A DNA stretch of 64,000 nucleotides, from assembly GCA_001771135.1 (NCBI GenBank), contig MESW01000002.1, forward strand, positions 69,315 through 133,314, in the 5' to 3' direction. A program made the position numbers and the translations under genes. This stretch comes from a candidate division CPR3 bacterium GWF2_35_18 (lineage in GTDB: Bacteria > Patescibacteriota > CPR3 > GWF2-35-18). This document shows, one piece after another, positions 1 through 64,000 of the stretch; positions within the stretch are counted from its first letter, which is position 1; every line of letters begins with the position of its first letter. The notes under the pieces are model-generated. The model did not search any database, was not told where the DNA came from, and saw only the letters and a program-made list of their open reading frames with translations.

Positions 1-122
1 ATTAACTCATTTACTACAATGCAAACTTATCAATTTATTTGTCAAACAGGTGCATTCTTATAAGTTCATTTTTTAATGAATTTCTAAACTCCTTCATATG
101 GTGATTTAAATTATGATAGAAT

Positions 123-1346
123 TTGTTTATGAGGATTTTGCAGATCAACAAATTCTTTTATCCCAAAGGGGGATCGGAAACTTATTATTTCTCTCTATGT
201 AATCTCTTAGAGAAACATAAACACGATGTGGTTCACTTTTCCATGCAGGACAATAAGAATGAAAACTCTCCGTACAAAGATTATTTTGTTTCCCATCTTA
301 ATATTACCAAGCCACAAGTTAATCTAAGCTCAATTGGGCAGATTTCTCGTTTAATTTGGTCAAATGAAGCTCAAAAAAAGCTAGAACAATTACTTACTAA
401 GGAAAAAATTGATATTGCGCATCTTCACAATATCGATCGTCATCTTACGCCATCAATCATTCCAGTCTTAAAGAAACACAAAATTCCGGTTGTAATGACA
501 TTACATGATTATAAAATTATCTGCCCCAATTCCTTACTTTTTGCAAATGGCGAAATTTGTGAAAGATGTAAAGGAAGAAAGTTTTATAGTCCATTTCCCC
601 AAAAATGTATCAAACAGTCTCGTTCTATATCATTGATTGGATCGTTTGAAGCCTATTACCATCTTTGGAGGAAGGTTTGGAAGAAAGTTGATCTTTTTAT
701 CTCGCCAAGCCAGTTTTTAAAGCAAAAAATGCAGGAATTTGGTGTTAGTCAAGAAAAAATTACTTATTTACCTCTTTTTCTTGAGGGAAAAGCAAAAAAG
801 ATTACTAAATCAACATCAAAAGGGTATTTCCTCTATTTTGGACGTTTAAGCCCGGAAAAAGGGGTAAAAACTTTAATGGAGGTATTTTCCAAGCTGCCCC
901 AAAAAACTTTAAAAATTGCCGGTTCTGGACCTCAAGAAGAGGAATTAAAAATGATTGCTAAGGATTCAAAAAACATTGAGTTTTTAGGTTTTCAAGATAA
1001 AAAAGCCATAAAAAGATTATTAACTGGCGCTAAAGGAGTAATTATTTCTTCGATCTGGTTTGAGAATGCTCCTTATACGATTATGGAGGCGATGTGGCAA
1101 GGTAAAGTGGTCTTAGGAAGTAGAGTGGGTGGAATTCCAGAACTTATTGATGATCAAAAAAGTGGTTTATTATTTAATCCTTCAAATATTCAAGACCTAA
1201 TGAGTAAAATAGAATTTCTAGAGAAATATCCCGCGAAATTAGTATCCTTTGGAAGTGAGGCTAAAAAGAGGGCAGAAGCGTTATTTAATGAAGAGGATCA
1301 TTACCAAAGATTAATTCAGATCTATCAAAAAGTAAGTTCTACTTAA
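123..1346 (+). CDS. Glycosyltransferase, GT4 family (GT-B fold); convergent with the minus-strand glycan operon
   Basis: 407-aa ORF. C-terminal GT1/GT4 donor-binding region (..FGRLSPEKG.., EFLGF, E..GIP..E) is typical of group-1 glycosyltransferases. Confidence 0.8.
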   Translation: MFMRILQINKFFYPKGGSETYYFSLCNLLEKHKHDVVHFSMQDNKNENSPYKDYFVSHLNITKPQVNLSSIGQISRLIWSNEAQKKLEQLLTKEKIDIAHLHNIDRHLTPSIIPVLKKHKIPVVMTLHDYKIICPNSLLFANGEICERCKGRKFYSPFPQKCIKQSRSISLIGSFEAYYHLWRKVWKKVDLFISPSQFLKQKMQEFGVSQEKITYLPLFLEGKAKKITKSTSKGYFLYFGRLSPEKGVKTLMEVFSKLPQKTLKIAGSGPQEEELKMIAKDSKNIEFLGFQDKKAIKRLLTGAKGVIISSIWFENAPYTIMEAMWQGKVVLGSRVGGIPELIDDQKSGLLFNPSNIQDLMSKIEFLEKYPAKLVSFGSEAKKRAEALFNEEDHYQRLIQIYQKVSST

Positions 1347-1584
1347 TTTCTTTTACGCTAATAGACTGTGAAGGGCAAAACTGCTGCGTTTCTTTGAGGA
1401 TTGAATAATCTTCATCGTCTACTTCAGTAGTTAGTTCGTACACTTTAGTTTTTTTATTTAGACTGCCACCAATTAGTTGTGATTTGGTGTCATCTCCCAT
1501 TTGCCAATATTTTGTTGTTAGAGTGGCACAAGTTCCAGTACCGATACAAGTTTCATGGTTGAAGGTAACTTTTACTTTTTTCAT
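1339..1584 (-). CDS. Small single-cluster ferredoxin-like protein (Pyrococcus-type), probable electron donor for the adjacent radical SAM enzyme
   Basis: 81 aa. Motif ETCIGTGTC...FCP, compared with the classical CIGCGTC...CP of the ferredoxin at 30806. The second Cys is replaced by Thr, as Asp replaces it in P. furiosus Fd. Lies 10 nt downstream of the rSAM gene on the same strand. Confidence 0.55.
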   Translation of the reverse strand: MKKVKVTFNHETCIGTGTCATLTTKYWQMGDDTKSQLIGGSLNKKTKVYELTTEVDDEDYSILKETQQFCPSQSISVKEIK

Positions 1585-1594
1585 AAGATACTCC

Positions 1595-2608
1595 TTATTT
1601 TAGTACTTTTTGTCCCAAGTGTACCTTGAGTTTATTTTTTATTGCCCAAAGTAAAACATTCCATTTATTTGCTTCAAAAGAGCCGCGTAGGGTACAGATC
1701 ATCCATGCCTCATAAGGATTATTTTTACAGGTGGTTTGTCTGGCTTTCTCAGCTTCCTGCGAATTGACGATATCGTTGATATTTTGGTTTTTAATATTAC
1801 CAATTTCATGATTAACATAATCGGCCGGATAAACTTGTCCTTTAGGGGATACAAATACAGAGTCTTTTCCTGAGCCTTCCGGTAAAACTCTTTCGTTATA
1901 GCGGAAAAATCTCCAGGCACCATAGTCAAAATAGGCTCTTGCCCAACGTTTTACAGAGAAAGATTTAAGCTCTTTATCAATAAGATATTCAAGTTGAGAG
2001 CGGAGATTATCAAAATTTTTGATTTTATTGTCGGTTTTTTTGAAGAAGATTTCCGAGTTTTGAGCGAGAGCTAGAGAAAGCTCAATTTTCAAATCGCGGG
2101 TTAAGTTATAAATTCTTTCTGCTTCTCCAGGGTTTTCATCCAGAATCGTGTGTCCAATACCCAGATTCTTGACGCCAATTTCTTGTAATGCCTTGATAGT
2201 GGCAATACATTTATCAAAAGCGTGTGGAATTCCGCGGGTTTGTTCATGCTTTTCGTACATACCATCGATAGAAACACGGATACCAATCTGAGGATAAAAG
2301 GTTAGAATTTCTTCAACGCGGCGACTAATGAAATCAGTCAAAAAACCGTTTGTAGAGATGATTATTTGAGCCTTTGGTGAATATTTTCTGATTTGACGGA
2401 CTATTTCTACAATATCGGGTCGTAAAAAAGGTTCTCCTCCGGTAACGTTCACGTATTTTGCCGTTGAAGGAAGATTTTTTAAGTCTTGCGTAGTAAACTC
2501 TCCTTCATGATCACGCTCTTTCCAAATATTACACATGATACAGCGGGAGTTGCATTTATAGGTGATAGCTAAAACGACATCCACAACTTCATATTGTTGA
2601 TTTGACAT
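1595..2608 (-). CDS. Radical SAM enzyme (CxxxCxxC, TNG motif, C-terminal extra Cys pair; possibly SPASM/twitch-like) inside a glycan locus
   Basis: 337 aa. N-terminal YKCNSRCIMCNIW matches the radical-SAM Cx3Cx2C motif. Also has GGEP and ISTNGFL motifs and a C-terminal CKNNPYEAWMIC. Confidence 0.85.
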   Translation of the reverse strand: MSNQQYEVVDVVLAITYKCNSRCIMCNIWKERDHEGEFTTQDLKNLPSTAKYVNVTGGEPFLRPDIVEIVRQIRKYSPKAQIIISTNGFLTDFISRRVEEILTFYPQIGIRVSIDGMYEKHEQTRGIPHAFDKCIATIKALQEIGVKNLGIGHTILDENPGEAERIYNLTRDLKIELSLALAQNSEIFFKKTDNKIKNFDNLRSQLEYLIDKELKSFSVKRWARAYFDYGAWRFFRYNERVLPEGSGKDSVFVSPKGQVYPADYVNHEIGNIKNQNINDIVNSQEAEKARQTTCKNNPYEAWMICTLRGSFEANKWNVLLWAIKNKLKVHLGQKVLK

Positions 2609-2752
2609 TATTAATTTCTCCTTTCTTTTTTATACCTGAATTATTACAATTTGTAAATTACGATATTTTAATTCTGGTTATACCTAAACTTCATTTTTTT
2701 ATTCAGGAAGTTTGGTGTATCTCATGGATTGCATCTTATAGGCAATATTGTT

Positions 2753-3949
2753 TTAAATTCTATTTACAGAAAAAAGCTCAAAAGATGGTCCAAATGAATA
2801 TTCAGAAGGTTTTTTATTGTTATTGTGATAATAAATTTTGAAAGTTTTCCTGACTATTTTATCCCAATGATATTGTTTTACAATCTCTTTTTGTTTTTCT
2901 AATCCCAATTTTTTGATTTTTCTTTCATGAAAAGTTGCGTATTTTAATTTTTTCTTCAGATCAAGGACATTCTTATTTTCAAAATTAAAACTATTCTTTC
3001 CAGTTACTTCAAGGTTTGCTGGAATATCTGAAGTTAAAACCGGTATTCCATAAGAGATTGCTTCCAGCACTGTTAGAGCCATACCTTCAGATTCTGAAGG
3101 TTGGATGTATAAATAAGCATTACTGAAAAGTTCGGTTAGAATTTTCCCTGTTTGATAACCGGTAAAAACGATGTTCGCGTTACCATAAGAGAGTGCTTTC
3201 AGCTCTTGGACATAATCATCCGTAAAAGCGCTGTCACCAACAATAACTAACTTTTTATCCTTTTTAGATACTTTTGGGTATAATTTTTGATAGGCCTCAA
3301 TTAGATAATGTATTCCTTTGTGTCTAACGAGCCTTCCTACTGTGAGGAAATAGGAATTCTTTTTTAATCCAAATTTATCTAAAAATAAGGCTTTAACATC
3401 AGGTTCTGTATAGTTTATTCCATTCGGGATAAAGGTGACTTTTTTGTGATACCTTTTTTCTAAATAGTGCTGCATATTTTGTGAAACCACAATTACTTCA
3501 TGGGGAAAAGTTAGACAAGCAATTTCACCTAGCTTCAGCATTGTTCTTGCAAAAAATCCCCATTTTTGATGTTCATAGTCAGCACAATGGTAGGTTGCAA
3601 TTATTCTTGTTTTTGGCTTGAAAATTCTAGGAATAAAAGAAAGAAGTGTTGGACCAATTCCTTGGTAATGAATTACATCATAATCTTTTGTTAGTGCATG
3701 CAGAGTAGAGAATAGTACATGCGTTATGGTATCTAAATGTTTAGTTTTAACTGAGGGAATAAAAACTTGTTTTAAATTTTGATTTTTTATTTTTAATTTC
3801 TGACTTTTTTCTACATACCATTTACGACAATAAATATAAACCTCATTTTCAGGGTTTTTTGTGAGTCTTTTGCCTAGCTCTTCTACATGACGTTCAACAC
3901 CACCATAAGAAGCAGGTATTCCTTTTTGTCCAATATAAGCAATTTTCAT
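2753..3949 (-). CDS. Glycosyltransferase (DUF1972-like N-terminus + GT4 C-terminus)
   Basis: 398 aa. N-terminus MKIAYIGQKGIPASYGGVERHVEELG, C-terminus E(A)ISYGIPVL. Paralog of the next gene. Confidence 0.8.
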   Translation of the reverse strand: MKIAYIGQKGIPASYGGVERHVEELGKRLTKNPENEVYIYCRKWYVEKSQKLKIKNQNLKQVFIPSVKTKHLDTITHVLFSTLHALTKDYDVIHYQGIGPTLLSFIPRIFKPKTRIIATYHCADYEHQKWGFFARTMLKLGEIACLTFPHEVIVVSQNMQHYLEKRYHKKVTFIPNGINYTEPDVKALFLDKFGLKKNSYFLTVGRLVRHKGIHYLIEAYQKLYPKVSKKDKKLVIVGDSAFTDDYVQELKALSYGNANIVFTGYQTGKILTELFSNAYLYIQPSESEGMALTVLEAISYGIPVLTSDIPANLEVTGKNSFNFENKNVLDLKKKLKYATFHERKIKKLGLEKQKEIVKQYHWDKIVRKTFKIYYHNNNKKPSEYSFGPSFELFSVNRI

Positions 3950-4236
3950 GACTATTTTTAGGAAGGAAAAGCGAATGGACAGCCTCTTTTCCTTAATCTT
4001 CTCCTTTTATTCTTCTCTCTATTATTGATGTTTTTTAAGGTTATTATGCTTTATAATTGTCGTAACCTATAGAAAACGTTCAAGTATATCTTATAATTAG
4101 TGTGTTGTCAAACCTATAGTTATAAAATACTCCTTATGAAATAAGCTTCATTTTTTGCCATAAAATAGCTTTAGATTGCAATAGTTTGAAATTTAATTGT
4201 GAGTAATAGAAATTAGAATGCTGATATGTAGGGAAT

Positions 4237-5472
4237 TTAGAGCATATTTGTATAGTATTGCTCAGTAAGATCTGCTATTTTATCCCAATGGTGAGTTGCG
4301 AATTCTTTAGGATGTAGATTTTTGGGATTATGATGATAAAGATTTTCATAAAACTCATCAGTCTTTTCTACTATTTGATCCCAAGAATACTTCTTTCGTA
4401 CATATAGACGAGCTTTTTCTCCGGTTTCTTTAATTAATTTAGGTTTGTGTAATAAGTTCACAAGTTTCTCTTTTAAATCGTCCACATTTCCTACTTTAAA
4501 TGAAAAACCAAAATCAGAAAGCGGCTCTAGGTTTTCAGGGATGTTTGAAGCAAGTACGCAATTGCTGTAGGCCATGGCTTCCAGAACTGCAATAGGAAGA
4601 CCTTCTGCTGCTGAAGGATGAACATATAGGTAAGTATTAGAAAAAAGCTCCGCGAGAGTTTCTCCCGTTTGAAATCCTGTAAAGATGATATTGGGATCTT
4701 CCTTTGCAAGGTTCTTTAAGTAATCCTCATATTGTCCACTTCCATCTGCTTTTCCTCCGACAATGACTAGTTTTGGATTTGTTTTATTTGGTTTTGGAAA
4801 TAAGAGTTGATATGCCTTGATCAAAGTATGAATATTTTTATGTTTTACTAATCTTGCTACTGTTAAGATATATTTATCTTTTTCTAAACCCCAATCTTTA
4901 ATGTTTTTAGCTTTTTCTTTAGTGAATAGGGGAACTCCATTTGGAATATAGGTAATCTTTTTGTGGTATTTTTCTCTTACATATTCTTGAATAGTTTTAC
5001 TAACGGCTATTGTTCCATTGGGTATTTTGACGCAGACATGTTCTCCAAATTTTAAATAGCTACGGGCTAAAAAACTCCATTTTTGGTGTTCGTAATCTTT
5101 GCAATGGAATGTTGCTACAATCCGACTTTTGGTTTTTAGTAACTTAGGGATAAATAGTAGGGAAGAAGGACCAATTCCATGATAATGTATTACATCAGCC
5201 TTTCGAGTTAAAACATTCATTGTTGCCGTAAAAGTACTTGTTATCGCATCAAGGTTTTTAGTATTTATTGAAGGATTATTTAATAATTTTATCTTTTGAT
5301 ATGTTTTGGGAACTTTTTTGTTTTGAAAAACCAAGTTTTGATACCAAGGGCGGCAGTACACATAGACTTCATGTCCTTTTTTAGCAAGTCGAGAAGCTAG
5401 TTGCTCAACATGATGTTCTACGCCTCCGTAGGAAGCAGGAATTCCCTTTTGTCCAATAAAATAGATTCGCAT
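4237..5472 (-). CDS. Glycosyltransferase (DUF1972-like + GT4), tandem paralog of 2753-3949
   Basis: 411 aa. N-terminus MRIYFIGQKGIPASYGGVEHHVEQL. Collinear similarity to the previous protein throughout. Confidence 0.8.
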   Translation of the reverse strand: MRIYFIGQKGIPASYGGVEHHVEQLASRLAKKGHEVYVYCRPWYQNLVFQNKKVPKTYQKIKLLNNPSINTKNLDAITSTFTATMNVLTRKADVIHYHGIGPSSLLFIPKLLKTKSRIVATFHCKDYEHQKWSFLARSYLKFGEHVCVKIPNGTIAVSKTIQEYVREKYHKKITYIPNGVPLFTKEKAKNIKDWGLEKDKYILTVARLVKHKNIHTLIKAYQLLFPKPNKTNPKLVIVGGKADGSGQYEDYLKNLAKEDPNIIFTGFQTGETLAELFSNTYLYVHPSAAEGLPIAVLEAMAYSNCVLASNIPENLEPLSDFGFSFKVGNVDDLKEKLVNLLHKPKLIKETGEKARLYVRKKYSWDQIVEKTDEFYENLYHHNPKNLHPKEFATHHWDKIADLTEQYYTNML

Positions 5473-5492
5473 GGGATATAAATGATTACTTC

Positions 5493-6848
5493 TTAATTTT
5501 TCGTTTTGTGTTCACTGTATCGGTAATAATGACTCTTTTTATCACCATTCGGTTTTTTGTTATTGAGAATTGTCCCAATAATCTCTCCACCTACCTTTTT
5601 GATTGCTTCAACGGCCTTTTGTGCATTAGTACGAGTGGTCTTCCCGGATTCAACTACTAATATAGCTCCATCAACCATGGAAGAAATAATTGCGGCATCA
5701 GTAATTAAACCAATTGGTGGGGTGTCGAAAATAATAGTATGGAATTTAGCTTCCTTTAGTCTTTCAATTAAATGATACATTTTGGTTGAACCTAACCATT
5801 CTGCGGGATTAGGGAGAAAAGATCCAGAGGTAATTAAAGATAATCCATTTATTTGAGTTGATTCCCAAATGGTTTTAGGGAGATCATTTTTGGTTAAGAC
5901 ATCAGTTAATCCAAAGTTATTTTCAACTTTAAAAATATCATGTTGCGTAGGACGGTGTAAATCGGCATCAATTAAAATGGTTTTATAACCAGCTTGAGCC
6001 ATAATTACCGCTAGATTAGCCGTAATTTGCGACTTTCCTTCAGATGGTCCGGAAGAGGTAACAACAAATGCTTTTGTGGGTTTGTCAGGTTGTGAAAATT
6101 GTACATTAGTTCTTATTTCTCTAAAGGATTCCACAATTGGGTCATGTGGATCGGTTGTGGTTATTAAATTTCCTGCACGACGGTGGACTTCTTTGATATA
6201 AGAAACCGTTCCCAGATGAGGCAGGTTTAGATATTCTTTTATATCAAATTCATCTTTGAATGTATCATCCAAATATTCAATCAGGAAAATGATTCCAATG
6301 ATTGAAATGAAACTGAGAATAAAAGCTAAAGAGATTGAGAGTGCTTTTTTAGGGGAATCTGGTTTTTCTGATGGAAAAGCCTTTTCTACAGTTGCAATTG
6401 TATTATAACTTTGTTTATCACCTTGAAGCTTTATTACCTCTTCAGAAAATTTTTGAGCGATAGTATCAGCAATCTGTGCCGCTATTTCAGCATCTTTTGC
6501 TTTTACGGATATTGTGATAAGTTGAGTGTCTCTAACTAATTGGACGTCAACTTTTTTTAGAAGTTCTTCATAATCTGTATCAAGATTTACTTCTTTTATT
6601 ACAGACTCTAATACGGTTCTTTTAGAAATAACCTCAGCATATGTTTTTGCTAGTCTTTCGGATGTCATAATATCGTTTAGGTTAATTGTTTCGGTACTAG
6701 CAAGGTTAACCATGACAGTTGTAGAAGATTTGTAGGTAGGAGGAATCATGAAAACTAAAGCTGTTGTTGTCGCCGTAGCGAAAATCACAAATAGGACGAT
6801 GATGAATAAATATCGTTTAATGATAAAGAGGTAATTTTTAATATCCAT
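5493..6848 (-). CDS. Fused Wzc-like polysaccharide co-polymerase / bacterial tyrosine (BY) autokinase
   Basis: 451 aa. Two TM segments flank a Wzz-like periplasmic domain. Cytoplasmic Walker A VVTSSGPSEGKS, Walker A' ILIDADLHRP, DTPP, Walker B, and a C-terminal Tyr cluster (SHYYRYSEH). Confidence 0.8.
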   Translation of the reverse strand: MDIKNYLFIIKRYLFIIVLFVIFATATTTALVFMIPPTYKSSTTVMVNLASTETINLNDIMTSERLAKTYAEVISKRTVLESVIKEVNLDTDYEELLKKVDVQLVRDTQLITISVKAKDAEIAAQIADTIAQKFSEEVIKLQGDKQSYNTIATVEKAFPSEKPDSPKKALSISLAFILSFISIIGIIFLIEYLDDTFKDEFDIKEYLNLPHLGTVSYIKEVHRRAGNLITTTDPHDPIVESFREIRTNVQFSQPDKPTKAFVVTSSGPSEGKSQITANLAVIMAQAGYKTILIDADLHRPTQHDIFKVENNFGLTDVLTKNDLPKTIWESTQINGLSLITSGSFLPNPAEWLGSTKMYHLIERLKEAKFHTIIFDTPPIGLITDAAIISSMVDGAILVVESGKTTRTNAQKAVEAIKKVGGEIIGTILNNKKPNGDKKSHYYRYSEHKTKN

Positions 6849-6863
6849 GGCAGTAAAATGTTT

Positions 6864-7571
6864 TTAAAATGAACTATCATTTAAAATATTAGCACAGTTA
6901 GTTTGAGACAGCAATTGCCATTTTGTTAAGCCAATCAAAGATTTAATTTTAGACTCAACTTTGGTTAACGGATAAAAACGGTTTTGACTATTATGAGAAT
7001 CACTTCCAATTAGATCATAGTAACCATTTTTTAAGAATAATTCAGCCTGGTTTGTAATTTTTCTGTTATTTTCGATTAAAGAAACACTAGTTAATTGAAA
7101 GAGAACACCGAGTGATTTAATTTTTTTCACCATATCTAAATTGTATAAACAAGGATACCTTTCTGGATGGGCTAAAATTGGGCGAAGGTTATTTTTTAAA
7201 AGATATTCAAGCTGTGAGATTGTTTCTGTGGTTATGTCCGGATAAACATCTACAAGTAGATATCTGGAATTATTCAGGCTTTGAAATTGTTCTAATGGTT
7301 TTTGTTCAAAAATATAATCAGTTAATCTTACCTCTGATCCAGGATATACTTTAATATCCCATTTAAGTTCTTTTAGAGCATTGTTCAAGATCTTTATTTT
7401 ATCTTGAATTTCCTTTTTTGTGGGTTCCCAATAACCTTTCCAGAAGTGTGGTGTTGTAATAATATTTTTATAACCCGTTTGAACAAAAGCTTTTGCTAGA
7501 CTTAAACTTTCTGGAAAGTCTTGCGGGCCATCATCTATTTGAGGCAGTATGTGAACGTGAGTTTCAATCAT
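6864..7571 (-). CDS. CpsB/YwqE-type PHP-family protein-tyrosine phosphatase
   Basis: 235 aa. N-terminus MIETHVHILPQIDDGP..TPHF and downstream His/Asp metal ligands typical of Mn-dependent CpsB phosphatases. Confidence 0.8.
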   Translation of the reverse strand: MIETHVHILPQIDDGPQDFPESLSLAKAFVQTGYKNIITTPHFWKGYWEPTKKEIQDKIKILNNALKELKWDIKVYPGSEVRLTDYIFEQKPLEQFQSLNNSRYLLVDVYPDITTETISQLEYLLKNNLRPILAHPERYPCLYNLDMVKKIKSLGVLFQLTSVSLIENNRKITNQAELFLKNGYYDLIGSDSHNSQNRFYPLTKVESKIKSLIGLTKWQLLSQTNCANILNDSSF

Positions 7572-7587
7572 CTGGTTATAAAAATTA

Positions 7588-8268
7588 CTATTCTTCCATT
7601 TTCGCAGTTATAATCAGTCTTTTCAAGCTTGTTCCAGGAGGATAGCAGGTTTGAAGAGTGATTACCGGTTCGGCAAAATCTCTTGTTAAAGGTTCGATAT
7701 TAGTTGGATCAACAATGTCTTTACTATCAACGATATAGTTGTATCTGGTTCCTTTATAAAAGGTGACAATAGAATCTCCTTTTTCTAGTTGATGGAGTAG
7801 AGTAAAGACAGCATTGTATTTACTAATATTAAGAGGATCAACAGTAGAATGTGCAAATAGATATGCGTTTCCGATTTGCCCGGGGTATTTAGTTCCTTTT
7901 GCATGAGCGACTCCATTTTCCAGTGCTTGCCAATAACCTTCTCTAGTTGAAATATCAATATCAGGCTGAAAGTCAGTATTTAAATTGATCTTTTCGATTA
8001 TTATTCCAAATTCGGTTGATACCGGAGTTACTGACAAGGGTTTTTCTATTGGAATTTTGACAGAATTTGTTGACTCATCGGAGTTTAAATTTGATGATTC
8101 TTGATTATTACTTTTGAATAAGCGATGTAGCTGGTACTCAATTTCGGGTTTAATAATTGGGAAAAATATAAGGAAAAGATAGATAACACCACTAATTATT
8201 AAGAAGTTTGAGATATAAATAAGATATTTTCGATTTAGTTTTAGTTTTGGTTTTTTTTGTTTATTCAT
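7588..8268 (-). CDS. Sortase-family transpeptidase
   Basis: 226 aa. Has an N-terminal TM anchor, conserved His (GNAYLFAHS), catalytic TLxTC (ITLQTCYPP) and downstream Arg (KRLIITA). Confidence 0.7.
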   Translation of the reverse strand: MNKQKKPKLKLNRKYLIYISNFLIISGVIYLFLIFFPIIKPEIEYQLHRLFKSNNQESSNLNSDESTNSVKIPIEKPLSVTPVSTEFGIIIEKINLNTDFQPDIDISTREGYWQALENGVAHAKGTKYPGQIGNAYLFAHSTVDPLNISKYNAVFTLLHQLEKGDSIVTFYKGTRYNYIVDSKDIVDPTNIEPLTRDFAEPVITLQTCYPPGTSLKRLIITAKMEE

Positions 8269-8404
8269 GATTTTATAACCACATACATTTTTATTATTTT
8301 AAATAAGTTGGATATATAATATATACCTGAATTTAGTTCATTTGTAAAAAGAGAGATACTTAAGTAATGAGTAATAGTATATAAAATTTGGTAATAGTCT
8401 AATT

Positions 8405-8432
8405 TTGCAAATCAAATTAATTCGGGTATAAT
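8405..8432 (+). promoter_or_regulatory. Sigma70-like promoter (TTGCAA-16-TATAAT) oriented toward the tRNA-Ile(UAU) region
   Basis: TTGCAA at 8405-8410 and TATAAT at 8427-8432 in an AT-rich intergenic region. Confidence 0.3.
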
Positions 8433-8620
8433 CAAAAAATGAGCTAGCATTATTCTATTAATTTATGTTATACCCAAATAACTCTAAAATGGGTAATACT
8501 CAAATGTATTTGTTGTAAATCTGAGTTTTTTAATATAAATGATTTTTATAGATTAGTAGAAGAATAAAAATCAAGTGGTGCATAGCTTAAATGGGAGAGG
8601 ACTATGTTTATATTGCAAGT

Positions 8621-8660
8621 GGGTGCATAGATTAAGTGGTAGAGCACCAATCTTATATGG
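8621..8660 (+). pseudogene. Truncated 5'-half copy of tRNA-Ile(UAU) (acceptor/D-arm/anticodon arm only)
   Basis: GGGTGCATAGATTAAGTGGTAGAGCACCAATCTTATA closely matches the 5' 37 nt of the intact tRNA at 8666, then diverges. A more degenerate copy lies at about 8577-8600. Confidence 0.5.
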
Positions 8661-8665
8661 TGACT

Positions 8666-8740
8666 GGGCGCATAGCTCAGTGGTAGAGCACCAATCTTAT
8701 AAGTTGGCCGTCCGTGGTTCGAATCCACGTGCGCCCAGCC
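8666..8740 (+). tRNA. tRNA-Ile, anticodon UAU (reads AUA)
   Basis: Manual fold: acceptor GGGCGCA/TGCGCCC, D-arm GCTC-AGTGGTA-GAGC, anticodon stem CCAAT/GTTGG with loop CTTATAA (anticodon TAT), T-arm CGTGG-TTCGAAT-CCACG. Confidence 0.75.
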
Positions 8741-8767
8741 ACCATTAATTTAGAATAAATTTTAAAT

Positions 8768-8806
8768 ATAAGTTGGCCGTCCGTGGTTCGAATCCACGTG
8801 CGCCCA
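8768..8806 (+). repeat. Exact 39-nt direct repeat of the 3' half of tRNA-Ile(UAU) (anticodon stem to acceptor end); att-like remnant
   Basis: ATAAGTTGGCCGTCCGTGGTTCGAATCCACGTGCGCCCA at 8768-8806 is identical to 8699-8737. Confidence 0.7.
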
Positions 8807-8928
8807 CTTGCAATTCACTGAATGTTTTTTATCTCAGTATTCTTTTTTAATTTCAACATATCAACATATATTGAATTCAGATAGTAATTAATATACTATG
8901 GATATAGTTAAGCTTTTCTTTTCTAATT

Positions 8929-11900
8929 ATGAAAAAATTATCTAGACATTTTTGCTTTTTACTACTTTCTTTTAGTTTATTATTCAACTCAAGCTTTTTT
9001 CAAGCCCCTAATCTTACCTATGCAATTAATCAAACTAATACTCCGGCAACCGTTGTATTAGGACAGAACGGTTTTGATGCCTGTGATAGAGCTCCTAATT
9101 ATGGAGATATGAGAAGAGGTTTTAGTACACCTATACAAACCTTGATTGTGAATAATAAATTGATGGTTTCGGATTATGCTAATAGCAGAATATTTATTTA
9201 CAATACTATACCGGATTCTTATTTAGATGTACCAGATGTTGTGATTGGACAAAATAATCTATGTAATAATCTGATAAATAAATATCAAGGTCCTACAATA
9301 GTAGCGGCAGATACTTTATATTATCCATATTATATTTATTCTGATGGGACAAAACTCTTCGTAGCCGATTATTTGAATAATCGAGTATTAATTTACAACG
9401 AGATTCCAACTTCTAATAATGCTTCGGCAGATGTTGTAATTGGGCAACCAAACATGACCAGTAATACGGCTAATAATGGTGGTCTCGGGGCAAATACACT
9501 TTATAGACCTCTAGGAGTTTATTCTGATAACACCAAACTTTATATTGCTGATACAAGTAATAATCGAGTATTAGTTTACAATGAAATTCCAACTTCTAAT
9601 AATGCTTCAGCAGATGTTGTAATTGGGCAACCAAACATGACCAGTAATACGGCTAATAATGGTGGTAGAGCTGCTAATCGTTTAAATGCTCCTTATGCTA
9701 TAACTGTTAATAATGGGAAAATCTATATAAGTGATTTAAGTAATAATCGTGTATTGATTTTTAATTCTATTCCAACTTCAAATGATGCTTCTGCAGATAT
9801 TGTTGTCGGTCAAACTAACATGACGAATGGAGCTGCAAATCAAGGCGTAGCTGTAGCTTCAAACACCTTATCTTCGCCTATTTATACTCAAATAGCGAAT
9901 AATAAATTATATATTACTGATCGTGGAAATCACCGAGTATTAGTTTATAATAGTATTCCCATTGTAAATAATACTTCCGCCGATCTAGTGATAGGGCAAC
10001 CAAATATGACTAGTAACACGGCCAATAACGGTGGAATAAGTTCACAAACCCTTAATAATCCTACTGGTTTATCAGTTACTACGAATAAAATGATCATCAC
10101 GGATTCAAGTAATCATCGATTATTAATATTTAATACTTTACCCTTAACCAATAATCCGGAAGCAGATATTGTTATTGGCCAGAAAGATTTTACGCATAAT
10201 TTATCTTATATGGGAGCTGTTAATTCACAATCTCTATCGGCCGGTTGGAATACTGCTTTTTCCGATGGACAGAGATTATATGTCGTTGATTATGCTAACA
10301 ATCGAGTATTAATTTATAACTCAATTCCTACAGATAGTAATACTCCAGCCGATGTCGTAATTGGTCAACCGGACATGACCAGTAATATTGCAAATAATGG
10401 TGGATTAAGTGCAAAATCATTGAATCATCCCGTAGAAGTTTTTGCTTATCAAAATAAACTATATATATCAGATTACTCTAATAGTAGAGTATTAATATTT
10501 AATACTATCCCTTCAACTAATTTTGCCGAAGCTGATATTGTAATAGGGCAGCCAAATATGACCAGTAATACTGCTAATAACGGCGGCCTTGGGGCAAATA
10601 CTCTTTATTATCCAGGTTCTACGTATACTAATGGAGAAAAATTAATTATCGCCGATTATAATAATCATCGAGTTTTAATATATAACACAATCCCTACCAA
10701 TAATAATGCAAGTGCTGATGTAGTAGTCGGTCAACCAAATATGACAACAAGATCAATAAATTATGGAGGTTTAAGTGCTAGCTCTCTATATTATCCATAT
10801 GTTGTATCCTCAAACGGTAGTAATTTAGTAGTTACCGATTATAGTAATAGTAGAATACTTATTTATAACTCTATTCCTACATCGAATCTAAGTAGTGCTG
10901 ATGTAGTAGTTGGTCAACCAAATATGACTAGTAATGGATGTAATAATGGTGGAATAAATGCAAATACTGTGTGTAATCCATGGTATGCTTATACAGATGG
11001 TATTAGATTATTTATTGCCGATACTGCCAACTATCGAATACTTATTTATAATTCTATACCTACAAATAACTTTACAAACGCAGATATTCTAATCGGACAA
11101 CTTGATTTTACGCATAAGGATATTAATCAGAATGGAGATGCGTCGCAATATACTTTAACTGCTCCCTATTCAGTAATTACTGATAATCATAATTTAATAG
11201 TATATGATGCAATGAATTATCGTGTACTCTTCTACCCTCTTGGCCCTCAAAACACGGGTGTTACCACAGACAGCTATAGTAATTCTCAGAACATTGATTT
11301 AACCCTCTCTGCAGATGATGCAAAAGAGATGATGATCTCTGAAGATAGTGGATTTACCGGAGTCTCATGGGAATCATTCTCCACTTCCAAAGATTTTACC
11401 TTATCTACCATAGAAGGTAGTAAGACTGTCTATGTAAAGATGAGAGATTATGCTAATTACGAAGGAGATACTTTATCTACTACACTAACCTATGACGCTA
11501 CCTCTCCCACGGGGAGTCTTACCATCAACTCTGGAGCTACCACTACTAATAGCAGGGGAGTCACACTCACTCTTTCAGCTGACGATGCTCTTTCTGGAGT
11601 AGTCTCGATGATGATTTCTGAAGATAGTGGGTTTAATGGAGCATCCTGGGAAAATTATGATACCTCTAAGGATTGGATCCTTACCTCTGGAGATGGAATT
11701 AAGACAGTCTATGCTAAGTATAAGGATGTTGCTGGGAATATTTCTGAGAGAGTCTCTGGAAACATCGAGATGGATACTAATATCCCCGAAGGAGAGATTA
11801 TTATCGTTAGTCCTACGGAGAATGCTTATGTAAACAGTGAAACAGTCACTCTGACTTTAGAAGGAACCGATGAATTAACAGAGGTGTTTGAGATGATGAT

Positions 11901-12510
11901 CTCTGAAGATCCAAACTTCATCGGAGCTTCATGGGAAACATATACAACAACCAAAGAGTGGACATTTTCTGAGGGAGATGGAATTAAGGTAATATATATA
12001 AAGTATCGTGACTCCGCTCAGAATGAAAGCTTAATATACAGCTCCAGTATCATACTAGATACAGTAACCACTATAGATCTTACTAAGCTGGGAGGTAATA
12101 CCTTTAATACAGATATAACTGATTGGGAGATAGAAGATAATAAACCTAGCTTTGAAGGAACAGGGGAGGTAGATGCAGAGGTTGTAGTTACCATCAATTC
12201 TGATTCCATAATAGGAACTTCCATTGTAGATAGTGGTGGGAATTGGATCTGTACTCCAGAAACAGAGATTCCTGTTGGAAAGCATGAGGTAACGATAACC
12301 TCTACCGATCTAGCATCTAATACCGATACTCTCTCATTCAATCTTTCCGTACTTGGAGCTACTGATACACAAGAACAAATAGAAGGACCTGAAGAGCTAC
12401 CTAATACCGGAGTACAAACAATCATTATCTTCTTCATGGTAATAGCACTATTTTGGACAGCTACAAATCTGAGAATCATTGATAAACTTAGAAGTTTTAT
12501 GAAGAGATAA
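8929..12510 (+). CDS. Large LPXTG-anchored surface protein: signal peptide, about 14 NHL-type beta-propeller repeats, 3 tandem ~115-aa Ig-like repeats, Ig-like stalk, LPNTG sortase signal
   Basis: 1193 aa. N-terminal signal peptide. Repeated N(N/H)RVL(I/V)YN..IP..N..AD(V/I)V(I/V)GQPNMTSNTANNGG units. Three MMISED..GF.G.SWE.Y.T.K.W....GDGIKTVY.KY.D repeats. C-terminal LPNTG, then a hydrophobic segment and a basic tail (RIIDKLRSFMKR). Confidence 0.85.
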   Translation: MKKLSRHFCFLLLSFSLLFNSSFFQAPNLTYAINQTNTPATVVLGQNGFDACDRAPNYGDMRRGFSTPIQTLIVNNKLMVSDYANSRIFIYNTIPDSYLDVPDVVIGQNNLCNNLINKYQGPTIVAADTLYYPYYIYSDGTKLFVADYLNNRVLIYNEIPTSNNASADVVIGQPNMTSNTANNGGLGANTLYRPLGVYSDNTKLYIADTSNNRVLVYNEIPTSNNASADVVIGQPNMTSNTANNGGRAANRLNAPYAITVNNGKIYISDLSNNRVLIFNSIPTSNDASADIVVGQTNMTNGAANQGVAVASNTLSSPIYTQIANNKLYITDRGNHRVLVYNSIPIVNNTSADLVIGQPNMTSNTANNGGISSQTLNNPTGLSVTTNKMIITDSSNHRLLIFNTLPLTNNPEADIVIGQKDFTHNLSYMGAVNSQSLSAGWNTAFSDGQRLYVVDYANNRVLIYNSIPTDSNTPADVVIGQPDMTSNIANNGGLSAKSLNHPVEVFAYQNKLYISDYSNSRVLIFNTIPSTNFAEADIVIGQPNMTSNTANNGGLGANTLYYPGSTYTNGEKLIIADYNNHRVLIYNTIPTNNNASADVVVGQPNMTTRSINYGGLSASSLYYPYVVSSNGSNLVVTDYSNSRILIYNSIPTSNLSSADVVVGQPNMTSNGCNNGGINANTVCNPWYAYTDGIRLFIADTANYRILIYNSIPTNNFTNADILIGQLDFTHKDINQNGDASQYTLTAPYSVITDNHNLIVYDAMNYRVLFYPLGPQNTGVTTDSYSNSQNIDLTLSADDAKEMMISEDSGFTGVSWESFSTSKDFTLSTIEGSKTVYVKMRDYANYEGDTLSTTLTYDATSPTGSLTINSGATTTNSRGVTLTLSADDALSGVVSMMISEDSGFNGASWENYDTSKDWILTSGDGIKTVYAKYKDVAGNISERVSGNIEMDTNIPEGEIIIVSPTENAYVNSETVTLTLEGTDELTEVFEMMISEDPNFIGASWETYTTTKEWTFSEGDGIKVIYIKYRDSAQNESLIYSSSIILDTVTTIDLTKLGGNTFNTDITDWEIEDNKPSFEGTGEVDAEVVVTINSDSIIGTSIVDSGGNWICTPETEIPVGKHEVTITSTDLASNTDTLSFNLSVLGATDTQEQIEGPEELPNTGVQTIIIFFMVIALFWTATNLRIIDKLRSFMKR
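9397..9668 (+). repeat. Near-identical intragenic tandem repeat (unit about 183 bp, 61 codons) inside the LPXTG gene
   Basis: 9397-9485 and 9580-9668 are about 97% identical at DNA level. More diverged copies with the same period occur through about 10950. Confidence 0.6.
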
Positions 12511-12524
12511 ATTAGAAATATGGA

Positions 12525-13397
12525 TTAGAGTTCTTCGAGTTTGAAGGTTTCTTTGTAAGCAGTTCTAACATGTTCTAAGTATTTTTCTGTAGTTGATAAT
12601 CTTTTGTGTCCTACGATTTTTGAGATCAAAATGAGGCTAGTTCCTTTCATGAGGTGATGGGCGATAAAGGTATGTCGAAGGTCATTTACTTTTGCGTTTT
12701 TTACTCCCGCCTTACTAAAATATCGATCGATTGCAGATCGAATATTTCTGATTAATAGCGGTTTTCCAGTTTTAGTCACAAAAAGAGTTTCTTCTTTTGT
12801 GTTTGGCCTGATTTTTAAATATTCAGATATTGATTTAATTACAGATTTATTTAAAGGAACATTACGGCCTTCGTGTCCATGAGATGGTTGAATTATTAGC
12901 TCTCCGCTATTTTTTGTTTTATCAATAATTACATCTTCTACTCGAAGATTTCTCAATTCTCCAATACGAATACCTGTTTGTAAAAGAATTTCTACAATGG
13001 CAGCTATTCTTGGATCCTCACGACAAGAGTCTCTTAAAGCTCGATATTCAATTTTTGATAGAATTCTGGGAGCTGGAGTATCAAACTTGGGATGCGATAT
13101 TAAATTTGCAGGATTGTCAGTGATATATTCATTTAGTTCAAGAAAGCGGAAAAAAGTCTTAGTGCTATTTGTCTTTCGGGAGATACTTTTAGTGGTATAA
13201 TTTTCTTTTTCAAGTTTTGCCATGAAGGCTTGAAGATCGTTTTTGTTAATATGAGTTGTTCTAGTTTTACTTAAATTTTCTAGAAATTCTATAAGTTGTT
13301 CTATATCTTTACCATATGCAAGAATAGTCGCTTGAGAGCGGTCTTTTTCCGTAAGATGTTCTACAAATTTTTTGTGAGCTTCTTTCAATTCGATCAT
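12525..13397 (-). CDS. Tyrosine site-specific recombinase, XerC/XerD family (possible integrase). Start trimmed to the internal Met of the 12525-13514 ORF.
   Basis: C-terminus LRHTFIAHHLMKGTSLILISKIVGHKRLSTTEKYLEH matches the R..H..R..Y catalytic signature. The N-terminal SAM-like core-binding domain begins MIELKEAHKKFVEHL. The first 39 codons of the ORF look non-coding and overlap the neighbouring ORF. Confidence 0.8.
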   Translation of the reverse strand: MIELKEAHKKFVEHLTEKDRSQATILAYGKDIEQLIEFLENLSKTRTTHINKNDLQAFMAKLEKENYTTKSISRKTNSTKTFFRFLELNEYITDNPANLISHPKFDTPAPRILSKIEYRALRDSCREDPRIAAIVEILLQTGIRIGELRNLRVEDVIIDKTKNSGELIIQPSHGHEGRNVPLNKSVIKSISEYLKIRPNTKEETLFVTKTGKPLLIRNIRSAIDRYFSKAGVKNAKVNDLRHTFIAHHLMKGTSLILISKIVGHKRLSTTEKYLEHVRTAYKETFKLEEL

Positions 13398-13683
13398 ATT
13401 AACAGTGAATAATAATTTAAACGACAATATATTATGATATTCTTTTAATGAAAAGAAATTAAGGTTGGATAATTGTCGAAGTCGTAATGTAGCATATCTT
13501 TTGTTTTGTGTCAAGAACTATAGGATATATAATCTTTTTATTTCTTTATTAACAAGCCATTTACATATATTTTATAAAGTTGAAAATGTTAATCAGTGGC
13601 CGAAAATAGATATCATTAAGAATGTTTTAAATTTGAAATTCTACTTTGCAATTTTTAATCTTTTAAGTATATACTTAAAAGAT

Positions 13684-14217
13684 ATGTTTTTTAAAGCAAA
13701 TAAAGAATTATTAAAACATAAAGCTTCCAATAAACACGACGTAAAAGTGAATATATTTGATGATTCTAGCAATGAAGTACAAGATAAAAACTCTATAAAA
13801 TCGCCGAAAATCTTTACTGATAAACCGAGATTTCTTCATAAAAAAAATCAAACTTTTACGATTGAGACTTTTTTTTCTTCAATATTAATTATTTTTCTTT
13901 TATGGTTAGCTTTTTCTTTAAGTAAATCTTTATGGCAAACAATTAGTAATCAAACAAGGATCATTAAAGAAAATGAAGAAAGAGATAAGCTTTCAGAAGA
14001 AGTTGTTTTTTTGCAGGAAAAACTAAGTTACTTAAAGTCAGAGAGTTATATAGAAGAAGAAGGTCGGAACAAATTAGGATTAGCGAAAGATGGTGAAAAG
14101 GTTCTTATTATTCCTGAAGATACATTAAATGAAATTGAAGCATCTCTAGAAGAAGATACGGAGTTTTCTGTTAAGAGTCTTTCCGTTTGGGAGCAATGGT
14201 TTAAATTCTTCTTTTAG
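13684..14217 (+). CDS. FtsB/DivIC-like septum-formation initiator (single TM + coiled coil); start moved to an internal Met
   Basis: Has a TM segment (ILIIFLLWLAFSL) followed by a coiled coil and the conserved ...YIEEEGRNKLGLAKDGEKV... tail typical of FtsB/DivIC. The upstream 13465 start overlaps the recombinase gene. Confidence 0.5.
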   Translation: MFFKANKELLKHKASNKHDVKVNIFDDSSNEVQDKNSIKSPKIFTDKPRFLHKKNQTFTIETFFSSILIIFLLWLAFSLSKSLWQTISNQTRIIKENEERDKLSEEVVFLQEKLSYLKSESYIEEEGRNKLGLAKDGEKVLIIPEDTLNEIEASLEEDTEFSVKSLSVWEQWFKFFF

Positions 14218-14298
14218 TATTGTATTTCTAAATTGACGATAAATGACCCCTATGCTATGATTGGGAAGCTTTCTAATGGAATATGTACTATATTATAT

Positions 14299-14373
14299 CG
14301 CGGGGTGGAGCAGTGGTAGCTCGCAAGGCTCATAACCTTGAGGTCAGCGGTTCGAGTCCGCTCCCCGCTACCA
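14299..14373 (+). tRNA. tRNA-Met (CAU), initiator-like (5' CGCGGGG with 1:72 mismatch), CCA encoded
   Basis: CGCGGGGTGGAGCAGTGGTAGCTCG-CAAGG-CTCATAA-CCTTG...CCCCGCTACCA. Strong resemblance to bacterial tRNA-fMet. Confidence 0.8.
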
Positions 14374-14510
14374 AGGATGTAAATTCGAAATTCAAAGCAC
14401 GGAGTTCGAAACAATAATTAAATTTCAAAAGAGCCAAGATATTTCTAATTTGAGATTTAAAAATTAGAATTTGTTTAGAATTTCGGATTTTGGGCTTCGA
14501 ATTTTTTTAT

Positions 14511-14582
14511 GCCAGGGTAGCTCAGTGGTAGAGCAGCAGACTCATAAGCTGTCGGTCGTGGGTTCAAATCCCGCCCCTGGCA
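14511..14582 (+). tRNA. tRNA with CAU anticodon (elongator Met or lysidine-type Ile2)
   Basis: GCCAGGG-TA-GCTC-AGTGGTA-GAGC...CTCATAA...GTGGG-TTCAAAT-CCCGC-CCCTGGC-A. No CCA encoded. Confidence 0.75.
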
Positions 14583-14684
14583 TATAATTGATGGGTGTTA
14601 GCAGTCTCCTGATGTGAAATATTTATGAAGTTTCGCTTGTAAAAAATTTAGAAAATATCATCAAATATAAAGAAAGATTAATAA

Positions 14685-16598
14685 ATGGCAACTACAAATA
14701 ATGGAAATCAAAACAAAATAATTCCGAATCATAAAAAAATAGTTGGGCAGGGAAATATTTTTAAAGGAATAATTATTTATATTATCCTTGCTGTGATAGG
14801 TTTGTACGTCTTTTATACATTTTTTACTCCTTCTAACTTATTTGAAAAAGAAGTTCCTCTAACTGAGATTGCACAGGATATTAAAGATAATAAAGTTGAA
14901 AAAGTGTTTGTTACGTCTGAAAAACTGACTGTAAATTATAAAGATGGACAACAGAAGATATCGCGTATAAGTGGTCAAGATGGAGTGATAGAAGCTTTTA
15001 AAAATTTAGGAGTAGATCCTTCAAAAATTGAAATAAAATTTGAGAATACTTCCACATCATCTTTTTGGGTAAACTTAATAGCTCAATTTTTTCCTGTACT
15101 TTTGATGATTGTTTTCTTTTTTATCATTATGCGTCAAGCTCAGTCATCAGGTTCAAATATCTTATCTTTTGGAAAATCGAAGGCAAAACTTTTTACAAAA
15201 GATAAAACTAGAGTTACTTTTAATGATGCTGCTGGTGTAGAGGAAGCAAAAAAAGAGTTACAGGAAGTAGTTGAATTTCTGAAATATCCTAAAAAATTTA
15301 CCAGTTTAGGAGCTAAAATTCCTCGAGGAGTACTTCTTGTAGGTGCTCCTGGAACAGGAAAAACTCTTCTGGCTCGTGCCGTTGCAGGAGAAGCTGGCGT
15401 TCCGTTTTTTTCTATCGCTGGTTCAGAGTTTATGGAAATGCTTGTTGGAGTTGGTGCTTCTCGTGTCCGTGATCTTTTTGGTGAAGCTAAAAAGAATGCT
15501 CCGGCAATTCTTTTTATCGATGAATTAGATGCAATCGGAAGACAGCGTGGAGCTGGTATTGGGGGAGGACATGATGAACGAGAACAAACTTTGAATCAAA
15601 TATTAGTAGAGATGGACGGATTTGATCAGACAGTAAATGTTATCGTTATTGCTGCTACAAATCGTCCGGATATTCTAGATCCCGCTTTAATGCGTCCGGG
15701 TCGTTTTGATAGACGAGTTGTGATTAATTACCCTGATATGGAAGGTCGAAAGGGCATAATTAAAATTCATATGAAGAAAAAACCAATCACTGAGGATGTT
15801 AATATTGATAAATTGGCTCGTCGTACCGTAGGTTTCTCGGGTGCTGATCTAGAAAATATGTTGAATGAAGCCGCAATTCTTGCCGCATCTCAAGGAAAAA
15901 ATAAGATTAATGCTGCAGATATTGAAGAAGCAGCAACAAAAGTGAAGCTAGGTCCAGAGAAAAAACGATTACAAACTGAGGAAGATCGAGAAATAATTGC
16001 TTATCATGAATCTGGTCACGCGGTTACTACTTATTTTTTGCCTCAAACTGATCCAGTGCATCGGATCTCTATTGTATCTAGGGGTTTAGCACTTGGTTAT
16101 ACTATGACTCCTCCACAAACAGATCGTTATAATGAAAATAAAACCAGACTACTTAATCAAATTGCAACTCTTTTGGGAGGAAGAGCCGCTGAGGAAATTG
16201 TTTTTAATGAACAAACAGTAGGAGCTTCTTCAGATATAGAAACAGCAACCGGTATCGCTCGTGAGATGGTTTGTCGCTATGGAATGAGTACTCTAGGGCC
16301 AATTATGTTGGGAGAGAAAGAAGAGTTAATCTTTTTAAGTCGAGATTTACACGAAAAGAGAAATTATTCTGAAGAGTTTGCTTCGAAGATTGATGTGGAG
16401 ATTGAGAAGATTATTAATCAGAGTTACAACAAAGCAAAAGAGATCTTAATAAAGAATCGAAATAAATTAGACCTTCTTGCCCAAAAGTTAATGAAACAGG
16501 AAACTGTTGAAAGTGAAGAATTTGAAAAGTTAATGCAACAAGATATAACTTCAAATAATCAAAAAAGTAAGAAGTCTGCTAGTAAAACAAAAATATAG
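14685..16598 (+). CDS. ftsH: ATP-dependent zinc metalloprotease FtsH
   Basis: 637 aa. N-terminal TM, AAA+ Walker A GAPGTGKT, second region of homology, and HESGHA zinc motif. Confidence 0.95.
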
Positions 16599-16634
16599 AA
16601 ACGATATATAACTTTTTACTTGAATTAGAATAAT

Positions 16635-17567
16635 ATGAACGATTCTAAGATAGTTATTTTTGACGCACATGCTTTGATACATCGAGCTTATCATGCTTTA
16701 CCACCCCTTACAACTTCGGAAGGGATTCCAATAAATGCTGTCTACGGATTTGTGAAAATAGTTTTAAATATATTAGAAACAATGTCTCCCAATTATGTTG
16801 CGGTGGCTTTTGATACAAGAACTCCTACTTTTAGACATGTGGACTACAGTGAATATAAAGCAAATCGTCCTCCTTCTCCAGATGATTTGAAAATACAATT
16901 TCCAATTGTTAAACAGATAGTTGAAGACCTTGGATTATCTTCTTTTGAAGTTGAAGGTTATGAAGCTGATGACGTTATCGGGGCTTTAGTTAATAAATTT
17001 GAAAAAAGTGTTTCCAACTCTGAAATATTTATAGTTACTGGAGATTTTGATGCTACTCAGCTTGTAAATGATCATATAAAGATTTTTACTCTTGGGAAAA
17101 GAATTGAAAATACTTCTATTTGGTCTAAAAAAGATTTGATGGAAAAATTCCAACTTTCTTATCCAAAACAGATTATCGATTATAAAGCTTTAAGAGGGGA
17201 TCCGTCGGACAATATTCCTGGCGTTAAAGGTATTGGGGAGAAGACAGCCTCAATATTATTAAAAAACTTTAAGAACCTAGAGACAATTTATGAGAATATT
17301 GATAAAGTAGAGTCAAAATATCGTCAAAAGTTAGTAGATGATAGGACAAATGCCTTTCTATCAAAGAAATTAGCGACTATTATCAGTGATGTGCCACTAT
17401 CTTTTAAAGTAGATGAATGTAAATATCATAGTTTTGATAGAGAAAAGATAGTACCTGTTTTGGAAAAATACGAATTTCGAAGTTTAATAAAAAAATTCAC
17501 GAGAAAAGATATCTCAAAAACAGTACAAAAAAAAGACGAAAATGAACAACTCTCCTTTATCGAATAA
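16635..17567 (+). CDS. 5'-3' exonuclease (FEN-like; N-terminal domain of DNA polymerase I) as a separate ORF
   Basis: 310 aa. MNDSKIVIFDAHALIHRAYHAL..., GYEADDVIG, and H3TH region (GIGEKTA). Confidence 0.85.
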   Translation: MNDSKIVIFDAHALIHRAYHALPPLTTSEGIPINAVYGFVKIVLNILETMSPNYVAVAFDTRTPTFRHVDYSEYKANRPPSPDDLKIQFPIVKQIVEDLGLSSFEVEGYEADDVIGALVNKFEKSVSNSEIFIVTGDFDATQLVNDHIKIFTLGKRIENTSIWSKKDLMEKFQLSYPKQIIDYKALRGDPSDNIPGVKGIGEKTASILLKNFKNLETIYENIDKVESKYRQKLVDDRTNAFLSKKLATIISDVPLSFKVDECKYHSFDREKIVPVLEKYEFRSLIKKFTRKDISKTVQKKDENEQLSFIE

Positions 17568-18855
17568 AAACAACAGAGAATCAGTAAGTATTTCAGACGA
17601 ATTACATCCATACAATGTTGATAATATAGATGGTCAGATACAAAACCTGTTAACAACTATGAGCAAAGTGGGATTTCTTATAGATGTTGAGGTTATAAAT
17701 AATCTAGAAGTGGAGGTTGAGGATCTTCTTAAAAAGTTATCTGTTAGGATATTTCATCATATCGGATATGATATAAACTTAAATTCGTCAAAGCAAATTG
17801 CAAAGTTATTATATGAAGATTTAGAGCTTCCGTCAGGTAAAAAGAAAAAAACCGGTTTTTCCACTGATGAAGTGACATTGAAAAAAATTAAAAAGCTACA
17901 TCCAATAATTCCCTTAATATTAGAATATAGAACGGTTTACAAATTAAAAAGTACCTACTTAGAATCATTAAGATGTCGTATTGAGGAAGATGGAAGGATT
18001 CATTCGACGTTTCTACTTGATGTGGCAAGTACTGGGAGGATAGTTAGCAGAGACCCAAATTTACAAAATATTCCGATCAGAGGTAGTTGGGGAGAAAAAA
18101 TTCGAAAAGCTTTTATCGTTCCTTGCGAGAAGATATTAATTGCGATTGATTATTCTCAAATAGATCTGCGAGTATTAACACATTTTTCTAAAGAATCAAA
18201 ATTAATAGAAGCTTTCAAGCAAAATCAAGATATTCATCTCTCAACAGCAATGGAGATTTTTAATAAAAAAGCTTCGGATATTACTGCTGATGAACGTCGA
18301 ATAGCAAAAACAGTGAATTTTGGCATTATTTATGGAATTAGTCCTCACGGACTTTCTGAGAGTTTAGAAATTAATCAAAAACAAGCTGCTTATTTTATCA
18401 AAACCTATTTAGATAAATATCCTCAGGTAAAACAGTATCTTGATCTAAGTCGACAGAATGCTTTAAAAAATGGTTATACGGAAACACTTGGTGGAGAAAA
18501 AAGATATATTCCAGAGTTAAAAAGTAAGAATCATTTTATTCGAAGTTCTGGAGAGAGAATGGCTATTAACTATCCTATTCAGGGAAGTTCCGCGGAGATA
18601 ATCAAATTGGCAATGTTAGATATTGATTGTGAATTTGTTAGACGAAAATTATCGTCTTCAAAGATGATTTTACAAATTCATGATGAATTAGTCTTTGAAG
18701 TAGAGAATGAGGAAAAAGATGCTGTAATAAAAATCGTAAAAGAAAAAATGGAAAATGTAGTAAAACTCATTATTCCGTTGAAAGTTAGTATTAAAGAAGG
18801 TGTCAATTGGGGAGAGATGACAGAAATTTTAAAATTGGAGATGGCAATAAAATGA
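17542..18855 (+). CDS. polA: DNA polymerase I polymerase domain only (no 3'-5' exonuclease domain)
   Basis: 437 aa. Family-A motifs: motif A DYSQIDLRVL, motif B RRIAKTVNFGIIYG, motif C QIHDELVFE. Overlaps the upstream exonuclease ORF by 26 nt in a different frame. Confidence 0.85.
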   Translation: MNNSPLSNKNNRESVSISDELHPYNVDNIDGQIQNLLTTMSKVGFLIDVEVINNLEVEVEDLLKKLSVRIFHHIGYDINLNSSKQIAKLLYEDLELPSGKKKKTGFSTDEVTLKKIKKLHPIIPLILEYRTVYKLKSTYLESLRCRIEEDGRIHSTFLLDVASTGRIVSRDPNLQNIPIRGSWGEKIRKAFIVPCEKILIAIDYSQIDLRVLTHFSKESKLIEAFKQNQDIHLSTAMEIFNKKASDITADERRIAKTVNFGIIYGISPHGLSESLEINQKQAAYFIKTYLDKYPQVKQYLDLSRQNALKNGYTETLGGEKRYIPELKSKNHFIRSSGERMAINYPIQGSSAEIIKLAMLDIDCEFVRRKLSSSKMILQIHDELVFEVENEEKDAVIKIVKEKMENVVKLIIPLKVSIKEGVNWGEMTEILKLEMAIK

Positions 18856-19961
18856 AAGTTGCAATTGTTCACGATTTTTTAAATCAATATGGAGGAGCTG
18901 AAAGAGTTGTAGAAGCAATTAAAATGATTTATCCAGAAGCTCCTATTTACACGTCGTTTTTTGAACCAGAGAAACTTCCTGAGAGAATGAGATCTTGGCA
19001 GGTAATCACTCCGAATTTTAAAAAAATACCCTTAATTAGAAGGTTTTCGAAGCAATATACTTTTTTGTTACCACTTGCCTTTGAAAGTTTTGACTTGCGC
19101 GATTATGACGTAATAATTTCTTCTACTGCTAACTTTGCAAAAGGAATAATTACGAAACCAAATCAGATTCATATCTGTTACTGTCATACCCCTCCGCGTT
19201 TTTTATATCACTATGAAACTGAATTTAACCGAAGGAAGATATCTATATATAAACCATTTTTGATCTTCTTAGACCACTATCTGCGAGTTTGGGATTACTT
19301 GGCGGCACAAAGAGTAGATTATTTTTTAACGAATTCATATAATACTCAACAAAGAATTAAGAAATTCTATCGGAGAGAATCAAAAGTTATTTATCCTCCC
19401 GTGGAGCTATCCTCTACAGGGCAAAATTCTCAATACAAAACCCAAAATTACGGAAAGTATTTTTTTATCGTATCTAGATTGGTTGCATATAAAAGAATCG
19501 ATTTAGCAATTAAAGCTTGTAATGAGTTGAATCTAAATTTAGTAGTAGCGGGAACAGGTAAAGATAAAAAGAAATTAGAAAAATTGTCGGGAAAAACGAT
19601 AAAGCTGTTGGGAAAGGTTTCTGATATTGAGTTAGCAGGTCTTTATAAAAACTGCGAGGGATTCATTTTTCCTGCAGGAGATGATTTTGGTATGACTCCA
19701 GTAGAAGCGATGTTATATGGAAAGCCTGTTATTGCCTATGGTAAAGGTGGTGTCTTAGAGTCTGTTATTCCAGGGAAAACAGGGGAATTTTTTTATGAAA
19801 ATAATGTAGTTTCTTTAAAAAAAGTATTAGCTAATTTTAATGGAAATAATTATTTAAAGGAAAACTGTCAAAAACAAGCTCAGAAGTTTAGTAAATCTAA
19901 ATTTAGTAAAGAATTACGAAATTTTGTTACAGAAAAATGGAAGGAAGAACAAAATGCCTGA
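18852..19961 (+). CDS. Glycosyltransferase, GT4 family
   Basis: MKVAIVHDFLNQYGGAERV... and C-terminal GT4 motifs (FIFPAGDDFGMTPVEAM). ATG overlaps the polA stop (ATGA). Confidence 0.75.
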   Translation: MKVAIVHDFLNQYGGAERVVEAIKMIYPEAPIYTSFFEPEKLPERMRSWQVITPNFKKIPLIRRFSKQYTFLLPLAFESFDLRDYDVIISSTANFAKGIITKPNQIHICYCHTPPRFLYHYETEFNRRKISIYKPFLIFLDHYLRVWDYLAAQRVDYFLTNSYNTQQRIKKFYRRESKVIYPPVELSSTGQNSQYKTQNYGKYFFIVSRLVAYKRIDLAIKACNELNLNLVVAGTGKDKKKLEKLSGKTIKLLGKVSDIELAGLYKNCEGFIFPAGDDFGMTPVEAMLYGKPVIAYGKGGVLESVIPGKTGEFFYENNVVSLKKVLANFNGNNYLKENCQKQAQKFSKSKFSKELRNFVTEKWKEEQNA

Positions 19962-20787
19962 GTTACCGGAGGTAGAAACAGTAAGATATGATTTGAATAA
20001 AAGCCTTTCGGGGTTTCAGATAAAAGATATTTCATGTAATACGACAAAGATATTACAGCCTTCTTTGAAGGAGGTTATCAAACATACTAAAGGATTAACG
20101 ATAAGCAGTTTTAATCGAAAGGCAAAACTTCTGATCGTTGAACTAAATAAAGATTGGAATTTTTTAATACATTTAAAAATGAGTGGAAGGTTATTAATTC
20201 GTGATCCAGGAGGTGTTGAAGATCGATGGACGAGAGTAATTATTGCTTTAGAAAGAAAAGGTATAATTAAAGAGTTACGATTTGCAGATCAGCGTAAGTT
20301 TGGGTACATAAAACTCATTAAAAAGGAAGAGCTTTCTGATATTTTATCAAATTATGGCCCTGAGCCTTTTGCGGATCTTAGTTTGCAAATTTTTACGAAA
20401 ATCTTGAAATCAAGCAGAAGAGCAATAAAAAAAGTATTAATGGACCAAGTCTTGATCTCGGGAATTGGAAATATTTATGCAAATGATGCACTATTCTTAG
20501 CCAAAATCCATCCGGAAACATCAGCCAATTATTTAAATCAGAATCAAATTAAAAATCTATTTGAAGCAATTGAAGAAGTTTTAAAAAGAGGTTTGAAATA
20601 TAGAGGAGCCTCTGATAACTCTTACTTAGATGCTTTTGGTAAAAAAGGTCAGTATCAAGAACATTTTCTTGTATATGGTAAAAATAAAGAAAACTGTCCA
20701 AACTGTGGTAGTGTCATCCAAAAAATAGTCGTAGGAGGAAGAGGGACTTTTTATTGTCCAAAATGTCAACTTCAAGAAAGGAAATAA
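19954..20787 (+). CDS. mutM: Formamidopyrimidine-DNA glycosylase (Fpg/MutM; Fpg/Nei family)
   Basis: N-terminus MPELPEVETVR (catalytic Pro2), H2TH, and C-terminal zinc finger CPNCG...CPKCQ. Confidence 0.85.
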   Translation: MPELPEVETVRYDLNKSLSGFQIKDISCNTTKILQPSLKEVIKHTKGLTISSFNRKAKLLIVELNKDWNFLIHLKMSGRLLIRDPGGVEDRWTRVIIALERKGIIKELRFADQRKFGYIKLIKKEELSDILSNYGPEPFADLSLQIFTKILKSSRRAIKKVLMDQVLISGIGNIYANDALFLAKIHPETSANYLNQNQIKNLFEAIEEVLKRGLKYRGASDNSYLDAFGKKGQYQEHFLVYGKNKENCPNCGSVIQKIVVGGRGTFYCPKCQLQERK

Positions 20788-21075
20788 ATGCCATTATTAG
20801 ATTCGTCTTTACTAAATCCGTATGTTTTGTTTTTTGGAGGAATTGTGATGATTATTTTTGGTTTAACTATCTCTGGTATGAAACCAACCGTAATTATTGA
20901 ATTTTGGATGAGATTTTTACTATATTTTTTTAAAAATCCTAATAAATATGAAAGAGAGCAAGAAAAAAATCCTAGTTTTAGCTTTGGGGGATGGATATTT
21001 TTATTTGGTTGGTTTTTAATAATTGCCGGAATTATTAGATTTTTGGGATTGGGGGTTGAGAATGCGTTTGAATAA
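20788..21075 (+). CDS. Small hypothetical membrane protein (2 predicted TM)
   Basis: 95-aa ORF with two hydrophobic segments. Overlaps the recF start. No recognisable family. Confidence 0.35.
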   Translation: MPLLDSSLLNPYVLFFGGIVMIIFGLTISGMKPTVIIEFWMRFLLYFFKNPNKYEREQEKNPSFSFGGWIFLFGWFLIIAGIIRFLGLGVENAFE

Positions 21076-22099
21076 AGTACTTTTAAGTAACTTTCGAAAT
21101 TTTAAAAAAGAATCATTTGATTTTCAACATACAACAATTATTTTAGCTGATAATACTCATGGGAAAACAAACCTTCTGGAGGCTATTTTTTATCTTTCAA
21201 CCGGAAAATCTTTTCGTGCGGAAAATGAGATTGACGTAATTAACTATGATAAGGATTTTGCGAGCATTGAAGGAGAGGTTGAAAATACTGAAGGAAAGGA
21301 AAAATTAAGGGTTTTTATCTCCGGGCAGGAACATCAACGTAAGCAGCTTCGAGTTAATGGAATCAATAGAATGATCTCAAACTTTTCTGGCCGTTTTAGG
21401 TCGGTTATTTTTACGCCAGAGAATTTTAATATTTTACAAGGTTCTCCAGAAATTCGTCGTCGGTATTTAGATAATATCTTAATCCAAATAGACAGAGAAT
21501 ATGTACGTAATTTAAGTCAATATCGAAAAGTGGTTTATCAAAGGAATCGTTTACTGGAAAGTATCCGGGAGAGAAAGTCAAAGGAGAATGAACTGGATTA
21601 TTGGAATGAAAAACTATTGGAATTGGGAAGATTCATTCAAGAAAGAAGGTTTCAGTTAATCTCATTCTTAAATGATGAGTTACTTAAATATAGTTTTTTG
21701 TATCGGAGTAAAAAGCAGATTACCTTGGTTTATAAAAATAATCTTGTGAGTGAGGAACGTTTGTTTTCGCATGCTCAGAAGGAAATAGCTGCAGGTCTAA
21801 CTCTCATTGGTCCTCATCGTGATGAAATGCTAGTTTTTTTAGATGGGAAGAAAATAGAATCTTTTGGTTCAAGAGGGGAACAGCGGCTAGGAATCTTGAG
21901 TTTATCTCTTTCTGCTATTGATTTTATTGAATATTGTGTGAAGGAAAGACCGATTCTTTTACTCGATGATATTTTTTCGGAGCTTGATAGTTATCATAAA
22001 AGTTCAGTACAAGATATTCTTGAAAAACAACAATCGATTATTACTACCACAGAGTGGGAGAATGGTGTTTCAAAAAAAGTTCAAATAATTGAGCTGTAA
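21062..22099 (+). CDS. recF: DNA replication/repair protein RecF
   Basis: N-terminal NFRNF...GxNTHGKTNLLEAI Walker A, SMC-like signature and Walker B (LLLDDIFSELD). Confidence 0.85.
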   Translation: MRLNKVLLSNFRNFKKESFDFQHTTIILADNTHGKTNLLEAIFYLSTGKSFRAENEIDVINYDKDFASIEGEVENTEGKEKLRVFISGQEHQRKQLRVNGINRMISNFSGRFRSVIFTPENFNILQGSPEIRRRYLDNILIQIDREYVRNLSQYRKVVYQRNRLLESIRERKSKENELDYWNEKLLELGRFIQERRFQLISFLNDELLKYSFLYRSKKQITLVYKNNLVSEERLFSHAQKEIAAGLTLIGPHRDEMLVFLDGKKIESFGSRGEQRLGILSLSLSAIDFIEYCVKERPILLLDDIFSELDSYHKSSVQDILEKQQSIITTTEWENGVSKKVQIIEL

Positions 22100-22152
22100 T
22101 GATTTTACTTCATTTCCTTCACAATTACCGCAAGTAATGCTAAACTATAATT

Positions 22153-23196
22153 ATGTTGGATTTTAAGTTCCGAATCAATAATAATATCCTGAAAAATATT
22201 AGTCAAATAGAGGCTTCCAAACAGATTATTGAAAATTCTCCCTTGTTACCTTATTATGAACGACAATTTCAAAAAGAGGCTGTAGTTCGCGCCGTGCATC
22301 ACTCTACTCACATTGAAGGTAATATGTTGGATATTGATGATGCCAAAAAAATCATCAACGGTCAAAAGATTGAATCTGCGGGTAAAGAGCGCGATTTACA
22401 AGATATCATAAACTATCGTAATGTGTTAAACTATATCGAAAGTATACAATCTAAAAGTGTCGATTTGAATCCGGTTTTACAGGTACATAAAATTGTCGGT
22501 TATGGAATTATTCCTGACGTTTATTGTGGTAAATTTAGAAATAAGCAGGTTGTGATTCGTAACACTAAAACTCAAAAAATCTCTTATGTTCCTCCGTCTT
22601 ATTTAGAAGTTGAAGATAAAGTATCCGAACTTTTATCTTGGTTAAAAAGTCAAAAAGAAGCAGATATTCATCCGGTTATTAAATCTGGACTGTTTCACTG
22701 TCAATTTGTAAAAATCCACCCTTTTGTAGATGGAAATGGAAGAACCGCCAGGGCTTTAACGACATTAATACTCTATTTGGATGGTTACGATATAAAAAAA
22801 TTTTTTTGTTTAGATGAATATTATGATCATGATTTAAAAAGATATTATCAAGCTCTACAGTCTGTTACCGAGTTCGATCAAGATTATACTTTTTGGCTTG
22901 AATATTTTACAAATGGATTGTTAGAAGAGTTTCTTAAAATCAAACAAAAGGTTCTTAAGATTAGTCGTGATCAAAGAATTAAAAAATCAATTGGTCAGGT
23001 TTATCTTACCGAAAGACAGGAAAAAATTGTTGAATACCTTCAAGAAATTGGACGTTTACAGAATCAAGATTTCCCAAAAATCTTATCAAATGTTTCGGAA
23101 GACACTTTTTTGCGTGATTTAAAAGAGCTTATTGTTAAAAAAGTGATTAAAAAAAGAGGAAAAACTAAAGCTGCATTTTATGAATTAAAAAATTAA
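22153..23196 (+). CDS. Fic-family protein (AMPylase fold) with intramolecular inhibitory motif and C-terminal winged-helix
   Basis: Fic motif HPFVDGNGRTAR. Upstream inhibitory (S/T)xxxE(G/N) motif STHIEGN. Confidence 0.85.
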   Translation: MLDFKFRINNNILKNISQIEASKQIIENSPLLPYYERQFQKEAVVRAVHHSTHIEGNMLDIDDAKKIINGQKIESAGKERDLQDIINYRNVLNYIESIQSKSVDLNPVLQVHKIVGYGIIPDVYCGKFRNKQVVIRNTKTQKISYVPPSYLEVEDKVSELLSWLKSQKEADIHPVIKSGLFHCQFVKIHPFVDGNGRTARALTTLILYLDGYDIKKFFCLDEYYDHDLKRYYQALQSVTEFDQDYTFWLEYFTNGLLEEFLKIKQKVLKISRDQRIKKSIGQVYLTERQEKIVEYLQEIGRLQNQDFPKILSNVSEDTFLRDLKELIVKKVIKKRGKTKAAFYELKN

Positions 23197-23209
23197 TTTA
23201 GGATATACT

Positions 23210-24997
23210 ATGCTCTTTCAAGATCTTGCTAATTATTTTGAAAAACTAGAAAAAACTACATCTCGTAATGAAATTACGAAAATTTTGAGTGAACTTTTCA
23301 AAAATCTTTCCGTAGAAGAGGTGAATGTTGTTTGTTATCTGTCGTTGGGGAAATTGAAGCCATCATATGAATCTTTAGAATTTAATCTTGCCGAAAAGAT
23401 GATAGCCGAACTTTTATCTCGAATTAGTCAAAAGACAAAGGAAGAAATAAATAAAGATTTTAATGTTATGGGAGATTGGGGTGATTTGGCGGCTAACTTG
23501 ATTAAAAGAAAAACGAGTGATCTGACAATCAAAGATGTTTATAAAGAGCTTCTTTCTTTAGCCAAAATTGAGGGTTATGGATCTCAAGAAGTAAAGATAA
23601 ATAAGCTTTTATCCTTATTTTCGCATATAAATAGTGCATCTGCTAAATATGTTTTACGTGTTATTCTAAAGAAGTTAAGACTCGGTTTCTCGGATATGAC
23701 CATTCTTGATGCGTTGTCTTTTATGGAAGTCGGAGACAAGAGTCTAAGAAAAGAGATCGAAGAATCATACAACACAGTTGCGGATATTGGAAAAGTTGCT
23801 TCGTATTTTAAGGCTAAAGGTTTAAAAGGTTTAAAAGAGCTATCTGTTACTCCGGGAATACCTGTAATTCCTTCTGCGGCAGAAAGGCTTCCGAGTGCGG
23901 AAAAGATTTTTGAAAAGATTGGAGTTTGTTTGTTAGAACCTAAAATCGATGGTTTTCGGCTCCAAGTACACTTAAATAAATTAAAAACTGAGATTTCAGA
24001 TGATAACCCTCTTTTTGCAAAAGAAGAGCCTTTTATACGATTCTTTTCTCGAAATTTAGAAGATATGACGGGAATGTTTCCGGAGATTAAAGACGTCGTT
24101 TCTAAAATTGATTGTGAATCTTTGATTATAGAGGGAGAAGCAGTCGCTTTTAATCATAAAAATAATCGGTTTTTACCTTTTCAATTAACCATATCGCGTA
24201 AAAGAAAGTATGACATTCAGGAAAAATCTACAGAGCTACCTTTGACTCTATTTGTATTTGATTTGCTTTATTTAAATGGAAAAAGCTATATTAATGAGTC
24301 TCTAATTGAAAGAAGAAAAATATTAGCAGAACTCATTCCAGAAAATGTAAATAGTCTGCAACTAATTCCACAACAGAAGGCAGTTTCGGTGCAAGACATC
24401 TCCAAATATTTTCTCGAAAAAAAGAAAGCCGGTTTAGAAGGAATAATGGCAAAAGTTCCTGATTCTTATTATGAAGCTGGATCAAGAGGATTCCATTGGA
24501 TTAAGTATAAAAGAGAAGAAAGTCAAGGCCTTGAGGATAGTATTGATGTTGTTGTTTTAGGTTATTATTATGGTCAGGGAAAAAGGACAAGTTTCGGTAT
24601 TGGCGCTTTATTGGTTGGAGTTTATAATAAGAAAGGCGAGATTTTTGAAAGTATCGCTAAAATTGGTACAGGAATTAAAGATGAAGAGTTTATAACTATT
24701 AAAAAGGATTGTGATTTATTAAAAAGAAAACTCCCTCCCAAAAATGTGATTGTCCCTAAAGCTTTAATTCCAGATGTTTGGGTGGAGCCTCAAATTGTTG
24801 CTGTTATCCTTTCTGATGAGATAACAAGATCGCCGCTACATGCAGCTGGTGCAAGTAAAGATGGGAAAGGTTATGCTTTACGTTTTCCACGTCTTACTAC
24901 TTGGCAAAGAAAAGATAAGAGCATTTATGATATAACAACTGTATCAGAAATCGAAAGACTTTATCAAAATCAAAATAGGAAATCTTCTAAAAATTAA
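23210..24997 (+). CDS. ATP-dependent DNA ligase
   Basis: 595 aa. Motif I LEPKIDGFR (KxDG), adenylation and OB-fold motifs. Confidence 0.85.
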   Translation: MLFQDLANYFEKLEKTTSRNEITKILSELFKNLSVEEVNVVCYLSLGKLKPSYESLEFNLAEKMIAELLSRISQKTKEEINKDFNVMGDWGDLAANLIKRKTSDLTIKDVYKELLSLAKIEGYGSQEVKINKLLSLFSHINSASAKYVLRVILKKLRLGFSDMTILDALSFMEVGDKSLRKEIEESYNTVADIGKVASYFKAKGLKGLKELSVTPGIPVIPSAAERLPSAEKIFEKIGVCLLEPKIDGFRLQVHLNKLKTEISDDNPLFAKEEPFIRFFSRNLEDMTGMFPEIKDVVSKIDCESLIIEGEAVAFNHKNNRFLPFQLTISRKRKYDIQEKSTELPLTLFVFDLLYLNGKSYINESLIERRKILAELIPENVNSLQLIPQQKAVSVQDISKYFLEKKKAGLEGIMAKVPDSYYEAGSRGFHWIKYKREESQGLEDSIDVVVLGYYYGQGKRTSFGIGALLVGVYNKKGEIFESIAKIGTGIKDEEFITIKKDCDLLKRKLPPKNVIVPKALIPDVWVEPQIVAVILSDEITRSPLHAAGASKDGKGYALRFPRLTTWQRKDKSIYDITTVSEIERLYQNQNRKSSKN

Positions 24998-25009
24998 AAG
25001 AGTAAAACT

Positions 25010-26326
25010 ATGGAAAAAAGATATATTGCTGATTTACATCTTCATTCAAAATATTCACGCGCTGTTTCTAAGGATATGAATATCCCTGTAATGTGGTTAT
25101 GGGGAAACAAAAAGGGAATCAATCTAATCGGTACTGGAGATTTTACACATCCCTTTTGGATTCATGACTTGAAACAGGATTTAGAAGCTATGGGAAACGG
25201 TTTTTATAAATACAAAGGAGATCAAGAAGGAAAAGGTCCTTTTTTTGTTCTATCTTCAGAGATAAGCTGTATTTATAGTCAAGGCGGTAAAACTAGGAAA
25301 ATTCACATTGTTTTCTTATCTCCCTCCATTGAAGTTGCCGAGTTAATCAATAAATCACTTTCTGAGATTGGTAACATTACTTCCGATGGAAGACCAATTT
25401 TAGGTATCAGCGCTTTGAACTTAGTAAAAAAGATCAAAGCGATTTCATCCGAAGTAATTGTTATTCCAGCGCATATCTGGACCCCTTGGTTCTCTCTCTT
25501 TGGCGCGAACTCAGGATTCGACTCAATTGCCGAGTGTTTTGGTGATGTAAGCCAAGATATAATTGCTGTGGAAACAGGACTTTCTTCTGATCCTGCCATG
25601 AATTGGAGAATTCCAGAATTAGATAATAGACAGATTGTTTCTTCCTCTGATGCTCATTCTCCAGCAAAACTAGGAAGAGAAGCGACTGTTTTTGAATCTG
25701 ATTTTAGCTACACCGGTTTAAAAAGTGCTTTGTCAGGAAAATCGGCAGAGAATAAAATTTTGTATACAATTGAATTTTTTCCAGAAGAAGGTAAATATCA
25801 TTACACTGGACACCGAAATTGTGGCGTAAAGTATAATTTAGAGGACTTGAGAAAAAAGGGGAAAATTTGTCCGGTATGTGGTAAACAATTAACAGTTGGA
25901 GTAATGCAAAGAGTTGAGGATCTTGGAAAGATTTTGGAATCAGATTTACAAATTGAAGATTGGTATTTAGGAGAAAATAAGGTAAGAGGAATAAAATCAG
26001 GAAAATTAAAGAGACCTCCTTATGTGATGTTAGTTCCTTTAATTGAGATAATTTCGGAAGCACTAGAAGTTGGTGGTTCTTCTAAGGCAGTTACTGAAGA
26101 ATATGAAAAAATCATAAATGGAATTGGTACGGAATTTAAAGTATTACTTACTGCTTCAGAATTAGAATTAAAAGTGTATGCTCAGGAAAAAGTTGTAGAA
26201 GGAATTCTGAAATTAAGGAAAAGAGAGATAAGTGTTGATCCAGGGTTTGACGGTGTCTTTGGAAAAGTGAAGATTTGGGGTAAGGAAAAACCGGAAGAAA
26301 TACAGGAACAGATAACATTATTTTAA
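25010..26326 (+). CDS. PHP-domain endonuclease, Endonuclease Q (EndoQ)-like
   Basis: DLHLHSKYSRAVS (PHP HxH), LIGTGD, SDGRP, PAHIWTPWFSL, SDAHSP..LGRE, and zinc finger GKYHYTGHRNCG...CPVCG. The overall order resembles archaeal EndoQ (TIGR00375-like). Confidence 0.6.
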   Translation: MEKRYIADLHLHSKYSRAVSKDMNIPVMWLWGNKKGINLIGTGDFTHPFWIHDLKQDLEAMGNGFYKYKGDQEGKGPFFVLSSEISCIYSQGGKTRKIHIVFLSPSIEVAELINKSLSEIGNITSDGRPILGISALNLVKKIKAISSEVIVIPAHIWTPWFSLFGANSGFDSIAECFGDVSQDIIAVETGLSSDPAMNWRIPELDNRQIVSSSDAHSPAKLGREATVFESDFSYTGLKSALSGKSAENKILYTIEFFPEEGKYHYTGHRNCGVKYNLEDLRKKGKICPVCGKQLTVGVMQRVEDLGKILESDLQIEDWYLGENKVRGIKSGKLKRPPYVMLVPLIEIISEALEVGGSSKAVTEEYEKIINGIGTEFKVLLTASELELKVYAQEKVVEGILKLRKREISVDPGFDGVFGKVKIWGKEKPEEIQEQITLF

Positions 26327-26456
26327 AATGATAATCTTTAAGTAATATTTAACTAGGTTTTTGTCAATTTAATGAATCTGAGTCTATATCCAAATTAATC
26401 CATATTTTTGAATAAATTCAAAAATCTTGCTTTGAAAAATAAATATTGTTAAAAGT

Positions 26457-26553
26457 GTCTTCCGATTTGGAAGACAAGAGATTTTATCATGATAAAATCT
26501 TCGGTTAATACGTAACTACATCTTTGCAATCTCAAAGATGTAGGGTATATAAT
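26457..26553 (+). promoter_or_regulatory. Leader/operator region: three consecutive inverted repeats, including a perfect 20-bp palindrome, overlapping a TTGCAA-18-TATAAT promoter
   Basis: GTCTTCCgatttGGAAGAC (26457-26475). GATTTTATCATGATAAAATC (26480-26499, perfect palindrome). CTACATCTTTGcaatctCAAAGATGTAG (26516-26543), overlapping the -35 at 26524-26529. The -10 is at 26548-26553. Confidence 0.35.
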
Positions 26554-26590
26554 AAACTTAACAATTTTTTCTAAAGGAGGTGACACGTTT

Positions 26591-26944
26591 ATGGTAGAGG
26601 AAATAAAAAAAGAAACAAAGCAAGAAGCTCCTAAACAAGGAACCGTTGTAAGTAATAATGATTCAAAAATTAAAGCTGCTGTAGCTTGTATTCCTATAGT
26701 AGGACTTATCCTTTATTTTATTGAAAAGGATGATCAGAGAGTGCGTTTTTATGCCGCACAAGGAATTTTAGTGGGTATTTTGGGTATTGTATTAGGAGTA
26801 ATTCCTTTTGTTAACTTTATTGCTTGGTTAGCCGAATTGGTTTTAATTATTGTCACAGCCTTAAAAGCTTATCAAACAGATGAGAACTATAAATTGCCAA
26901 TTCTTGGTGATTGGGCTGAAAAGTGGGCTGCTAAAAAAATGTAA
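26591..26944 (+). CDS. Small hypothetical membrane protein
   Basis: 117 aa. Strong RBS (AGGAGGTGA). Two TM helices after a charged N-terminus. Confidence 0.5.
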   Translation: MVEEIKKETKQEAPKQGTVVSNNDSKIKAAVACIPIVGLILYFIEKDDQRVRFYAAQGILVGILGIVLGVIPFVNFIAWLAELVLIIVTALKAYQTDENYKLPILGDWAEKWAAKKM

Positions 26945-27101
26945 TTTAATTCTTAAAATATTTTTAAATCCCATCTTTTATACTAAAAAAGGTGGGATTT
27001 TTTTTGAAGCGGGAACATGTTAAAATTGAAGCTATTATTTAATTATTTGTGCCGCGATTTTATTATTAGTTGAAGAATGTTAGATTGAGGAGATTGAGGA
27101 T

Positions 27102-27641
27102 ATGAGAATTATTGTTGGACTTGGTAATCCGGGTCGGAAATATGAGAAAACAAAACACAATATCGGTTTTCAGGTTATCGATGAGCTTGCTTCAAAGTTA
27201 AACTCAAGCTTTTGGAAAGAAAACTCCAGATTTGAAAGTCTAATTTCAGAGGGAGATCTTGAAGGTAACAAGTTACTACTTGTTAAGCCTCAGACCTTCA
27301 TGAATAATTCTGGCGAAGCTGTATATAAAGTCGTTAATTTCTATAAAATACCACTGACTGATTTGCTTATTGTGCATGATGATTTTGATTTACCATTGGA
27401 TGATATTAGATTACGTGTCAATTCTGAAGGAAAAAGCAGTCATAACGGGATCCGTTCGATCGTAGAGAGATTAGGAACACCAGAATTTGATCGACTTCGA
27501 GTGGGAATTGGAAATGATCTAATTATACCAAAAGATAAATATGTTTTGAGTAATTTTGAAAATGAAGTAAAACATATCAAAGAAATAATTGGAAAAGCAT
27601 TAGACAAAATTATCGATTGGATTACTAATGAAAAACGTTAA
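27102..27641 (+). CDS. pth: Peptidyl-tRNA hydrolase
   Basis: MRIIVGLGNPGRKYEKTKHNIGF... is the canonical Pth N-terminus. Confidence 0.9.
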   Translation: MRIIVGLGNPGRKYEKTKHNIGFQVIDELASKLNSSFWKENSRFESLISEGDLEGNKLLLVKPQTFMNNSGEAVYKVVNFYKIPLTDLLIVHDDFDLPLDDIRLRVNSEGKSSHNGIRSIVERLGTPEFDRLRVGIGNDLIIPKDKYVLSNFENEVKHIKEIIGKALDKIIDWITNEKR

Positions 27642-27957
27642 AATATCCAAGTTTGCAGAAAAAGTTTATAAGTTTACGAAAAAAATTCCTAAAGGAAAGG
27701 TCTCTACTTATGGACAGATCGCTAAAGCATCAGGTTATGGCAAATCTTCTCGGGCAGTAGGAAATACTTTACACAAAAACCCCTTTGCTCCAGTAGTTCC
27801 TTGTCATCGAGTAGTAAATAGTAATGGTTTTCTAGCTAAAAACTTTGGAAGCGGTGGAATAAAATCGCAACAAAAACTATTAGAATCAGAAGGAATTGTT
27901 TTTGATATTTCGGGAAAGGTGGATCTAAATAAATTTCAGTATTTTTTTAAGGAGTAA
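27628..27957 (+). CDS. MGMT-family DNA-binding domain protein (O6-alkylguanine-DNA alkyltransferase C-domain; active-site PCHRV)
   Basis: 109 aa. VPCHRVVNSNG motif. Confidence 0.8.
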   Translation: MKNVKISKFAEKVYKFTKKIPKGKVSTYGQIAKASGYGKSSRAVGNTLHKNPFAPVVPCHRVVNSNGFLAKNFGSGGIKSQQKLLESEGIVFDISGKVDLNKFQYFFKE

Positions 27958-27959
27958 AT

Positions 27960-28619
27960 ATGGATAAATTGAAGTATCAGAATATTGTAATTTCAAGTCT
28001 TCCTGGGTCTGGTAGATCTACTCTTGCACGATTATTGCACAAAAAACTGTCTGATTGGAATTTGTTTTCAGGAGGAGGATTCATGAGGGAATACGCAATC
28101 GAAAAGGGTTTATTCAAAGGAGATTCGTTACTACATCATTCTGCTGCTACTTATGGTGAAGATTTTGATCGAAAAGTAGATATGGGAATGAGAGAATGGT
28201 TAGTCAAAAAGGAAAAGATGATTATTGAGTCATGGTTGTGTGGATTTTTAGCTCAGAATGTCCCAAATACTTTAAAAATATTATTAGTATGTAAAAATTC
28301 TCTTCGTATTGATCGTGTGGCAAACCGAGATAATGTAAGAGTTCGTGAAGCAAAGAAAAATTTAAAAGAGAGAATGAATATTAATGTTCAGAAATGGACA
28401 CAAATGTATCATAAAGAGTGGAATGATTGGGTTGTTAAAAAGAAGTTAATTGACTCTAAAGAAGAAATAAATTTTTGGGATGAGCGTCTTTATGATCTTG
28501 TCATTGATACTTATATGTATTCTAAAGAAGAGACTTTTAATCTTGCATATGAAGCCTTAAGTAAAGGTATTACAAACAAATATCAGGTTTCTGATGAGTG
28601 GAAAGAAGATAATAAGTGA
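27960..28619 (+). CDS. Cytidylate-kinase-like P-loop NMP kinase
   Basis: P-loop ISSLPGSGRSTLARLL, followed by FSGGGFMREYA, as in CMP kinases. Confidence 0.55.
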   Translation: MDKLKYQNIVISSLPGSGRSTLARLLHKKLSDWNLFSGGGFMREYAIEKGLFKGDSLLHHSAATYGEDFDRKVDMGMREWLVKKEKMIIESWLCGFLAQNVPNTLKILLVCKNSLRIDRVANRDNVRVREAKKNLKERMNINVQKWTQMYHKEWNDWVVKKKLIDSKEEINFWDERLYDLVIDTYMYSKEETFNLAYEALSKGITNKYQVSDEWKEDNK

Positions 28620-28662
28620 TTATAGCTGTCTTTAGTTTCATTATTAAATCAAAAAATCTAAA

Positions 28663-28944
28663 ATGAAAAAAAGATTACATATTTTTGTTTCTGGAAAAGT
28701 TCAAGGGGTCTCTTTTAGACATAACGCCCGAGAGTTGGCTGAAAAATTACCTTTAGTCGGTTGGATATGTAATCTGAGAGATGGGAGGGTTGAGATTTTA
28801 GTTGAAGGAGAAGATCATAAAATTCAAGAGTTTTTAAGCTGGTGTTACAAAGGCCCTATTGAAGCGGTTGTTCAGGATGTTGTCTTTGATTTTGAAAAAC
28901 CAGAGGGTGATTTTTTTGATTTTAGAATTACTTACCAAGAATGA
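28663..28944 (+). CDS. acyP: Acylphosphatase
   Basis: 93 aa. VSGKVQGVSFRHNAR...GWICNLRDGRVEILVEG signature. Confidence 0.85.
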   Translation: MKKRLHIFVSGKVQGVSFRHNARELAEKLPLVGWICNLRDGRVEILVEGEDHKIQEFLSWCYKGPIEAVVQDVVFDFEKPEGDFFDFRITYQE

Positions 28945-29537
28945 AGCAAAAAAAGAACAAACTATTAATTTTGATAGCAAAAAGTGTATCAAGAATCTTT
29001 GGTTTCGGAACCTTTATCCTTTTAGCTCTAGTAGCAGTTTTTTCAGGTCAGTTTAACGCTACCGATTATGGTTGGATATTCTTGAGCGCCATGATGTTTA
29101 TATTATCCGGAGGAGTGTTGTTTCTTTTCACTAAACTACGTATTTTTTCTGATTTTGATCTTAGTGATAGAAGTGAAAGACCCTTATTTTTCTTTATTCT
29201 TATTATTTTGGGAATAGTATTATTTTTTCTCTATGTTATTTTTGACGTGAGTATGATATTACGGTATTTCATCCTTATTTATTTAGTAGAGATTATTCTC
29301 GACTTTATGATTACACTTTTTTGGAAGATTTCGAATCACACTCTTGCGGTTACGAGTTTTATATCATTTTCAATAATTCTTTTAGGATTTGGTTACTTAT
29401 ATTTACTATTGCTTCTACCTTTGGTGATGTGGGCTCGATTTTTTTTACAAAAACATACTGTAGGGCAATTGTTGGGTGGAGCAATTTTGGCCGTAATTGT
29501 GATCTTTCCCTTGTCTCGTATTTTTGGCTTTATATAA
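28941..29537 (+). CDS. PAP2-like membrane protein (hypothetical)
   Basis: Polytopic. ISNHT and ARFFLQKHTVGQ resemble PAP2 motifs 2 and 3. Confidence 0.4.
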   Translation: MKQKKNKLLILIAKSVSRIFGFGTFILLALVAVFSGQFNATDYGWIFLSAMMFILSGGVLFLFTKLRIFSDFDLSDRSERPLFFFILIILGIVLFFLYVIFDVSMILRYFILIYLVEIILDFMITLFWKISNHTLAVTSFISFSIILLGFGYLYLLLLLPLVMWARFFLQKHTVGQLLGGAILAVIVIFPLSRIFGFI

Positions 29538-29556
29538 TTTCGTAAGGAGCAACTAA

Positions 29557-30762
29557 GTGACAATTAAAATCGTAAAAAAACTATTAATTATTGTTATCAC
29601 AATATCTTTGTTCTCAGTTTTGATAAACACAAAGGTGCAAAGTGCTGATGATTCTTGTAGCAATCCTACCGTTTGTACAATTGAAGATGATCAGAATAAT
29701 AATCAAGATGGAAATTTTGATCAATATCGTCCGCAAGATGAATCAGGAAAGGTATGTGTCTACTATTTTTGGGGAGCAGGATGTAAGGCTTGTGCTTCTG
29801 TAAGTCCATTTGTTGAAGAATTGACCTCTCAAAAGAAAGATAAAGTAGAATTAAAATCACTGGAAGTTTATTATAATGAAGAAAATAGGAAGCTACTTTC
29901 TGATTTTAATAAACGATATCAGGTTGAAGATTCTGGTGTCCCAGCAGTTTTTGTTGGTGATACTTATTTGGGCGGAGCAGATGCCATCAAAAATAATTTA
30001 AGCGAAAAAATAGACTATTTTTATGAAAACAAAACCGCTTGTCCTCTAGATTACAATCGGATTCAAGGCAGTACGGAAGAAACAAAAAAGTTGGAATTAA
30101 CTCTACCAGCTATTCTTCTTGGAGCCGCAGCAGATAGTGTTAACCCTTGTGCTTTTGCCGTTCTTATATTTTTACTGGTTTATCTCATGGCGGTTAAAGA
30201 TAAGAAGGCAATGTTTAAAGTGGGATTGACTTATATTATTGTCGTTTTTGTCGTTTATTTTGTTTCCGGTTTGGGAATTTTACAGCTGGCCAAATATTTA
30301 ACAGCGACATCTGTGGTAATGAAAATTGTAGCCTCTATTTCAATTGTGGCAGGACTAATAAATATTAAAGATTTCTTCTGGTATGGTAAGGGGATTAGTC
30401 TACATATTCCCGAAAGTAAAAAACCGCTAATCGAAAGATATGTCAAAAAGGCTACTTTTCCAGCAACAATCGTTTTAGGATTTTTAGTTTCTGCATTTGA
30501 ATTACCCTGCACGGGAGGTGTTTATTTAGCGATTCTAGGAATCCTAGCTCAAAGTAGCGATAAATTGTTATCAATTTTTTATCTTTTAATTTATAATGTA
30601 ATATTCGTTTCGCCTTTACTTATTATTTTGCTTGTAGTTTATAAAGGGTTAGATCCGGATAAGGTTAATTCCTGGCGTCTTGATAAAAGAAAATGGTTGC
30701 GATTATTTATGGGACTTATAATGTTAATTTTAGGTTTCGGTTTATTTTTTGGCCTTTTTTAA
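29557..30762 (+). CDS. Thiol:disulfide oxidoreductase fusion: exported thioredoxin-like domain (CKAC) + CcdA/DsbD-type transmembrane electron-transfer domain
   Basis: Signal peptide. YFWGAGCKAC CxxC motif. The TM domain has the paired VNPCAF and ELPCTGG motifs characteristic of CcdA/DsbD-beta. Confidence 0.7.
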   Translation: MTIKIVKKLLIIVITISLFSVLINTKVQSADDSCSNPTVCTIEDDQNNNQDGNFDQYRPQDESGKVCVYYFWGAGCKACASVSPFVEELTSQKKDKVELKSLEVYYNEENRKLLSDFNKRYQVEDSGVPAVFVGDTYLGGADAIKNNLSEKIDYFYENKTACPLDYNRIQGSTEETKKLELTLPAILLGAAADSVNPCAFAVLIFLLVYLMAVKDKKAMFKVGLTYIIVVFVVYFVSGLGILQLAKYLTATSVVMKIVASISIVAGLINIKDFFWYGKGISLHIPESKKPLIERYVKKATFPATIVLGFLVSAFELPCTGGVYLAILGILAQSSDKLLSIFYLLIYNVIFVSPLLIILLVVYKGLDPDKVNSWRLDKRKWLRLFMGLIMLILGFGLFFGLF

Positions 30763-30778
30763 TAGCTATATTTAATAG

Positions 30779-30997
<219 letters not shown>

Positions 30998-30999
30998 AA

Positions 31000-31479
31000 A
31001 TGGTTGATGAACAAAATAATAATAAAATCGTAATTTCAGTTTTAGGAGTTATCTTCGATACTTCAGGAAAAGTATTGCTTTCTTTACGAAGCGATAAGGA
31101 GATTCCTCTGGCTGATTTTAAATGGGAAATTCCCGGAGGGAAAATTGACTTTGGAGAAACAGCGACTGAATGTATTGTCCGTGAAATTCGCGAAGAGACT
31201 GGACTCATTGTAAATCCAGTTAGATTGGTCGATTGTATTTGGAGTAATATTTGGGATACAAATGCCGGTCATAAAATTCAAGCAATTTTAATTCCCTTCC
31301 TTTGCGAAGTAGACAGCGGAGTTACTAAGCCGGGAAACCATGAAGTTCTTGAATTAAAATGGTTCTCGATGAAGGAGATTGATAGTTTGAATACATTACC
31401 AGGGGTTAAGGAAATAGTAAGAACGGCCTATTTTACTAAAAAAGGAGTTACATATGGAAAATCAAAAGATGGTTTATGA
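31000..31479 (+). CDS. NUDIX hydrolase
   Basis: Nudix box GGKIDFGETATECIVREIREETGL. Confidence 0.85.
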   Translation: MVDEQNNNKIVISVLGVIFDTSGKVLLSLRSDKEIPLADFKWEIPGGKIDFGETATECIVREIREETGLIVNPVRLVDCIWSNIWDTNAGHKIQAILIPFLCEVDSGVTKPGNHEVLELKWFSMKEIDSLNTLPGVKEIVRTAYFTKKGVTYGKSKDGL

Positions 31480-32413
31480 TTTATTGATAATTGGGGCTGG
31501 TCCAGCTGGATTTACAGCTTCAATTTACGCTTCAAGGTATAAGGTAAGTAACCTCGTCATTGGTCCTGAATTGGGAGGGACAATAGCGAAAGCGCATAAG
31601 GTTGAAAACTATCCCGGATTTTTATCAATTCCCGGTTTTGAATTGGGTCAAAAAATGAGTGAGCAGGTAAAAAATTTGGGATCAGAAATCAAACTAGAAA
31701 CAGTGGCGCATATTAATAAAAATGATCTTTTTGAATTAACTACAAATAATGGAAACAAATATTACTCAAAAATGATAATTATAGCTTCCGGTACAGAAAG
31801 AAGGAAACTGAACATTTTGGGTGAAGATAAGTATTTAGGACGCGGAATCTCGTATTGTACAAATTGTGATGCTCCATTTTTCCGTAATAAAAAAGTAGCT
31901 GTAGTTGGAGGGGGTGATGCCGCAATTACAGGAGCGCTACATCTTAACGAAATTGCAAGTGAGATTTATCTGATTTATCGACGGAAAAAAGAAGATTTAA
32001 GGGCTGAACCAGCTTGGTTAGAGAGTCTTGCACAATCAAAGGTTATTGGTATTTATGAAACTAATCCGATCGAGGTTTTAGGAGATGAAACTAAAGTCAC
32101 CGGTTTGAAGTTGGATAAGCCTTTTAAGGGTCAAGAAGTTCTTGGTTTAGACGGGGTTTTTGTCGAGATCGGTGCGGTTCCTGTTTCTAAGATTATTTCT
32201 CCACTAGGAGTTGTGGTGGATGAGTCTGGTTTCATTAAAGTAGATGCTTCTATGCAGACTAATATTGAGGGGATTTATGCAGCAGGAGATATTACAGAAC
32301 AATCAAAAGTGTTGCAACAGGTGATAACCGCTGAAGCTCAAGGGGCAATTGCGGCAGCCTCCGTCTTTAGAAAAATTAAAGGAAAAGTTGATGCTCCCAA
32401 ACAATGGGGGTAA
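31454..32413 (+). CDS. trxB: Thioredoxin-disulfide reductase
   Basis: FAD motif LIIGAGPAGFTA, redox-active CTNCDAPFF, NAD(P) motif VVGGGDAA. Confidence 0.85.
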   Translation: MENQKMVYDLLIIGAGPAGFTASIYASRYKVSNLVIGPELGGTIAKAHKVENYPGFLSIPGFELGQKMSEQVKNLGSEIKLETVAHINKNDLFELTTNNGNKYYSKMIIIASGTERRKLNILGEDKYLGRGISYCTNCDAPFFRNKKVAVVGGGDAAITGALHLNEIASEIYLIYRRKKEDLRAEPAWLESLAQSKVIGIYETNPIEVLGDETKVTGLKLDKPFKGQEVLGLDGVFVEIGAVPVSKIISPLGVVVDESGFIKVDASMQTNIEGIYAAGDITEQSKVLQQVITAEAQGAIAAASVFRKIKGKVDAPKQWG

Positions 32414-32431
32414 AAATTTTAGGAGATCAAA

Positions 32432-32965
32432 ATGCCAAATGCTACCGTTAAAGGAATATTTTTAAAGGGACTTGTGGAGGTAGTTAGAAAACTAAAAGGA
32501 CCGGATGGCGTTAATAAGCTCAAAGAGGAGTTTGGTGATCTTGGTTTTGCCGGATTTAAAGACTATCCGATGCAGGTGCAGGCCGATCTCAACAAAATTT
32601 CGAGTAAAATTATTTATGGTTCTTATTGTCCGGAGGCGGAGTATGAATTTGGACGGCTGTCTTTCAAAACATATACCGATAGTTTGATTGGAAGAACAAT
32701 GTTTTCTTTAATAGGAAGTAGCCCAATCAAAGTCGCAAAAGCTCTTCCAAAGATATTGGGAACAGTTACTTCGGGTTTAAAAATTACCGTAGAAGAAATA
32801 AACAGTTTAAAGGCAAAAATTCGCATGCAGAATATTCCTTTTCATATTAAGCATTATGAAGGAGCATGTGTGGCGGCCGCAGAGCATTTTGGCTATAAAG
32901 CAAAAGTTACTTCAAAGTTGATTGGAAAAGATGATTTTGAATATACTGTAGAATGGTATAAATAA
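32432..32965 (+). CDS. Hypothetical protein
   Basis: 177-aa ORF in an operon-like context. No confident family assignment. Confidence 0.4.
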   Translation: MPNATVKGIFLKGLVEVVRKLKGPDGVNKLKEEFGDLGFAGFKDYPMQVQADLNKISSKIIYGSYCPEAEYEFGRLSFKTYTDSLIGRTMFSLIGSSPIKVAKALPKILGTVTSGLKITVEEINSLKAKIRMQNIPFHIKHYEGACVAAAEHFGYKAKVTSKLIGKDDFEYTVEWYK

Positions 32966-32973
32966 ATAATTCT

Positions 32974-33708
32974 GTGAAAAAAACTATCAAATTAATTAGT
33001 CTAAACATTGAAGGAGATAATCACCTAGATAAAGTGATTCCTTTTTTAGTTTCCGAGAATCCTGATATTATCTGTTTACAAGAGGTTTTTAAACATAATT
33101 CCGAGACTATTGCAAATAAAATTAAGAGAAAAGATTATTTTTTCCCCATGGCAAAAATGTTTGAAAAACGATATACCAAAAAATCATTGGGTATGTTGTG
33201 GGGGATTTCTTTTTTAACCAATTTGGAATTCAAAAATATCCAGTGTGAGCAATATTTTGGTAACGAAAAAGTTGTTCCTTCATATTTGGGTGGAGGAGGA
33301 CTCTGTAATCGAATTTTAGCTTGGGGAAATGTCAAGAAAGAGGGTAAGGAACAAACGATTGCAACGACTCATTTTACGTGGAGTTCAAAGGGAAATACGA
33401 CAGTGATCCAAAGAAGATCATTCAATAAATTAAATAAGATCCTGGATAAAGTAGGAGATTGCGTTTTATGCGGCGATTTTAATGCTCCTCGAGGCGGAGA
33501 GATTTTTACGGCATTGTCAAAAAGGTTCACAGATAATATTCCGGTTCAGGTGAAGACGACCGTGGATGAAAATTTGCATCGAAAAAAGGGATTGCAAGTT
33601 GTTGTGGATGGACTGTTTACTTCTTCTAACTACAAAGCCGAAAATGTGAAGATTATTGGTGGAGTTAGTGATCACAAAGCGATTGTGGCAACGATATTTA
33701 AGATATAA
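32974..33708 (+). CDS. Endonuclease/exonuclease/phosphatase (EEP) family protein
   Basis: ISLNIEGDNH...ICLQEV, GDFNAP, SDHKAI motifs. Confidence 0.75.
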   Translation: MKKTIKLISLNIEGDNHLDKVIPFLVSENPDIICLQEVFKHNSETIANKIKRKDYFFPMAKMFEKRYTKKSLGMLWGISFLTNLEFKNIQCEQYFGNEKVVPSYLGGGGLCNRILAWGNVKKEGKEQTIATTHFTWSSKGNTTVIQRRSFNKLNKILDKVGDCVLCGDFNAPRGGEIFTALSKRFTDNIPVQVKTTVDENLHRKKGLQVVVDGLFTSSNYKAENVKIIGGVSDHKAIVATIFKI

Positions 33709-33720
33709 AGGATTAATATT

Positions 33721-34521
33721 ATGTCTAAAGATTTTTCATATCACATAAAAACAATATTAGAACTGGCAAAGGAAACATTCCAAGAGAACCAATCTTTGAA
33801 TAAAGAGATTGGGATTATTAATGTGAAGGGTGATGAGGTTTTAGCTATGGATAAGAAGATGGAATCGGTGATTATTGACTATTTACGTAAAGAAAAACTT
33901 CCGGTAAGTATTTTTTCCGAAGAGATTGGTTTTCTGGAACTGCATAATAATCCAACCCATCTTGTTGTTTTTGATCCTCTAGACGGAAGTACAAACTATC
34001 AAATCGGCCAAAACTTAATGCCTTATGGTTTAATGATTGCTGTCTATGAAGGTTCAACCCCAAAATTGTCTGATATAAAAGCATCAGGAATGTATGAAGT
34101 AACTTCAAAACGAGGATTTATTTTTGATGGATCTACTACTAGGAATCTAGAAGGCGTTCAAATCTCTGTAAATAGACAATGGGGGATTAGTGCAAAGACA
34201 CCTGTTCACTTTGATCTTTATTATAAAGAAGCGGTTCAGAAATTTGGATCACTGGCGCAGAATGTACATCTGAAATGGGGTGGTTCCAATATCTCGAGTT
34301 TACTTTATGTTTTATCTGAAATAGGAGCGGTAATGGGTTCAGTAAAGATGAGACCGGAAGAAATTGGAGCTGTTGCATCTCTTATTAATGGAGCTAATGG
34401 AATAGTTGTGGATTTAAAAGGTAATAACCTCATGAATTATTCTTTTGGAGTAGATAGTATTTATCCCTTCATAGCTGGAAATAAAGAAATTGTTAGATAT
34501 TTAATCAAAGAAATAAATTAA
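33721..34521 (+). CDS. Inositol monophosphatase / FBPase family protein
   Basis: VVFDPLDGSTNY metal-binding motif and EE.G.LE upstream. Confidence 0.75.
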   Translation: MSKDFSYHIKTILELAKETFQENQSLNKEIGIINVKGDEVLAMDKKMESVIIDYLRKEKLPVSIFSEEIGFLELHNNPTHLVVFDPLDGSTNYQIGQNLMPYGLMIAVYEGSTPKLSDIKASGMYEVTSKRGFIFDGSTTRNLEGVQISVNRQWGISAKTPVHFDLYYKEAVQKFGSLAQNVHLKWGGSNISSLLYVLSEIGAVMGSVKMRPEEIGAVASLINGANGIVVDLKGNNLMNYSFGVDSIYPFIAGNKEIVRYLIKEIN

Positions 34522-34544
34522 CTTCGAAAATATCAACTTTCCTC

Positions 34545-34573
34545 TTGCCTTTTTAATTTTCCTATGGTATAAA
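34545..34573 (+). promoter_or_regulatory. 16S rRNA promoter (TTGCCT-17-TGgTATAAA, extended -10)
   Basis: -35 at 34545-34550 and -10 at 34568-34573. The same TGGTATAAA -10 recurs at the 23S promoter and at 58907. Confidence 0.45.
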
Positions 34574-34774
34574 TACCCATGCTTCTCGTATGAGAAGTTT
34601 CTTTTTTCGTTCTTTAACATTCAAGAAGTGGTAGGAATTTAGGCGAAGTGTTGTCTAAATTCTTAGTACAAGACTTCGTCAATTTTTTTTGTAATCATTG
34701 TTAAACCAAGTAATTGGTTTAACTCGTTTACTCTTTATGATATTTCCTAAATTTATTTAGGATTTGTCATATTT

Positions 34775-36276
<1,502 letters not shown>

Positions 36277-36375
36277 TAAGGAGTATCACTCCAACTTCAC
36301 GACTGGAGTCTTTATAGGTGTATGCTACAACCATAAAGGTAGCAGTTCCTACCACTTTTTGAAAGTTAAAGATAC

Positions 36376-36406
36376 AAAAAACGGAGCTTGTTGCTCCGTT
36401 TTTTTG
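36376..36406 (+). terminator. Rho-independent terminator-like hairpin downstream of 16S
   Basis: ACGGAGC-ttgtt-GCTCCGT followed by T7. Confidence 0.6.
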
Positions 36407-36459
36407 TTTATGATATATTCAATTCGTTTAAAAATTGGAGTTTCGCAGCTTGTTAATTT

Positions 36460-36534
36460 GGCGCGGTAGCCAAGTGGAAAGGCAGGAGTCTGCAAAACTC
36501 CTACGCGTCGGTTCGATTCCGACCCGCGCCTCCA
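36460..36534 (+). tRNA. tRNA-Cys (GCA)
   Basis: Acceptor GGCGCGG/CCGCGCC, anticodon loop CTGCAAA, T-loop TTCGATT, CCA encoded. Confidence 0.85.
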
Positions 36535-36545
36535 AAGATAAATAG

Positions 36546-36622
36546 GGGCGATTAGCTCAGGTGGTTAGAGCGCCAAACTGATAATTTGGAGGTCCATGGT
36601 TCGAGTCCATGATCGCCCACCA
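36546..36622 (+). tRNA. tRNA-Ile (GAU)
   Basis: GGGCGAT...anticodon loop CTGATAA...TTCGAGT...ATCGCCC-A-CCA. Confidence 0.85.
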
Positions 36623-36627
36623 TAGAA

Positions 36628-36657
36628 TAAAAACTACGTTATTAACGTAGTTTTTTT
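36628..36657 (+). terminator. Rho-independent terminator after tRNA-Ile
   Basis: ACTACGTT-att-AACGTAGT followed by T7. Confidence 0.65.
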
Positions 36658-36678
36658 CGTTTGTGTTATACTTTTTTT

Positions 36679-37140
36679 ATGAATAAAAAGATTCAAATTC
36701 CAGGAATTGATTATATCGGTATAACGACTCCTTTCTACTGTAATGATGGTAAGGGTAATTTTCTTTTACATCGCAGAAGTAAAAATTGCCGTGATGAACA
36801 GAGAAGATGGGATTTGGGTTCGGGTCAATTAGAGTTTGGGTTAACTCCAGAGCAAAACGTTCTTAAAGAGGTTTTTGAAGAATATGGTTGTAGTGGAACT
36901 ATTCAAAGTCAACTTCCGCCACACTCTATTTTTCGAAAGCATCAAGGGGTAGATACTCACTGGTTGGCAATTCCTTTTTTTGTACAAGTTGATCCACAAA
37001 AAGTAAAGATTAGTGAACCCACTAAAATTGATGAGATTGCCTGGTTTACTTTAGATAATTTACCAACTCCTTTACATTCTGGTTTTTCCTATACTCTAAA
37101 GACTTACAAACAGTATTTTGAAAAGTATAAAAAGCGATAA
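36679..37140 (+). CDS. NUDIX-like hydrolase (hypothetical), located between 16S and 23S
   Basis: Nudix-like GSGQLEFGLTPEQNVLKEVFEEYGC. ATG at 36679, whereas the track start 36661 is TTG. Confidence 0.6.
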   Translation: MNKKIQIPGIDYIGITTPFYCNDGKGNFLLHRRSKNCRDEQRRWDLGSGQLEFGLTPEQNVLKEVFEEYGCSGTIQSQLPPHSIFRKHQGVDTHWLAIPFFVQVDPQKVKISEPTKIDEIAWFTLDNLPTPLHSGFSYTLKTYKQYFEKYKKR

Positions 37141-37707
37141 TTATACTAATGTAGCAGTCTCTATTATCTGGTTGCCAAAACGCCAAAAATGGGCATTCGT
37201 TTTTCCTTTTTTTATTTTGATTTTCCGACTCTTTTTCTCTATAGTTAAATATTGGAGATTAACGACATTTAATGTCTTATTATTACTATAATTTCAGTTC
37301 TAAAAAACTCCGCTCAAAAAGGAGAAAAAGATACTTTATTTCGGCTCTTTACTCATTTTTTACAATTTTCTTTTTATTTTCAATATTTTTACCCTATTTT
37401 AAATACAATAACGTAGCTACATATGTAAGTGGAACAACTTCTACAAATACGACCTAGGACTTGTGAAATTAGTCGACGTTAAACCTCTTTAGCTTAGTAA
37501 TCCGACGATAATTACCAATAAATACGGATACTATAGTTTCTAGTGAAAAAGGGGAAGAATCAGATTGTGATTGAGTCAAAAAAGATGAAAAGACTAAAGC
37601 AGTCTATCGATCTGAAGTGATTACAGTATAGACTAACAATGGACATCTTGGAAAAAATATCAAAATCTAGTATTATTATAGTAATAATCAAAGGAGGTGA
37701 TAAATAA

Positions 37708-38217
37708 ATGGAAGAAGTAAAAACAGAAACTCCCGTAACCACAACAGCTTATGAACATGCTGGTTTTGGTGTTAGATTGGTTGCGGCGATTATAGACGGA
37801 ATTTTAATCAGCGTTGTTACTGGAATTATAAACGGAATTTTTGGAACTGCTTTAGGTGCAGGAACTTCATTAATGAGTACCGATGTGATGACAGATGAAG
37901 CTGCTGCTGGTCTTATCGCCACGGCAATTGGAGGATCATTTATTCTCATGTTTGTAAATATGGCGATCTCCTGGGGTTATTATATTGTTATGACCGGAGC
38001 AAAAGGAGCGACAATTGGAAAAATGATTATGAAGCTTGAAGTCGTCGATGAAAATTATCAAAAAATTTCTTATGGTAAAGCGGCTTTGCGCGAAATTGTC
38101 GGGAAATTTATTTCCAGTCTAGTATTTTGTTTAGGATATATATGGGTTTTATTTGATGATAAAAAACAAGGTTGGCACGATAAAATTGCCAAAACTTACG
38201 TCATCAAAAAAAGTTAA
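37708..38217 (+). CDS. RDD-family membrane protein
   Basis: RDD motif: R..A.IID.. (GVRLVAAIIDGIL), later D and D (WHDKIA). RBS AAAGGAGGTGA. Confidence 0.8.
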   Translation: MEEVKTETPVTTTAYEHAGFGVRLVAAIIDGILISVVTGIINGIFGTALGAGTSLMSTDVMTDEAAAGLIATAIGGSFILMFVNMAISWGYYIVMTGAKGATIGKMIMKLEVVDENYQKISYGKAALREIVGKFISSLVFCLGYIWVLFDDKKQGWHDKIAKTYVIKKS

Positions 38218-38280
38218 GGTTTAAAGAGAGTGGGTAAGTAGATTCATCTACTTACCCCTCCTTTAATAAAAAGAGGAAAA

Positions 38281-39255
38281 ATGAACATCGATTTTCGCAA
38301 AATAATTAAACGATCTTGGGAAATTATTAAAAAGAATAAAATACTCTGGATTTTAGGAATGCTTCTTGGTGGAGCTAGTGTGGGAAGTGGCGGAGGGGGG
38401 AGTGGATATGACTTTGACAGTTCTGATGTCGATAAAATCAAAAACTCCGATTTTGTAGATGGGGATCAACTAACTTCAGCGATAGATTCTTTTTTAACTT
38501 CTCTTTCTGAAGTTATTGCCAAAATTCCACCATATATTTGGATACTTATCATAGTGACTTTAATTAGCGTTATCATCCTCGGAATTATTGTAAAAATCTA
38601 TTTGAATAACTGGGCAGAGGGAGCTGTTATTGGTCTTGTGAATGGAGCAGAAAAAGGAGAGGAAATTAGTTTTCGTAAAGGCGCAATTTATGGAATTCGT
38701 TTTGCTAAGAGGTTAGTTTTAATTTCAATAGTTCCCGGTTTAATCTATTTTTTAATTTTAATCGCTTTTGGTTTGCTTATTGTTTTCAGCCTGCTTTTCC
38801 CCGTACCGGTACTGAATATTATCTTAGCAATTATTTTTGGCTTCATTCTAATATTTTTTATGCTTATAGGATCTTTATTTTTATCTCTGCTAAAGATAAT
38901 TTCTATCCGAATCGTGGTTGTCGAAGATAAAGATTATCTAGAAGCATATAAGGAAGCTTTTACTTTTGTGAAAAAAGCCTTCCTTGAAATTATCATTCAA
39001 GGAGTTATCAATTATAGTTTTGGTTGTGGTTTTGGTTGTCTCTATTTGATTTTTTTAATCGTAATTATTGGAATTATTATTTTAGGATTTTTTATTCACG
39101 TTGGGTTAGGTTTACCACTTGCTCTTTTAGGTTTACTTATTTTAATTGTTAGTGGAGTATTCGTAGGAGCTTTTAATTCCTTTAAATCTGCAAACTGGAC
39201 GCTACTGTACAAACAGGTTAGAGAAAAACAGAAGGAGGGGAACAATGCAAAGTAG
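38281..39255 (+). CDS. Polytopic membrane protein with N-terminal Gly-rich/acidic segment (hypothetical)
   Basis: 324 aa. GGASVGSGGGGSGYDFDSSD, then about 6 TM helices. Confidence 0.5.
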   Translation: MNIDFRKIIKRSWEIIKKNKILWILGMLLGGASVGSGGGGSGYDFDSSDVDKIKNSDFVDGDQLTSAIDSFLTSLSEVIAKIPPYIWILIIVTLISVIILGIIVKIYLNNWAEGAVIGLVNGAEKGEEISFRKGAIYGIRFAKRLVLISIVPGLIYFLILIAFGLLIVFSLLFPVPVLNIILAIIFGFILIFFMLIGSLFLSLLKIISIRIVVVEDKDYLEAYKEAFTFVKKAFLEIIIQGVINYSFGCGFGCLYLIFLIVIIGIIILGFFIHVGLGLPLALLGLLILIVSGVFVGAFNSFKSANWTLLYKQVREKQKEGNNAK

Positions 39256-39796
39256 TATTAAGCAATCTCAATATCAAAACGCAGGGTTTATTGTTCGGTT
39301 TTTGGCTTTTCTCGTAGACCATTTGATTCTTTGGCTCCCTTTTTTATTAATTAGTCTTTTTATCACTTTAGGTAGTAGTTCTACATCAGATCTTTTAGTG
39401 AAATTAGGAATATTAACCCTTTATTATCTTATTATTCAGGAAATTTTATGGCTTTTCTATCAAACACTAACGACTTCCTATTGGGGCGGGTCTCTGGGAA
39501 AAGAGGCTTTTAACCTCACGATTCTGAACGAAAAAGGAGAAAAACTAAGTTTGAGGGATTCACTTTTTCGTTACGTAATTGGTTATACGGTTTCAGGACT
39601 AGTTTTTGGCTTAGGGTTTTTATGGATTATCAAAGATGATCAAATGAGAGCTTGGCATGATCTGCTTATTGGTTCAAAAGTTGTTGTTAAGGAAAAAGAC
39701 TACATTTTGGGAGTTTTATCTCTTTTGGGATTAGTGCTTGTTTCTAGTATTTTTATCTTTATTTTGGTATTTAAAATCGTCTCTTTCATGAACTAG
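39245..39796 (+). CDS. RDD-family membrane protein (second copy)
   Basis: GFIVRFLAFLVDHLILW...AWHDLLIG. Overlaps the previous gene by 11 nt. Confidence 0.75.
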   Translation: MQSSIKQSQYQNAGFIVRFLAFLVDHLILWLPFLLISLFITLGSSSTSDLLVKLGILTLYYLIIQEILWLFYQTLTTSYWGGSLGKEAFNLTILNEKGEKLSLRDSLFRYVIGYTVSGLVFGLGFLWIIKDDQMRAWHDLLIGSKVVVKEKDYILGVLSLLGLVLVSSIFIFILVFKIVSFMN

Positions 39797-39805
39797 TTTT
39801 AGTAT

Positions 39806-39835
39806 TTGACTTTCAGTTTCCGTTTGTGGTATAAA
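39806..39835 (+). promoter_or_regulatory. Promoter for tRNA-Ala/23S/5S unit (TTGACT-18-TGgTATAAA)
   Basis: -35 at 39806-39811 and -10 at 39830-39835, with the same extended -10 as the 16S promoter. Confidence 0.45.
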
Positions 39836-40010
39836 TTAAGTCGCGAAATGATGTACTTTTTCAACCAAAACAACGGATCGATGGGAAGCCTTAGAAGCAA
39901 TCGAGAAAAATCATATATTTTCCAAGATTCTCGAGCCACTTAGACTTTTTCCATCAAAACAATTGAACATATTTTTTAGGACCCTTGAGGGGGATTTTTT
40001 AATTTTTTCC

Positions 40011-40086
40011 GGGCCTGTGGCGTAGTTGGTAGCGCGTCTCGTTTGCAACGAGAAGGTCAGGAGTTCGAATCTCCTCAGGTCCACCA
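40011..40086 (+). tRNA. tRNA-Ala (UGC) with G3:U70
   Basis: GGGCCTG...anticodon loop TTTGCAA...TTCGAAT...CAGGTCC-A-CCA. The G3:U70 identity pair is present. Confidence 0.9.
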
Positions 40087-40223
40087 AAATTCAATTGCGT
40101 AAAAAATTATAAACTTTAAGTACTAAATACTAAATGTTTAGGATTTAGAAATTATAATTTTTAAAACCTTTGTTCTTTAAAAACTGGATAGAATTTCAAC
40201 ATCTTCGTATTTTAGAATTTTAA

Positions 40224-43188
<2,965 letters not shown>

Positions 43189-43323
43189 AAAATGAAGAAG
43201 GCTGATTTTCTATCCAGTACTTTAGAGAACAAATCTCTAAGCACATAAATAATAATTTTATATTACCTGTCGGATTTAACTGCTAGTAAGTATATTTTTA
43301 GTCTACGAAAATACTAAAAAACT

Positions 43324-43445
43324 GCTTCCTGGTAGTTAGAGCAAGGGGGTTCTACCTCTTTCCATTCCGAACAGAGTCGTAAAAACCTTTAGCAGGAAAG
43401 ATACTTGGTTCACAAGGACCTGGGAAAATACCTCGCTGCCAGGAC
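43324..43445 (+). rRNA. rrf: 5S ribosomal RNA
   Basis: CCATTCCGAACAGAGTCGTAAAAACCTTTAGC corresponds to conserved CCATGCCGAAC...GTGAAAC...TAGC. Terminal helix CCTGGTAG/CTGCCAGG. Confidence 0.8.
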
Positions 43446-43448
43446 AAA

Positions 43449-43478
43449 GAAATCTCCAATAATATGGAGATTTTTTTG
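43449..43478 (+). terminator. Rho-independent terminator after 5S
   Basis: ATCTCCA-ataata-TGGAGAT followed by T7. Confidence 0.65.
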
Positions 43479-43506
43479 TAGGTGAATTTGTTCTATACTT
43501 ATATTC

Positions 43507-44088
43507 ATGAATATTATTGTTATTGATAACGGTACTAATAATTTACAGAAGCTGTTGTTTTTATTGAAAAACCATAATACTGAGATTATCAACGTTAAAA
43601 AAATCAACTTGAAGAATACGAGTAAAGCTGATTTAATTATCCTTTCTGGTAGTAGTAAAAATGCAGTAGTTAAAAATAAGTCTTTATATAATAAAGAGAT
43701 AGAATTAATAAAAAAATCTAAGGTTCCAATGATCGGTATTTGTTTAGGTTTTGAGTTAATTTCTTTTGTTTATCACACTGAATTGAAACTTAGAGAAGAA
43801 AGAGAAAAAGGGTTTGTAGATATTGAAATAGTTAATAATGAGGCGATTTTTAAGGATTTACCGAATTTAAAAGTTTTTGAATCTCACCGTTGGTATATAG
43901 ATAGATTGTCTCCGGATTTAGTTATGTTGGCAAAATCTGAGTCTGGAATTGAAATTATTAAACATACAAATAGGATGATCTATGGATTTCAATTTCACCC
44001 TGAGTTATATATCACAAAAACTTGTGGACACAAGATTTTTTTTAATCTCCTTCATTACATTGAAAAATCAAAATTAATAGTTGAGTAA
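43507..44088 (+). CDS. Class-I glutamine amidotransferase-like protein
   Basis: GATase1 catalytic MIGICLGFELI (Cys) and FQFHPE (His). Confidence 0.7.
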   Translation: MNIIVIDNGTNNLQKLLFLLKNHNTEIINVKKINLKNTSKADLIILSGSSKNAVVKNKSLYNKEIELIKKSKVPMIGICLGFELISFVYHTELKLREEREKGFVDIEIVNNEAIFKDLPNLKVFESHRWYIDRLSPDLVMLAKSESGIEIIKHTNRMIYGFQFHPELYITKTCGHKIFFNLLHYIEKSKLIVE

Positions 44089-44280
44089 TTTAGTATAAAC
44101 TGGATTACTAATATTCCTATTTTCAAATTGAAATAATTCAGTTATATCCAAATAAACCAGATTTTAAACTTTAATATATGATTATTTGGATTATACTCAG
44201 TAATGTTATTGCAAATTATAGTAAGATGAGTATATAATTGCGGTGTTCGAAATTCATCAGAAAGGATGTGAAAAGAAAAA

Positions 44281-45384
44281 GTGAATAAAAAAGATACTGT
44301 TGCGGCTTCCGAAGCTAGGTCAATGGATGATCTGAAAGATAATCCTCTATTTAATCCCAAACCAATCAAAAGAAATAAAATAGTCGAAGGAATTGTGTTA
44401 TCGATTAATGATAACGAGATTTTGGTTGATTTAGGTACTAAAGCAGAAGGAGTTATCTTAGGTAAGGAACTCCGAGCTGAAAAAGATTTTCTTTCTCAAC
44501 TCAAAAAAGGTGATTCTATTTTAGCTTCTGTAGCTCAAGTCGAAAATGATCATGGTCAAGTCGTTCTTTCATTACGTCGTGCGGGAATTGAACGCCGATG
44601 GAGGAAATTGGAACAGGCCTTTGAAGAAAAAACTCCAGTTAAAGTAAAAGTCATTGATTTCAATCGTGGCGGACTTCTTGTTGACGGAGGTATTCGAGGA
44701 TTTATTCCTATCTCTCAGTTATCTCAAAATATATTTCCAAGTACTGGAAGTAAAGAAGAGGTTGAAGATTCCTTGGAAAAACTCAAGGGAAAAGAGATTG
44801 AAGCATATGTTCTAGAGGCGAATAGAAAAGCTAATAAACTTATTCTTTCAGCTCGTCCACTTGATCAGATCAGTTTTTCTCACGACCAAAAGGCTGAAGT
44901 TTTATCTAAAGTAAAGAGTGATGATGTTATTCCAGGAACAGTCACCAGAATTGTTCCTTTTGGTATCTTAGTAGATATCGGAGGCATTGACGGTCTTGTT
45001 CATATTTCTGAAGTCTCTTGGGATAGGCTTAAAAAACCGGAAGATCTTTACTCTGTAGGTGAAAAAGTCAAAGTTTTGGTTCTTGAGAAAAATGAAGATG
45101 AAGGGAAAATTTTATTATCTTTAAAGCGGTTGCAAGATGATCCATGGACTAAACTAGAAGGTAAATACTCTGAAGGACAGGAAGTCGAAGGGGAAGTTAC
45201 AAAGTTAACTACCTTTGGCGCTTTTGTCCGGGTTGGAGAAGGAATTGATGGTCTTGTTCATAGCTCTAGACTATTGGATCTTAATCTCGAACTTAAAGTT
45301 GGAGATAAAGGTTTATTCAAAATTACTACTTTGAATGTAGCTTTAAAGAGAATGGGTTTAGAACCTATCGTTGATAAAAGTTAG
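44281..45384 (+). CDS. rpsA: Ribosomal protein S1-like (4 S1 domains), GTG start
   Basis: Four repeated S1 OB-fold units (G..V.G.V..I..FG.FV....G..GL.HISE). Confidence 0.8.
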   Translation: MNKKDTVAASEARSMDDLKDNPLFNPKPIKRNKIVEGIVLSINDNEILVDLGTKAEGVILGKELRAEKDFLSQLKKGDSILASVAQVENDHGQVVLSLRRAGIERRWRKLEQAFEEKTPVKVKVIDFNRGGLLVDGGIRGFIPISQLSQNIFPSTGSKEEVEDSLEKLKGKEIEAYVLEANRKANKLILSARPLDQISFSHDQKAEVLSKVKSDDVIPGTVTRIVPFGILVDIGGIDGLVHISEVSWDRLKKPEDLYSVGEKVKVLVLEKNEDEGKILLSLKRLQDDPWTKLEGKYSEGQEVEGEVTKLTTFGAFVRVGEGIDGLVHSSRLLDLNLELKVGDKGLFKITTLNVALKRMGLEPIVDKS

Positions 45385-45551
45385 ATTTCTTGATTACTTA
45401 TAATCAAGAAATTATGGAGGGGTGGCGCATTAAGCGCCACCCCTCCTTTTTCTATTTCATAGATCTATAATTTACATGATTTTTAGGTTTCACAATGGTA
45501 TACTTGAGATTACTTTCGTTCTATTCAAAATTTCAGTTTAAGGATTTCTTT

Positions 45552-46892
45552 ATGGGAAAACAATCAACCGTTTTTATTTGTCAAAATTGTGGAAGTCAGT
45601 ATACATCTTGGATGGGACGTTGCTCAAATTGTAACCAGTGGAATACTTTGATTGAAGAGATTAAAGAGGAAAAGGAAAGTGTCGGTGGAGAGAAGAAGGG
45701 AAAGATGCAACTTCTTTCTCTATCCTCAATTTCCAGTGAGAAAATCACCAGAATTGCTACCGGATTTTCTGAATTTGATCTTATCTTAGGAGGAGGAATT
45801 GTAAAAGGGAGTTTAATTTTACTTTCTGGGGAACCTGGCGTTGGGAAGTCGACTCTATTATTACAGCTGGTTCAAAATTTACTAAATAATCAAGAGAAGT
45901 TTCAAATTCTCTATATTTCTGGAGAAGAATCTCCAGAGCAAATTAAAATTCGTGCCGAAAGATTGGAAAATTCCGACAAAAATCTAACCACTGATAAGTC
46001 TCTATTAGTAGCCTCAGAAACAATAATTGAGAAAATAATTACCTCAATTGAGGAAGAAAAGCCGTCTTTACTCATAATTGATTCCATTCAAACTGTTTTT
46101 AGCGAAAAATTGAACAGTTATCCTGGAAGTGTTAGTCAGGTTCGTTTCTGTGCCAACGAAATTATGAGGGCAATAAAGAGATTAAAAATTCCCACCTTTA
46201 TCGTGGGTCAGGTGACAAAAGAAGGAATTGTGGCTGGTCCTAAAGTTTTGGAACATCTTGTTGATGTTGTCCTTCAAATCGAAGGTGGGGAAGCTCAAGA
46301 CTTTCGCCTTCTGCGATCTTTGAAAAACCGATTTGGAAATACTGATGAAATCGGAATTTTCCAGATGGGGGAAAGAGGATTAACCGAAGTCAAAAATCCG
46401 TCAGCGGTATTTTTGGACGAACATGAGAGTAATATTCCAGGATCAGTGAAAACTGTATTTTTAGAAGGGAAAAGATGTTTACTTGCAGAGATTCAAGCCC
46501 TTATTGTTCCTAACTATTTCCCTCCACTGCGACGTACTGCTACCGGAATTGATTATAATCGTTTATTACTTCTTGTCGCTGTTCTTGAGAGAAGATTAGG
46601 CTTGAAATTACAGAATAAAGATATTTATATCAAAGTTTCCGGAGGATTGAAGCTTCAAGATCCAGCTATAGATTTGGCTGTTTGTGGAGCGATTATTTCT
46701 GCCTATCAGAATAAGGTTCTTAGCAATAATATTGTTATGGTTGGAGAGATTGGTTTACTTGGTGAAGTTCGAGGGGTCTCACAGCTAAATAAACGGATAA
46801 AAGAAGCAAACAAACAGGGATTTAAGAACGTTTATAGTTCTCAGAGCTACAAAAATCTTCTGGATATTCAAAAAGTTCTAAATCGTGATTAA
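45552..46892 (+). CDS. radA: DNA repair protein RadA/Sms
   Basis: Zinc finger CQNCG..CSNCNQWNT, Walker A GEPGVGKSTLLLQ, KNRFG motif, Lon-like C-terminal domain. Start trimmed to MGKQST. Confidence 0.9.
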   Translation: MGKQSTVFICQNCGSQYTSWMGRCSNCNQWNTLIEEIKEEKESVGGEKKGKMQLLSLSSISSEKITRIATGFSEFDLILGGGIVKGSLILLSGEPGVGKSTLLLQLVQNLLNNQEKFQILYISGEESPEQIKIRAERLENSDKNLTTDKSLLVASETIIEKIITSIEEEKPSLLIIDSIQTVFSEKLNSYPGSVSQVRFCANEIMRAIKRLKIPTFIVGQVTKEGIVAGPKVLEHLVDVVLQIEGGEAQDFRLLRSLKNRFGNTDEIGIFQMGERGLTEVKNPSAVFLDEHESNIPGSVKTVFLEGKRCLLAEIQALIVPNYFPPLRRTATGIDYNRLLLLVAVLERRLGLKLQNKDIYIKVSGGLKLQDPAIDLAVCGAIISAYQNKVLSNNIVMVGEIGLLGEVRGVSQLNKRIKEANKQGFKNVYSSQSYKNLLDIQKVLNRD

Positions 46893-47049
46893 AATTAATT
46901 AATTTCTAACTTATTTTAAGTTAGGAATAATATTACTATTAATTTTTTGGTTTTATTTACAGATATCACATTCTGAAATAGAATAATAAAATTCATTTGT
47001 AATATCTGATAGAAATATACCTTAATATAAAAATAAATTTTGTGTCTAT

Positions 47050-48207
47050 ATGATAACAAAAGCAATTACAACTGATTTTCCAAAGGAAAGTTTGAAACTA
47101 CTTTTTCTAGAAGCAGATCAAGTCCTAGTTATTCAGCCTCCTCGTTTAGGATTATCGATTATGACTGAAAATTTCACCATGGCCGTTAAAAAAGCAATTT
47201 CAAGCTTTTCAACGCCAAAAATTCCAAAACTAATCTTATGTACGGCTTTTACAGAGCTTTTTAGGAACGATCCAAATTTTGATTTAGTAATTACACATGA
47301 GAAATATCGAGAATTTTTGAGAGAACAGAAACTCAGTAAAAAAAACCTGTTTGTTGTTGACCTGACTAATGATGATCACAACAAGTTTTTGTTTGAATAT
47401 GATCGAATGATGAAATGGCCAATTAAACAACGTCCGTATTATTCTCAAGTTAATTTCCATTGGCAGAATCTGCCGACAGGAAAAGGAGAAGAAAACACTA
47501 TAGGTAGTCGTTACTTAATTTTACTGGAACAGATTTTTGGTAAAAATCTCTTCGTAAAACCACGTTTTCCCAAGGTGTATTTACCCAAAAATTCTGAAGA
47601 AATATACTCTAAAATTGTGTCGGAGTACAACTTAAATCCGAATAAATGTCGAGAGATAAGTATTTTATATCTAACTGATAATGAACTTAAAAAAATTCAG
47701 GAAGATTGGTTAGTTTCATTAATTGAAAAGTTAACAAAGAAGAAGCATAATTTGGAAATTAATATTATTTTACATCCGAATAATATTGATAAGGAATGGA
47801 TAAAAGGTATGAGGGAAAAGATCCTTAAGAAACAAGGATTTTCTCTTTGGCGGAAGAAAAAATTAAATTTCCTAAGTTTTAACCTTTCTGATTTAGCAGT
47901 TTTTTTAAGCAAACAACAGCTTGTTATCGGTGTAAATTCTGGAGTTTTACACTTAACAAATGCATTGGGAGTCAAAACTATCTCTTTACAGGGTCCCAAA
48001 TCAAGACATTTTATTTCTAATTATCGTTGGGATAATTCGATCTATCCAGCTGCTGATAACTGTCCTTATTTAACAAAAACGAATACTTGGAAAGGAAAAG
48101 GTTTGTTAACAACTTGTTATTATGAAGGAAAATGTAAGAAGGAAAGAAATTGTATCTCTGAAATAAGCGTTGACAAAGTGGTAGAAAAAGCTATTGAAAT
48201 TCTTTAA
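47050..48207 (+). CDS. Glycosyltransferase family 9 (heptosyltransferase-like)
   Basis: C-terminal GT9 signature VIGVNSGVLHLTNALGVKTISLQGP. Confidence 0.7.
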   Translation: MITKAITTDFPKESLKLLFLEADQVLVIQPPRLGLSIMTENFTMAVKKAISSFSTPKIPKLILCTAFTELFRNDPNFDLVITHEKYREFLREQKLSKKNLFVVDLTNDDHNKFLFEYDRMMKWPIKQRPYYSQVNFHWQNLPTGKGEENTIGSRYLILLEQIFGKNLFVKPRFPKVYLPKNSEEIYSKIVSEYNLNPNKCREISILYLTDNELKKIQEDWLVSLIEKLTKKKHNLEINIILHPNNIDKEWIKGMREKILKKQGFSLWRKKKLNFLSFNLSDLAVFLSKQQLVIGVNSGVLHLTNALGVKTISLQGPKSRHFISNYRWDNSIYPAADNCPYLTKTNTWKGKGLLTTCYYEGKCKKERNCISEISVDKVVEKAIEIL

Positions 48208-48277
48208 TTTATTGAGAGTATAAGCGTTATCTAATATCTTAAGTTTAAATAGATTTAATTCGTGGTATTATACAACT

Positions 48278-48874
48278 ATGTATGGAGTTTCTAAATCAGT
48301 CCAAAAACTAATTGAACATTTTCAAAAGCTTCCCGGAGTTGGTCCCAAAAGCGCTGCCAGACTCACTTATTATCTGATCCGAATGCCAAAAGAGGAAGTT
48401 TTTGCCTTTGCAGATGCAATTAAAGACCTTAAGGAAAAAACCAAGCTTTGTTCTATCTGTGCGAATATTTCAGAAGAAGATCCTTGTCATATCTGTTCAT
48501 CGGGAACACGAAATAAATCGATTGTTTGTGTTGTTGAAGAACCTCTACAAGTTTTAGCTCTTGAAAAAAGCGGATTTAAAGGTGTTTATCATGTTTTACA
48601 TGGAGTAATTTCTCCTCTTAATAATGTTGGACCAGAGGATTTGAAGATTCGTGAGCTGCTTAATCGTTTAAAAAAGGAAAAAATTACGGAGATTGTTTTG
48701 GCTACGAATCCGACAATGGAAGGAGAAGCAACGGCGATGTACTTAAAAAAACTGATTGGTCCACTTACTATAAGAATGACGCGAATTGCAAGTGGTCTTC
48801 CTGTGGGTGGTGATCTAGAATATGCGGATGAAGTGACTTTAAGTAGAGCTCTCGAAGGAAGAAGAGATTACTAA
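48278..48874 (+). CDS. recR: Recombination protein RecR
   Basis: HhH LPGVGPKSAARL, C4 zinc finger CSICANISEEDPCHIC, Toprim domain. Confidence 0.9.
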   Translation: MYGVSKSVQKLIEHFQKLPGVGPKSAARLTYYLIRMPKEEVFAFADAIKDLKEKTKLCSICANISEEDPCHICSSGTRNKSIVCVVEEPLQVLALEKSGFKGVYHVLHGVISPLNNVGPEDLKIRELLNRLKKEKITEIVLATNPTMEGEATAMYLKKLIGPLTIRMTRIASGLPVGGDLEYADEVTLSRALEGRRDY

Positions 48875-48953
48875 TTCTTAGGAAACAAGCTTAAAAAATG
48901 ATAAAATATATAAGATTGTTTTACATGAGAAAAGAAGTATAAAGGAGAATATT

Positions 48954-49604
48954 ATGGAATTCGGAAAATTAATTAAACAATTTGTTTCTAAATCTGGAAA
49001 GGAAATCACTTTACAGGTTGTGGAGGATAATGATTTACAGCTTTTGCTTGATTTTATCAATCGACTAATTCAGGAAGATACTTATATTTATCGTGAAACA
49101 GATAGCCCCGTAACTTTGGATGAAGAAAGATTGTGGCTTTCTAAAACTCTTGAAGATATTGCGCGTAACGATCAATTCTATTTTGTGGCTAAAGCTGATA
49201 ATAAGATTGTGGGAGTCGGGAATATTGTACGCGGTTGGATGAGAGAAAGAGAACAGGGGACTTTCCGAATGTCGATTGATAAAAATTATCGTGATCAAGG
49301 TCTTGGAGCAGAGATGACTCAGGTCGCAATTGATAGCGCCAAGAATATGGGATTGCGTATTCTGAAGGCCTGGATCTTTGCGGATGATGAAAAAGCCGTC
49401 TATCTAGCCAAAAAAATGAACTTTATCGAAGCCGGTAGATTACCACAGTCAATATATTTCAAAGAAAAATACATTGATGAAATTCTTTTCTTTCGGAAAC
49501 TAGAAGATATTTACATCCCTGAATATGGAGGGATGAAAGATAGTGAAACTGGAGATGAAAATGCTCCCGCTGAAATTGAACGCAGCGATGAAGATATTGT
49601 TTAA
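48954..49604 (+). CDS. GNAT family N-acetyltransferase with acidic C-terminal tail
   Basis: GNAT motif A region RDQGLGAEMTQVAIDSAKNMG. Confidence 0.65.
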   Translation: MEFGKLIKQFVSKSGKEITLQVVEDNDLQLLLDFINRLIQEDTYIYRETDSPVTLDEERLWLSKTLEDIARNDQFYFVAKADNKIVGVGNIVRGWMREREQGTFRMSIDKNYRDQGLGAEMTQVAIDSAKNMGLRILKAWIFADDEKAVYLAKKMNFIEAGRLPQSIYFKEKYIDEILFFRKLEDIYIPEYGGMKDSETGDENAPAEIERSDEDIV

Positions 49605-49613
49605 ATTTCTATC

Positions 49614-51089
49614 ATGTTAAAGATTTATAATACCTTAACCAAAAAATTAGAGTCATTTAAGCCAATTGAAGACAAAAAAGTCCGATTTTATCACTGTGGT
49701 CCGACAGTTTATTGGACACAGCATATTGGTAATCTTCGTGGAATGATGATGGCCGATCTTATTCGTCGTTCGTTGGAGTATTTAGGTTATGATGTGAATT
49801 TTGTGCGGAATTACACCGACGTTGGGCATTTAACCGGTGATAATCTTGGCGATGCGGATACTGGTGAAGATAAAATGGAAAAAGGAGCTCTCAGAGAAGG
49901 GTTAACACCTGATGAAATTGCGGATAAATATATTCGGATTTTTGAAAACGATACAAAAGCGCTTAATATTGAAGAGCCAAACAAAAAACCACGAGCGACT
50001 CAATATGTTAAGCAAATGCAGAAAATGATTACTACTCTGATAGAAAAGAGTTATGCTTACGTGACTCCGAAAGCCGTTTACTTCGATGTTTCCAAGTTTT
50101 CAAATTATAATGAATTAAATCATCAGAATCTGGAACTGAATCTATCTGGAGCAGGTACTGGTGATGTCTCGGATGCAAATAAAAAGCATAGCGTGGATTT
50201 CGCTCTCTGGTTTTTCAAAACCGGAGCACATCAAAACGCACTGCAGACTTGGGAATTCCTCGGTGTTACTTCTGAAGAAGTTGAAAATGGACGAGGTTTT
50301 CCAGGGTGGCATATTGAATGTAGCGCAATGAGTAAAGCACTACTTGGAGACACTATTGATATTCATATGGGTGGGATTGAACATATTCCTGTGCATCACA
50401 CCAATGAAATTGCCCAAAGTGAAGCCTCAAATGGAGTAAAATTCGTCAATTATTGGTTACATAACGAACATTTGAATGTTAACGGGAAGAAGATGTCAAA
50501 GTCTGAAGGAACAGGGTATTCGTTGCAAGAAGTAGTGAGTAAAAAAGTTGAGATTAAAAATAGGATGTTTGTAAATTTCGAACCCTTTGATTTACGTTAT
50601 TTCTTTTTAAACTCGCATTATAGATCGAAACAAAACTTTACTTGGGATGCTTTAAAAGACGCGAAAATTGCACGAGAAAATTTTGACGAAAGAGTTTGGT
50701 CTTTACCTGAAAGAAAAGGTAATATTGTCAAAAGCTATAAGGAAAAATTTATAAAAGCGATTGAAAATGATTTTAATATACCGCAAGGTTTAGCTATTGC
50801 ATGGGAGTTATTGAAATCAAAAGAAAAAGAAGAGGATAAAAGAGAGACAATCTTGGATTTCGATAAAGTTTTAGGATTAGGTTTAAAAGGAAGTCAAAAT
50901 ATAGGCCGAAAAATATTAGAACCAAAACATTTAAAAAATATTAAGATTAGAAATTTAATTAAAGAAAGAGATGAAGCACGATTAAATAAAGATTTTAGAA
51001 AGTCAGATGAACTGCGAAAGCTAATCGAAGCAGAAGGTTATATCGTGGAAGATACCAAAGAAGGAACGAAAGTTTATAAAAAAGAATGA
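49614..51089 (+). CDS. cysS: Cysteine--tRNA ligase
   Basis: YHCGPTVY, HIGN (HIGH), KMSKS, Zn-binding Cys/His. Confidence 0.9.
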   Translation: MLKIYNTLTKKLESFKPIEDKKVRFYHCGPTVYWTQHIGNLRGMMMADLIRRSLEYLGYDVNFVRNYTDVGHLTGDNLGDADTGEDKMEKGALREGLTPDEIADKYIRIFENDTKALNIEEPNKKPRATQYVKQMQKMITTLIEKSYAYVTPKAVYFDVSKFSNYNELNHQNLELNLSGAGTGDVSDANKKHSVDFALWFFKTGAHQNALQTWEFLGVTSEEVENGRGFPGWHIECSAMSKALLGDTIDIHMGGIEHIPVHHTNEIAQSEASNGVKFVNYWLHNEHLNVNGKKMSKSEGTGYSLQEVVSKKVEIKNRMFVNFEPFDLRYFFLNSHYRSKQNFTWDALKDAKIARENFDERVWSLPERKGNIVKSYKEKFIKAIENDFNIPQGLAIAWELLKSKEKEEDKRETILDFDKVLGLGLKGSQNIGRKILEPKHLKNIKIRNLIKERDEARLNKDFRKSDELRKLIEAEGYIVEDTKEGTKVYKKE

Positions 51090-52063
51090 AGCAGTTTAAA
51101 TTAGTTGCCTTGGGTGGCACATTTGACCATCTCCATAACGGACACAAAAGCCTTTTTACAAAGGCTTTTTCAGTTTCGGAAAGAGTTATCATTGGTATCA
51201 CCTCTGACGAATTTATTAGCGGTAAAGTTTTACCTAAACAGATTCAATCTTTCAATATTCGGAAAACCCAGCTTCTTGATTATCTAAAATTCCATTATTC
51301 TGAAAATCGTTTCCAAATTATTGAATTAACGGATATCTATGGTCCGACTTTGTCGGATGACAGAATAGAAGCTTTAGTCATTGGTCCAAAAACCATGGAA
51401 GGCGCTAAAAAGATTAACGAAGTTAGGTTAAAACAGGGAAAGCAAAAACTAAAAATCATCGAAGCGGAATTTATTAAAAGCGAAGATCATAAATATTTGT
51501 CTTCAACGAGGATCAGAAAAGGAGAGATTAACCGCCACGGTGATATTTATGCCCATCTTTTCAATTCGAATATTCGTGTTACCGAGAGTTTCCGTAAGTA
51601 CTTACAACAAATTCATGGGAAAATTATCACTAATTATAACGAGTTCCCCCATAGTATTAGCAAGACGCAATTTCCAATCGTTTGGGTTGGAGATTCAGCC
51701 GGAGAATTTTTTATAAAGAATAAATTATCGTTTACCTTGGGGATTTTTGATCTGAAAACAGAGCGTAAACCAAACTTCTTTTTCCAAGATCTTTTGCAAA
51801 GACAACAGATTGATAGAGTATTGAATAAATCGGGAATAATTCAGCATAGGTTATACCAAACTATACAGAACGTAATTCAGGAACAAAAACAATATTTATA
51901 CGTACAAGGAGAAGAGGATCTAGCTGTGATTCCGCTTATTTTATTACTTCCTTTGAATTCTTTTATCTTCTATGGTTTAAAAGATACTGGTTTAATCATG
52001 ATTGAAGTTACCGAAGATAAGAAGGAAGAAGTGACAAAGAGATTAAAAAGTTGCCGCATTTGA
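51086..52063 (+). CDS. Bifunctional-looking CoA biosynthesis protein: N-terminal cytidylyltransferase-fold PPAT-like domain + C-terminal DUF359-like (archaeal GTP-dependent dephospho-CoA kinase-like) domain
   Basis: N-terminus LVALGGTFDHLHNGH (HxGH nucleotidyltransferase). C-terminal half has VWVGDSAGE and YVQGEEDLAVIPLILLLPLNSFIFYGLKD, resembling the DUF359 GEED..LP core. Confidence 0.55.
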   Translation: MKQFKLVALGGTFDHLHNGHKSLFTKAFSVSERVIIGITSDEFISGKVLPKQIQSFNIRKTQLLDYLKFHYSENRFQIIELTDIYGPTLSDDRIEALVIGPKTMEGAKKINEVRLKQGKQKLKIIEAEFIKSEDHKYLSSTRIRKGEINRHGDIYAHLFNSNIRVTESFRKYLQQIHGKIITNYNEFPHSISKTQFPIVWVGDSAGEFFIKNKLSFTLGIFDLKTERKPNFFFQDLLQRQQIDRVLNKSGIIQHRLYQTIQNVIQEQKQYLYVQGEEDLAVIPLILLLPLNSFIFYGLKDTGLIMIEVTEDKKEEVTKRLKSCRI

Positions 52064-52087
52064 TTGTTATGGGTAAAATAGATAGTA

Positions 52088-53509
52088 ATGAATCACCAAA
52101 ACCTGTTGTATAAAATTCCCCCGGAAATATTGAAAGTCATAAATGATCTAAAGACAGCTTCTTTTGAAGCTTATTTAGTGGGTGGTTGTGTTCGCGATCT
52201 ACTTCTAAACAACCCTCCCAAAGATTACGATATTGCAACCAATGCCAAACCAGAAGAAATTAGTAAGGTTTTTCCTGAATCAGTCACCACTTATGCCAAA
52301 TTCGGTACAGTCTTGGTACTTACCAAAGACGAACACAAAGAAACTCATCCGGTGGAAGTAACTACTTATCGGAGTGAGATGGATTATCGAGATGGTCGTT
52401 GGCCGATGAAAGTAGAATTTACTTCAAAGCTGTCAAAAGATTTGGGAAGAAGAGATTTTACCATCAATGCTCTAGCCATGGAAATCAAAGATAACGAAAC
52501 GGATATCATAGACCTTTTTAATGGAGTAAGTGATTTACATAAAGGAGTAATTAGAGCTGTAGGAACACCACAATTGCGAATGGAAGAAGATGGATTACGT
52601 GGATTTCGAGCCTGCCGTTTAGCTTCAACTTTAGAATTCGAGGTCGAAGGGGAAACATTTAGTGCGATCAGTAAGGCAAAATCTGTTTCTGCTCAAGTTT
52701 CGGTGGAGAGGATTCGGGATGAATTTATACGACTTCTGATGGAATCACATAAACCTTCAATTGGAATTGAACTGTTACGAAGAACCGGTCTTTTAGAACT
52801 CTTTCTTCCCGAATTACTTGAAGGAATTGGAGTGACGCAGCCGGAATATCATGTCGATGATGTTTATCACCATTTACTTGCGTGCGTTGATGTGGCTCTT
52901 GATGAGTTAAAATTAGCGGCACTTTTTCATGATATTGGTAAGCCACGCGTTAAAAATGTAGAATTTGAGCAAAAGTATTTACAGCGTCTTCTCAAAAAGG
53001 GAAAGGTAATTCCTAAACATCACTTTTTCGGACATGATGAAGAATCAGCGCGTATGACGGAGGAGATTTTAGTGAGAATGAAATTTCCAAAGGTTGAAAT
53101 TAAAAAAACTGTTTCTTTAGTACGTTGGCACATGTTTTACTATCAGGACGAATGGAGTGATGGAGCTGTGCGTCGATTTATCAAAAGAGTTGGGGGTGAA
53201 GAGAATGTAGATTTGCTTTTCAAGTTGCGGATAGCGGATGCGGATTCAAATCCAAAATCGGAGTTTACCCCTGCGGAAATTCAAAAGTTGGAAGAACGGA
53301 TTGCCGAAGTTAGAGCTAAAGAGATGATTCTATCAGTAAATGATTTAGCTATTAATGGGAAAGATTTAATGGGATTAGGAGTCCCTGAAGGACCGATAAT
53401 CGGTCAAATATTACAACACTTATTAAAAGAGGTTATTGAAGATCCGATTTTGAATGAGAGGGAAAAATTATTATCTATCTCTAAAAATCAAATTAAAAAT
53501 AAATTGTAA
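52088..53509 (+). CDS. cca: CCA-adding tRNA nucleotidyltransferase with HD domain
   Basis: LVGGCVRDLLL..DYDIAT Pol-beta head motif. HD domain LFHDIGKP. Confidence 0.85.
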   Translation: MNHQNLLYKIPPEILKVINDLKTASFEAYLVGGCVRDLLLNNPPKDYDIATNAKPEEISKVFPESVTTYAKFGTVLVLTKDEHKETHPVEVTTYRSEMDYRDGRWPMKVEFTSKLSKDLGRRDFTINALAMEIKDNETDIIDLFNGVSDLHKGVIRAVGTPQLRMEEDGLRGFRACRLASTLEFEVEGETFSAISKAKSVSAQVSVERIRDEFIRLLMESHKPSIGIELLRRTGLLELFLPELLEGIGVTQPEYHVDDVYHHLLACVDVALDELKLAALFHDIGKPRVKNVEFEQKYLQRLLKKGKVIPKHHFFGHDEESARMTEEILVRMKFPKVEIKKTVSLVRWHMFYYQDEWSDGAVRRFIKRVGGEENVDLLFKLRIADADSNPKSEFTPAEIQKLEERIAEVRAKEMILSVNDLAINGKDLMGLGVPEGPIIGQILQHLLKEVIEDPILNEREKLLSISKNQIKNKL

Positions 53510-53621
53510 TTTTGATGAATATTAATTTTCCTTTTGCTATTGTCACTGCTAATATCTTATGCTATACTTCTAACCTGTTAAAATCCAGTTTTAAAATTTT
53601 AGTTTAAGAGGAAGAATTTTG

Positions 53622-53918
53622 ATGAAAAATTATGAAGTTGCACTAATAATAAAACCTTCTCTAACAGATTCTGAAGTAAAATCATTTATATTGAATTTAG
53701 AAAAGTTTATCCAGAACGATTCTAAAGGTAAGATTCTAGAAAAAGAAGATTGGGGTCGAAGAAAATTCAGTTATCGGATAAAAAAAGAAGATATGGGATA
53801 TTACTATTTCTTGAATTTTTCTTTAGAAGCCGAGGCTTTAGCAAAGTTTGATAAGAAATTAAGATTAGATAATAATATTTTACGATATATTATTAGTAAT
53901 ATATCTACCAAAATATAG
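53622..53918 (+). CDS. rpsF: 30S ribosomal protein S6
   Basis: MKNYEVALIIKP... RBS AAGAGGAAG upstream. Followed by ssb and rpsR in the conserved arrangement. Confidence 0.85.
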   Translation: MKNYEVALIIKPSLTDSEVKSFILNLEKFIQNDSKGKILEKEDWGRRKFSYRIKKEDMGYYYFLNFSLEAEALAKFDKKLRLDNNILRYIISNISTKI

Positions 53919-54112
53919 TACAAATTTTGGTATGATCCGAATTACAAGTACTAAAATTGAAACAATTCGGATAGAATTAGACTAAATTAAAAAGGAGCAC
54001 TTTAAAGACACAGCAATTAGATTACAGTCACGGTAATAGGTCATAAATAGATTAAAAAGAACCGAAAGCCGAAAGAAAAGACTTACATTCTGTGTTTTAG
54101 TGAGCAAGAAAG

Positions 54113-54667
54113 ATGGCTACACGATCGTTAAACAAGGTAATGTTAATCGGAAATTTAACTAGAGATCCTGAACTAAGATATACTCCTTCAGGAACCCCAG
54201 TTTGTTCTTTTGGACTAGCAACCAATCGTTCTTGGGTTGCTTCTAATTCTAGCGATAGACAAGAAGAAACAGAATTTCATAGTGTTGTTGCTTGGAGTAA
54301 ATTAGCAGAGCTTTGTGCTCAGTTACTTGCTAAAGGACGTAAAGTCTATGTTGAGGGTCGATTACAAACTAGAAGCTGGGAAGCTCAAACTGGAGAGAAA
54401 AGAACTAAAACAGAAATTGTTGCTGAGGATATGATAATTTTAGATAGTAAATTCAAAAATTCAGATGGAGAACTTGTGGAAAGAGAATCAAGTAATAATC
54501 ATACCAAAGAAGCTTCTTCTGAAGAAACTCCGGTAACCGAAAATCAAACGACCGAAGTTGCTCCAACAGAAACTGTTTCTGAAGAACAGGCTCCACAAGC
54601 TACCAATGAAGAAAAACCAGAGGAAAATAAAAAGGAAGATATCGATCTTGATAAAATTCCTTTCTAA
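54113..54667 (+). CDS. ssb: Single-stranded DNA-binding protein
   Basis: OB-fold N-terminus (VMLIGNLTRDPELRYTPSG), acidic tail ending DIDLDKIPF. Confidence 0.9.
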   Translation: MATRSLNKVMLIGNLTRDPELRYTPSGTPVCSFGLATNRSWVASNSSDRQEETEFHSVVAWSKLAELCAQLLAKGRKVYVEGRLQTRSWEAQTGEKRTKTEIVAEDMIILDSKFKNSDGELVERESSNNHTKEASSEETPVTENQTTEVAPTETVSEEQAPQATNEEKPEENKKEDIDLDKIPF

Positions 54668-54675
54668 AGATAAAT

Positions 54676-54948
54676 ATGACAGAAGAACAATCCAAAAACA
54701 ATAGAGAGAAAAGAGAAAAAGACAACAAAGGGTATATAAATTACTGTTATTTCTGTGTTGATGGTGAAAAAGAAATTTCGTGTAAAGATGTGGCTAAACT
54801 TAAGCGTTTCTTAAACGAAAGAGATATGGTTATTTCAAGACAAAAAACCAGACTATGTGCTTATCATCAACGAAAACTAAGTAGTAGTATTAAAAAAGCC
54901 AGATTTTTAGCGCTACTTCCTGTGGGTGGGCGTAAAAATTTAGATTAG
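54676..54948 (+). CDS. rpsR: 30S ribosomal protein S18
   Basis: CYFC...KD...LKRFL.ERGKI..R..T.LCA..QR.L..AIK.AR.LALLP-like core. Confidence 0.9.
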   Translation: MTEEQSKNNREKREKDNKGYINYCYFCVDGEKEISCKDVAKLKRFLNERDMVISRQKTRLCAYHQRKLSSSIKKARFLALLPVGGRKNLD

Positions 54949-55017
54949 TATTATCATTTTGTACGGTTTTAGTGTTTAAAAAACTGCCAGCCTTATTTAC
55001 TTTCTAGATAGGCGACG

Positions 55018-56319
55018 TTGGGTAATTCCATGACTAAAAGAAGTATTATTCCAGCTTACTATCTCATAGTTGATTTAGGAGAGATAATTTCTCAGTTCTA
55101 CCTCCTTTATATTTCCGATAAATTCCAAATTGAAGTTTTTGGTCCTGTCGAAATAACAAGTGATGTCTTAAAAGCTGAAAAAGCGAATACCTATTTCGAA
55201 TCCGCGATTTTAGAGCTTCAAAAAATTTCAAATCGAAAAATAATTAGTCGTAACCTCATCCTTCTTCTAAATTCTCCTTCCAAAGGTATTAATGGAGTGT
55301 CTTTTGCAGGGAAAAAAGATTTAAATAGCAATATCGGTATTTTGAAATCTTTTAACCTATATAGTCAGAAGGAAGTTTTTGATTTACTTCTGTCCCTTTT
55401 GGAATCTTTTAATAGTGATTTTTATGTAATTGATATTGGATTGACTGATGTTTTCTATGGTTATGTAGATAAAAATCATAATCATCGTTCTTTCGTTAAA
55501 GGTGTTAGAGAGTCTCTTCTAGAGATATTGGGTGATCCGCTTAGTTTAGATAAGATTGCTTCTTTACTGCCTTTTGAAATAGATCTAAAAGAGCTAGGGA
55601 ATTATATTGCCAATAAAAGCGTTTATCTCCAAACAATCCCTCTTAATTTGCGTGATTTTACGGTAGAACAATCACTAATCAGAGAGATTGTGAGTAGAGA
55701 TAAAGTAGATTTTTTTAGGAACGAACAGTTAAATAAAGTTATTCTTTCTGGCTTGTGGATGAAAATGGCAACAAGCGTCGAGCAGATAGTTTTGACCATG
55801 ATAGATGGACTCGAGTTAACCGGAATTTCTTATCTTTATTTTGATAGACATAATCTTTTAAGAAATTGTGCTCCTATTATCTTTGATTATGAAGAAAAAA
55901 CTAAAAACTTAGTTTTACCGCAATTAATATCTCATTATGGAACAGTGATTACTCTTTTGGGTCCAATTGTAAAGGGTAAAAATATAGGAAAAGTCTATTT
56001 AGATCAAGGACTGGATGAAAAACAAGAAATTACGCTAATGGGTGGGGAAATTTATACTTTGCCTTTTACGGGGAAAATGAAATTAACTTTTGTGTTAGAT
56101 TTTATGTATGGAATATTCGACACAAACTCAGTTTTGAATAAGGCTAAAGAGGAAAGAACCATAGAAATCGAAGTCGTGGGTGGAGAGAAGGGAATCATTC
56201 TAGACGTTAGAGGTAGACCTATAACCGTAGTTGGGGGAAGAGAAGGTAAAAAGCAGATTCTCTCTTGGAATCAAGCTTTTGATATCTATCATAAAGTTCA
56301 GAAAGTAGGGGAAGATTAA
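55018..56319 (+). CDS. Uncharacterized protein with actin-like (ASKHA) ATPase-type motifs
   Basis: 433 aa. YLIVDLGEII (phosphate-1-like) and YVIDIGLTDVFYGYV (phosphate-2-like). Co-transcribed with the next ORF (ATG overlaps the stop). Confidence 0.4.
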   Translation: MGNSMTKRSIIPAYYLIVDLGEIISQFYLLYISDKFQIEVFGPVEITSDVLKAEKANTYFESAILELQKISNRKIISRNLILLLNSPSKGINGVSFAGKKDLNSNIGILKSFNLYSQKEVFDLLLSLLESFNSDFYVIDIGLTDVFYGYVDKNHNHRSFVKGVRESLLEILGDPLSLDKIASLLPFEIDLKELGNYIANKSVYLQTIPLNLRDFTVEQSLIREIVSRDKVDFFRNEQLNKVILSGLWMKMATSVEQIVLTMIDGLELTGISYLYFDRHNLLRNCAPIIFDYEEKTKNLVLPQLISHYGTVITLLGPIVKGKNIGKVYLDQGLDEKQEITLMGGEIYTLPFTGKMKLTFVLDFMYGIFDTNSVLNKAKEERTIEIEVVGGEKGIILDVRGRPITVVGGREGKKQILSWNQAFDIYHKVQKVGED

Positions 56320-57431
56320 TGTTTTCAAAGAATTCGACTCAAAGTGAATTACTTCTTTCTAAAAAGACATTGTATGAAGAGAATGTTAATCGAGAGATTG
56401 AAAGAAATTTGATTTCGGAAGGGACGATTTTCGCCAAAAAAGGTGAGTCCGTCTCTCCGGCTGATATCATCGGTGAGTGTTATGTGTCTAGAGGTTTTCG
56501 TATTTTTAATATTGCTGAAACTTTAGGTATAAAGCCAAATGAAATTAGTAATTATTTGAAAAAAGAACCAGGTTCTAAGGTTTTTAAGGGAGAAGTTTTG
56601 GCGGAGAAAAAAAGATACCTAGGAGTTCTCACAAGACAATTTATAGTTCCATGTGATGGAATTTTAGAAGGACTTAATCAAAAAGATGGTCAGTTAACAA
56701 TTCGTTTTCTTCCAGAGAAAAATAAGCTTCTTTCCGGATTTTACGGCGAAGTCCAAGAAGTCAATGAAGGAAAAAGTGTTATTCTAAAAACTGAAGTACA
56801 TGTTATTAGAGGTCAAATTGGAATGGGAATTAAAAGAGAAGGAATTTTTAATTTCATTTCAGATCATGGTGATAACATTACCCCTCTTGACGTTGATGCT
56901 CAGTATGCAAGAAAGATCTTGTTATTAGGAAGTTTGGTGTCAAAAGATATTGTCCAAAAATGCCTTGCCTTAGGAGTAAAAGGAATCATTGGAGGAGGAA
57001 TTAACTTCAAAGATTATCAAAGTTTAATAGGATCATTAAATCCACGTGAGGATGTTGGGGTAAGTATTCTGATTCTCACGGGTTTTGGAAGATCCGATAT
57101 TGATTCTAAGATAACGGGAATCTTACAAAAATATCAACATCGACATGTTATTTTAGATCCTCAGTCAAAAGAGCTATTAATTCCTTTGAGTCCAACAGAG
57201 TGGCTTAAAAAGAGATCAAAAAAGAAATCAGAAGAGATAGAATTTCTTAAAATAGGAAATGAAGTCCTAATTCTATCCTGGCCGTATCTTGGAAAACGAG
57301 GTATAATTACCGGACTTGAAGCGGAAAAAAAGAACGAATTAAGTTCTTGTGTTTCCGTTTTCGCAGCGAAAGTGAAGATCTCTGACGGAAAGGAAGTTAC
57401 CCTTCCAATTAGAAATCTGCAATTAATATAA
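56319..57431 (+). CDS. Uncharacterized protein, C-terminal KOW-like segment
   Basis: 370 aa. No family recognised. The C-terminal GNEVLILSWPYLGKRGIITGLE resembles a KOW motif. Confidence 0.4.
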   Translation: MFSKNSTQSELLLSKKTLYEENVNREIERNLISEGTIFAKKGESVSPADIIGECYVSRGFRIFNIAETLGIKPNEISNYLKKEPGSKVFKGEVLAEKKRYLGVLTRQFIVPCDGILEGLNQKDGQLTIRFLPEKNKLLSGFYGEVQEVNEGKSVILKTEVHVIRGQIGMGIKREGIFNFISDHGDNITPLDVDAQYARKILLLGSLVSKDIVQKCLALGVKGIIGGGINFKDYQSLIGSLNPREDVGVSILILTGFGRSDIDSKITGILQKYQHRHVILDPQSKELLIPLSPTEWLKKRSKKKSEEIEFLKIGNEVLILSWPYLGKRGIITGLEAEKKNELSSCVSVFAAKVKISDGKEVTLPIRNLQLI

Positions 57432-57564
57432 CAATCGCTAAAACCAATTAATAAACTCAAACTGGTATTTCTTATTAGTTCTTTGTTTTGTATAATAAGT
57501 AGATAAATTAATTTATATTAGAATATTCTTTTAATTCTATAGAAGTTATGAGAGGTCTATTTGT

Positions 57565-58785
57565 ATGGTAAATCCAGAGTATCGAACAATAAAAGTGATC
57601 ATATATATTATTTCTGCAATTGCTTTTTTCGTAGGAGGTTTTTTTGTTGGTAATTTCCAGAAAAACTATTATATTAATTTGTCTGGGAATAAAATTACCA
57701 TTGAAAATAAATCTCAAGCAAATCAAAATGTTGATTTTTCTATTTTTTGGAAAGTCTGGGATGAGGTTAGTAACAAGTATCTTTATCAAGAAGATGTTGA
57801 TCCTCAAAAGATGGTATATGGAGCTATAAAAGGGATGGTCGCAAGTTTAGATGATCCCTACTCAATCTTCCTCGATCCAGAAGAGTTTGCACAACTTAAA
57901 GAATCAATGGCTTCAACATATGAAGGTATTGGGATAGAGATGGGTTTTAAAGATAATCAAATCGTAGTGATTACTCCATTTGAAGGTTCTCCTGCAATTA
58001 AATCTGGAATTAAAGCGGGAGATTATATCTTGAAAATCAACGATGAAATAACTACGAACATGAGTCTTTCTGAATCAGCCAGTAAGATTAGAGGAGAGAA
58101 TAAAACTAAGGTAAAACTAACGTTACAACATCAAGGAGAAAGTGATCCTTATGAAGTTGAGATTGTTAGATCAGTGATTACCTATGATACGGTTACGATT
58201 AAATTCATTGATGATGATATTGCTTATGTAAGAATTCTTCAGTTTGGAGATGATACGAACGCTCAATGGGATGATGCGATATCTGAAATCCAATCACAAA
58301 ATCCTAAAGGGGTAATCCTTGATTTGCGTAATAATCCGGGAGGATATGTTTCCTCAGCCAGCTACATTGTCGGAGATTTTGTCGGAAGTAAAGTGGCTGT
58401 AAAGCAAAAATTTTCAGATTCCCATGTTACTTCTCAGAAATCTATTAATTCAAAACAAAGATTAAAAGATTATAAAGTAATTTTGCTTCTTAATGAAGGA
58501 TCAGCCTCTGCATCGGAAATTCTAGCGGGAGCGTTGAAATATTATAATATCGTAACAATTGTAGGGGAAAAATCGTTTGGGAAAGGAATAGTTCAAGATC
58601 AAATTCCACTGTCTTCCGGAACTGGTTTACATGTTACGACTTCGGAGTGGCTTACTCCTGGAGATCAGAATATTCACAAGCAAGGGATTGAGCCAGATAT
58701 CCAGATAGAAATGACTGAAGATGACATAAAAAAGGGAATTGATCCTCAACTGGATAAAGCAAAGGAGTTAGTGTCTGTTAACTAG
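57565..58785 (+). CDS. ctpA: Carboxyl-terminal processing protease (S41 family) with PDZ domain
   Basis: N-terminal TM, PDZ domain (GIGIEMGF...GSPAIKSGIKAGDYILKIND), S41 catalytic Ser/Lys region (LLLNEGSASASEILAGAL, FGKG). Confidence 0.85.
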   Translation: MVNPEYRTIKVIIYIISAIAFFVGGFFVGNFQKNYYINLSGNKITIENKSQANQNVDFSIFWKVWDEVSNKYLYQEDVDPQKMVYGAIKGMVASLDDPYSIFLDPEEFAQLKESMASTYEGIGIEMGFKDNQIVVITPFEGSPAIKSGIKAGDYILKINDEITTNMSLSESASKIRGENKTKVKLTLQHQGESDPYEVEIVRSVITYDTVTIKFIDDDIAYVRILQFGDDTNAQWDDAISEIQSQNPKGVILDLRNNPGGYVSSASYIVGDFVGSKVAVKQKFSDSHVTSQKSINSKQRLKDYKVILLLNEGSASASEILAGALKYYNIVTIVGEKSFGKGIVQDQIPLSSGTGLHVTTSEWLTPGDQNIHKQGIEPDIQIEMTEDDIKKGIDPQLDKAKELVSVN

Positions 58786-58883
58786 TATTTAGCGATTTTA
58801 ATATAAATTTCAGATTCTATAGGGTAATCGCTATTAAGTAATTTTAAAATAGGGTATTACATGTTATTTTAGTTTACTATAGG

Positions 58884-58912
58884 TTGACAATGTTTCTTAA
58901 CTGTGGTATAAA
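58884..58912 (+). promoter_or_regulatory. Consensus promoter TTGACA-17-TGgTATAAA (rRNA-promoter-like)
   Basis: -35 TTGACA at 58884-58889, 17-nt spacer, -10 at 58907-58912. Shares the TGGTATAAA element with the 16S and 23S promoters. Confidence 0.4.
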
Positions 58913-58919
58913 ACACGAT

Positions 58920-58956
58920 ACGGAGTCGGTGGGGGCAGTGCCGACTCCGTTTTTTA
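58920..58956 (+). ncRNA. Predicted ~40-nt hairpin transcript / intrinsic terminator immediately downstream of the promoter (candidate small RNA or rho-leader attenuator)
   Basis: ACGGAGTCGG-tgggggcagtg-CCGACTCCGT followed by T5. A 10-bp GC-rich stem in AT-rich context that starts about 7 nt after the -10. Confidence 0.4.
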
Positions 58957-59293
58957 TAAACTCAATTTCCTTAAATTTGCAAAAAAAGTATTGAGTATAT
59001 GATCATTGACAATCAGTTTCTTTTTTGCTAACTTAGATAAAGTTACATATATATTCGTGTTTTTCCATATTGTAATATCTTTTTCCTAAATATTCCTAGA
59101 ATATTAATTAATGAAACTTTATCAATTAGGTAGAATTTCAATAAAATAAAGAGCAAGTTATCCTGTTATATACTCGATGTTTAAAGATAAAGCTAAATTT
59201 GTAAGTAATTATGATCTAGAATTCCGTTAAACTTATGAAAATTATTAAAAATACCGAGAGTTTATAAATCTCGGAGTTCATAGAAAGGTTTGT

Positions 59294-60586
59294 ATGCCAG
59301 CTAAAAAAACTGTACCATCAACTTCAAAAAAGGTTGATACTAAGATTATTAAGGTCAACGAAGAATCAAGTATTGTTCCTGTAAATAAAAATACGGAGAA
59401 CACTCTTAACAATAGTTTACCAAAAAAGAATATAAGTAGTGAAAATAATTTTTCAACGTCTTCAATGAACGATACTGTTCCTGTAGGTGGGATTTTAGAA
59501 ATTATGCCTGATGGTTATGGTTTCTTAAGACATGAAAGATTATTGCCAGGAGCTGATGATATTTATGTATCACAGTCGCAAATAAAGAGATTTGGGATGC
59601 GTATTGGAGATTCTATTGAGGGAAGAGCGAGATCTCCTCGTGAAAGTGAGAAATATCAAGGACTTTTAAAAGTCGAAAAAATAAATGGTGATGATCCAGA
59701 AAAAGCTGTTCGTAGACCATATTTTCAGAAATTAACTCCGATTTATCCAAATGAAAAAATTGTTCTGGAGACTTTTAAAGATATTTATGCAACGAGAATT
59801 ATTGATTTGATCTCTCCAATAGGTAAAGGACAGAGATCCATGATTGTTTCTCCTCCAAAAGCCGGAAAAACATTTCTTTTTAAAGAAATTGCCAAAGGAA
59901 TGTCTTATAATCATAAAGAAATTCATATGATGGCCGTTCTTATTGGAGAAAGACCGGAAGAAGTTACAGATATTAGTCGTTCTTTTGAAGGTGAGGTTAT
60001 TGCTTCAAATTTTGACGAGCCGCCACATATTCAAACTAAAGTGGCAGAGATGGCTTTGGAAAGAGCTAGACGTTTGGTAGAAATGGGAAGAGATGTTGCA
60101 ATCTTAGTAGATAGTATCACTCGTTTGGCAAGAGCATACAATCTAAATGTCCCTCCTTCAGGTCGTACTTTGTCTGGAGGTTTTGATCCAGCAGCCTTAT
60201 ATCCACCTAAACACTTTTTCGGAGCGGCTAGAAATATTGAAAACGGCGGTTCTCTAACAATTATTGCCACTGCTTTAGTTGATACCGGTTCTCGTATGGA
60301 CGATCTTATTTATGAAGAATTCAAAGGAACTGGAAACATGGAGTTACATCTGAATAGAAAGCTTGCTAATCGACGTATTTTTCCTGCTATTGATATTATG
60401 CATTCATGGACTAGACAAGAGGAACAGCTTTTTGATCCAGATACTTTGAAAAAAATCTGGAAATTACGCCGGATGTTAGATATTTTAGGTAATGAACAAG
60501 AAGGAATAGAGCTTTTGCTAGAAAGATTGTCAAAGACTAAAAACAATAAGGAATTCTTAGAAACTTTGCATAAGAATATGGAGTAA
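59294..60586 (+). CDS. rho: Transcription termination factor Rho (with N-terminal insertion domain)
   Basis: Cold-shock-like RNA-binding domain (GILEIMPDGYGFLR), Walker A PPKAGKT, Q- and R-loops. About 60-aa low-complexity N-terminal extension. Confidence 0.9.
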   Translation: MPAKKTVPSTSKKVDTKIIKVNEESSIVPVNKNTENTLNNSLPKKNISSENNFSTSSMNDTVPVGGILEIMPDGYGFLRHERLLPGADDIYVSQSQIKRFGMRIGDSIEGRARSPRESEKYQGLLKVEKINGDDPEKAVRRPYFQKLTPIYPNEKIVLETFKDIYATRIIDLISPIGKGQRSMIVSPPKAGKTFLFKEIAKGMSYNHKEIHMMAVLIGERPEEVTDISRSFEGEVIASNFDEPPHIQTKVAEMALERARRLVEMGRDVAILVDSITRLARAYNLNVPPSGRTLSGGFDPAALYPPKHFFGAARNIENGGSLTIIATALVDTGSRMDDLIYEEFKGTGNMELHLNRKLANRRIFPAIDIMHSWTRQEEQLFDPDTLKKIWKLRRMLDILGNEQEGIELLLERLSKTKNNKEFLETLHKNME

Positions 60587-60644
60587 GATTAATATTGTAG
60601 AGCCTAAGAGTTATTTGATAAACTTTGTTAAGTAAGTACAATAT

Positions 60645-61796
60645 ATGTCAATAAAGAGAATCGGATTACCATTCATTATTTTTATTCACTTTCTTTTTAG
60701 CTATCTAGCTAAAAATCTCCTTATTTTATGGCAAAAAATAGTTACTATTGTTAGATGGATTTTATATCAACTAAATAAATGGAATCGTTTTTTTGTGCTA
60801 CAACTTATGTGGAGAAGAGGTAAGCTGGGTCGACCATTGGGACATTTAGGGATCATTATTGTGACTCTTATGATTCTTTTTGCTAGTAGTTTCACAAGAT
60901 CTAGTAACGTTTTTTCCGATACAAATCTTGCAGCGATTCTTAAAGAAAGTGAAGTTGAAGAGGGTTTAAGTGAAGATTTTTTAATTAATTTTGCTCAAGT
61001 TAATACCAATATCCCCGCAGGGCAAAGTGCTGAAGATATTACGGAATATGAGGTAAAAGTTGGGGATACTTTATCTCTGATTGCAGAAGAAAATCATATT
61101 ACAATCGATACTTTATTAGCTGTTAATGGTTTGGGTTTAAACGATCTTTTAATGCCAGGTCAAAAATTAAAAATTTTACCTGTTTCTGGACTTGAACATA
61201 CTGTTGTTGTGGGTGATACGGTAGAATCTATTGCAACAAAATACAAACTTGATACACCACAGCCAATTATTGAAATTAATTGGTTAGAAAAACCATATGA
61301 CTTAGAAGTAGGTCAGAAACTTATTGTTCCCGGAGGGATTGTTCCAGAAGTCCCGAAACCGGTTGTGACATATGCTGCAAACAGTTATGTTTCCTCTCAA
61401 CCTTCAGTAGCTCCAGTTGCTGGTACGGGACAGTTTTTATGGCCAACCCCTGGATACATGAGTCGTGGTTATGGTTGGTTTTATGGTTATTTCCACGGAG
61501 CTATAGATATTGCAAATAACAGCTGTGGAAATCCAATTTATGCAGCGGATAGTGGTTATGTTGAAGCTTCAGGTTGGAAAGCAGGAGGATGGGGAAATGC
61601 GGTATGGCTTGATCACCAAAATGGGTATAAAAGTAAATATGCACATATGACATCAGTAGCTGTGTCTGGCGGTACTTATGTAAATAGAGGGCAACTAATT
61701 GGTTATTCCGGGCAAACAGGGATAGCTTATGGCTGTCATCTTCATTTTGTGGTTGAATTAAATGGAGTAGCTATTAATCCCCAAGCGGTATTATAA
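60645..61796 (+). CDS. LysM-domain M23 family metallopeptidase (cell-wall hydrolase)
   Basis: TM anchor, two LysM repeats (YEVKVGDTLSLIA..., HTVVVGDTVESIA...), and M23 motifs HGAIDI...D and GCHLHF. Confidence 0.8.
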   Translation: MSIKRIGLPFIIFIHFLFSYLAKNLLILWQKIVTIVRWILYQLNKWNRFFVLQLMWRRGKLGRPLGHLGIIIVTLMILFASSFTRSSNVFSDTNLAAILKESEVEEGLSEDFLINFAQVNTNIPAGQSAEDITEYEVKVGDTLSLIAEENHITIDTLLAVNGLGLNDLLMPGQKLKILPVSGLEHTVVVGDTVESIATKYKLDTPQPIIEINWLEKPYDLEVGQKLIVPGGIVPEVPKPVVTYAANSYVSSQPSVAPVAGTGQFLWPTPGYMSRGYGWFYGYFHGAIDIANNSCGNPIYAADSGYVEASGWKAGGWGNAVWLDHQNGYKSKYAHMTSVAVSGGTYVNRGQLIGYSGQTGIAYGCHLHFVVELNGVAINPQAVL

Positions 61797-61889
61797 ATTT
61801 CGTTTGGGAACGAACTTAAACTCTCATTTGTCAGCTTTTCCCTTACCGATTAAATAAATTAAGTAATTGATTCTTCGTTATATAAAACA

Positions 61890-61917
61890 AAAAGCTCCGT
61901 TTTATACGGAGCTTTTT
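61890..61917. terminator. Bidirectional rho-independent terminator between convergent genes
   Basis: AAAAGCTCCGT-tttat-ACGGAGCTTTT, a symmetric A/T-flanked hairpin. Confidence 0.65.
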
Positions 61918-61941
61918 TGCTCAATTCGACCTTGATGGAAC

Positions 61942-63891
61942 CTAGTTATTATTAGCGGAGTCTGAAGATTCAGTTGTTTCTTCAGGAAGTAATTTTTTCA
62001 GTTCTTCTAATTCATTATTAGCTTTTTGATAGTCTGTATTATCTGTAGGTAAAAGATTTACAACTTGTTGCATAGCTGTAACAGCCAGTTCCGGTTGATT
62101 ATTTTCTCTATATGCAGCAGATAAGTTGTAATAAGCATTTACATAATCATTTTTTAATAAAGCCGCATTTTGAAAATTTAAGATCGCTTGGGTATAATTT
62201 TTCTGTTGAAAATAAACACCTCCAAGATCTAACCTTAAACGAGAATTATTTGGGTCTAAAGTAATTGCCGTATTATAAGCTCCAATTGTCCAGCTCTCAG
62301 CATCTTCTGCAATTCCAATAAGCTCACGGTAAACTTTTGCTCTTAATTCCCAATTGAATGAGTTTTGAGGAATTAAGTTTTCAGTCACAATTCGGATCTC
62401 TCTGACAGATTGTTGGAGTAACTGCTGAATGTTATTTTTATCTTGATCAGTAAGTTCATTACCATTATTTGCAATAGATCCAGCTAAAAGTAGCGATGTT
62501 TGAGCGTAGGTATTTCGATAAAGATCACTATAAGGATTATATAATATGGCTTTTTGGAGGTTATCATATGTTTTCATCGCTTCGTTATTATTTATTGCAT
62601 CTAAAGCGTTTTTATAGCTGATTTCAGCAATTAAAAATCGAGTTAGGTAATAGCCTGTGAATATCGATAGGATAATACTAAAGACCAAAAAAATCCAAGG
62701 AAGAGCTTCTGTTTTTAATTTTGCTTCTATTACTGGAGATTTTGTCTGGAAAAAACCACCTTTTTTGAGGACAACTTTTTCATTAATAATACCTCCAAAA
62801 GAAACTACTCCTTCTTTAAAAATACTTAAGCTTAAAATAACCTCTTCACTCATATGAATTTCTTCTAGGGAAACGGTAGTTATTGCTAAAATTAAGATAA
62901 ATATAAAAGCAGTTATCGTAGTAGAAAAAGTTAGCGCAAAAACTATAAAAAATATAATTAATGTTAGCAATAAAGGTAGAGCAAATACTGAACCAGAATT
63001 TTCTTGTTTAAATCTGAATGCTTTAAGAAAGGTAATGATTCCTTTAAAGGCTAAGAATATAAAGGCTAGAAGACCTAGTAATCCTACTTCGGAGAGGATT
63101 AAGAAATATTCATTTACAGGTTTGTTGAAATGGGAATCCCAGAAAATTGTACTATTTAAATATTGAGGGCGGAAACTATTATAATCGAAAAGAAAAGTTG
63201 AAGGACCAGATCCCAAGAGAGGAACATTTTGGAATGTATCCATGGCGATATTCCAAGAAGCTTTTAACTCCAGAAAATTTTCTTTAGGATAGTCAATTTT
63301 AGTGATTTTTGATGCCAATATTGATGTTAAGGGTGAAGTCAGAAAAAACGTTAGAGAAAGAATGATTACAAAGAAAGAATAGATAAAAGCATTTAAAAAG
63401 ATTTTATTTTCTTGTATTTGTGGCTTAGTGTTAGGTATTTTGGCATCAGTTTTAAGTTTTTTATTTAGATTAATCTTATTAATGTTTTGAAAGAACAATC
63501 CGGTACAAAGAATTAAAGTAGTGATAATTAATATAGTTAAATTGGTAGGAGATCCGACAGGATTGAAGGGGAGGTTTCCCATAAATGTCATTTTGATTAC
63601 TGAGAAATAGGTAAGCAAGTTAATTATTGATAAGATGAAAACTGAAGAAGATAATGATAAAACTACATTTTTGATTTCCTTAATCCCACTTATATTACTA
63701 GAAACAATGTAATACAAAATTACTAAGGAAATTAATTCAACAAGATTCCAGTGAAAAACTCCCGGAAGCCCCATAAAACTGACTAGACGATTTTGAGAAA
63801 ATATTGTTGCCGAGATAAAGGTTAGAATTATTAGCAGTAAAGGAAGGTCAAAAGGGGATTTACGGATTGATAATTTTTTATCAAAAACCAT
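61942..63891 (-). CDS. O-antigen ligase/polymerase-like polytopic membrane protein fused to C-terminal TPR repeats
   Basis: 649 aa. About 10 TM helices with a large loop (Wzy_C-like), then TPR-like repeats (YNPYSDLYRNTYAQ..., YFQQKNYTQAILNFQNA...). Confidence 0.65.
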   Translation of the reverse strand: MVFDKKLSIRKSPFDLPLLLIILTFISATIFSQNRLVSFMGLPGVFHWNLVELISLVILYYIVSSNISGIKEIKNVVLSLSSSVFILSIINLLTYFSVIKMTFMGNLPFNPVGSPTNLTILIITTLILCTGLFFQNINKINLNKKLKTDAKIPNTKPQIQENKIFLNAFIYSFFVIILSLTFFLTSPLTSILASKITKIDYPKENFLELKASWNIAMDTFQNVPLLGSGPSTFLFDYNSFRPQYLNSTIFWDSHFNKPVNEYFLILSEVGLLGLLAFIFLAFKGIITFLKAFRFKQENSGSVFALPLLLTLIIFFIVFALTFSTTITAFIFILILAITTVSLEEIHMSEEVILSLSIFKEGVVSFGGIINEKVVLKKGGFFQTKSPVIEAKLKTEALPWIFLVFSIILSIFTGYYLTRFLIAEISYKNALDAINNNEAMKTYDNLQKAILYNPYSDLYRNTYAQTSLLLAGSIANNGNELTDQDKNNIQQLLQQSVREIRIVTENLIPQNSFNWELRAKVYRELIGIAEDAESWTIGAYNTAITLDPNNSRLRLDLGGVYFQQKNYTQAILNFQNAALLKNDYVNAYYNLSAAYRENNQPELAVTAMQQVVNLLPTDNTDYQKANNELEELKKLLPEETTESSDSANNN

Positions 63892-64000
63892 TTTTAAACC
63901 CCAAAGAAAAAGTAAAATTAGAATAGCAGTTATAATTAGGAATTGCTTGTTGAACTCAAATACATTGTTAGTTAAAGGTAAAAAGTAGAGTGGTAATGCG

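Follow-up and report, generated by a model that had tools for sequence, protein, structure and literature searches.

The window analyzed here is a 64-kb stretch of DNA from the candidate division CPR3 bacterium GWF2_35_18, and it contains seven open reading frames on the minus strand at positions 1339-8268. Read in the order of transcription, they encode a sortase, a PHP phosphatase of the CpsB type, a tyrosine autokinase fused from CpsC and CpsD parts (CpsC::CpsD), two glycosyltransferases of the DUF1972/GT4 kind, a radical-SAM/SPASM enzyme and a ferredoxin. A preliminary description made from the sequence had assigned all seven identities correctly, as judged by Pfam matches that in every case exceed the gathering score. 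It had also given the gaps between these genes as 10-290 nt, in agreement with the measured values of 10, 144, 287, 20, 15 and 16 nt (range 10-287 nt), listed from the ferredoxin end to the sortase end. The sortase, CpsB, kinase and first GT4 genes form a tight core, with spacings of 16, 15 and 20 nt. On the operon strand, the sequence that best resembles a sigma-70 promoter (TTGACA-17-TATACT; 4083..4111, minus strand), a match to the consensus alone, falls in the 287-nt gap between the glycosyltransferase genes. This site may be an internal promoter, and the gap that holds it may divide the seven genes between two units; the region overall has fewer sigma-70-like matches than its shuffled versions.

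The first gene of the operon (7588..8268, minus strand) encodes a 226-aa sortase (PF04203, 73.8 bits) with an N-terminal membrane helix, an active site of sequence TLQTC and the catalytic residues H140, C208 and R217. All three residues are invariant in an alignment of 18 sequences (A1); in an alignment of 109 sequences (A3), C208 and R217 are invariant, and H140 is conserved in at least 90%. The protein also exceeds the NCBIfam cut-off for TIGR01076 (52 versus 39), and sortases exclusively are found among the best 50 matches listed when its AlphaFold2 model (pLDDT 88.2) is compared with the PDB by using Foldseek. Together with the Pfam match and the catalytic triad, the model and its matches establish the sortase fold on which the preliminary description depended. 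NCBIfam profiles permit no class assignment for this sortase, which is of the general type of its lineage.

The second gene (6864..7571, minus strand) encodes a 235-aa CpsB/CapC-type PHP tyrosine phosphatase, which matches PF19567 (CpsB_CapC) over its full length with 141 bits and shows HxH, TPH, AHPERY and DSH motifs in its translation; its score of 104 against the NCBIfam Cps4B equivalog is below the cut-off of 400. The third (5493..6848, minus strand) encodes a 451-aa fusion of a CpsC-like chain-length determinant and a CpsD/CapB-like tyrosine autokinase. This assignment reflects matches to TIGR01007 (tyrosine autokinase; 199 bits, NCBIfam cut-off 108), to TIGR01006 (119 bits over residues 9-216) and to a PDB entry, and Pfam detects Wzz (42.6) and a ParA/AAA_31 P-loop. 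Walker A (GKS, 271-273), A' (DADLHRP) and B (FDTPP) motifs and a C-terminal YYRY cluster are all kept in an alignment of kinase sequences (A2). The kinase had been described as a fused protein of proteobacterial type. The fusion is real, but the type is not proteobacterial: among solved structures the kinase is closest to the S. aureus CapA/CapB chimera, with 180 bits versus 108 for Wzc, and the outer loop is short and CpsC-like. The kinase is therefore of the Gram-positive CapA/CapB type, and the module is uniformly Gram-positive-like.

The last gene of the tight core (4237..5472, minus strand) encodes a 411-aa GT4 enzyme with a DUF1972 N-domain (Glycos_transf_1, 113.7; DUF1972, 52.7), whose best NCBIfam match, the Cps2T rhamnosyltransferase, scores 113.7 bits, far under the cut-off of 500. 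The second GT4/DUF1972 glycosyltransferase (398 aa; 2753..3949, minus strand; Pfam Glycos_transf_1 and DUF1972) is 49% identical to the first. Beyond it lies the gene for a 337-aa radical-SAM protein with a SPASM/twitch domain (1595..2608, minus strand; Radical_SAM, 69.8; SPASM, 31.1) and the motif CNSRCIMC. This protein reaches none of the NCBIfam family cut-offs, and its best PDB match is the cytosylglucuronate decarboxylase BlsE (36 bits). Its homologues in other Patescibacteria lie within Wzy_C/glycosyltransferase loci, and its probable role is accessory, in the modification of a sugar. The adjoining gene, which starts 10 nt past the radical-SAM gene, encodes a small single-cluster ferredoxin of 81 aa with three cysteines (1339..1584, minus strand; Fer4_15, 32 bits). 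Among the loci compared, the ferredoxin is limited to the window's own species: none lies beside the radical-SAM gene in L095 (a 69%-identical orthologue) or L096. In the sample that yielded L002, the radical-SAM gene is on a separate contig (L095), without the ferredoxin, and in neither L001 nor L008 was such a gene seen downstream of the glycosyltransferase genes. Both genes of this pair, for the radical-SAM enzyme and for the ferredoxin, are accessory cargo of the locus.

The same glycan locus includes a convergent gene for a 407-aa GT4 enzyme identified by Pfam (123..1346, plus strand), the 3' end of which overlaps the ferredoxin gene by 8 nt. Further genes adjoin the locus, partly just past the window's left edge: two for glycosyltransferases and one for a Wzy_C protein, the latter about 6 kb past that edge; the succession of convergent GT4, GT1 and Wzy_C also occurs in L011 and L095. 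According to the preliminary description, the operon lacked Wzx, Wzy and an initiating transferase, and the gene for the Wzy-like/TPR protein at 61942 was distant. The window plus 8.5 kb past its left edge (~72 kb) yielded no gene for an initiating phosphoglycosyltransferase, a Wzx flippase or an LCP ligase. Because a Wzy_C gene adjoins the locus, there is no need to invoke the 61942 protein as the polymerase.

Upstream of the sortase gene are a divergent tRNA-Ile(TAT) gene (8665..8741, plus strand) and then a gene for a 1193-aa surface protein with a signal peptide, NHL repeats, Ig-like domains and an LPNTG motif that is followed by a hydrophobic stretch and a K/R-rich tail at the C-terminus (8929..12510, plus strand). 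This NHL protein is the only one in the window with an LPXTG-type sorting signal and is likely a substrate of the sortase; its glycosylation is pure conjecture. The preliminary description had placed the operon's transcription unit directly upstream of the LPXTG gene. However, that gene is on the opposite strand, divergent from the sortase gene and 660 nt from it, with the tRNA in between, and therefore cannot share the sortase transcription unit. The tRNA-Ile(TAT) gene is a conserved neighbor, located just upstream of the sortase gene also in L001, L003 and L015. For the NHL gene, tblastn gave no match in loci of other species. Its absence is demonstrable in L001 and L003 only, the two loci with enough sequence on the upstream side of the sortase; in both, the interval from XerC to the sortase holds tRNA-Ile alone and no LPXTG gene.

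Seven other related loci retain the sortase-kinase-GT4 core. Four of these (L001, L002, L009 and L015) have the order sortase-CpsB-kinase-GT4, and three (L003, L008 and L010) have the same order without CpsB. In every related locus the GT4 gene follows the kinase gene, and in L008 and L009 the gap from the sortase to the next gene is 3-7 nt. Across these loci, identity falls to 49% for the kinase and to about 41% for the sortase. Sortase and kinase genes are adjacent in all seven, so that the dispersal of these genes in related genomes, which the preliminary description had named as evidence against its proposal, is not seen. Unrelated gene order is also conserved in this clade, with XerC-DivIC-tRNA-Met-FtsH common to the window, L001 and L003, and XerC and FtsH present at the same site in L019. 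Therefore, conservation alone is no proof of a functional link.

The synteny could instead be coincidental, an explanation to which we assign a real but minority chance. A single housekeeping sortase, with its substrates, would already have resided beside XerC-DivIC-FtsH when a horizontally acquired cpsB-cpsCD-glycosyltransferase cassette landed directly downstream, so that read-through is shared and functions are independent. Besides the conserved unrelated neighbors, this account is favored by L019, which belongs to the clade but lacks the kinase, and in which the sortase gene occupies the same XerC/FtsH site beside a gene for an LPATG DUF11 protein. Two other unlinked sortases (L049 and L077) lie with that of L019 within the same tree clade as the linked ones, and in 79 of 80 other Patescibacteria loci neither a kinase nor a CpsB gene was found within 10 kb of the orthologous sortase gene. 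After the eight CPR3-like kinases, the next-closest ones, where sources are named, come from Chloroflexi/Anaerolineae (31-45% identity), which fits lateral acquisition. Against coincidence, the sortase junction is kept, with 3-16 nt between the genes, whereas the presence of CpsB and the cargo farther downstream vary; for example, L008 has a methyltransferase, Wzy_C and GT2 instead of the radical-SAM enzyme.

Recurrence elsewhere also argues against coincidence. Among 80 unrelated kinase loci (28-41% identity), a sortase gene is directly adjacent to the kinase gene in two, L111 and L124, with a chance of about 0.01 by rough estimate. The GC content of both source organisms is about 65%, and the two sortases align only in part with that of the window, at 23-40% identity. 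L124 has the order DSP phosphatase-kinase-sortase-LPATG Ig-like protein, in which the phosphatase is non-homologous to the CpsB type and the sortase has its own LPXTG protein. L111 has the order Wzy_C-sortase-kinase-flippase-like protein-GT2/Bac_transf-DUF11-TMEM260-like protein, in which the DUF11 protein lacks a classical LPXTG signal. Small LPXTG proteins adjoin kinases in three further loci (L110, L121 and L141).

Several known systems resemble this arrangement. As in the streptococcal and staphylococcal cpsABCD (capABC) operons for Wzy-dependent capsules, glycosyltransferase genes come after those for a PHP phosphatase of the CpsB type, a membrane activator resembling CpsC and a CpsD/CapB kinase that ends in a tyrosine cluster. 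However, here CpsC and CpsD are a single polypeptide, a sortase comes first instead of the LCP ligase CpsA, and a CpsE-type initiating transferase and Wzx flippase were not found in ~72 kb. PEP-CTERM/exosortase (XrtA/EpsH) systems, which are linked to exopolysaccharide loci in Gram-negative bacteria, follow the same logic, in that genes for a chain-length determinant, a tyrosine autokinase and GT4 enzymes form a locus to which a protein-sorting transpeptidase is genetically coupled. Exosortases are unrelated to sortases in sequence and fold, no exosortase or PEP-CTERM protein was found at the locus, and the kinase and glycosyltransferases score below the NCBIfam cut-offs of the XrtA-associated families TIGR03018, TIGR03007 and TIGR03088.

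Wzy_C genes accompany the locus in L011, L008 and L095, as well as in L111, and the Wzy_C-type ligase family includes WaaL and PglL/PilO. In streptococcal cpsABCD operons, cpsA, an LCP gene, is in the first-gene position, and CpsA functions in wall attachment. It is conceivable, though improbable, that a glycan built on a lipid carrier, with its length set by the kinase, is moved en bloc onto an LPXTG protein by a Wzy_C-type ligase or other transferase, and that the sortase then fixes this protein to peptidoglycan, replacing the role of CpsA. This proposal is a sharper form of the idea in the preliminary description. It would account for a sortase in cpsA's position in a window where no LCP gene was found, for the LPATG gene right after the sortase gene in L124, and for the DUF11 surface protein and TMEM260-like protein O-mannosyltransferase encoded in L111. 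However, glycosylation of these LPXTG proteins is conjectural, a Wzy_C domain cannot separate polymerase from ligase, the DUF11 protein has no classical sorting signal, L001 and L003 have no LPXTG gene upstream of the sortase, and an LCP gene could sit elsewhere in the genome, of which ~72 kb were covered. A precedent for coupled anchoring and glycan assembly is Actinomyces oris, in which LcpA glycosylates the cell-wall-anchored surface protein GspA (PMC6381275); there, an LCP enzyme transfers the glycan and no BY-kinase module is known to take part, whereas our locus has a BY-kinase and no LCP gene found in ~72 kb.

The closest parallel is in Mediterraneibacter gnavus, in which deletion of srtB4 abolishes capsule presentation and complementation restores it (Nat Commun 2026, PMC13121745). 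These genetics show functional dependence and so count against coincidence. As in our locus, the sortase gene of the srtB4 cluster (RGna_12030-12060) lies inside a polysaccharide locus that also encodes glycosyltransferases and a paired BY-kinase and phosphatase; genes for candidate sorting-signal proteins lie nearby. The M. gnavus cluster differs in having an LCP enzyme, which was not seen here, and its sortase, one of eight paralogues in the genome, is class-B-like, whereas ours is of a general lineage type to which no class is assignable. Also, in our locus, which comes from a member of the Patescibacteria (CPR3), the kinase and its CpsC-like activator form one fused protein.

On balance, and with modest confidence, we favor the explanation that the locus is an operon for a capsule or cell-wall polysaccharide, of the Gram-positive CpsB/CpsC/CpsD kind, in which the cell's sortase gene has become the first gene, co-expressed for sortase-dependent display of the polymer. 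Judged from gene content and order, functional coupling of the sortase and the polysaccharide is plausible. From established knowledge of these families, the repeat unit would be built on a lipid carrier by the two operon glycosyltransferases, the convergent GT4 and the GT1 outside the window, and the Wzy_C protein would polymerize or ligate it. The fused kinase, cycling with the CpsB phosphatase, would set polymer amount and chain length, and the radical-SAM enzyme and ferredoxin would modify sugars as a strain-specific extra. The pathway as drawn is incomplete, with an initiating phosphoglycosyltransferase, Wzx and LCP not found in the ~72 kb. By analogy with M. gnavus, polymer display may require an LPXTG protein anchored by the sortase, for which the adjacent NHL protein is the most plausible candidate, and the proposed operon would therefore produce two wall-decorating activities together. 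A sortase heading a capsule-type operon is a recently recognized pairing that, although tested so far in one gut bacterium only, is kept in relatives of this organism and recurs in unrelated bacteria.

Seven consecutive minus-strand open reading frames (ORFs) between positions 1339 and 8268 of the window make up a compact cluster whose first gene encodes a sortase. In the direction of transcription, which runs from sortase to ferredoxin, the products are a sortase (7588-8268), a CpsB phosphatase (6864-7571), a BY-kinase (5493-6848), two GT4 glycosyltransferases (4237-5472 and 2753-3949), a radical-SAM enzyme (1595-2608) and a ferredoxin (1339-1584). Counted from the ferredoxin end, the intergenic gaps are 10, 144, 287, 20, 15 and 16 nt. 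Pfam domains of all seven products exceed their gathering scores; both glycosyltransferases, which are 49% identical to each other, have an N-terminal DUF1972 domain, the kinase combines Wzz with a ParA/AAA_31 P-loop, and the ferredoxin belongs to Fer4_15. ORF coordinates, Pfam and NCBIfam thus bear out the gene content and gene order given in a preliminary description. A scan for promoters and terminators was no more informative than the same scan of shuffled sequences. Judging from the encoded proteins, we regard the locus as a probable surface-polysaccharide operon of Gram-positive type, regulated by a tyrosine kinase and with the cell's sortase gene at its head.

The assignment of the first gene, proposed in that description, is upheld by its Pfam match, catalytic triad, AlphaFold2 model and Foldseek comparison, all of which agree on a sortase. 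The protein scores 73.8 bits with PF04203 (cut-off 26.6) and 52.4 with TIGR01076 (cut-off 39.35). Residues H140, C208 (in the motif TLQTC) and R217 are each invariant in an alignment of 18 sortases; in a larger alignment of 109 sequences, C208 and R217 never vary, and at least 90% of the sequences have H140. The AlphaFold2 model (pLDDT 88.2, pTM 0.80) consists of an N-terminal helix at residues 13-52 followed by a beta-barrel, and the best 50 matches listed by Foldseek in the PDB are all sortases, with a probability of 1.0. An attempt to place the enzyme in one of classes A-F failed. It is left without a class because every class-specific NCBIfam score lies far under its cut-off (class C, 56 of 160; class E, 49 of 160; class D, 45 of 165), and the Foldseek comparison did not separate the classes.

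The kinase matches the polysaccharide tyrosine autokinase model TIGR01007 with 199 bits (cut-off 108), and its N-terminal half (residues 9-216) matches the CpsC-type chain-length determinant TIGR01006 with 119 bits. Residues of the Walker A, A' and B motifs (G271/K272, D294/D296 and D375) are invariant in the kinase alignment. A C-terminal YYRY at residues 441-444 aligns with the YYAY of CapB, and a tyrosine cluster is found in 17 of 17 aligned relatives. The best solved relative is an engineered Staphylococcus aureus CapA/CapB chimera (180 bits), compared with 108 bits for E. coli-type Wzc; the Wzc equivalog NF008568 reaches only 124 against a cut-off of 1068. Proteobacterial Wzc (PCP-2a) has a periplasmic domain of about 400 amino acids between two membrane helices, whereas this 451-amino-acid protein has an extracellular loop of about 130. 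The stronger CapA/CapB match and the short loop rule out the proteobacterial architecture that had been suggested, and indicate that the kinase is a predicted natural fusion of a CpsC/CapA activator with a CpsD/CapB kinase, both of Gram-positive type. The phosphatase matches the CpsB/CapC PHP family PF19567 over residues 2-230 (141 bits, cut-off 27), and the motifs HVH, TPH, AHPERY and DSH are present in its translation; the score with the Cps4B equivalog, 104, is under the cut-off of 400. Both proteins are Gram-positive-like, and the mismatch in phylum type once seen between them disappears.

The radical-SAM enzyme exceeds the cut-offs of PF04055 (69.8 against 29.5) and of the SPASM domain PF13186 (31.1 against 21.5), and has the CxxxCxxC motif as CNSRCIMC at residues 19-26. 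We attempted to assign it a specific function without success: its scores stay below every NCBIfam cut-off for a functional subfamily, and its best solved relative, the sugar-nucleoside decarboxylase BlsE, matches weakly, at just 36 bits. An anti-phage defence system was also considered and rejected, because PADLOC gave only weak, generic similarity to viperins in the radical-SAM core, and Pfam matches to GT4-conflict score below the generic GT4 matches. The radical-SAM/SPASM family is widespread in Patescibacteria, with 959 database matches at E values up to 1e-10. All three genomic contexts inspected (window 1595-2608, L095 1166-2176 and L096 8001-8990) are Wzy_C/glycosyltransferase loci, and the family is a candidate sugar-modifying enzyme.

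The glycan locus runs on leftwards with a convergent GT4 gene (123-1346) and, past the left edge of the window, with some 4 kb of variable sequence, a GT1 gene and a Wzy_C gene. The gene for the Wzy_C protein (493 amino acids) lies roughly 6 kb beyond this edge, at 17742-19223 of L011, a contig that reaches past it. That no Wzy gene had been noticed nearby is an artefact of the window boundary, since the locus continues into GT1 and Wzy_C just beyond it. In the roughly 72 kb formed by the window and its left flank, no Pfam match was found to Bac_transf, Glycos_transf_4 or Polysacc_synt, and the window showed no gene for a Wzx flippase, an initiating phosphoglycosyltransferase or an LCP ligase. 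LytR_cpsA_psr had no match among the scanned ORFs of the window or among the Pfam-labelled called genes in the 8.5 kb to its left. The variable stretch (L011 12480-16690), which lies between the convergent GT4 gene and the GT1-Wzy_C pair, codes for secreted proteins of 137 and 437 amino acids without a Pfam match. Its gene content is unlike among L011, L012 and L014, all of which have an identical radical-SAM protein, and it is missing from L095, a contig from the same sample as related locus L002.

The arrangement of a sortase gene inside a cluster with BY-kinase, phosphatase and glycosyltransferase genes is kept in seven related loci. Among the closest homologues of the sortase and kinase, the order is sortase, CpsB, kinase and GT4, with CpsB kept in L001, L002, L009 and L015 and missing in L003, L008 and L010. 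Identity to the window's proteins is 41-63% for the sortase and 49-77% for the kinase, and the tightest junctions are 3-7 nt. The downstream cargo varies; in L008, it comprises a methyltransferase, Wzy_C and GT2. Within contigs L001 and L008, the glycosyltransferase genes are not followed by a radical-SAM gene. In L095, which shares its sample with L002 but is a separate contig, a 69%-identical radical-SAM gene stands beside GT4-GT1-Wzy_C genes, and a Falkowbacteria genome has the same radical-SAM family within a Wzy_C/glycosyltransferase locus; no ferredoxin gene adjoins the radical-SAM orthologues of L095 and L096. On these grounds, we rejected core status for both the radical-SAM enzyme and the ferredoxin. 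From the gene contexts compared, we conclude that the radical-SAM protein is probably a recurrent, optional enzyme of glycan loci, and the ferredoxin is probably species-specific.

Upstream of the sortase gene lies a tRNA-Ile(TAT) gene (8665-8741), and beyond it, on the plus strand, a gene for an NHL/Ig-like protein of 1193 amino acids. This protein ends with an LPNTG motif, then a hydrophobic segment, then a tail of basic residues, and no other protein in the 64-kb window carries such a sorting signal. Membership of the NHL gene in the operon was considered and rejected; it is divergently transcribed, with the tRNA gene in between, and therefore lies outside the operon. It was also rejected as a conserved partner, because neither L001 nor L003 has an NHL-type gene upstream of its sortase. 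The tRNA-Ile(TAT) gene itself is conserved immediately upstream of the sortase gene in L001 (4448-4523), L003 (1675-1746) and L015 (1128-1201). In L003, only this tRNA separates XerC from the sortase, which argues that the NHL gene was inserted only in the species of the window.

In most bacteria, the AUA codon is read by a lysidine-modified CAU tRNA. Each half of the tRNA-Ile(TAT) gene recurs in its flanks (window 8577-8806). The 5' half is present upstream as two degenerate copies in tandem (8577-8621 and 8622-8666), and 40 nt of the 3' half are repeated exactly at 8767-8806, 29 nt downstream. A gene for a XerC-like recombinase is found at 12525-13514. The copies look like the scar of an integration or excision event at the tRNA gene.

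The remainder of the window is occupied by housekeeping genes and an rRNA operon. This operon (34773-43444) is interrupted, its order being 16S, tRNA-Cys, tRNA-Ile(GAT), about 3.1 kb of protein-coding ORFs, tRNA-Ala, 23S and 5S; the ORFs encode a NUDIX protein (36661-37140), proteins of unknown type (37708-39255) and an RDD family protein (39245-39796). DNA polymerase I is encoded in two overlapping ORFs in different frames (16635-18855), one for the 5'-3' exonuclease (16635-17567) and one for the polymerase domain (17542-18855). In relatives L004 and L007, it is one protein of 747-785 amino acids, and the division may be genuine or may come from a frameshift or an error in sequencing.

Linkage of sortase and kinase is narrowly distributed among Patescibacteria. 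For 80 orthologous sortases in species-representative genomes (37-49% identity to the window's sortase), a kinase or CpsB gene lies within 10 kb in one case only (L015). Three Microgenomates-group loci examined in detail (L004, L006 and L007) have the order RecF-like SMC_N ATPase, sortase, PEGA, MreB, GT4 and WecG/TagA-like transferase, with no link to a kinase; there too, the sortase neighbours genes for cell-wall glycopolymers. In many other sortase loci (L016-L094, tblastn only), a GT4 gene follows the sortase gene at a distance of about 3 kb. The window's own RecF-like gene (21023-22099) is followed by Fic, in the position at which other Microgenomates have the sortase. The region after the RecF-like gene (22153-24997) holds the gene for this Fic/DOC protein and one for an ATP-dependent DNA ligase in which all three ligase domains are present.

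In a neighbour-joining tree without bootstrap, the kinase-linked sortases fall in one clade, except for L010, which has a long branch; the clade also holds the unlinked L019, L049 and L077. In L019, the sortase gene occupies the same XerC-FtsH site beside a gene for an LPATG DUF11 protein, with no kinase. A kinase 100% identical to that of the window is on record for candidate division CPR3 bacterium GWF2_35_18. After the eight CPR3-like kinases, the next-closest are 31-45% identical and belong to Chloroflexi where the source is named. The simplest history, as read from these comparisons, would be that a general sortase located beside its substrates near XerC gained a laterally transferred cpsB-cpsCD-glycosyltransferase cassette directly downstream. 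Under the main rival to a functional link, to which we give a substantial but minority share of our confidence, the co-expression of sortase and glycan genes is coincidental read-through following insertion of this cassette. The unrelated genes XerC-DivIC-tRNA-Met-FtsH are conserved across the same divergence, and conservation within the clade is therefore not by itself proof of a functional link.

Unrelated bacteria provide a further comparison. We scanned metagenome contigs with the kinase alignment and obtained 80 unrelated kinase loci (28-41% identity), two of which (L111 and L124) have a Pfam-confirmed sortase gene directly adjoining the kinase gene. By a rough Poisson estimate that assumes three sortases per 3000 genes, two such adjacencies would arise by chance with a probability of about 0.01. 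Both source organisms have about 65% GC, and their sortases are 23-40% identical to that of the window over partial alignments. L111 has the order Wzy_C, sortase, kinase, LPG_synthase_TM, GT2/Bac_transf, DUF11 protein and TMEM260-like O-mannosyltransferase. L124 has the order DSP-type tyrosine phosphatase, kinase, sortase and Ig-like protein; this phosphatase is non-homologous to CpsB, and the C-terminus of the Ig-like protein consists of LPATG, a hydrophobic segment and a tail rich in arginine. In three further high-GC loci (L110, L121 and L141), small LPXTG proteins are encoded near kinases with no visible sortase. The order in L141 (9017-14138) is LMW-PTP, kinase, DUF4012 and LPATG protein; in L110 (225-2323), an LPDTG protein directly follows the kinase before the contig ends; and L121 (14483-16051) encodes two LPVTG proteins 3-4 kb downstream of the kinase. 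The occurrence of the pairing in a Patescibacteria clade and in two high-GC lineages suggests that it is general, and not the quirk of one species.

An experimental precedent comes from a single genetic study, published in 2026, of the gut Firmicute Mediterraneibacter gnavus, in which srtB4 is a sortase gene inside a kinase/phosphatase capsule cluster; when srtB4 is cleanly deleted, the capsule is no longer presented, and complementation reverses the defect (PMC13121745). In both loci, the sortase gene is clustered with BY-kinase, phosphatase and glycosyltransferase genes, whereas the M. gnavus cluster includes an LCP ligase and none was found in the window or the 8.5 kb to its left. By analogy with M. 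gnavus, we lean toward the reading that sortase and glycan genes would be expressed together because the glycan layer truly depends on a protein anchored by the sortase. Resemblance to the PEP-CTERM/exosortase systems for exopolysaccharide is by analogy only; no exosortase is present here, and XrtA-associated models remain below threshold (TIGR03018, 139 against 230.65; TIGR03088, 72-79 against 409).

A sharper version, which we consider quite unlikely, is that the glycan would be carried on an LPXTG protein, with the sortase taking the place of the LCP ligase. In its favour, the sortase gene sits in the cpsA position, no LCP gene was seen over the interval just described, and these loci are accompanied by Wzy_C genes. 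In addition, LcpA of Actinomyces oris is reported to glycosylate the wall-anchored surface protein GspA (PMC6381275). More broadly, though again we think it unlikely, CPR3, the two uncultured high-GC lineages and M. gnavus might all have BY-kinase-controlled polysaccharides that are carried on or organized by a dedicated sortase-anchored LPXTG protein, and not fixed to peptidoglycan by LCP enzymes. If so, the step in a capsule pathway that attaches the polymer to the wall would fall to the sortase, and the carrier in CPR3 would be the NHL protein or an LPXTG protein encoded elsewhere.

In textbooks, sortases and the tyrosine kinases that regulate capsules belong to separate branches of Gram-positive envelope assembly. 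Given the one experimental precedent in M. gnavus, a module that combines a sortase with a kinase/phosphatase capsule system is not categorically new. What is new is the presence and conservation of the pairing in Patescibacteria, for which our literature searches found no paper on a sortase-BY-kinase link, together with a fused CpsC::CpsD kinase in a sortase-paired locus, a cluster without an LCP gene, and evidence for repeated origin of the pairing. Patescibacteria have tiny genomes, and we know of no cultured member of CPR3. The loci offer compact natural variants, with a fused kinase, an LCP-free cluster and one sortase, for studying the part that a protein transpeptidase plays in a polysaccharide coat. 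For Patescibacteria, they point to a regulated surface glycan that is likely relevant to host attachment and phage exposure.

Follow-up and report, generated by a model that had tools for sequence, protein, structure and literature searches.

In the candidate division CPR3 bacterium GWF2_35_18, a radical SAM (rSAM) gene of a surface-glycan locus is directly followed by a ferredoxin gene. The explanation we favor, at slightly better than even odds (about 0.55), is that the enzyme is a twitch-type, sugar-acting rSAM of such loci and that the inserted, [3Fe-4S]-type ferredoxin is its likely electron donor. The window, i.e. the whole stretch of DNA that was analyzed, comprises 64,000 nt (GCA_001771135.1, contig MESW01000002.1, positions 69,315-133,314, forward strand). 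In the CPR3 lineage and one sister lineage, the ferredoxin gene stands inserted between the rSAM gene and its GT4 glycosyltransferase partner. According to the favored explanation, the 5′-deoxyadenosyl radical chemistry of the enzyme would be directed at a lipid-linked or nucleotide-linked sugar belonging to the glycan repeat unit, and the ferredoxin would deliver the electron that reduces the SAM-binding cluster of the enzyme.

A preliminary description of this DNA had reported an rSAM gene with CNSRCIMC and TNG motifs, followed after 10 nt by a gene for an 81-aa protein, and both reading frames and the gap (exactly 10 nt, 1585..1594) were confirmed (Table 1). An AAGGAG Shine-Dalgarno sequence lies 6 nt 5′ of the ferredoxin ATG and is overlapped by the TAA stop codon of the rSAM gene, a layout that, judged from the sequence, is usual where genes are co-transcribed and translationally coupled. 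At its other end, the ferredoxin gene overlaps tail-to-tail by 8 nt with the convergent GT4 gene, whose product carries a CPx11CxxCx(10-12)C insert. A promoter and terminator scan of positions 1000-4400 yielded sites no more numerous than in shuffled controls.

Table 1. Features of the window discussed in the text (window coordinates).
Feature	Position	Strand	Details and basis
GT4 glycosyltransferase, conserved rSAM partner, convergent	123..1346	+	Pfam Glycos_transf_1 and Glyco_transf_4
Single-cluster ferredoxin gene, CIGTGTC…CP	1339..1584	-	81 aa; Pfam Fer4_15
Overlap of rSAM stop codon and ferredoxin ribosome-binding site	1585..1597	-	Read from sequence
Radical SAM (rSAM) gene	1595..2608	-	337 aa; Pfam Radical_SAM and SPASM
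GT4 glycosyltransferase with N-terminal DUF1972 domain, same gene string, upstream	2753..3949	-	Pfam
Second GT4/DUF1972 glycosyltransferase	4237..5472	-	Pfam
Wzz chain-length determinant fused to P-loop (BY-kinase-like) ATPase	5493..6848	-	Pfam Wzz and ParA/CbiA/AAA_31
CpsB/CapC-type phosphatase of capsule loci	6864..7571	-	Pfam CpsB_CapC, E 5.5e-41
Canonical four-Cys Pf/Tm-type ferredoxin, outside the rSAM locus (comparator)	30806..30997	+	ORF list, pairwise alignment

The CX3CX2C cluster motif of the rSAM protein reads C19-N-S-R-C23-I-M-C26, including Met25, and is accompanied by GGEPF (57-61; the GGE SAM-binding motif) and ISTNGF. The protein belongs to the superfamily by its match to Pfam Radical_SAM (PF04055; E 4e-19, 69.8 bits versus a gathering score of 29.5), and residues 247-295 match SPASM (PF13186; E 2.8e-7, 31.1 bits versus 21.5). 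An AF2 model (pLDDT 92.9) places a C-terminal hairpin at E250-253/E258-260, and its top Foldseek matches are SkfB, BlsE, anSME and CteB, with EpeE also among the fold matches. Domain model and predicted fold thus assign the enzyme to the SPASM/twitch type, even though it has none of the cysteines that would hold an auxiliary [4Fe-4S] cluster in this type. No B12-binding domain was matched in Pfam, the radical SAM core beginning at residue ~10. The C-methylation of a nucleotide sugar envisaged in the preliminary description finds no support because neither a B12 nor a methyltransferase domain was found.

With more than 1100 members, the family of this enzyme is large; no curated model was found for it, nor any characterized member in the literature on O-antigen, capsule, EPS and Patescibacteria glycan loci. 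Its genomic surroundings are telling. In the five closest relatives (L081-L085), the rSAM gene is convergent with an orthologous GT4 gene and accompanied by further GT4 genes and Wzy_C; the window's GT4 is 66% identical to the rSAM-adjacent GT4 of L081 and still 40% identical (E 1e-104) to that of L001. Across genome loci, the downstream neighbor of the rSAM gene is a GT4 in 30/61 and Wzy_C in 10/61 cases, while upstream GT4 (13/56), Wzy_C (11/56) and GT2 (6/56) recur. One locus (L004) encodes a GT2-rSAM fusion confirmed by Pfam, and fusion-like ORFs of 535-636 aa occur in five others (L005, L007, L008, L012 and L052), their N-terminal parts being 11-44% identical to the L001 GT2 (11% in L052). 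Homologs from cultured organisms, Segatella copri (WP_050758626.1, strain DSM 18205) and Pseudobutyrivibrio xylanivorans (WP_151625889.1, strain MA3014), are likewise located in polysaccharide loci. The family is strongly tied to Wzy-type surface-polysaccharide loci, and the conservation of this glycan context, recurrent across dozens of phyla, supports the role in sugar or glycan modification that had been proposed from the window.

The four auxiliary-cluster cysteines are present together in 41 of 187 members of the family and are all missing in 130. In the window rSAM, the four positions are occupied by E, A, N and A. Scored together with Cys305, the patterns include xxxxC (127), CCCCC (36) and CCCCx (5), meaning that loss of all four ligands with retention of Cys305 is common to the window rSAM and 68% of members, mostly Patescibacteria. 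That the auxiliary cluster is dispensable suggests a reaction that probably has no need for an internal electron sink. The BtrN-like dehydrogenation suggested earlier is weakened, since the window rSAM lacks all four of the cysteines. The C-terminal CxxxxxxxxxC motif of the preliminary description held in part: the two cysteines, C294 and C305, exist, but they are separated by 10 residues rather than 9, and of the two the family conserves C305 alone. The pair was rejected as a remnant of a cluster: C294 lacks conservation, and the presence of the near-invariant C305 does not depend on that of the four ligand cysteines. Cultured homologs and five metagenomic members have Gly at this position, so Cys305 cannot be a universal catalytic residue.

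Comparison with known enzymes narrows the candidate chemistry. BlsE, the cytosylglucuronate decarboxylase of the blasticidin S pathway (PDB 7VOB), is also a sugar-acting radical SAM enzyme and has in common with the window's family an unusual CxxxCxMC motif (PMC3715490), the Met of which is found in 176/187 family members. It further gives the best mutual TM-score with the window rSAM (0.67/0.69, C-terminal domain included). However, sequence similarity to BlsE is confined to the N-terminal core (profile positions 17-170), the BlsE model TIGR04466 scores 46.4 bits against a cut-off of 400 and over residues 14-146 only, and BlsE is encoded in a nucleoside-antibiotic cluster rather than a Wzy-type glycan locus. 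The twitch-domain sugar dehydrogenases BtrN and SpeY share the radical SAM core and the twitch domain, and the four-Cys set of cluster-bearing family members resembles their twitch arrangement, whereas the window rSAM has none of the four ligands and shows TM-scores of 0.32-0.5 and low overall sequence similarity to them. The best sequence and Foldseek E-values are obtained with the peptide-modifying SPASM/twitch enzymes SkfB, CteB, anSME and SuiB, which have the SxDG…HDxxRG motif and the SPASM/twitch β-hairpin in common with the window rSAM; yet the latter has no peptide-recognition domain, auxiliary clusters or conserved precursor peptide, and its context is glycan synthesis. Finally, several radical SAM epimerases employ a Cys as hydrogen donor, among them NeoN and AviX12 acting on sugars and PoyD and EpeE/YydG acting on peptides. 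A non-ligand cysteine that outlasts the loss of the auxiliary cluster, as Cys305 does, is what would be expected of such a putative hydrogen-atom donor, although no specific sequence relationship to these epimerases is detectable and some members have lost the residue. By analogy, sugar epimerization, with Cys305 giving back the hydrogen atom, or the removal of a uronic acid's carboxyl group in the manner of BlsE seems the most likely reaction.

Turning to the small protein, sequence and structure prediction identify it as a genuine single-cluster ferredoxin of the P. furiosus type. Its ligand motif is C13-I-G-T16-G-T-C19…C70-P71, with no other cysteines, and it scores 32 bits against Pfam Fer4_15 (gathering score 22.4). 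P. furiosus ferredoxin is both its best sequence match in the PDB (E 7e-6) and, for a model predicted with a pLDDT of 96.2, its best fold match (1SIZ; TM 0.84, rmsd 1.7 Å). C13, C19, C70 and P71 are invariant in sets of 40 and 62 relatives. Finding relatives took an exhaustive HMMER search, a word-indexed one having returned only the protein itself and a fragment. The ORF is kept in relatives, and a dN/dS of 0.037 against the near strain L098 indicates purifying selection. As proposed, the protein mirrors the comparator ferredoxin at 30806, whose sequence includes …SPC…SCP (43% identity over 37 residues), and Thr16, which fills the second ligand position, is the counterpart of Asp14 in P. furiosus ferredoxin. 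The small protein shares fold and ligand spacing with the latter but differs from it by a ~12-residue insert and by the absence of the Pf disulfide cysteines. The subfamily with this insert occurs chiefly in DPANN archaea and in bacteria with reduced genomes. Near the comparator, a thioredoxin-reductase-like gene at 31454..32413 was considered as a ferredoxin-NADP reductase and rejected, for its product keeps the CTNC (CxxC) active site of true thioredoxin reductases.

The threonine, which the preliminary description had singled out, is not special: three cysteines are usual in the subfamily, where the second ligand position commonly holds Ala (68/147), and CXXTXXC(X)nCP ferredoxins have already been published as [3Fe-4S] proteins. 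Variants that carry Thr, Ser, His or Asn at this position are described with the same cluster type, and Fdx2, the Thr variant among the CXX?XXC(X)nCP ferredoxins of Mycobacterium marinum, was found with a [3Fe-4S] cluster. With three Cys ligands and Thr16, the window ferredoxin is accordingly a putative [3Fe-4S]-type protein; while the M. marinum proteins partner P450, the partner here is a radical SAM enzyme.

How firmly are the two genes associated? The order rSAM-ferredoxin-GT4 recurs in one other lineage (L094/L095), with identities to the window of 79% for the rSAM, 48% for the ferredoxin and 38% for the GT4. No ferredoxin was found beside the rSAM gene in the 69% and 51% relatives or in 80 further loci. 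In 80 related genome loci, none of the six-frame ORFs was matched when the ferredoxin served as phmmer query, a CxxXxxC…CP scan of 85 loci (these 80 plus L081-L085) gave chance matches in non-coding frames only, and no small ORF accompanies the rSAM gene in any of the 85. Among ~130 cluster-less members sampled, a ferredoxin neighbor occurs only at the window (P0001, a 100%-identical entry), the ferredoxin-bearing contigs L094, L095 and L098 lying outside this sample. Since the 69% and 51% relatives as well as the 80 loci lack the ferredoxin, the enzyme does not as a rule depend on a dedicated donor. The idea of an rSAM with its ‘own’ ferredoxin therefore survives in restricted form: translational linkage and recurrence of the pair in one other lineage speak for it, but the dedicated ferredoxin is a trait of one narrow clade and not of the rSAM family.

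This narrow distribution gives weight to the most serious competing explanation, in our view improbable though worth keeping in mind, in which the ferredoxin is a general housekeeping carrier, e.g. for Fe-S cluster biogenesis, that landed between the rSAM and GT4 genes and is not specifically linked to the rSAM. Its subfamily relatives indeed often adjoin Fe-S assembly genes (SufBD/SufS/NifU in L087, L088 and L096) or lie in unrelated contexts (L086, L090) rather than next to rSAM genes, and the pairing is missing from almost the whole rSAM family. Against this stand the 10-nt gap with its overlap of stop codon and Shine-Dalgarno sequence, indicating co-expression with the rSAM, and the preservation of the gene order despite a ferredoxin that has diverged to 48%; moreover, the canonical four-Cys ferredoxin of the window could meet general needs.

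A role of the ferredoxin as electron supplier of the rSAM is most likely. The potentials of [3Fe-4S] ferredoxins, usually about -200 to -85 mV with one Ser variant at -340 mV or lower (PMC6237146), count against it insofar as the usual range is ill suited to the reduction of an rSAM cluster. They would better suit an acceptor, and two further readings let the ferredoxin act in place of the lost twitch cluster. The first, which we regard as rather unlikely as a whole, holds that the rSAM family is an unrecognized class that edits the sugars of surface-polysaccharide repeat units at the lipid-linked stage, through epimerization or decarboxylation, together with a dedicated GT4; in CPR3 it would have turned into a two-component enzyme, the ferredoxin replacing the redox function of the twitch cluster in trans. 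Such a class would be widespread in Patescibacteria and would extend to several other bacterial phyla, some archaea and gut anaerobes; the features behind its glycan-editing part are the orthologous GT4 partner, the GT2 fusions and the homologs in cultivable gut bacteria. The second, to which we give less credence still, takes the pair as a split, BtrN-like sugar dehydrogenase whose ferredoxin accepts the electron of the substrate radical in trans. The missing ligands, all four of which are present in 41 relatives, would fit, but a ferredoxin neighbor is limited to the window entry in the sample of cluster-less members, and cluster-less and cluster-bearing members share their contexts, with nothing to suggest that they catalyze different reactions.

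Two other explanations fare worse. That the rSAM is a housekeeping enzyme, i.e. a MoaA, QueE or AhbD/NirJ-like heme or cofactor maturase found in a glycan locus by chance, is very improbable. Some sources do annotate homologs as ‘Fe-coproporphyrin III synthase’, and weak matches exist to MoaA (57-61 bits versus cut-offs of 284-325), AhbD (70.5 versus 500) and NirJ (65-70 versus 500-650) models. Yet these scores are 4- to 9-fold under the curated cut-offs, no NCBIfam model was matched above its cut-off, QueE is absent among the 25 best NCBIfam matches, glycan contexts recur across dozens of phyla, and GT2 fusions occur. Least credible of all, and rejected, is the earlier suggestion that the rSAM acts on the Cys/Thr-rich 81-aa product as a ribosomal peptide substrate: the gene of this product does lie directly 3′ of the rSAM gene, and the peptide maturases SkfB and CteB are the best PDB sequence matches of the enzyme, but the confident ferredoxin fold with its invariant C…C…CP ligands, the absence of an N-terminal recognition (RRE) domain from the rSAM, the survey of 85 loci and the glycosyltransferase neighbors of the family all contradict it.

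To our knowledge, nearly all radical SAM enzymes known to act on sugars belong to antibiotic pathways (BtrN, DesII, BlsE and NeoN). The ferredoxin is ordinary by itself; its value lies in being a candidate reductant at hand when the enzyme of an uncultivated organism is studied in vitro. Of the two, the rSAM family holds more interest. It constitutes a natural experiment on the purpose of the twitch auxiliary cluster, most members having lost all four ligands jointly with no change in genomic context. A family of this size in Wzy-type loci would suggest that radical sugar editing is a common step of cell-envelope glycan synthesis.

The radical SAM protein (rSAM) gene and the downstream small open reading frame are 10 nt apart; an AAGGAG ribosome-binding site, overlapped by the rSAM TAA stop codon, lies 6 nt 5′ of the second ATG, and the small gene itself shares its last 8 nt with the 3′ end of a GT4-family glycosyltransferase gene that runs towards it. 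Upstream of rSAM, the same strand encodes two GT4/DUF1972 glycosyltransferases, a Wzz-P-loop kinase fusion, a phosphatase of CpsB/CapC type and a sortase, and the whole is a capsule or surface-glycan locus of Gram-positive style. All motifs quoted in the preliminary description are present, save that the C-terminal cysteines of rSAM are spaced by 10 residues rather than 9. A protein identical to rSAM has been deposited for candidate division CPR3 bacterium GWF2_35_18, annotated as hypothetical. The sortase gene adjoins that of a 1193-aa NHL-like repeat surface protein that terminates in an LPNTG motif followed by a hydrophobic segment and a basic tail, and the two look like a candidate sortase-substrate pair bordering the glycan locus.

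Features of the rSAM locus and of other regions of the window
Feature	Position	Strand	Remark
GT4 glycosyltransferase	123..1346	+	convergent with ferredoxin gene
Ferredoxin ORF, 81 aa	1339..1584	-	ORF call
rSAM ORF, 337 aa	1595..2608	-	ORF call
Sortase	7588..8268		
Sortase and NHL-like repeat protein	7588-12510		pair region
tRNA-Ile, anticodon TAT	8665-8741		
tRNA-Met(CAT), two genes	14299 and 14510		
ATP-dependent DNA ligase	23210-24997		N, M and C domains
Membrane protein	29557..30762		thioredoxin-like N-terminus
Second ferredoxin	30806..30997		canonical four-Cys form, two extra Pf/Tm-type cysteines
NUDIX-type hydrolase (predicted)	31000..31479		
Thioredoxin reductase	31454..32413		CTNC active site
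rRNA operon	34773-43444		
16S rRNA	34773-36275		
tRNA-Cys, then tRNA-Ile(GAT)			between 16S rRNA and the ~3.4-kb ORF stretch
ORF stretch in 16S-23S spacer	36661..39796		~3.4 kb, at least five ORFs
tRNA-Ala	40011		
23S rRNA	40213-43191		
5S rRNA	43328-43444		

rSAM is a SPASM/twitch-type enzyme: Pfam assigns Radical_SAM and SPASM, a profile search of the PDB returned SkfB, CteB, BlsE and BtrN, and the AlphaFold model (pLDDT 92.9) best matches the folds of SkfB, BlsE (TM 0.67/0.69), anSME, CteB, SuiB and MoaA. No B12 domain was found in the protein. None of the NCBIfam models reached its cut-off; because the best (PTO1314, StsB, NirJ and AhbD) scored ~70 bits against cut-offs of 306-650, and the MoaA models 57-61 bits against 284-325, the housekeeping families that the preliminary description named as a refutation are excluded. 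More than 1100 homologues exist, mostly in Patescibacteria, and a genome scan added relatives in Krumholzibacteria, Planctomycetota, Chloroflexota, Acidobacteriota, Thermoplasmata and others. The literature searched yielded no characterised member. Two cultured bacteria, Segatella copri DSM 18205 and Pseudobutyrivibrio xylanivorans MA3014, have homologues of 35% identity that lie within polysaccharide loci of their replicons and are annotated only as "radical SAM protein".

In an alignment of 187 family members, four auxiliary-cluster cysteines (one on either side of the hairpin, and a CxxxC pair) co-occur as a block in 41 sequences and are all missing from 130, including the window protein, which carries E, A, N and A at positions 244, 262, 297 and 301. 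A fifth cysteine, Cys305, behaves independently, being retained in 127 cluster-less members and replaced by glycine in five cluster-bearing ones and in both cultured homologues. We conclude that the ancestral enzyme carried a single auxiliary cluster of twitch type, that this cluster was lost altogether in the Patescibacteria branch, and that Cys305 does not serve as a ligand. The Met of the CxxxCxMC motif, present in 176/187 members, is shared with BlsE, where it was pointed out as unusual (PMC3715490).

The glycan context recognised in the preliminary description is conserved across the family. The immediate 3′ neighbour of rSAM encodes a GT4 in 30 of 61 genome loci and a Wzy_C protein in 10; on the 5′ side (n = 56), GT4 (13), Wzy_C (11), GT2-family glycosyltransferases (6) and methyltransferases (4) are found. 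The window's partner GT4, only a distant relative of the other GT4s encoded there, is orthologous to the rSAM-adjacent GT4 of loci L081 (66%) and L001 (40%, E 1e-104). A CPx11CxxCx(10-12)C insert at its residues 134-162 resembles a zinc ribbon; the insert is common to the closest orthologues (L081, L082, L001, L006-L008, L010, L021 and L023) and missing from more distant partner GT4s. In six loci, rSAM is preceded by an extra N-terminal region within single ORFs of 535-636 aa. Pfam confirms a GT2-rSAM fusion in L004 (5125-6990), whose N-terminal part is 47% identical to the stand-alone GT2 of L001, compared with 32-44% for L005, L007, L008 and L012 and only 11% for L052. A class I SAM-dependent methyltransferase gene (325-1152) lies 13 nt 5′ of the 69%-identical rSAM in L081, and methyltransferases adjoin rSAM in about six further loci.

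The small protein is, as previously described, a Pyrococcus furiosus (Pf)-type ferredoxin. Its Pfam Fer4_15 score of 32 bits exceeds the cut-off of 22.4, and Pf ferredoxin is its best match among solved structures (E 7e-6, end to end), with Thr16 aligned opposite Asp14. The AlphaFold model (pLDDT 96.2, built on 62 relatives) best fits the [Fe3S4] form of Pf ferredoxin (TM 0.84, rmsd 1.7 Å), followed by the [3Fe-4S] ferredoxins of M. tuberculosis and R. palustris. The threonine itself, initially thought noteworthy, is ordinary. Among 147 cluster representatives from an exhaustive HMMER search, the second-ligand residue is Ala in 68, Cys in 54, Thr in 7, Val in 5 and Ser in 3, and most non-Cys variants have exactly three cysteines. 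C13, C19, C70 and P71 do not vary in sets of 40 and 62 relatives. A CXXTXXC(X)nCP motif, with Thr at the same position, has already been published for M. marinum Fdx2, in a series in which every ferredoxin examined held a [3Fe-4S] cluster and the potentials spanned a range between -340 mV or lower (Ser variant) and +230 mV (PMC6237146). The window protein is thus a minor variant of a common three-cysteine type and presents no new ligand arrangement. The second ferredoxin of the window is preceded by the gene for a membrane protein and followed by that for a NUDIX-type hydrolase, judged by sequence, with a thioredoxin reductase in the same neighbourhood.

Is this ferredoxin dedicated to rSAM? 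In the near strain represented by L098 (~90% nucleotide identity), its first 47 codons differ by 15.5 synonymous and 3.5 non-synonymous changes (dN/dS 0.037; adjacent rSAM tail 0.055), indicating purifying selection. In this contig (L098 1-639), the match to the window covers the 3′ end of rSAM and the initial ~48 ferredoxin codons, then breaks off abruptly mid-gene; the break is due either to a chimera in the assembly or to a rearrangement by which that strain's ferredoxin is cut short. A more distant lineage, L094/L095, preserves the gene order and an identical CIGTGTC motif at 79% (rSAM C-terminus), 48% (ferredoxin) and 38% (GT4) identity, with the ferredoxin start overlapping the rSAM end by 14 nt. 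The small ORF is conserved and translated, yet only within a narrow clade: in L081 (rSAM 69%) and L082-L085 (51%), rSAM directly abuts the orthologous GT4 with no room for a ferredoxin, and none was found in 80 further rSAM loci. Relatives of the ferredoxin occur mainly in DPANN archaea and reduced-genome bacteria; of six contexts inspected, three adjoin SufBD/SufS/NifU genes and none an rSAM gene. Given this distribution, a small ferredoxin of general type has been recruited to the rSAM operon in this lineage specifically. The SUF contexts would also suit a housekeeping ferredoxin placed beside rSAM by chance, which the coupling signals and conserved gene order make rather unlikely. Attractive, though less likely still, is a replacement in trans for the lost auxiliary cluster, since the ferredoxin occurs in this clade only among ~130 cluster-less members. 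That rSAM is a housekeeping enzyme is effectively excluded, as is, with slightly lower probability again, the earlier suggestion that the 81-aa protein is its peptide substrate.

rSAM, an enzyme with a single, SAM-binding cluster, and a specific GT4 together make up a conserved unit of Wzy-type loci, joined in this clade by a co-expressed three-cysteine ferredoxin. Its substrate would be a sugar of the repeat unit, and two features, the glycosyltransferase fusion and the fact that no nucleotide-sugar genes are conserved in the vicinity, hint that this sugar is lipid-linked or bound to the transferase when it reacts. Because most members dropped the auxiliary cluster while their context remained unchanged, the chemistry can probably do without an internal electron acceptor, which argues against the BtrN-type dehydrogenation proposed earlier. 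Either epimerisation, with Cys305 as a possible hydrogen donor, or a BlsE-like decarboxylation would fit better. A cysteine is the hydrogen donor in epimerisation by NeoN and EpeE; however, Cys305 varies among members. Most simply, the ferredoxin would deliver the electron for reductive SAM cleavage, and the hydroxyl residue at its variable position may hold the potential low, by analogy with the published Ser variant, although [3Fe-4S] clusters usually sit at high potential and almost no other family member has this ferredoxin beside it.

Elsewhere in the window, the rRNA operon carries protein-coding genes within its 16S-23S spacer. There are also two tRNA-Met(CAT) genes and a tRNA-Ile with anticodon TAT, an uncommon bacterial means of reading AUA, as well as a DNA ligase of the ATP-dependent, archaeal/eukaryotic type in this bacterial genome.

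Overall, the preliminary observation was correct and its interpretation right in part. More notable than the ferredoxin is the rSAM family itself: uncharacterised, widespread, tied to glycan loci, fused to glycosyltransferases in places, and with its auxiliary cluster lost wholesale.

Follow-up and report, generated by a model that had tools for sequence, protein, structure and literature searches.

Mobile DNA classically lands at tRNA genes, and the known route restores the gene by means of an in-register fragment, leaving one-sided scars that flank large islands. Bacteria of the candidate phyla radiation (CPR) have tiny genomes and few recognisable mobile elements. Textbook partial tRNA repeats of the attL/attR type are described in PMC9897764, in its summary of Reiter 1989 and Williams 2002. 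Genes for tRNA-Ile(UAU) provide the AUA decoder in bacteria lacking tilS, namely Mycoplasma mobile, Bifidobacterium and Neorickettsia (PMC3575796). The tRNA-Ile(UAU) gene described here resembles these in having a genome-encoded UAU anticodon within an otherwise canonical tRNA-Ile with A73. Unlike the CPR arrays presented below, the three published cases are single ordinary genes, and no fragment arrays are reported there (PMC3575796).

The window analysed in this work (the whole stretch of 64,000 nucleotides from a candidate division CPR3 bacterium) contains an intact tRNA-Ile(UAU) gene, tRNA positions 1-73, at 8666-8737 of the forward strand. ARAGORN calls a tRNA-Ile(tat) at 8665-8741 and Rfam model RF00005 places the canonical cloverleaf at 8666-8737, with 70.7 bits against a gathering score of 29; the two agree on the identity that a sequence-only reading had assigned from the CTTATAA anticodon loop and its UAU anticodon. 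The gene (unit 2) scores 98.6 bits with model R1, forms 21 of 21 stem pairs and has the discriminator A73, directly after which no CCA is encoded. Judged by these features it is presumably functional. AUA makes up 20.2 per 1000 codons in the 64-kb window, and at about 20 per 1000 an AUA-reading tRNA would be heavily used. Two CAU tRNAs lie within the 64 kb, at 14299 and 14511 as already noted in the sequence-only reading; the one at 14299 is initiator-like, with a C1xU72 mismatch. The same reading had held a genomic UAU tRNA-Ile to be uncommon in bacteria. Within CPR it is not unusual, being present in each sampled lineage that keeps the locus and in one Parcubacteria genome.

Unit 2 is surrounded by half-genes in the order 5'-5'-3'-3', a nested and not a tandem arrangement, in which the gaps between pieces are only 8 nt and 29 nt. 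The 5' half of unit 1 (8621-8657, forward strand) corresponds to tRNA positions 1-37, from which it differs by three substitutions and one 1-nt insertion, and ends in CTTATA; its alignment score of 52 was reached by 0 of 5000 shuffles. The 3' half of unit 1 (8767-8806, forward strand; direct repeat D2) spans T34-A73 and begins 29 nt past A73 of unit 2, whose positions 8698-8737 it repeats with 100% identity over 40 nt. Its initial TATA (8767-8770) repeats the TATA at the end of the unit 1 5' half (8654-8657). When the two halves are rejoined, 20 of 21 cloverleaf pairs form, the D-stem being broken by a mismatch in the 5' half. Farther upstream, at about 8575-8612 of the forward strand, direct-repeat families D3/D4 in a 45-nt register, together with alignment, point to unit 0, a 5' half of an old tRNA-Ile(UAU) that ends ...GTTTATA (anticodon positions 34-37) and for which no 3' partner was found. 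Its alignment score of 20, against at most 13 in 466 intergenic control windows (shuffle P=0.0016), marks unit 0 as a degenerate yet real copy. The two 5' copies had been proposed earlier, at 8621-8660 and 8577-8600, and both are confirmed with the limits given here; the exact duplicate of the 3' half also stands, although its length is 40 nt and not the 39 nt first given. What had been missed was the nesting and the complementarity of the flanks of each unit.

The 5' flank of unit 2, TGGTGACT (8658-8665, forward strand, 8 nt), forms inverted repeat I2 with 8737-8744, and the 3' flank, GCCACCAT (8738-8745, forward strand), is its complement. The two make 9 pairs with one mismatch and, when A8657/T8745 is counted, the paired stretch extends exactly to the insertion junction. 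Unit 1 has a different pair of flanks (5 of 8 positions differ): its 8-nt 5' flank TTGCAAGT (8613-8620, forward strand; inverted repeat I1) is complementary to 8806-8813, and its 3' flank CTTGCAAT (8807-8814, forward strand) is the complement of 8612-8620. Nine contiguous pairs extend the acceptor stem of unit 1, and the complementary flanks TTGCAAGT/ACTTGCAA link 8621-8657 with 8767-8806. The inverted repeats 8612-8627/8799-8814 and 8657-8672/8730-8745 are 16 nt long each and 94% complementary. The two halves thus seem to be one older gene, apparently split at the TATA of its anticodon loop by an insert of 109 bp (unit 2, 8658-8766), which lies inside unit 1 (8613-8814) with the 5' remnant of unit 0 upstream. 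The right end of the insert is an AT-only spacer (8746-8766, forward strand) containing a hairpin, AATTTA (8747-8752), loop gaa and TAAATT (8756-8761); similar small hairpins precede 3' halves in L014, L016, L019 and L025, four of the related loci described below. Positions 32-39 of the loop, CTTATAAG, are an 8-bp palindrome with TATA (34-37) at its centre. The DNA of the anticodon arm as a whole reads CCAATCTTATAAGTTGG. A transcript of 8606-8820 folds far better than its shuffles (z=-6.9), with an outer 16-bp stem predicted. An assembly artefact, which would have left the fragments missing from an independent assembly as the sequence-only reading had envisaged, is ruled out: the 8570-8815 block (246 nt) is identical in at least seven independent assemblies, which differ in sample and in assembler, and an eighth differs by a scaffold gap of Ns only.

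The same nested architecture, with up to five shells, is present in five further lineages (CPR3/WWE3-like). Syntenic loci were located by means of the sortase gene (7588-8268, reverse strand), whose place to the left of the array is conserved; the relatives are all short metagenomic contigs, and about seven lineages were sampled. L014 contains four 5' halves, one intact gene and three 3' halves, with unique flanks joining the pairs A/A', B/B' and D/D'. The arrangement is b5'[c]b3' plus two older 5' halves in L016, a5'[b]a3' plus one older 3' half in L019-L022, W5'[A]W3' in L012 and L015, and a5'[b]a3' in L025; in L013 the site is occupied by one clean gene only. The contigs of L029 and L023/L024 end right beside xer (see below) or lack the tRNA, and are uninformative on arrays. 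Fragments occur only beside tRNA-Ile(UAU), none being found beside Met, Cys, Ala or Ile(GAU) genes. In the window and its relatives the innermost copy is always intact (20-21 of 21 stem pairs) and the outer shells decay. Stem pairs in L014 fall outward from 21 (E) through 20 (D) and 19 (B) to 18 (A). Outer units are damaged by a 40-nt insertion (L014 B), by truncation (L012 W5') or by loss of pairs (L025 a, 16 of 21); the outer unit of L019 is undamaged (21 of 21). Unit A (flank TCAAAACT) is the intact gene of L012/L015 and the decayed outermost shell of L014, and the 40-mer of the window recurs as a relic 3' half in L015. Divergent tRNA types alternate inside the arrays, with acceptors GGGCGCA versus GGAGCCG and with different T stems.

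Pairing of the flanks over at least 9 contiguous bp, extending the acceptor stem, was found in 8 of 12 nested units, where about 5e-4 per unit is expected by chance. It was found in 0 of 2 solitary tRNA-Ile(UAU) genes and in 0 of 16 other tRNA genes; the latter controls rule out that long flank pairing is a general trait of tRNA genes here. The pairing stops at the junction with 8-nt flanks (six units) as well as with a 13-nt flank (one unit), and the inverted flanks differ completely among units (TGGTGACT, TTGCAAGT, TCAAAACT, TTCTCACT and TAATCGCT, for example). Beyond the right arm there are 11-115 nt of extra sequence, and the inserts of the relatives measure 100-210 bp. All 5' halves end in ...TTATA, and 3' halves start with (T)TATAAG (5 of 8) or ATAAG (2 of 8), so that the end of one and the start of the other overlap by 2-5 nt, mostly (T)TATA. 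Comparison by eye revealed no convincing common attP-like arm or conserved cassette termini.

In the history that the locus probably records, small mobile tRNA cassettes inserted one after another into an essential tRNA gene and replaced it each time (serial insertional replacement). A short DNA cassette would enter the (T)TATA in the anticodon loop of the resident tRNA-Ile(UAU) gene, carrying a complete tRNA-Ile(UAU), usually with an 8-nt 5' flank, a complementary 3' flank and a short AT-rich tail bearing a hairpin. The insertion would split and kill the resident gene, and the cassette tRNA would take over AUA decoding, until the following cassette entered the new gene and the cycle was repeated. 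Under such a scheme 5' halves would accumulate upstream and 3' halves downstream, the innermost gene would be the youngest and the sole intact one, and the outer shells would decay. The alternation of divergent tRNA types inside arrays argues for foreign donors rather than local copies. The pairing reaches the left junction and goes no farther, for short and long flanks alike, from which we infer that the cassette travelled as a discrete molecule with, at its 5' end, the A opposite the final T of the 3' flank. Such a molecule suggests an intermediate in hairpin or single-stranded form, whose recessed 3' end (A73) was extended with its own 5' leader as template. The perfect 40-nt repeat of the window is best explained by local gene conversion between adjacent 3' halves; the last 22 nt of L014 B', which are the same in the neighbouring E, count as support for such conversion.

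Several observations count against serial replacement by cassettes. The 3' halves of L014 come in the order B', D', A', with C' missing, and this imperfect nesting requires that a later rearrangement or deletion be invoked. Units a and b of L019, b of L016 and b of L025 have flanks that pair weakly or not at all; some 5' flanks measure 22, 27 or about 90 nt, making the cassettes non-uniform; and, unlike the ends of known transposons, the cassette ends are not conserved in sequence. Pristine relic halves in L012/L015 (40 of 40 positions of the 3' half match the window's living gene) contrast with heavily decayed orthologous relics in L014, with the result that a simple neutral-decay clock fails. 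Neither a free donor copy nor a filled-versus-empty polymorphism within a species was found. The distal att repeat that the sequence-only reading suggested searching for did not turn up either, the exact 40-mer having 0 matches in viral contigs, like a 26-mer and a 20-mer. In genome and metagenome collections (leaving out the window's own lineage), the 20-mer matched only plain Parcubacteria tRNA-Ile(UAU). Patterns for unit types and junction signatures matched only coding sequence or ordinary phage tRNA clusters in viral contigs, and blastn of the array against plasmids and phages returned generic tRNA similarity only. No transposase, reverse transcriptase, HUH nuclease, TnpA or Rep is present in the 64 kb and, in a Pfam search for a mobilising enzyme, essentially all window ORFs of at least 90 aa yielded housekeeping genes only. 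No precedent was found in the literature on nested or disrupted tRNA genes and on CPR tRNA introns.

To the right of the array lies a gene for a surface protein with NHL-repeat and Big domains (Pfam; 8929-12510, forward strand), which is outside the nest. It fills a lineage-variable segment between the array and xer that is empty in L013, holds ORF266 in L015 and PIN/GDPD/RibD_C/L-PSP genes in L019-L022, and for which no bounding tRNA fragment was found. The xer gene (12525-13397, reverse strand) encodes a Xer-family tyrosine recombinase of 290 aa, as identified by Pfam and NCBIfam. Its best NCBIfam matches are XerC/XerD/XerA, under the equivalog cut-offs. The sequence-only reading had correctly placed a Xer-like recombinase 3.7 kb downstream, but the part of an island integrase does not fit the protein. 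The protein is 60-65% identical across CPR3, WWE3 and Woykebacteria, and its gene always adjoins divIC, also where no tRNA-Ile(UAU) is nearby (L017/L018, L029). Because of this conservation and constant neighbour, which differ from the patchy, island-linked distribution of an island integrase, it appears to behave as a resident housekeeping-type Xer. Throughout the window GC skew stays positive, without a switch, which rules out a replication origin or terminus (dif) at the locus. One promoter-like site (8404-8432) was not above chance, and the promoter/terminator scan gave no terminators.

The sequence-only reading had interpreted the fragments as att-like scars of tyrosine-recombinase-mediated integration and excision. 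In the classical model of this kind, tyrosine-integrase islands or prophages would have crossed over in the anticodon loop, a tRNA segment restoring the gene each time, and the islands would later have been deleted. That they are footprints of repeated insertion at the anticodon loop is borne out, but their layout is nested and has no attL-island-attR order. In keeping with att sites, the 40-nt identity block is a direct repeat of the tRNA 3' segment that spans exactly the anticodon to the discriminator (T34-A73) and ends at the gene end; lineage-variable genes lie just downstream of the array and a tyrosine recombinase gene is close by. However, the repeats enclose 29 bp (100-210 bp are inserted in the relatives) and not a kb-scale element bearing an integrase, other pieces being 8 nt apart; 5' halves equal 3' halves in frequency; and loop crossover with an attP-borne tRNA predicts alternating 5'-3'...5'-3' chimeras instead of 5'-5'-3'-3'. 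A restored gene would moreover have flanks from different partners, whereas here the two flanks of one unit pair with each other, as the classical model does not predict; this mutual complementarity means that both flanks came together with the whole gene. Since it is implausible that recurrent deletions would stop at exactly 8 nt in seven units, the recombinase belongs to the conserved core as a Xer adjoining divIC, the variable segment is not bounded by a further fragment, and the 40-mer and related patterns are missing from viral contigs, such scars are an unlikely explanation. Still less credence can be given to the neighbouring Xer inserting minicircle or folded single-strand cassettes at the anticodon arm as a pseudo-dif, in IMEX-like fashion. 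For Xer and integron integrases, single-stranded DNA folded into a hairpin is a possible substrate, and very short homology suffices; the anticodon arm has an AT-rich palindromic core between inverted repeats, and xer lies 0.05-3.7 kb from the array in six lineages, among them L025, where the relative orientation is reversed. Against this, the xer-divIC pair is kept where tRNA-Ile(UAU) is not nearby (L017/L018, L029), the skew gives no terminus, and the reconstructed attP-like junctions have no common arm sequences. A search for a dif-like site beside xer found as sole conserved motif ATCCTATAGTTnTTGACA, which is promoter/operator-like and unlike the anticodon arm, so that the target is neither the terminus dif nor a dif-like site. 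No evidence tying Xer to the insertions was found; Xer as the enzyme is nevertheless a sub-hypothesis compatible with serial replacement.

Purely local events would dispense with foreign DNA altogether: slippage at TATA or unequal crossing-over would duplicate half-genes with 45- and 69-nt periods, template switching at quasi-palindromes would make the flanks, and gene conversion would do the rest. The 45-nt register of the three 5' copies, the 69-nt distance between the 3' copies, the identical tRNA type of units 1 and 2 in the window, the flank TATAATCGCT common to a5' and c of L016 and the signs of local gene conversion all agree with such a history, but it is very improbable in light of the flanks and of the tRNA types. 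Units 1 and 2 have flanks with 5 differences in 8 positions, but in both units, the dead one included, the 5' flank matches its 3' counterpart, and duplication cannot yield arrays that mix GGAGCCG and GGGCGCA acceptors and different T stems. As neither other tRNAs nor solitary tRNA-Ile(UAU) show flank pairing, template switching at acceptor stems is not general in these genomes. It is barely conceivable that the arrays have a function at the RNA level, with the outer halves as exons of a tRNA that is split or contains an intron, or with the extended stems as processing signals; the nest would then be a working precursor and not a fossil. The insertion point fits the canonical intron position 37/38, the predicted fold of 8606-8820 has its outer 16-bp stem (z=-6.9) and the outer unit of L019 is intact with 21/21 pairs; repeated tRNA sequence alone, however, would give such a z-score, and outer units are mostly damaged (window unit 1, L014 B, L012 W5', L025 a). 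The intact exons with either a ribozyme or a bulge-helix-bulge motif that mark a tRNA intron are not found here: no Rfam intron family reached its gathering score, and the junctions, as read from the sequence, have no bulge-helix-bulge in canonical register. No tRNA splicing endonuclease is known from bacteria, which further argues against this possibility.

Serial replacement by tRNA cassettes has features in common with several known mobile systems. As with tRNA-targeting integrative elements, the target is a tRNA gene (here at the anticodon loop), the insert keeps tRNA function, displaced fragments form direct repeats and events stack. Unlike these elements, the cassette brings a whole new gene instead of an in-register partial copy, displaces both old halves in nested order, measures 100-210 bp without integrase or cargo, duplicates about 4 bp (TATA) only and gives each unit its own complementary flanks. 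IS200/IS605-derived PATEs, IS91/Helitron-like elements and MITEs share with it a size of about 100-200 bp, strong secondary structure in or close to the termini, a short, invariant AT-rich target (TTATA here) used in a single orientation with little or no target duplication, and a small subterminal hairpin near the right end. They differ in that the cassette ends are not sequence-conserved, the "left hairpin" is a functional tRNA gene and the sole target is the cassette's own homologue, no dispersed copies having been found in the 64 kb. Sequence-conserved inverted repeats at both termini, which define TIR transposons and MITEs, are lacking; for a PATE of the IS200/IS605 type, there is no TnpA (Y1 HUH) in the 64 kb, and the right-end hairpins are small and not conserved in sequence. 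Homing elements (group I/II introns, inteins) likewise occupy a cognate conserved site in an essential gene whose function is kept, in an allele-to-allele style, and element-in-element nesting is known for introns; integron attC sites, like the paired flanks, conserve structure and not sequence. In contrast to homing elements and integron cassettes, function here is kept by replacement and not by splicing, the old gene being permanently destroyed, and neither a ribozyme, a homing endonuclease nor an integron integrase is involved.

It is possible, and proposed only tentatively, that the cassettes constitute a new class of tiny non-autonomous elements: self-targeting tRNA cassettes with a structure-defined, sequence-variable hairpin stem, which would home into the palindromic anticodon-loop DNA of a homologue, be retained by destroying and replacing an essential gene, and spread horizontally among CPR via a hairpin or single-strand intermediate. 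An essential decoder gene would here have been overwritten repeatedly by complete copies from divergent donors, on cassettes of 100-200 bp. If the process is active, it would represent a new minimal selfish element of a "replace-and-addict" kind and a route for the horizontal exchange of translational components in CPR bacteria; it might also provide a natural model for the origin of split, permuted and intron-bearing tRNA genes, and the stacked shells would make up a built-in relative chronology. The arrays also break assemblies and yield spurious tRNA and pseudo-tRNA calls in metagenome-assembled genomes; the L012, L015 and L003 contigs end or have gaps within arrays.

ARAGORN placed six tRNA genes in the window, among them a tRNA-Ile(tat) at 8665-8741 whose canonical 72-nt cloverleaf (8666-8737; 70.7 bits with Rfam) runs from G1 to A73, with the anticodon loop CTTATAA and 21 of 21 stem pairs. 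A repeat finder showed its 3' half, from anticodon base T34 to the discriminator, to be repeated exactly (8698-8737 = 8767-8806) and identified three copies of the 5' half, spaced at a register of 45 nt. Relative to the gene, copy 1 (8621-8657) has three substitutions and one 1-nt insertion; copy 0 (approximately 8575-8612) is degenerate but scores 20, against a maximum of 13 among 466 intergenic windows (shuffle P = 0.0016). The 246-nt block at 8570-8815 is identical in seven independent assemblies (Rifle-aquifer samples and MAGs), which rules out an assembly artefact, and an eighth differs only by a scaffold gap. The intact gene with flanking half-copies described by an earlier, sequence-only reading is thus confirmed, as is the exact duplication of the 3' half, except that the latter measures 40 nt, not 39.

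What that reading overlooked is that the pieces are nested. Two inverted repeats returned by the repeat finder each tie together the two sides of one unit: I1 (8612-8627/8799-8814; ATTGCAAGTGGGTGCA/TGCGCCCACTTGCAAT) links 5' half 1 with the downstream 3' half, the pairing covering 9 nt past the acceptor stem, while I2 (8657-8672/8730-8745) links both sides of the intact gene. The pieces thus run in the order 5' half 0, flank, 5' half 1, a second flank, the intact tRNA with its matching flank and a 21-nt tail, 3' half 1 and, outermost, the flank matching the first. Both 5' halves terminate with TTATA (anticodon 34-37) and the 3' half begins with TATAAG, so that TATA borders the 109-bp insert (8658-8766) on both sides. 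The sequence CTTATAAG (tRNA positions 32-39) is an 8-bp palindrome with TATA at its centre.

Scanning the public genome, metagenome and viral collections for DNA patterns yielded nothing useful, so relatives were reached via the neighbouring sortase and recombinase proteins. They share the gene order sortase, tRNA-Ile(UAU), variable segment, xer, divIC, two tRNA-CAU genes and ftsH. Contig L013 has a single clean tRNA gene, free of fragments and with non-complementary flanks. In L014, four 5' halves (A, B, C, D) precede an intact gene, E, followed by three 3' halves (B', D', A'). In L016, two older 5' halves (z, a) precede a unit, b, split around intact c. L019-L022, practically identical in four assemblies, have intact b within split a plus one older 3' half, and intact b within split a recurs in the more distant lineage of L025 (Xer 66% identical). 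L012 and L015, which come from one sample and overlap by 30 nt, were combined: a truncated W-type 5' half is followed by TCAAAACT, an intact gene of A type, AGTTTTGA, a tail and a 3' half, also W-type, that equals the window 40-mer at 100% identity. A covariance model made from seven intact genes matched fragments only beside tRNA-Ile(UAU) genes; beside the genes for tRNA-Met, -Cys, -Ala and -Ile(GAU) it matched none. Within the arrays, short-read assemblies are prone to break or leave gaps (L012, 1-46; L015, 2620-2675; an N gap in L003), so that nested tRNA loci are probably underrepresented in MAGs, or misannotated.

Flank pairing was counted outward from pair -1:73. At least nine contiguous pairs were found in 8 of 12 nested units (chance approximately 5e-4 each in the local AT-rich background), in neither of two solitary tRNA-Ile(UAU) genes and in none of 16 other tRNA genes. 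The flanks are unrelated from unit to unit (TGGTGACT, TTGCAAGT, TCAAAACT, TTCTCACT, TAATCGCT and ATGATTATATATT, for example), each being complementary to its own partner. The 5' flank is 8 nt long in seven units, with exceptions of 13, 22, 27 and about 90 nt, and pairing stops precisely opposite the A adjoining the outer half in seven units (six with an 8-nt flank, one with a 13-nt flank). The complementary 3' flank begins directly after A73 and ends exactly opposite the insert's first nucleotide, so that the cassette has the look of a discrete molecule whose 5' end is defined. This 3' flank is followed by a short, AT-rich and often palindromic tail.

In the best-supported history, also the simplest and one we consider fairly probable, small tRNA cassettes replaced the resident gene by serial insertion. 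Each cassette, holding a complete tRNA-Ile(UAU) gene, would insert at TATA in the anticodon loop of the gene then in place, killing it and taking over its role. The recessed 3' end of the cassette may have been filled in on its own leader, as a snap-back hairpin. The data point to a hairpin or single-stranded intermediate, or else to end-joining plus snap-back synthesis where the palindromic loop was broken; they do not point to double-strand site-specific recombination. We would place far less confidence in any specific enzyme. None for insertion was found, all ORFs scanned in the 64 kb being housekeeping. Among recombination and repair genes, with Fpg, RecF and Fic nearby, lies a gene (23210-24997) for an ATP-dependent DNA ligase with the three domains of the archaeal/eukaryotic kind (DNA_ligase_A_N/M/C), which could be relevant to end-joining ideas.

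The sequence-only reading had taken the fragments for att-like scars of a tyrosine recombinase. Target sublocation, function-preserving logic and stacked fragments agree with that idea; nesting, inserts of only 100-210 bp and matched flanks do not. The classical interpretation is accordingly only partly supported: if an integrase had recombined the resident tRNA with one borne on attP inside the loop, alternating chimeras would surround an island (X5'-Y3'...Y5'-X3'), with flanks from different partners, whereas the order seen is 5'-5'-3'-3'. Local duplication can generate neither the divergent tRNA types nor two dissimilar pairs of flanks with a perfect match inside each pair. Among known systems, the nearest is the integrative element that targets a tRNA gene and restores it (Reiter 1989 and Williams 2002, as related in PMC9897764). 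The three features just credited to the scar idea are common to both, whereas three defining features of such elements are missing here: the repeats do not enclose an island carrying its own integrase, the fragments are not one-sided, and the restored gene is not chimeric. The behaviour also resembles that of small hairpin-bounded non-autonomous elements and homing elements, but the locus lacks their conserved ends, ribozymes or nucleases. Our literature search found no paper on nested tRNA genes of this kind; that they represent a genuinely new class, a self-targeting mobile tRNA cassette, is a tentative idea that we rate as rather unlikely.

A Xer/IMEX-like role in the insertions is of low probability. 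The gene at 12525-13397 encodes a full-length recombinase of the Xer family, 60-65% identical across CPR3, WWE3 and Woykebacteria. An identical protein is listed under candidate division CPR3 bacterium GWF2_35_18, and the window comes from a bacterium of the candidate phyla radiation (CPR). The recombinase gene lies close to the array in L025 too, despite reversed orientation, which favours such a role; but xer always adjoins divIC, even where no tRNA-Ile(UAU) is near, GC skew gives no sign of a replication terminus at the locus, and the sole conserved motif beside xer is promoter-like and unlike the anticodon arm. This motif, ATCCTATAGTTnTTGACA (window approximately 13470-13500, upstream of xer), is conserved in at least seven lineages (also L013, L014, L015, L016, L023 and L025). 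In it, a partly palindromic CCTATAG precedes a TTGACA resembling a -35 box, so the motif may be a conserved promoter or operator; it does not resemble a dif site. The segment between array and xer varies by lineage: the window has an NHL/LPXTG gene there, L013 has nothing, and different genes occur elsewhere. This is consistent with a general hot spot for insertions, but the covariance-model search found no further tRNA fragment bounding the segment. In L001 (1659-4415), an assembly of the same population, the gene call for the NHL/LPXTG surface protein gives 918 aa, versus 1193 aa in the window (8929-12510), and its distance from the tRNA array is longer; this shorter sortase-substrate gene could be a strain-level variant or a frameshift.

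When split halves are rejoined, damage grows outward from innermost genes with 20-21 of 21 pairs; in L014, E has 21, D 20, B 19 and A 18. A also has a damaged T-loop, and B a 40-nt hairpin insertion in the D-loop. The latter (L014 approximately 4700-4660, minus strand; CCTGCCCGCAATCGCTAAAGCGATAGCTTTTGCAGGCGGG), GC-rich and perfect, looks like a separate miniature palindromic insertion into the dead 5' half. The A unit is alive in L012/L015 and a dead outermost shell in L014, with the flank and upstream remnant (...CTTATA, then TCAAAACT) common to both; shells are thus passed on and later buried by further insertions. Strongly divergent tRNA types (acceptors GGGCGCA, GGGCGTA, GGAGCCG and GGGTACA) are mixed in the arrays, with replacement in both directions, an argument for donors from beyond the locus. 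The perfect 3' half 1 of the window, with 0/40 differences versus a decayed 5' partner, is best explained by local gene conversion; in L014, the 5' T-stem strand of relic B' is of one type, but the last 22 nt of the relic equal those of neighbouring E exactly. The non-functional relic 3' half at L015 2600-2561 (minus strand) matches the window's living 3' half (8698-8737 = 8767-8806) at 40/40 positions, L015 being a different species (Xer only 83% identical). W relics are pristine in L012/L015 versus heavily decayed orthologues in L014; constraint, conversion or recent transfer are possibilities.

Genomic tRNA-Ile(UAU) is already known from tilS-less bacteria (PMC3575796) and appears common in CPR. 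AUA accounts for 20 per 1000 codons here, so its decoder is heavily used. If tRNA-Ile(UAU) is the sole AUA decoder (no tilS, no tRNA-Ile2), this would explain why replacement-type insertion was tolerated and then fixed. Directly 3' of A73 the window gene has GCCACCAT and so lacks an in-register CCA; one is encoded by four of the five remaining tRNA genes, and a CCA-adding enzyme gene lies at 52088-53509. This clade's tRNA-Ile(UAU) genes have no encoded CCA; those of the more distant L025 and of Parcubacteria encode CCA and have no complementary flanks.

Elsewhere in the window, the rRNA operon (34773-43444) is interrupted: 16S, tRNA-Cys and tRNA-Ile(GAU) are followed by 3.4 kb of protein-coding genes, then tRNA-Ala, 23S and 5S. 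The interruption holds genes for a NUDIX protein (36661-37140), two RDD-family proteins (37708-38217 and 39245-39796) and a hypothetical protein (38281-39255). The 5'-3' exonuclease and polymerase parts of DNA polymerase I are encoded by two genes (16635-17567 and 17542-18855), as also in L019-L022; in L025 there is a single 710-aa gene.

Follow-up and report, generated by a model that had tools for sequence, protein, structure and literature searches.

A putative LPNTG-anchored surface protein with two predicted NHL β-propellers on an Ig-like stalk, encoded next to a sortase gene in a CPR3 bacterium

The DNA analyzed here is a stretch of 64,000 nucleotides (the window) from the genome of a candidate division CPR3 bacterium; the source organism is a groundwater bacterium. 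At 8929–12510 on the plus strand lies a single complete ORF for a 1193-aa surface protein, whose deposited counterpart is a hypothetical protein from candidate division CPR3 (e.g., KKP69798.1), and which is both the only LPXTG-type ORF and the only ORF with NHL blades in the 64 kb. The identical 1193-aa protein is found on 18 contigs from independent assemblies, in the same context every time, and an assembly error is thus unlikely. The features considered below are as follows.

4237–7571, minus strand: gene cluster downstream of the sortase gene (Pfam), made up of the next three entries
4237–5472, minus strand: GT4 glycosyltransferase (Pfam)
5493–6848, minus strand: Wzz/tyrosine-kinase-like protein (Pfam)
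6864–7571, minus strand: CpsB phosphatase (Pfam)
7588–8268, minus strand: sortase of 226 aa, anchored in the membrane at its N-terminus (73.8 bits to Pfam Sortase, cut-off 26.6)
8577–8814, plus strand: tRNA-Ile(UAU) at 8665–8741, nested in partial tRNA-Ile copies (ARAGORN, Rfam, repeats and inverted repeats)
8929–12510, plus strand: gene for the surface protein (ORF list; exact public match)
8929–9024, plus strand: signal-peptide-like N-terminus, aa 1–32 (MKKLSR, hydrophobic core, TYA/INQ; read from the sequence)
9040–10155, plus strand: predicted NHL β-propeller 1, aa 38–409, six blades of 61–64 aa (blade parsing, AlphaFold, Foldseek)
10156–11238, plus strand: predicted NHL β-propeller 2, aa 410–770, six blades of 55–62 aa (blade parsing, blade HMM)
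11278–12114, plus strand: three related Ig-like β-sandwich repeats, aa 784–1062, about 94 aa each (DNA repeats, model)
12118–12345, plus strand: Big_13 bacterial Ig-like domain, aa 1064–1139 (Pfam PF19077, 42–43 bits against a cut-off of 27)
12397–12507, plus strand: C-terminal sorting signal, with LPNTG at 12397–12411, the hydrophobic stretch VQTIIIFFMVIALFWTA and the basic tail TNLRIIDKLRSFMKR
12525–13397, minus strand: Xer-like tyrosine recombinase, 290 aa (Pfam Phage_integrase and SAM-like domain; gene call taken from locus L167)

Profile searches and the AlphaFold model show a layout of signal peptide, two tandem six-bladed NHL propellers, an Ig-like stalk of four domains and a sorting signal with LPNTG, in keeping with the architecture that the first-pass annotation had proposed (signal peptide, NHL propellers, Ig-like stalk and LPXTG-type sorting signal). 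This is a standard architecture built from known parts. The full-length model has a pLDDT of 88.8; used as a Foldseek query, it returned multi-domain matches only, with low TM-scores, and a single-propeller model (aa 36–421) was needed for an informative comparison. Scans of the sequence for promoters and terminators gave counts at or below chance level.

By inspection, the N-terminus reads as a Sec-type signal peptide, with MKKLSR, a 13-residue hydrophobic core and TYA/I. AlphaFold places a helix at residues 2–19, with low confidence at 18–28, and the N-termini of two relatives, P0004 and P0005, are similar to that of the NHL-Ig protein. The blades that follow score 116 bits against Pfam NHL (PF01436; cut-off 20), and both blade parsing and a blade HMM give 12 units of 55–64 aa (about 61 aa), in place of the approximately 14 repeats originally counted. 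Variants with 11 and 13 blades (P0002 and P0003) were also seen, and these may be either true alleles or products of misassembly. The blade loops are long and strongly conserved, of the form GQPNMTSNTANNGG, and the motif is common to all 12 blades. Propeller 1 (aa 36–421) was modeled with a pLDDT of 92.7 and a pTM of 0.91, as six four-stranded blades closing into a ring, and it matches the six-bladed NHL domains of Thin, TRIM71, TRIM2, Pizza6 and PknD with target-normalized TM-scores of 0.75–0.82. The full-length model contains 12 four-stranded blades with pLDDT >90, and for propeller 2 ring closure is deduced from this full-length model only. We infer the split into six plus six blades, and with it the predicted second propeller, by analogy with propeller 1 and because blades 1, 7 and 12 have non-canonical loops. 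The AlphaFold and Foldseek results thus predict two six-bladed propellers, where one or two propellers of six to seven blades had been expected.

The stalk begins with three Ig-like repeats that are visible as direct DNA repeats 279 and 285 nt apart (a period of 93–95 aa), share 43–46% pairwise identity and are modeled as all-β with pLDDT 72–95. In profile scans, every match of these repeats to Big_13, Big_7 and the OmpL47-type domain fell below the cut-off, the Big_13 scores being at most 19 bits. Three repeats had been reported before, and that number is correct, while the length of about 115 aa given for them is not, and a fourth Ig-like domain (Big_13) follows.

The C-terminus reads ...EELPNTG-VQTIIIFFMVIALFWTA-TNLRIIDKLRSFMKR, with 17 hydrophobic residues after LPNTG and then a 15-residue tail containing five K/R, and the motif lies within about 35 residues of the C-terminus, as is usual for such signals. 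The tail is unusually long for a basic tail, a point that counts against a wall anchor. The closest relatives (P0004, P0005 and the upstream fragment of L002) have retained this motif, in the form LPDTG, between flanks that vary. The LPNTG-hydrophobic-basic ending named in the first-pass annotation therefore holds, both in the sequence and in the persistence of the motif in relatives, and with the transmembrane segment and basic tail present in a protein that is identical on 18 contigs, an artifact of assembly is unlikely. The check with an LPXTG predictor went the other way: the curated LPXTG-anchor model TIGR01167 (NCBIfam) gave no match at E ≤ 1, either with the whole protein or with the last 145 aa. 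No other proteins sharing the anchor came up when the last 127 aa were used as query.

The enzyme that might act on this signal is encoded at 7588–8268, by the only sortase-family ORF in the window, as had been stated at the outset. Its catalytic residues, His (in FAHS), Cys (in TLQTC) and Arg, line up with those of class C sortases of solved structure and do not vary across 38 homologues. The protein scores below every NCBIfam class cut-off, the best being class C (56 bits against 160), with classes D, E and F lower; on these profile scores it fits none of classes A–F and is a member of a CPR-wide sortase family. A sortase family occurs in more than half of CPR genomes according to a published survey (PMC6744442). 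A scan of species genomes with the single sortase sequence gave no close relative, and an alignment-based rescan found relatives. The gene order sortase-CpsB-Wzz/kinase-GT4 is the same in five related loci (L003, L004, L005, L006 and L166). A clear LPXTG ORF lies nearby in only two of 80 sortase loci. Small LPATG and LPSTG proteins are encoded close to the sortase gene in the related loci L008 and L035, and the sortase family thus co-occurs with LPXTG-type substrates. It is plausible that the sortase at 7588–8268 is the anchoring enzyme, and there may be other sortases or paralogues elsewhere in the genome, beyond the visible 64 kb. We also considered the NHL-Ig protein as a pilin substrate of a class C sortase and rejected this, the class C likeness being weak and sub-threshold and the protein a 1193-aa multi-domain one.

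The sortase and NHL genes are divergent, with the tRNA-Ile(UAU) between them. The sortase gene had been described as ending 660 bp upstream of the NHL gene; the distance is right, but it separates the NHL start from the start codon, not the end, of the minus-strand sortase gene. The accompanying picture of a functional pair, in which the NHL gene directly follows the gene for its probable sortase, had to be abandoned, since the genes are divergent and the conserved partners of the sortase are CpsB, Wzz/kinase and GT4. No NHL homologue was found within 8 kb in any of 80 CPR sortase loci, nor a sortase within 10 kb in any of 80 loci encoding Ig/NHL relatives, and the adjacency that a sortase-substrate pair would be expected to preserve is thus not conserved in related genomes. 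On the far side, the Xer-like gene is convergent with the NHL gene, their stop codons being 14 bp apart, and in L003 and L004 its orthologues (74–79% identity) directly adjoin the tRNA-Ile and the sortase gene, the FtsH-DivIC-Xer-tRNA-Ile-sortase block being kept there without an NHL gene. Because relatives with the block lack the NHL gene, and NHL relatives occupy other sites whose surrounding 10 kb contain no sortase, the adjacency appears from these gene orders to reflect a lineage-specific insertion between the tRNA-Ile(UAU) and the Xer recombinase gene, not an operon link.

The left edge of this apparent insertion is the nested tRNA region between the sortase and NHL genes, in which a small unit with the intact tRNA-Ile(UAU) interrupts an apparently older copy at its anticodon loop. 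The joined outer tRNA halves themselves fold as tRNA-Ile(UAU), and the region is identical in independent assemblies. No repeats flank the NHL gene itself. An island bounded by duplicated tRNA 3′ ends was considered and discarded, as the 3′ half occurs only twice, both times upstream of the gene. Our literature search on nested tRNA genes found nothing relevant. One could go further and see in the NHL-LPXTG gene a movable host-attachment cassette with diversifying heads, residing in a tRNA-Ile(UAU)/tyrosine recombinase hot spot that is marked by the tRNA-in-tRNA nesting; we consider this improbable. If true, it would imply that CPR bacteria have an integration system or self-targeting tRNA element by which surface-protein genes are reshuffled, something apparently undescribed.

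Among known systems, the layout is shared with Gram-positive LPXTG adhesins of the MSCRAMM type, which likewise have a signal peptide, an N-terminal binding region, an Ig-like stalk and a sorting signal, in genomes that have a sortase. The differences are that the head here is two six-bladed NHL propellers, as opposed to IgG-like or other adhesin folds, that the host is a CPR bacterium, that the curated LPXTG model is unmatched and that the sortase falls outside classes A–F. The sensor PknD of Mycobacterium tuberculosis (1RWI/1RWL), with which the Pizza6 designs cluster in the Foldseek search, also has an extracellular bacterial six-bladed NHL propeller (TM-score 0.75–0.82); however, the single propeller of PknD is built from blades of about 42 aa and joined through a transmembrane helix to a kinase, whereas the NHL-Ig protein has two propellers, their blades measuring about 61 aa and carrying long conserved loops, and lacks a signaling domain. 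A surface-layer fragment from Methanosarcina mazei (1L0Q) similarly combines a β-propeller with Ig-like domains in a surface protein, but it is archaeal, has a seven-bladed YVTN propeller and no LPXTG, and is a weak match (query-normalized TM-score 0.47). The top full-length Foldseek matches, to the Bacteroides periplasmic sensors BT4663/BT4673 and to the tandem YWTD propellers of LRP6, megalin and ROS1, share tandem propellers with small β domains after or interleaved with them, yet the former are seven-bladed Reg_prop proteins and the latter YWTD proteins with EGF domains, all being signaling or endocytic receptors, with global TM-scores of 0.1–0.27. In sequence, the stalk repeats are similar to the Leptospira OmpL47-type β-barrel domain (NF047446) and to Ca-tandemer and Blp2 Ig-like adhesin repeats, with scores all below the curated cut-offs (37 against 40, 33.7 against 50 and 37 against 750).

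Taking these data together, we consider it probable (roughly 0.6) that this protein of two propellers, four Ig-like domains and LPNTG is a surface protein covalently linked to the cell wall, its adjacency to the sortase gene having come about by insertion. It would be exported via Sec, after which its C-terminal segment would hold it in the membrane, and a membrane-anchored sortase would cut LPNT/G and link the Thr to a peptidoglycan precursor. The product of 7588–8268 is the only visible candidate for this enzyme, and would then behave in a housekeeping-like manner. Counting against this reading, the sortase fits none of classes A–F, and we saw no peptidoglycan synthesis genes in the annotated parts of the 64-kb window. 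The Ig stalk would keep the double propeller off the wall, and the repeated blade loops could bind a putative ligand multivalently, most likely a glycan or else a protein exposed on a partner cell or matrix.

The closest competitor to wall linkage is a plain membrane-anchored surface protein, in which the hydrophobic segment, with its basic tail, stays in place as a permanent stop-transfer anchor and no sortase acts on LPNTG. Such an anchor would be sufficient too, because most CPR homologues end in a transmembrane segment and basic tail without LPXTG (six of 11 in one set of NHL relatives, and many in another), and both the failure of the curated LPXTG-anchor model to match and the single continuous helix that AlphaFold predicts at 1170–1192 would fit it. 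We nevertheless regard this as rather unlikely, given that four related sequences with differing flanks all have E-L-P-[ND]-T-G exactly where it is canonically found, and that a sortase with intact catalytic residues is present.

Being large and repetitive, and resembling in architecture the Methanosarcina surface-layer protein (YVTN propeller and PKD; 1L0Q, Foldseek rank 47), the protein might be an S-layer or major envelope lattice component, whose propeller and Ig modules self-assemble with no foreign ligand. This is quite improbable, as Pfam and NCBIfam scans found no SLH or other S-layer anchoring or lattice domain, and as absence of the gene from the same syntenic slot in related genomes, varying copy number and paralogue heads only 49% identical are unexpected for a core lattice protein. 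A role as an extracellular enzyme or sensor seems more remote still. Lyases and lactonases are found among NHL and SMP-30-type propellers, and in PknD and the hybrid two-component sensors of Bacteroides it is a propeller that does the sensing; the fold matches do include the sensor domains of PknD and BT4663/BT4673. Against this, only 15 residues follow the membrane segment and there is no cytoplasmic signaling domain, the same conserved motif recurs on all 12 blades in place of one distinct active site, and Pfam and NCBIfam scans gave no match to enzyme families.

The double-propeller family has more than 6000 homologues in many phyla, with many interchangeable types of anchor: a transmembrane segment and basic tail, a PF13860-type C-terminal domain (which we take to be secretion-sorting-like), a peptidoglycan-binding domain or LPXTG. 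A metagenome scan with the C-terminal region of the single protein gave nothing, and an alignment-based rescan gave matches. In relatives, a single gene or a tandem pair lies between YceG and RF1, a locus absent from the 64-kb window, and P0004 and P0005 are 49% identical in their propeller heads as against 92% in stalk and anchor. This divergence of heads relative to stalks in tandem paralogues fits a variable binding protein, and, together with the architecture, makes a putative adhesin or host-attachment role of an ordinary kind plausible.

Our literature search on NHL proteins in CPR bacteria found nothing relevant. An attached life on other cells is generally assumed for CPR bacteria, and to our knowledge very few of the proteins by which they attach have been identified. 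A wall-anchored, stalked double propeller would be a reasonable candidate for such a protein, and the divergent heads on near-constant stalks in tandem paralogues help the case. The ligand of a single member would annotate thousands of proteins of the double-propeller family.

The NHL gene encodes a surface protein that combines NHL propellers with an LPXTG-type end, both of them kinds already known. The features concerned are:

7588–8268, reverse strand: sortase gene (Pfam, 73.8 bits), with an N-terminal membrane segment
8577–8814: tRNA-in-tRNA nest, just upstream of the NHL gene
8929–12510, forward strand: NHL gene, a single ORF of 1193 aa
8929–11604: part of the NHL gene to which the fragments P0002 and P0003 correspond, both from the same single sequencing run
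L001:10001–13588, L002:1–3911 and L088:1946–5572: relatives' loci with the closest homologues, between YceG and RF1

The NHL repeats of this protein score 116 bits in Pfam against a cut-off of 20, an Ig-like Big_13 domain occupies residues 1064–1139, and an HMM search of all 64 kb finds this one NHL-blade protein. With NxR[VIL]L[IV][YF]N as the anchor motif, the blades parse into 12 units of 55–64 aa each (consensus approximately ADVVIGQPNMTSNTANNGGxxANTLxxPxGVxxDGxKLYIADxxNNRVLIYNxIPTxNN) that are 29–72% identical to one another, and an HMM made from the blades also counts 12, not the roughly 14 claimed in the first-pass annotation. Non-canonical loops in units 1, 7 and 12 suggest that the 12 blades are arranged as 6+6. 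The full-length AlphaFold model (36-sequence alignment; pLDDT 88.8, pTM 0.72) shows 12 four-stranded blades, then all-beta domains and a terminal helix, while residues 36–421 modeled separately reach a pLDDT of 92.7 and a pTM of 0.91. Superposed on the solved six-bladed NHL propellers of Thin, TRIM71, TRIM2, Pizza6 and PknD, the latter model gives target-normalized TM scores of 0.75–0.82; the query-normalized scores are lower (0.5–0.6), consistent with the greater length of the model (386 residues vs ~250–290). The protein is thus predicted, from models and superposition, to carry two six-bladed propellers, which bears out the β-propeller fold that had been expected.

The stalk (residues 784–1139) comprises three related repeats that are 43–46% identical, followed by the Big_13 domain. 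Three Ig-like repeats had been proposed at ~115 aa; their number stands, but the period is 93–95 aa, with a DNA repeat spacing of 279 and 285 nt. The repeats resemble Big_13, Big_7 and a Leptospira OmpL47-type domain, with all matches below threshold. Overall, the proposed architecture of NHL propellers, Ig-like stalk and LPNTG end holds.

Public databases contain an exact 1193-aa match from groundwater CPR3, named either "hypothetical" or "Bacterial Ig-like domain-containing protein", and 18 contigs from different assemblies encode the identical protein, always in the same context, such that neither the LPNTG sorting signal nor the repeat number (the 12-blade form in all 18) is an artifact of a single assembly. 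We note that P0002 and P0003, fragments of the protein from run SRR3989339, are identical to it except for, respectively, exactly one 61-aa blade fewer and one exact 61-aa blade duplication; they may be real blade copy-number alleles or repeat misassemblies.

The protein ends in ...EELPNTG-VQTIIIFFMVIALFWTA-TNLRIIDKLRSFMKR, and among all ORFs scanned across the 64 kb, no second one has an LPXTG-type C-terminus of comparable quality. In four related sequences (this protein, its homologues P0004 and P0005, and another paralogue present as a C-terminal fragment at L002:1–140), E-L-P-[ND]-T-G directly precedes the hydrophobic segment, while both the linker ahead of the motif and the residues right behind it are variable, which argues for selection on ELP[ND]TG. 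The protein gives no match to the curated LPXTG-anchor model, and a plain TM segment with a basic tail is the anchor in most CPR homologues. Taking these points together, we estimate a probability of roughly two in three that the protein is covalently anchored to the wall.

As the first-pass annotation held, the window contains a single sortase-family ORF (HMM search, 64 kb). In alignment, solved class C sortases share its catalytic His (FAHS), Cys (TLQTC) and Arg, none of which varies among 38 homologues, and it passes none of the NCBIfam class cut-offs (best 56 bits vs 160). The family occurs across CPR lineages, in agreement with a published survey (PMC6744442) in which over half of the CPR genomes carried a sortase family. 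We also observe that the sortase comes first in a conserved gene cluster (4237–8268, reverse strand) with CpsB-type phosphatase, Wzz/tyrosine-kinase-like and GT4 glycosyltransferase genes; its conserved partners are polysaccharide-synthesis genes, and it is unusual for a sortase to belong to a cluster of the capsule or exopolysaccharide type.

The NHL gene had been described as lying downstream of its probable sortase. A link to this enzyme is biochemically plausible, but gene order does not support it: the two genes are divergent, separated by a 660-bp spacer with the tRNA-Ile(UAU) gene, and their adjacency is not conserved in relatives. The nearest sortase relatives (59–63% identity, in loci L003 and L004) lie in a block of FtsH, two tRNA-Met, DivIC, Xer-like recombinase, tRNA-Ile(UAU), sortase, CpsB, Wzz/kinase and two GT4 genes, with no gene between the recombinase and the tRNA; the window has this block with the NHL gene inserted there, the stop codons of recombinase and NHL gene being 14 bp apart. 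The tRNA–sortase pair without the NHL gene also occurs in the more distant L006, L008 and L035. Across 80 sortase-centered CPR loci, no NHL homologue lies within 8 kb of the sortase, and a clear LPXTG ORF is close by in just two (L008, LPATG; L035, LPSTG). Conversely, the closest NHL homologues, P0004 (56% identity) and P0005 (51%), both of 1195 aa with LPDTG, have no sortase in view at their YceG–RF1 position, and a sortase-family ORF is likewise missing from all 80 metagenomic loci with relatives of the stalk or the NHL protein. With each gene found without the other, the adjacency is a lineage-specific gene insertion and not a conserved sortase–substrate pair. The sortase behaves like a housekeeping enzyme with scattered substrates, and is as such still the plausible enzyme for this protein. 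In L008 (3491–7393), the slot beyond the tRNA–sortase pair holds two genes, one for a 990-aa protein that abounds in Pro/Thr/Glu repeats and ends in a TM anchor and one for a 232-aa LPATG protein, so that different lineages place different surface-protein genes in this neighborhood.

Of all the features in the region, the nested tRNA-Ile stands out as the most unusual. An intact inner tRNA-Ile(UAU) (8665–8741) lies between inverted repeats of 8–9 nt (TGGTGACT / AGCCACCA). Around it is an outer tRNA-Ile(UAU), divided behind position 37 of the anticodon loop (5′ half 8621–8657, 3′ half 8771–8806), the joined halves of which fold as tRNA-Ile(UAU) in ARAGORN. A perfect 9-nt inverted repeat (ATTGCAAGT / ACTTGCAAT) bounds the outer unit, and one more 5′ half, a degenerate one, lies ahead of it (8577–8611); the junctions show a duplication of TATA, independent assemblies agree exactly over this region, and the next conserved gene is the Xer-like tyrosine recombinase. 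Nesting varies among related genomes, as the nest at this tRNA-Ile(UAU) locus is deeper in L003 (4074–4982, reverse strand), with several serial 5′ halves and then several 3′ halves, and L004 (1624–1841) has a single plain tRNA. A UAU anticodon is uncommon in bacterial tRNA-Ile. The tRNA lies divergently upstream of the sortase in the window (7588–8741), L003, L004, L006, L008 and L035, and as the relatives' sortases are only 41–61% identical to that of the window, this small-scale synteny is unexpectedly old.

Elsewhere in the window, the rRNA operon (34773–43444) is interrupted, with ~3.9 kb between 16S rRNA (34773–36275) and 23S rRNA (40213–43191) that hold tRNA-Cys, tRNA-Ile(GAU), four protein-coding ORFs (one NUDIX, two RDD-family, one without a family) and tRNA-Ala. 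At 16635–18855 and 23210–24997, the functions of DNA polymerase I are divided between separate 5′–3′ exonuclease and polymerase-domain genes, near which an ATP-dependent DNA ligase (DNA_ligase_A domains) is encoded.

Double-propeller homologues are numerous (>6000 at E ≤ 1e-5 among 8000 candidates scored) and extend over CPR lineages, Margulisbacteria, Elusimicrobia, Proteobacteria and others, with blade residues invariant across phyla. Their C-termini carry a TM segment with a basic tail, a PF13860-type C-terminal domain, peptidoglycan-binding domains, LPXTG or none of these, a variety that fits an extracellular module displayed on whichever anchor the envelope calls for. ORF reading, Pfam and NCBIfam find no signaling domain or enzyme signature in the window protein. 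An adhesin or S-layer role is unproven, and the patchy presence of the gene argues against the latter. LPDTG genes of the P0004/P0005 type occur at the YceG–RF1 locus as one copy (L088) or two in tandem (L002), and contigs often end at this tandem-paralogue repeat. Between P0004 and P0005, the propeller regions are 49% identical (58% at the DNA level) and the stalk and anchor 92% (94%), which suggests either that the stalk has undergone gene conversion or that the head has diversified. The sharing of one motif by all 12 blades suggests that the protein has numerous equivalent sites, a feature of propeller lectins. Divergent heads on a constant stalk would be expected of a diversifying binding protein.
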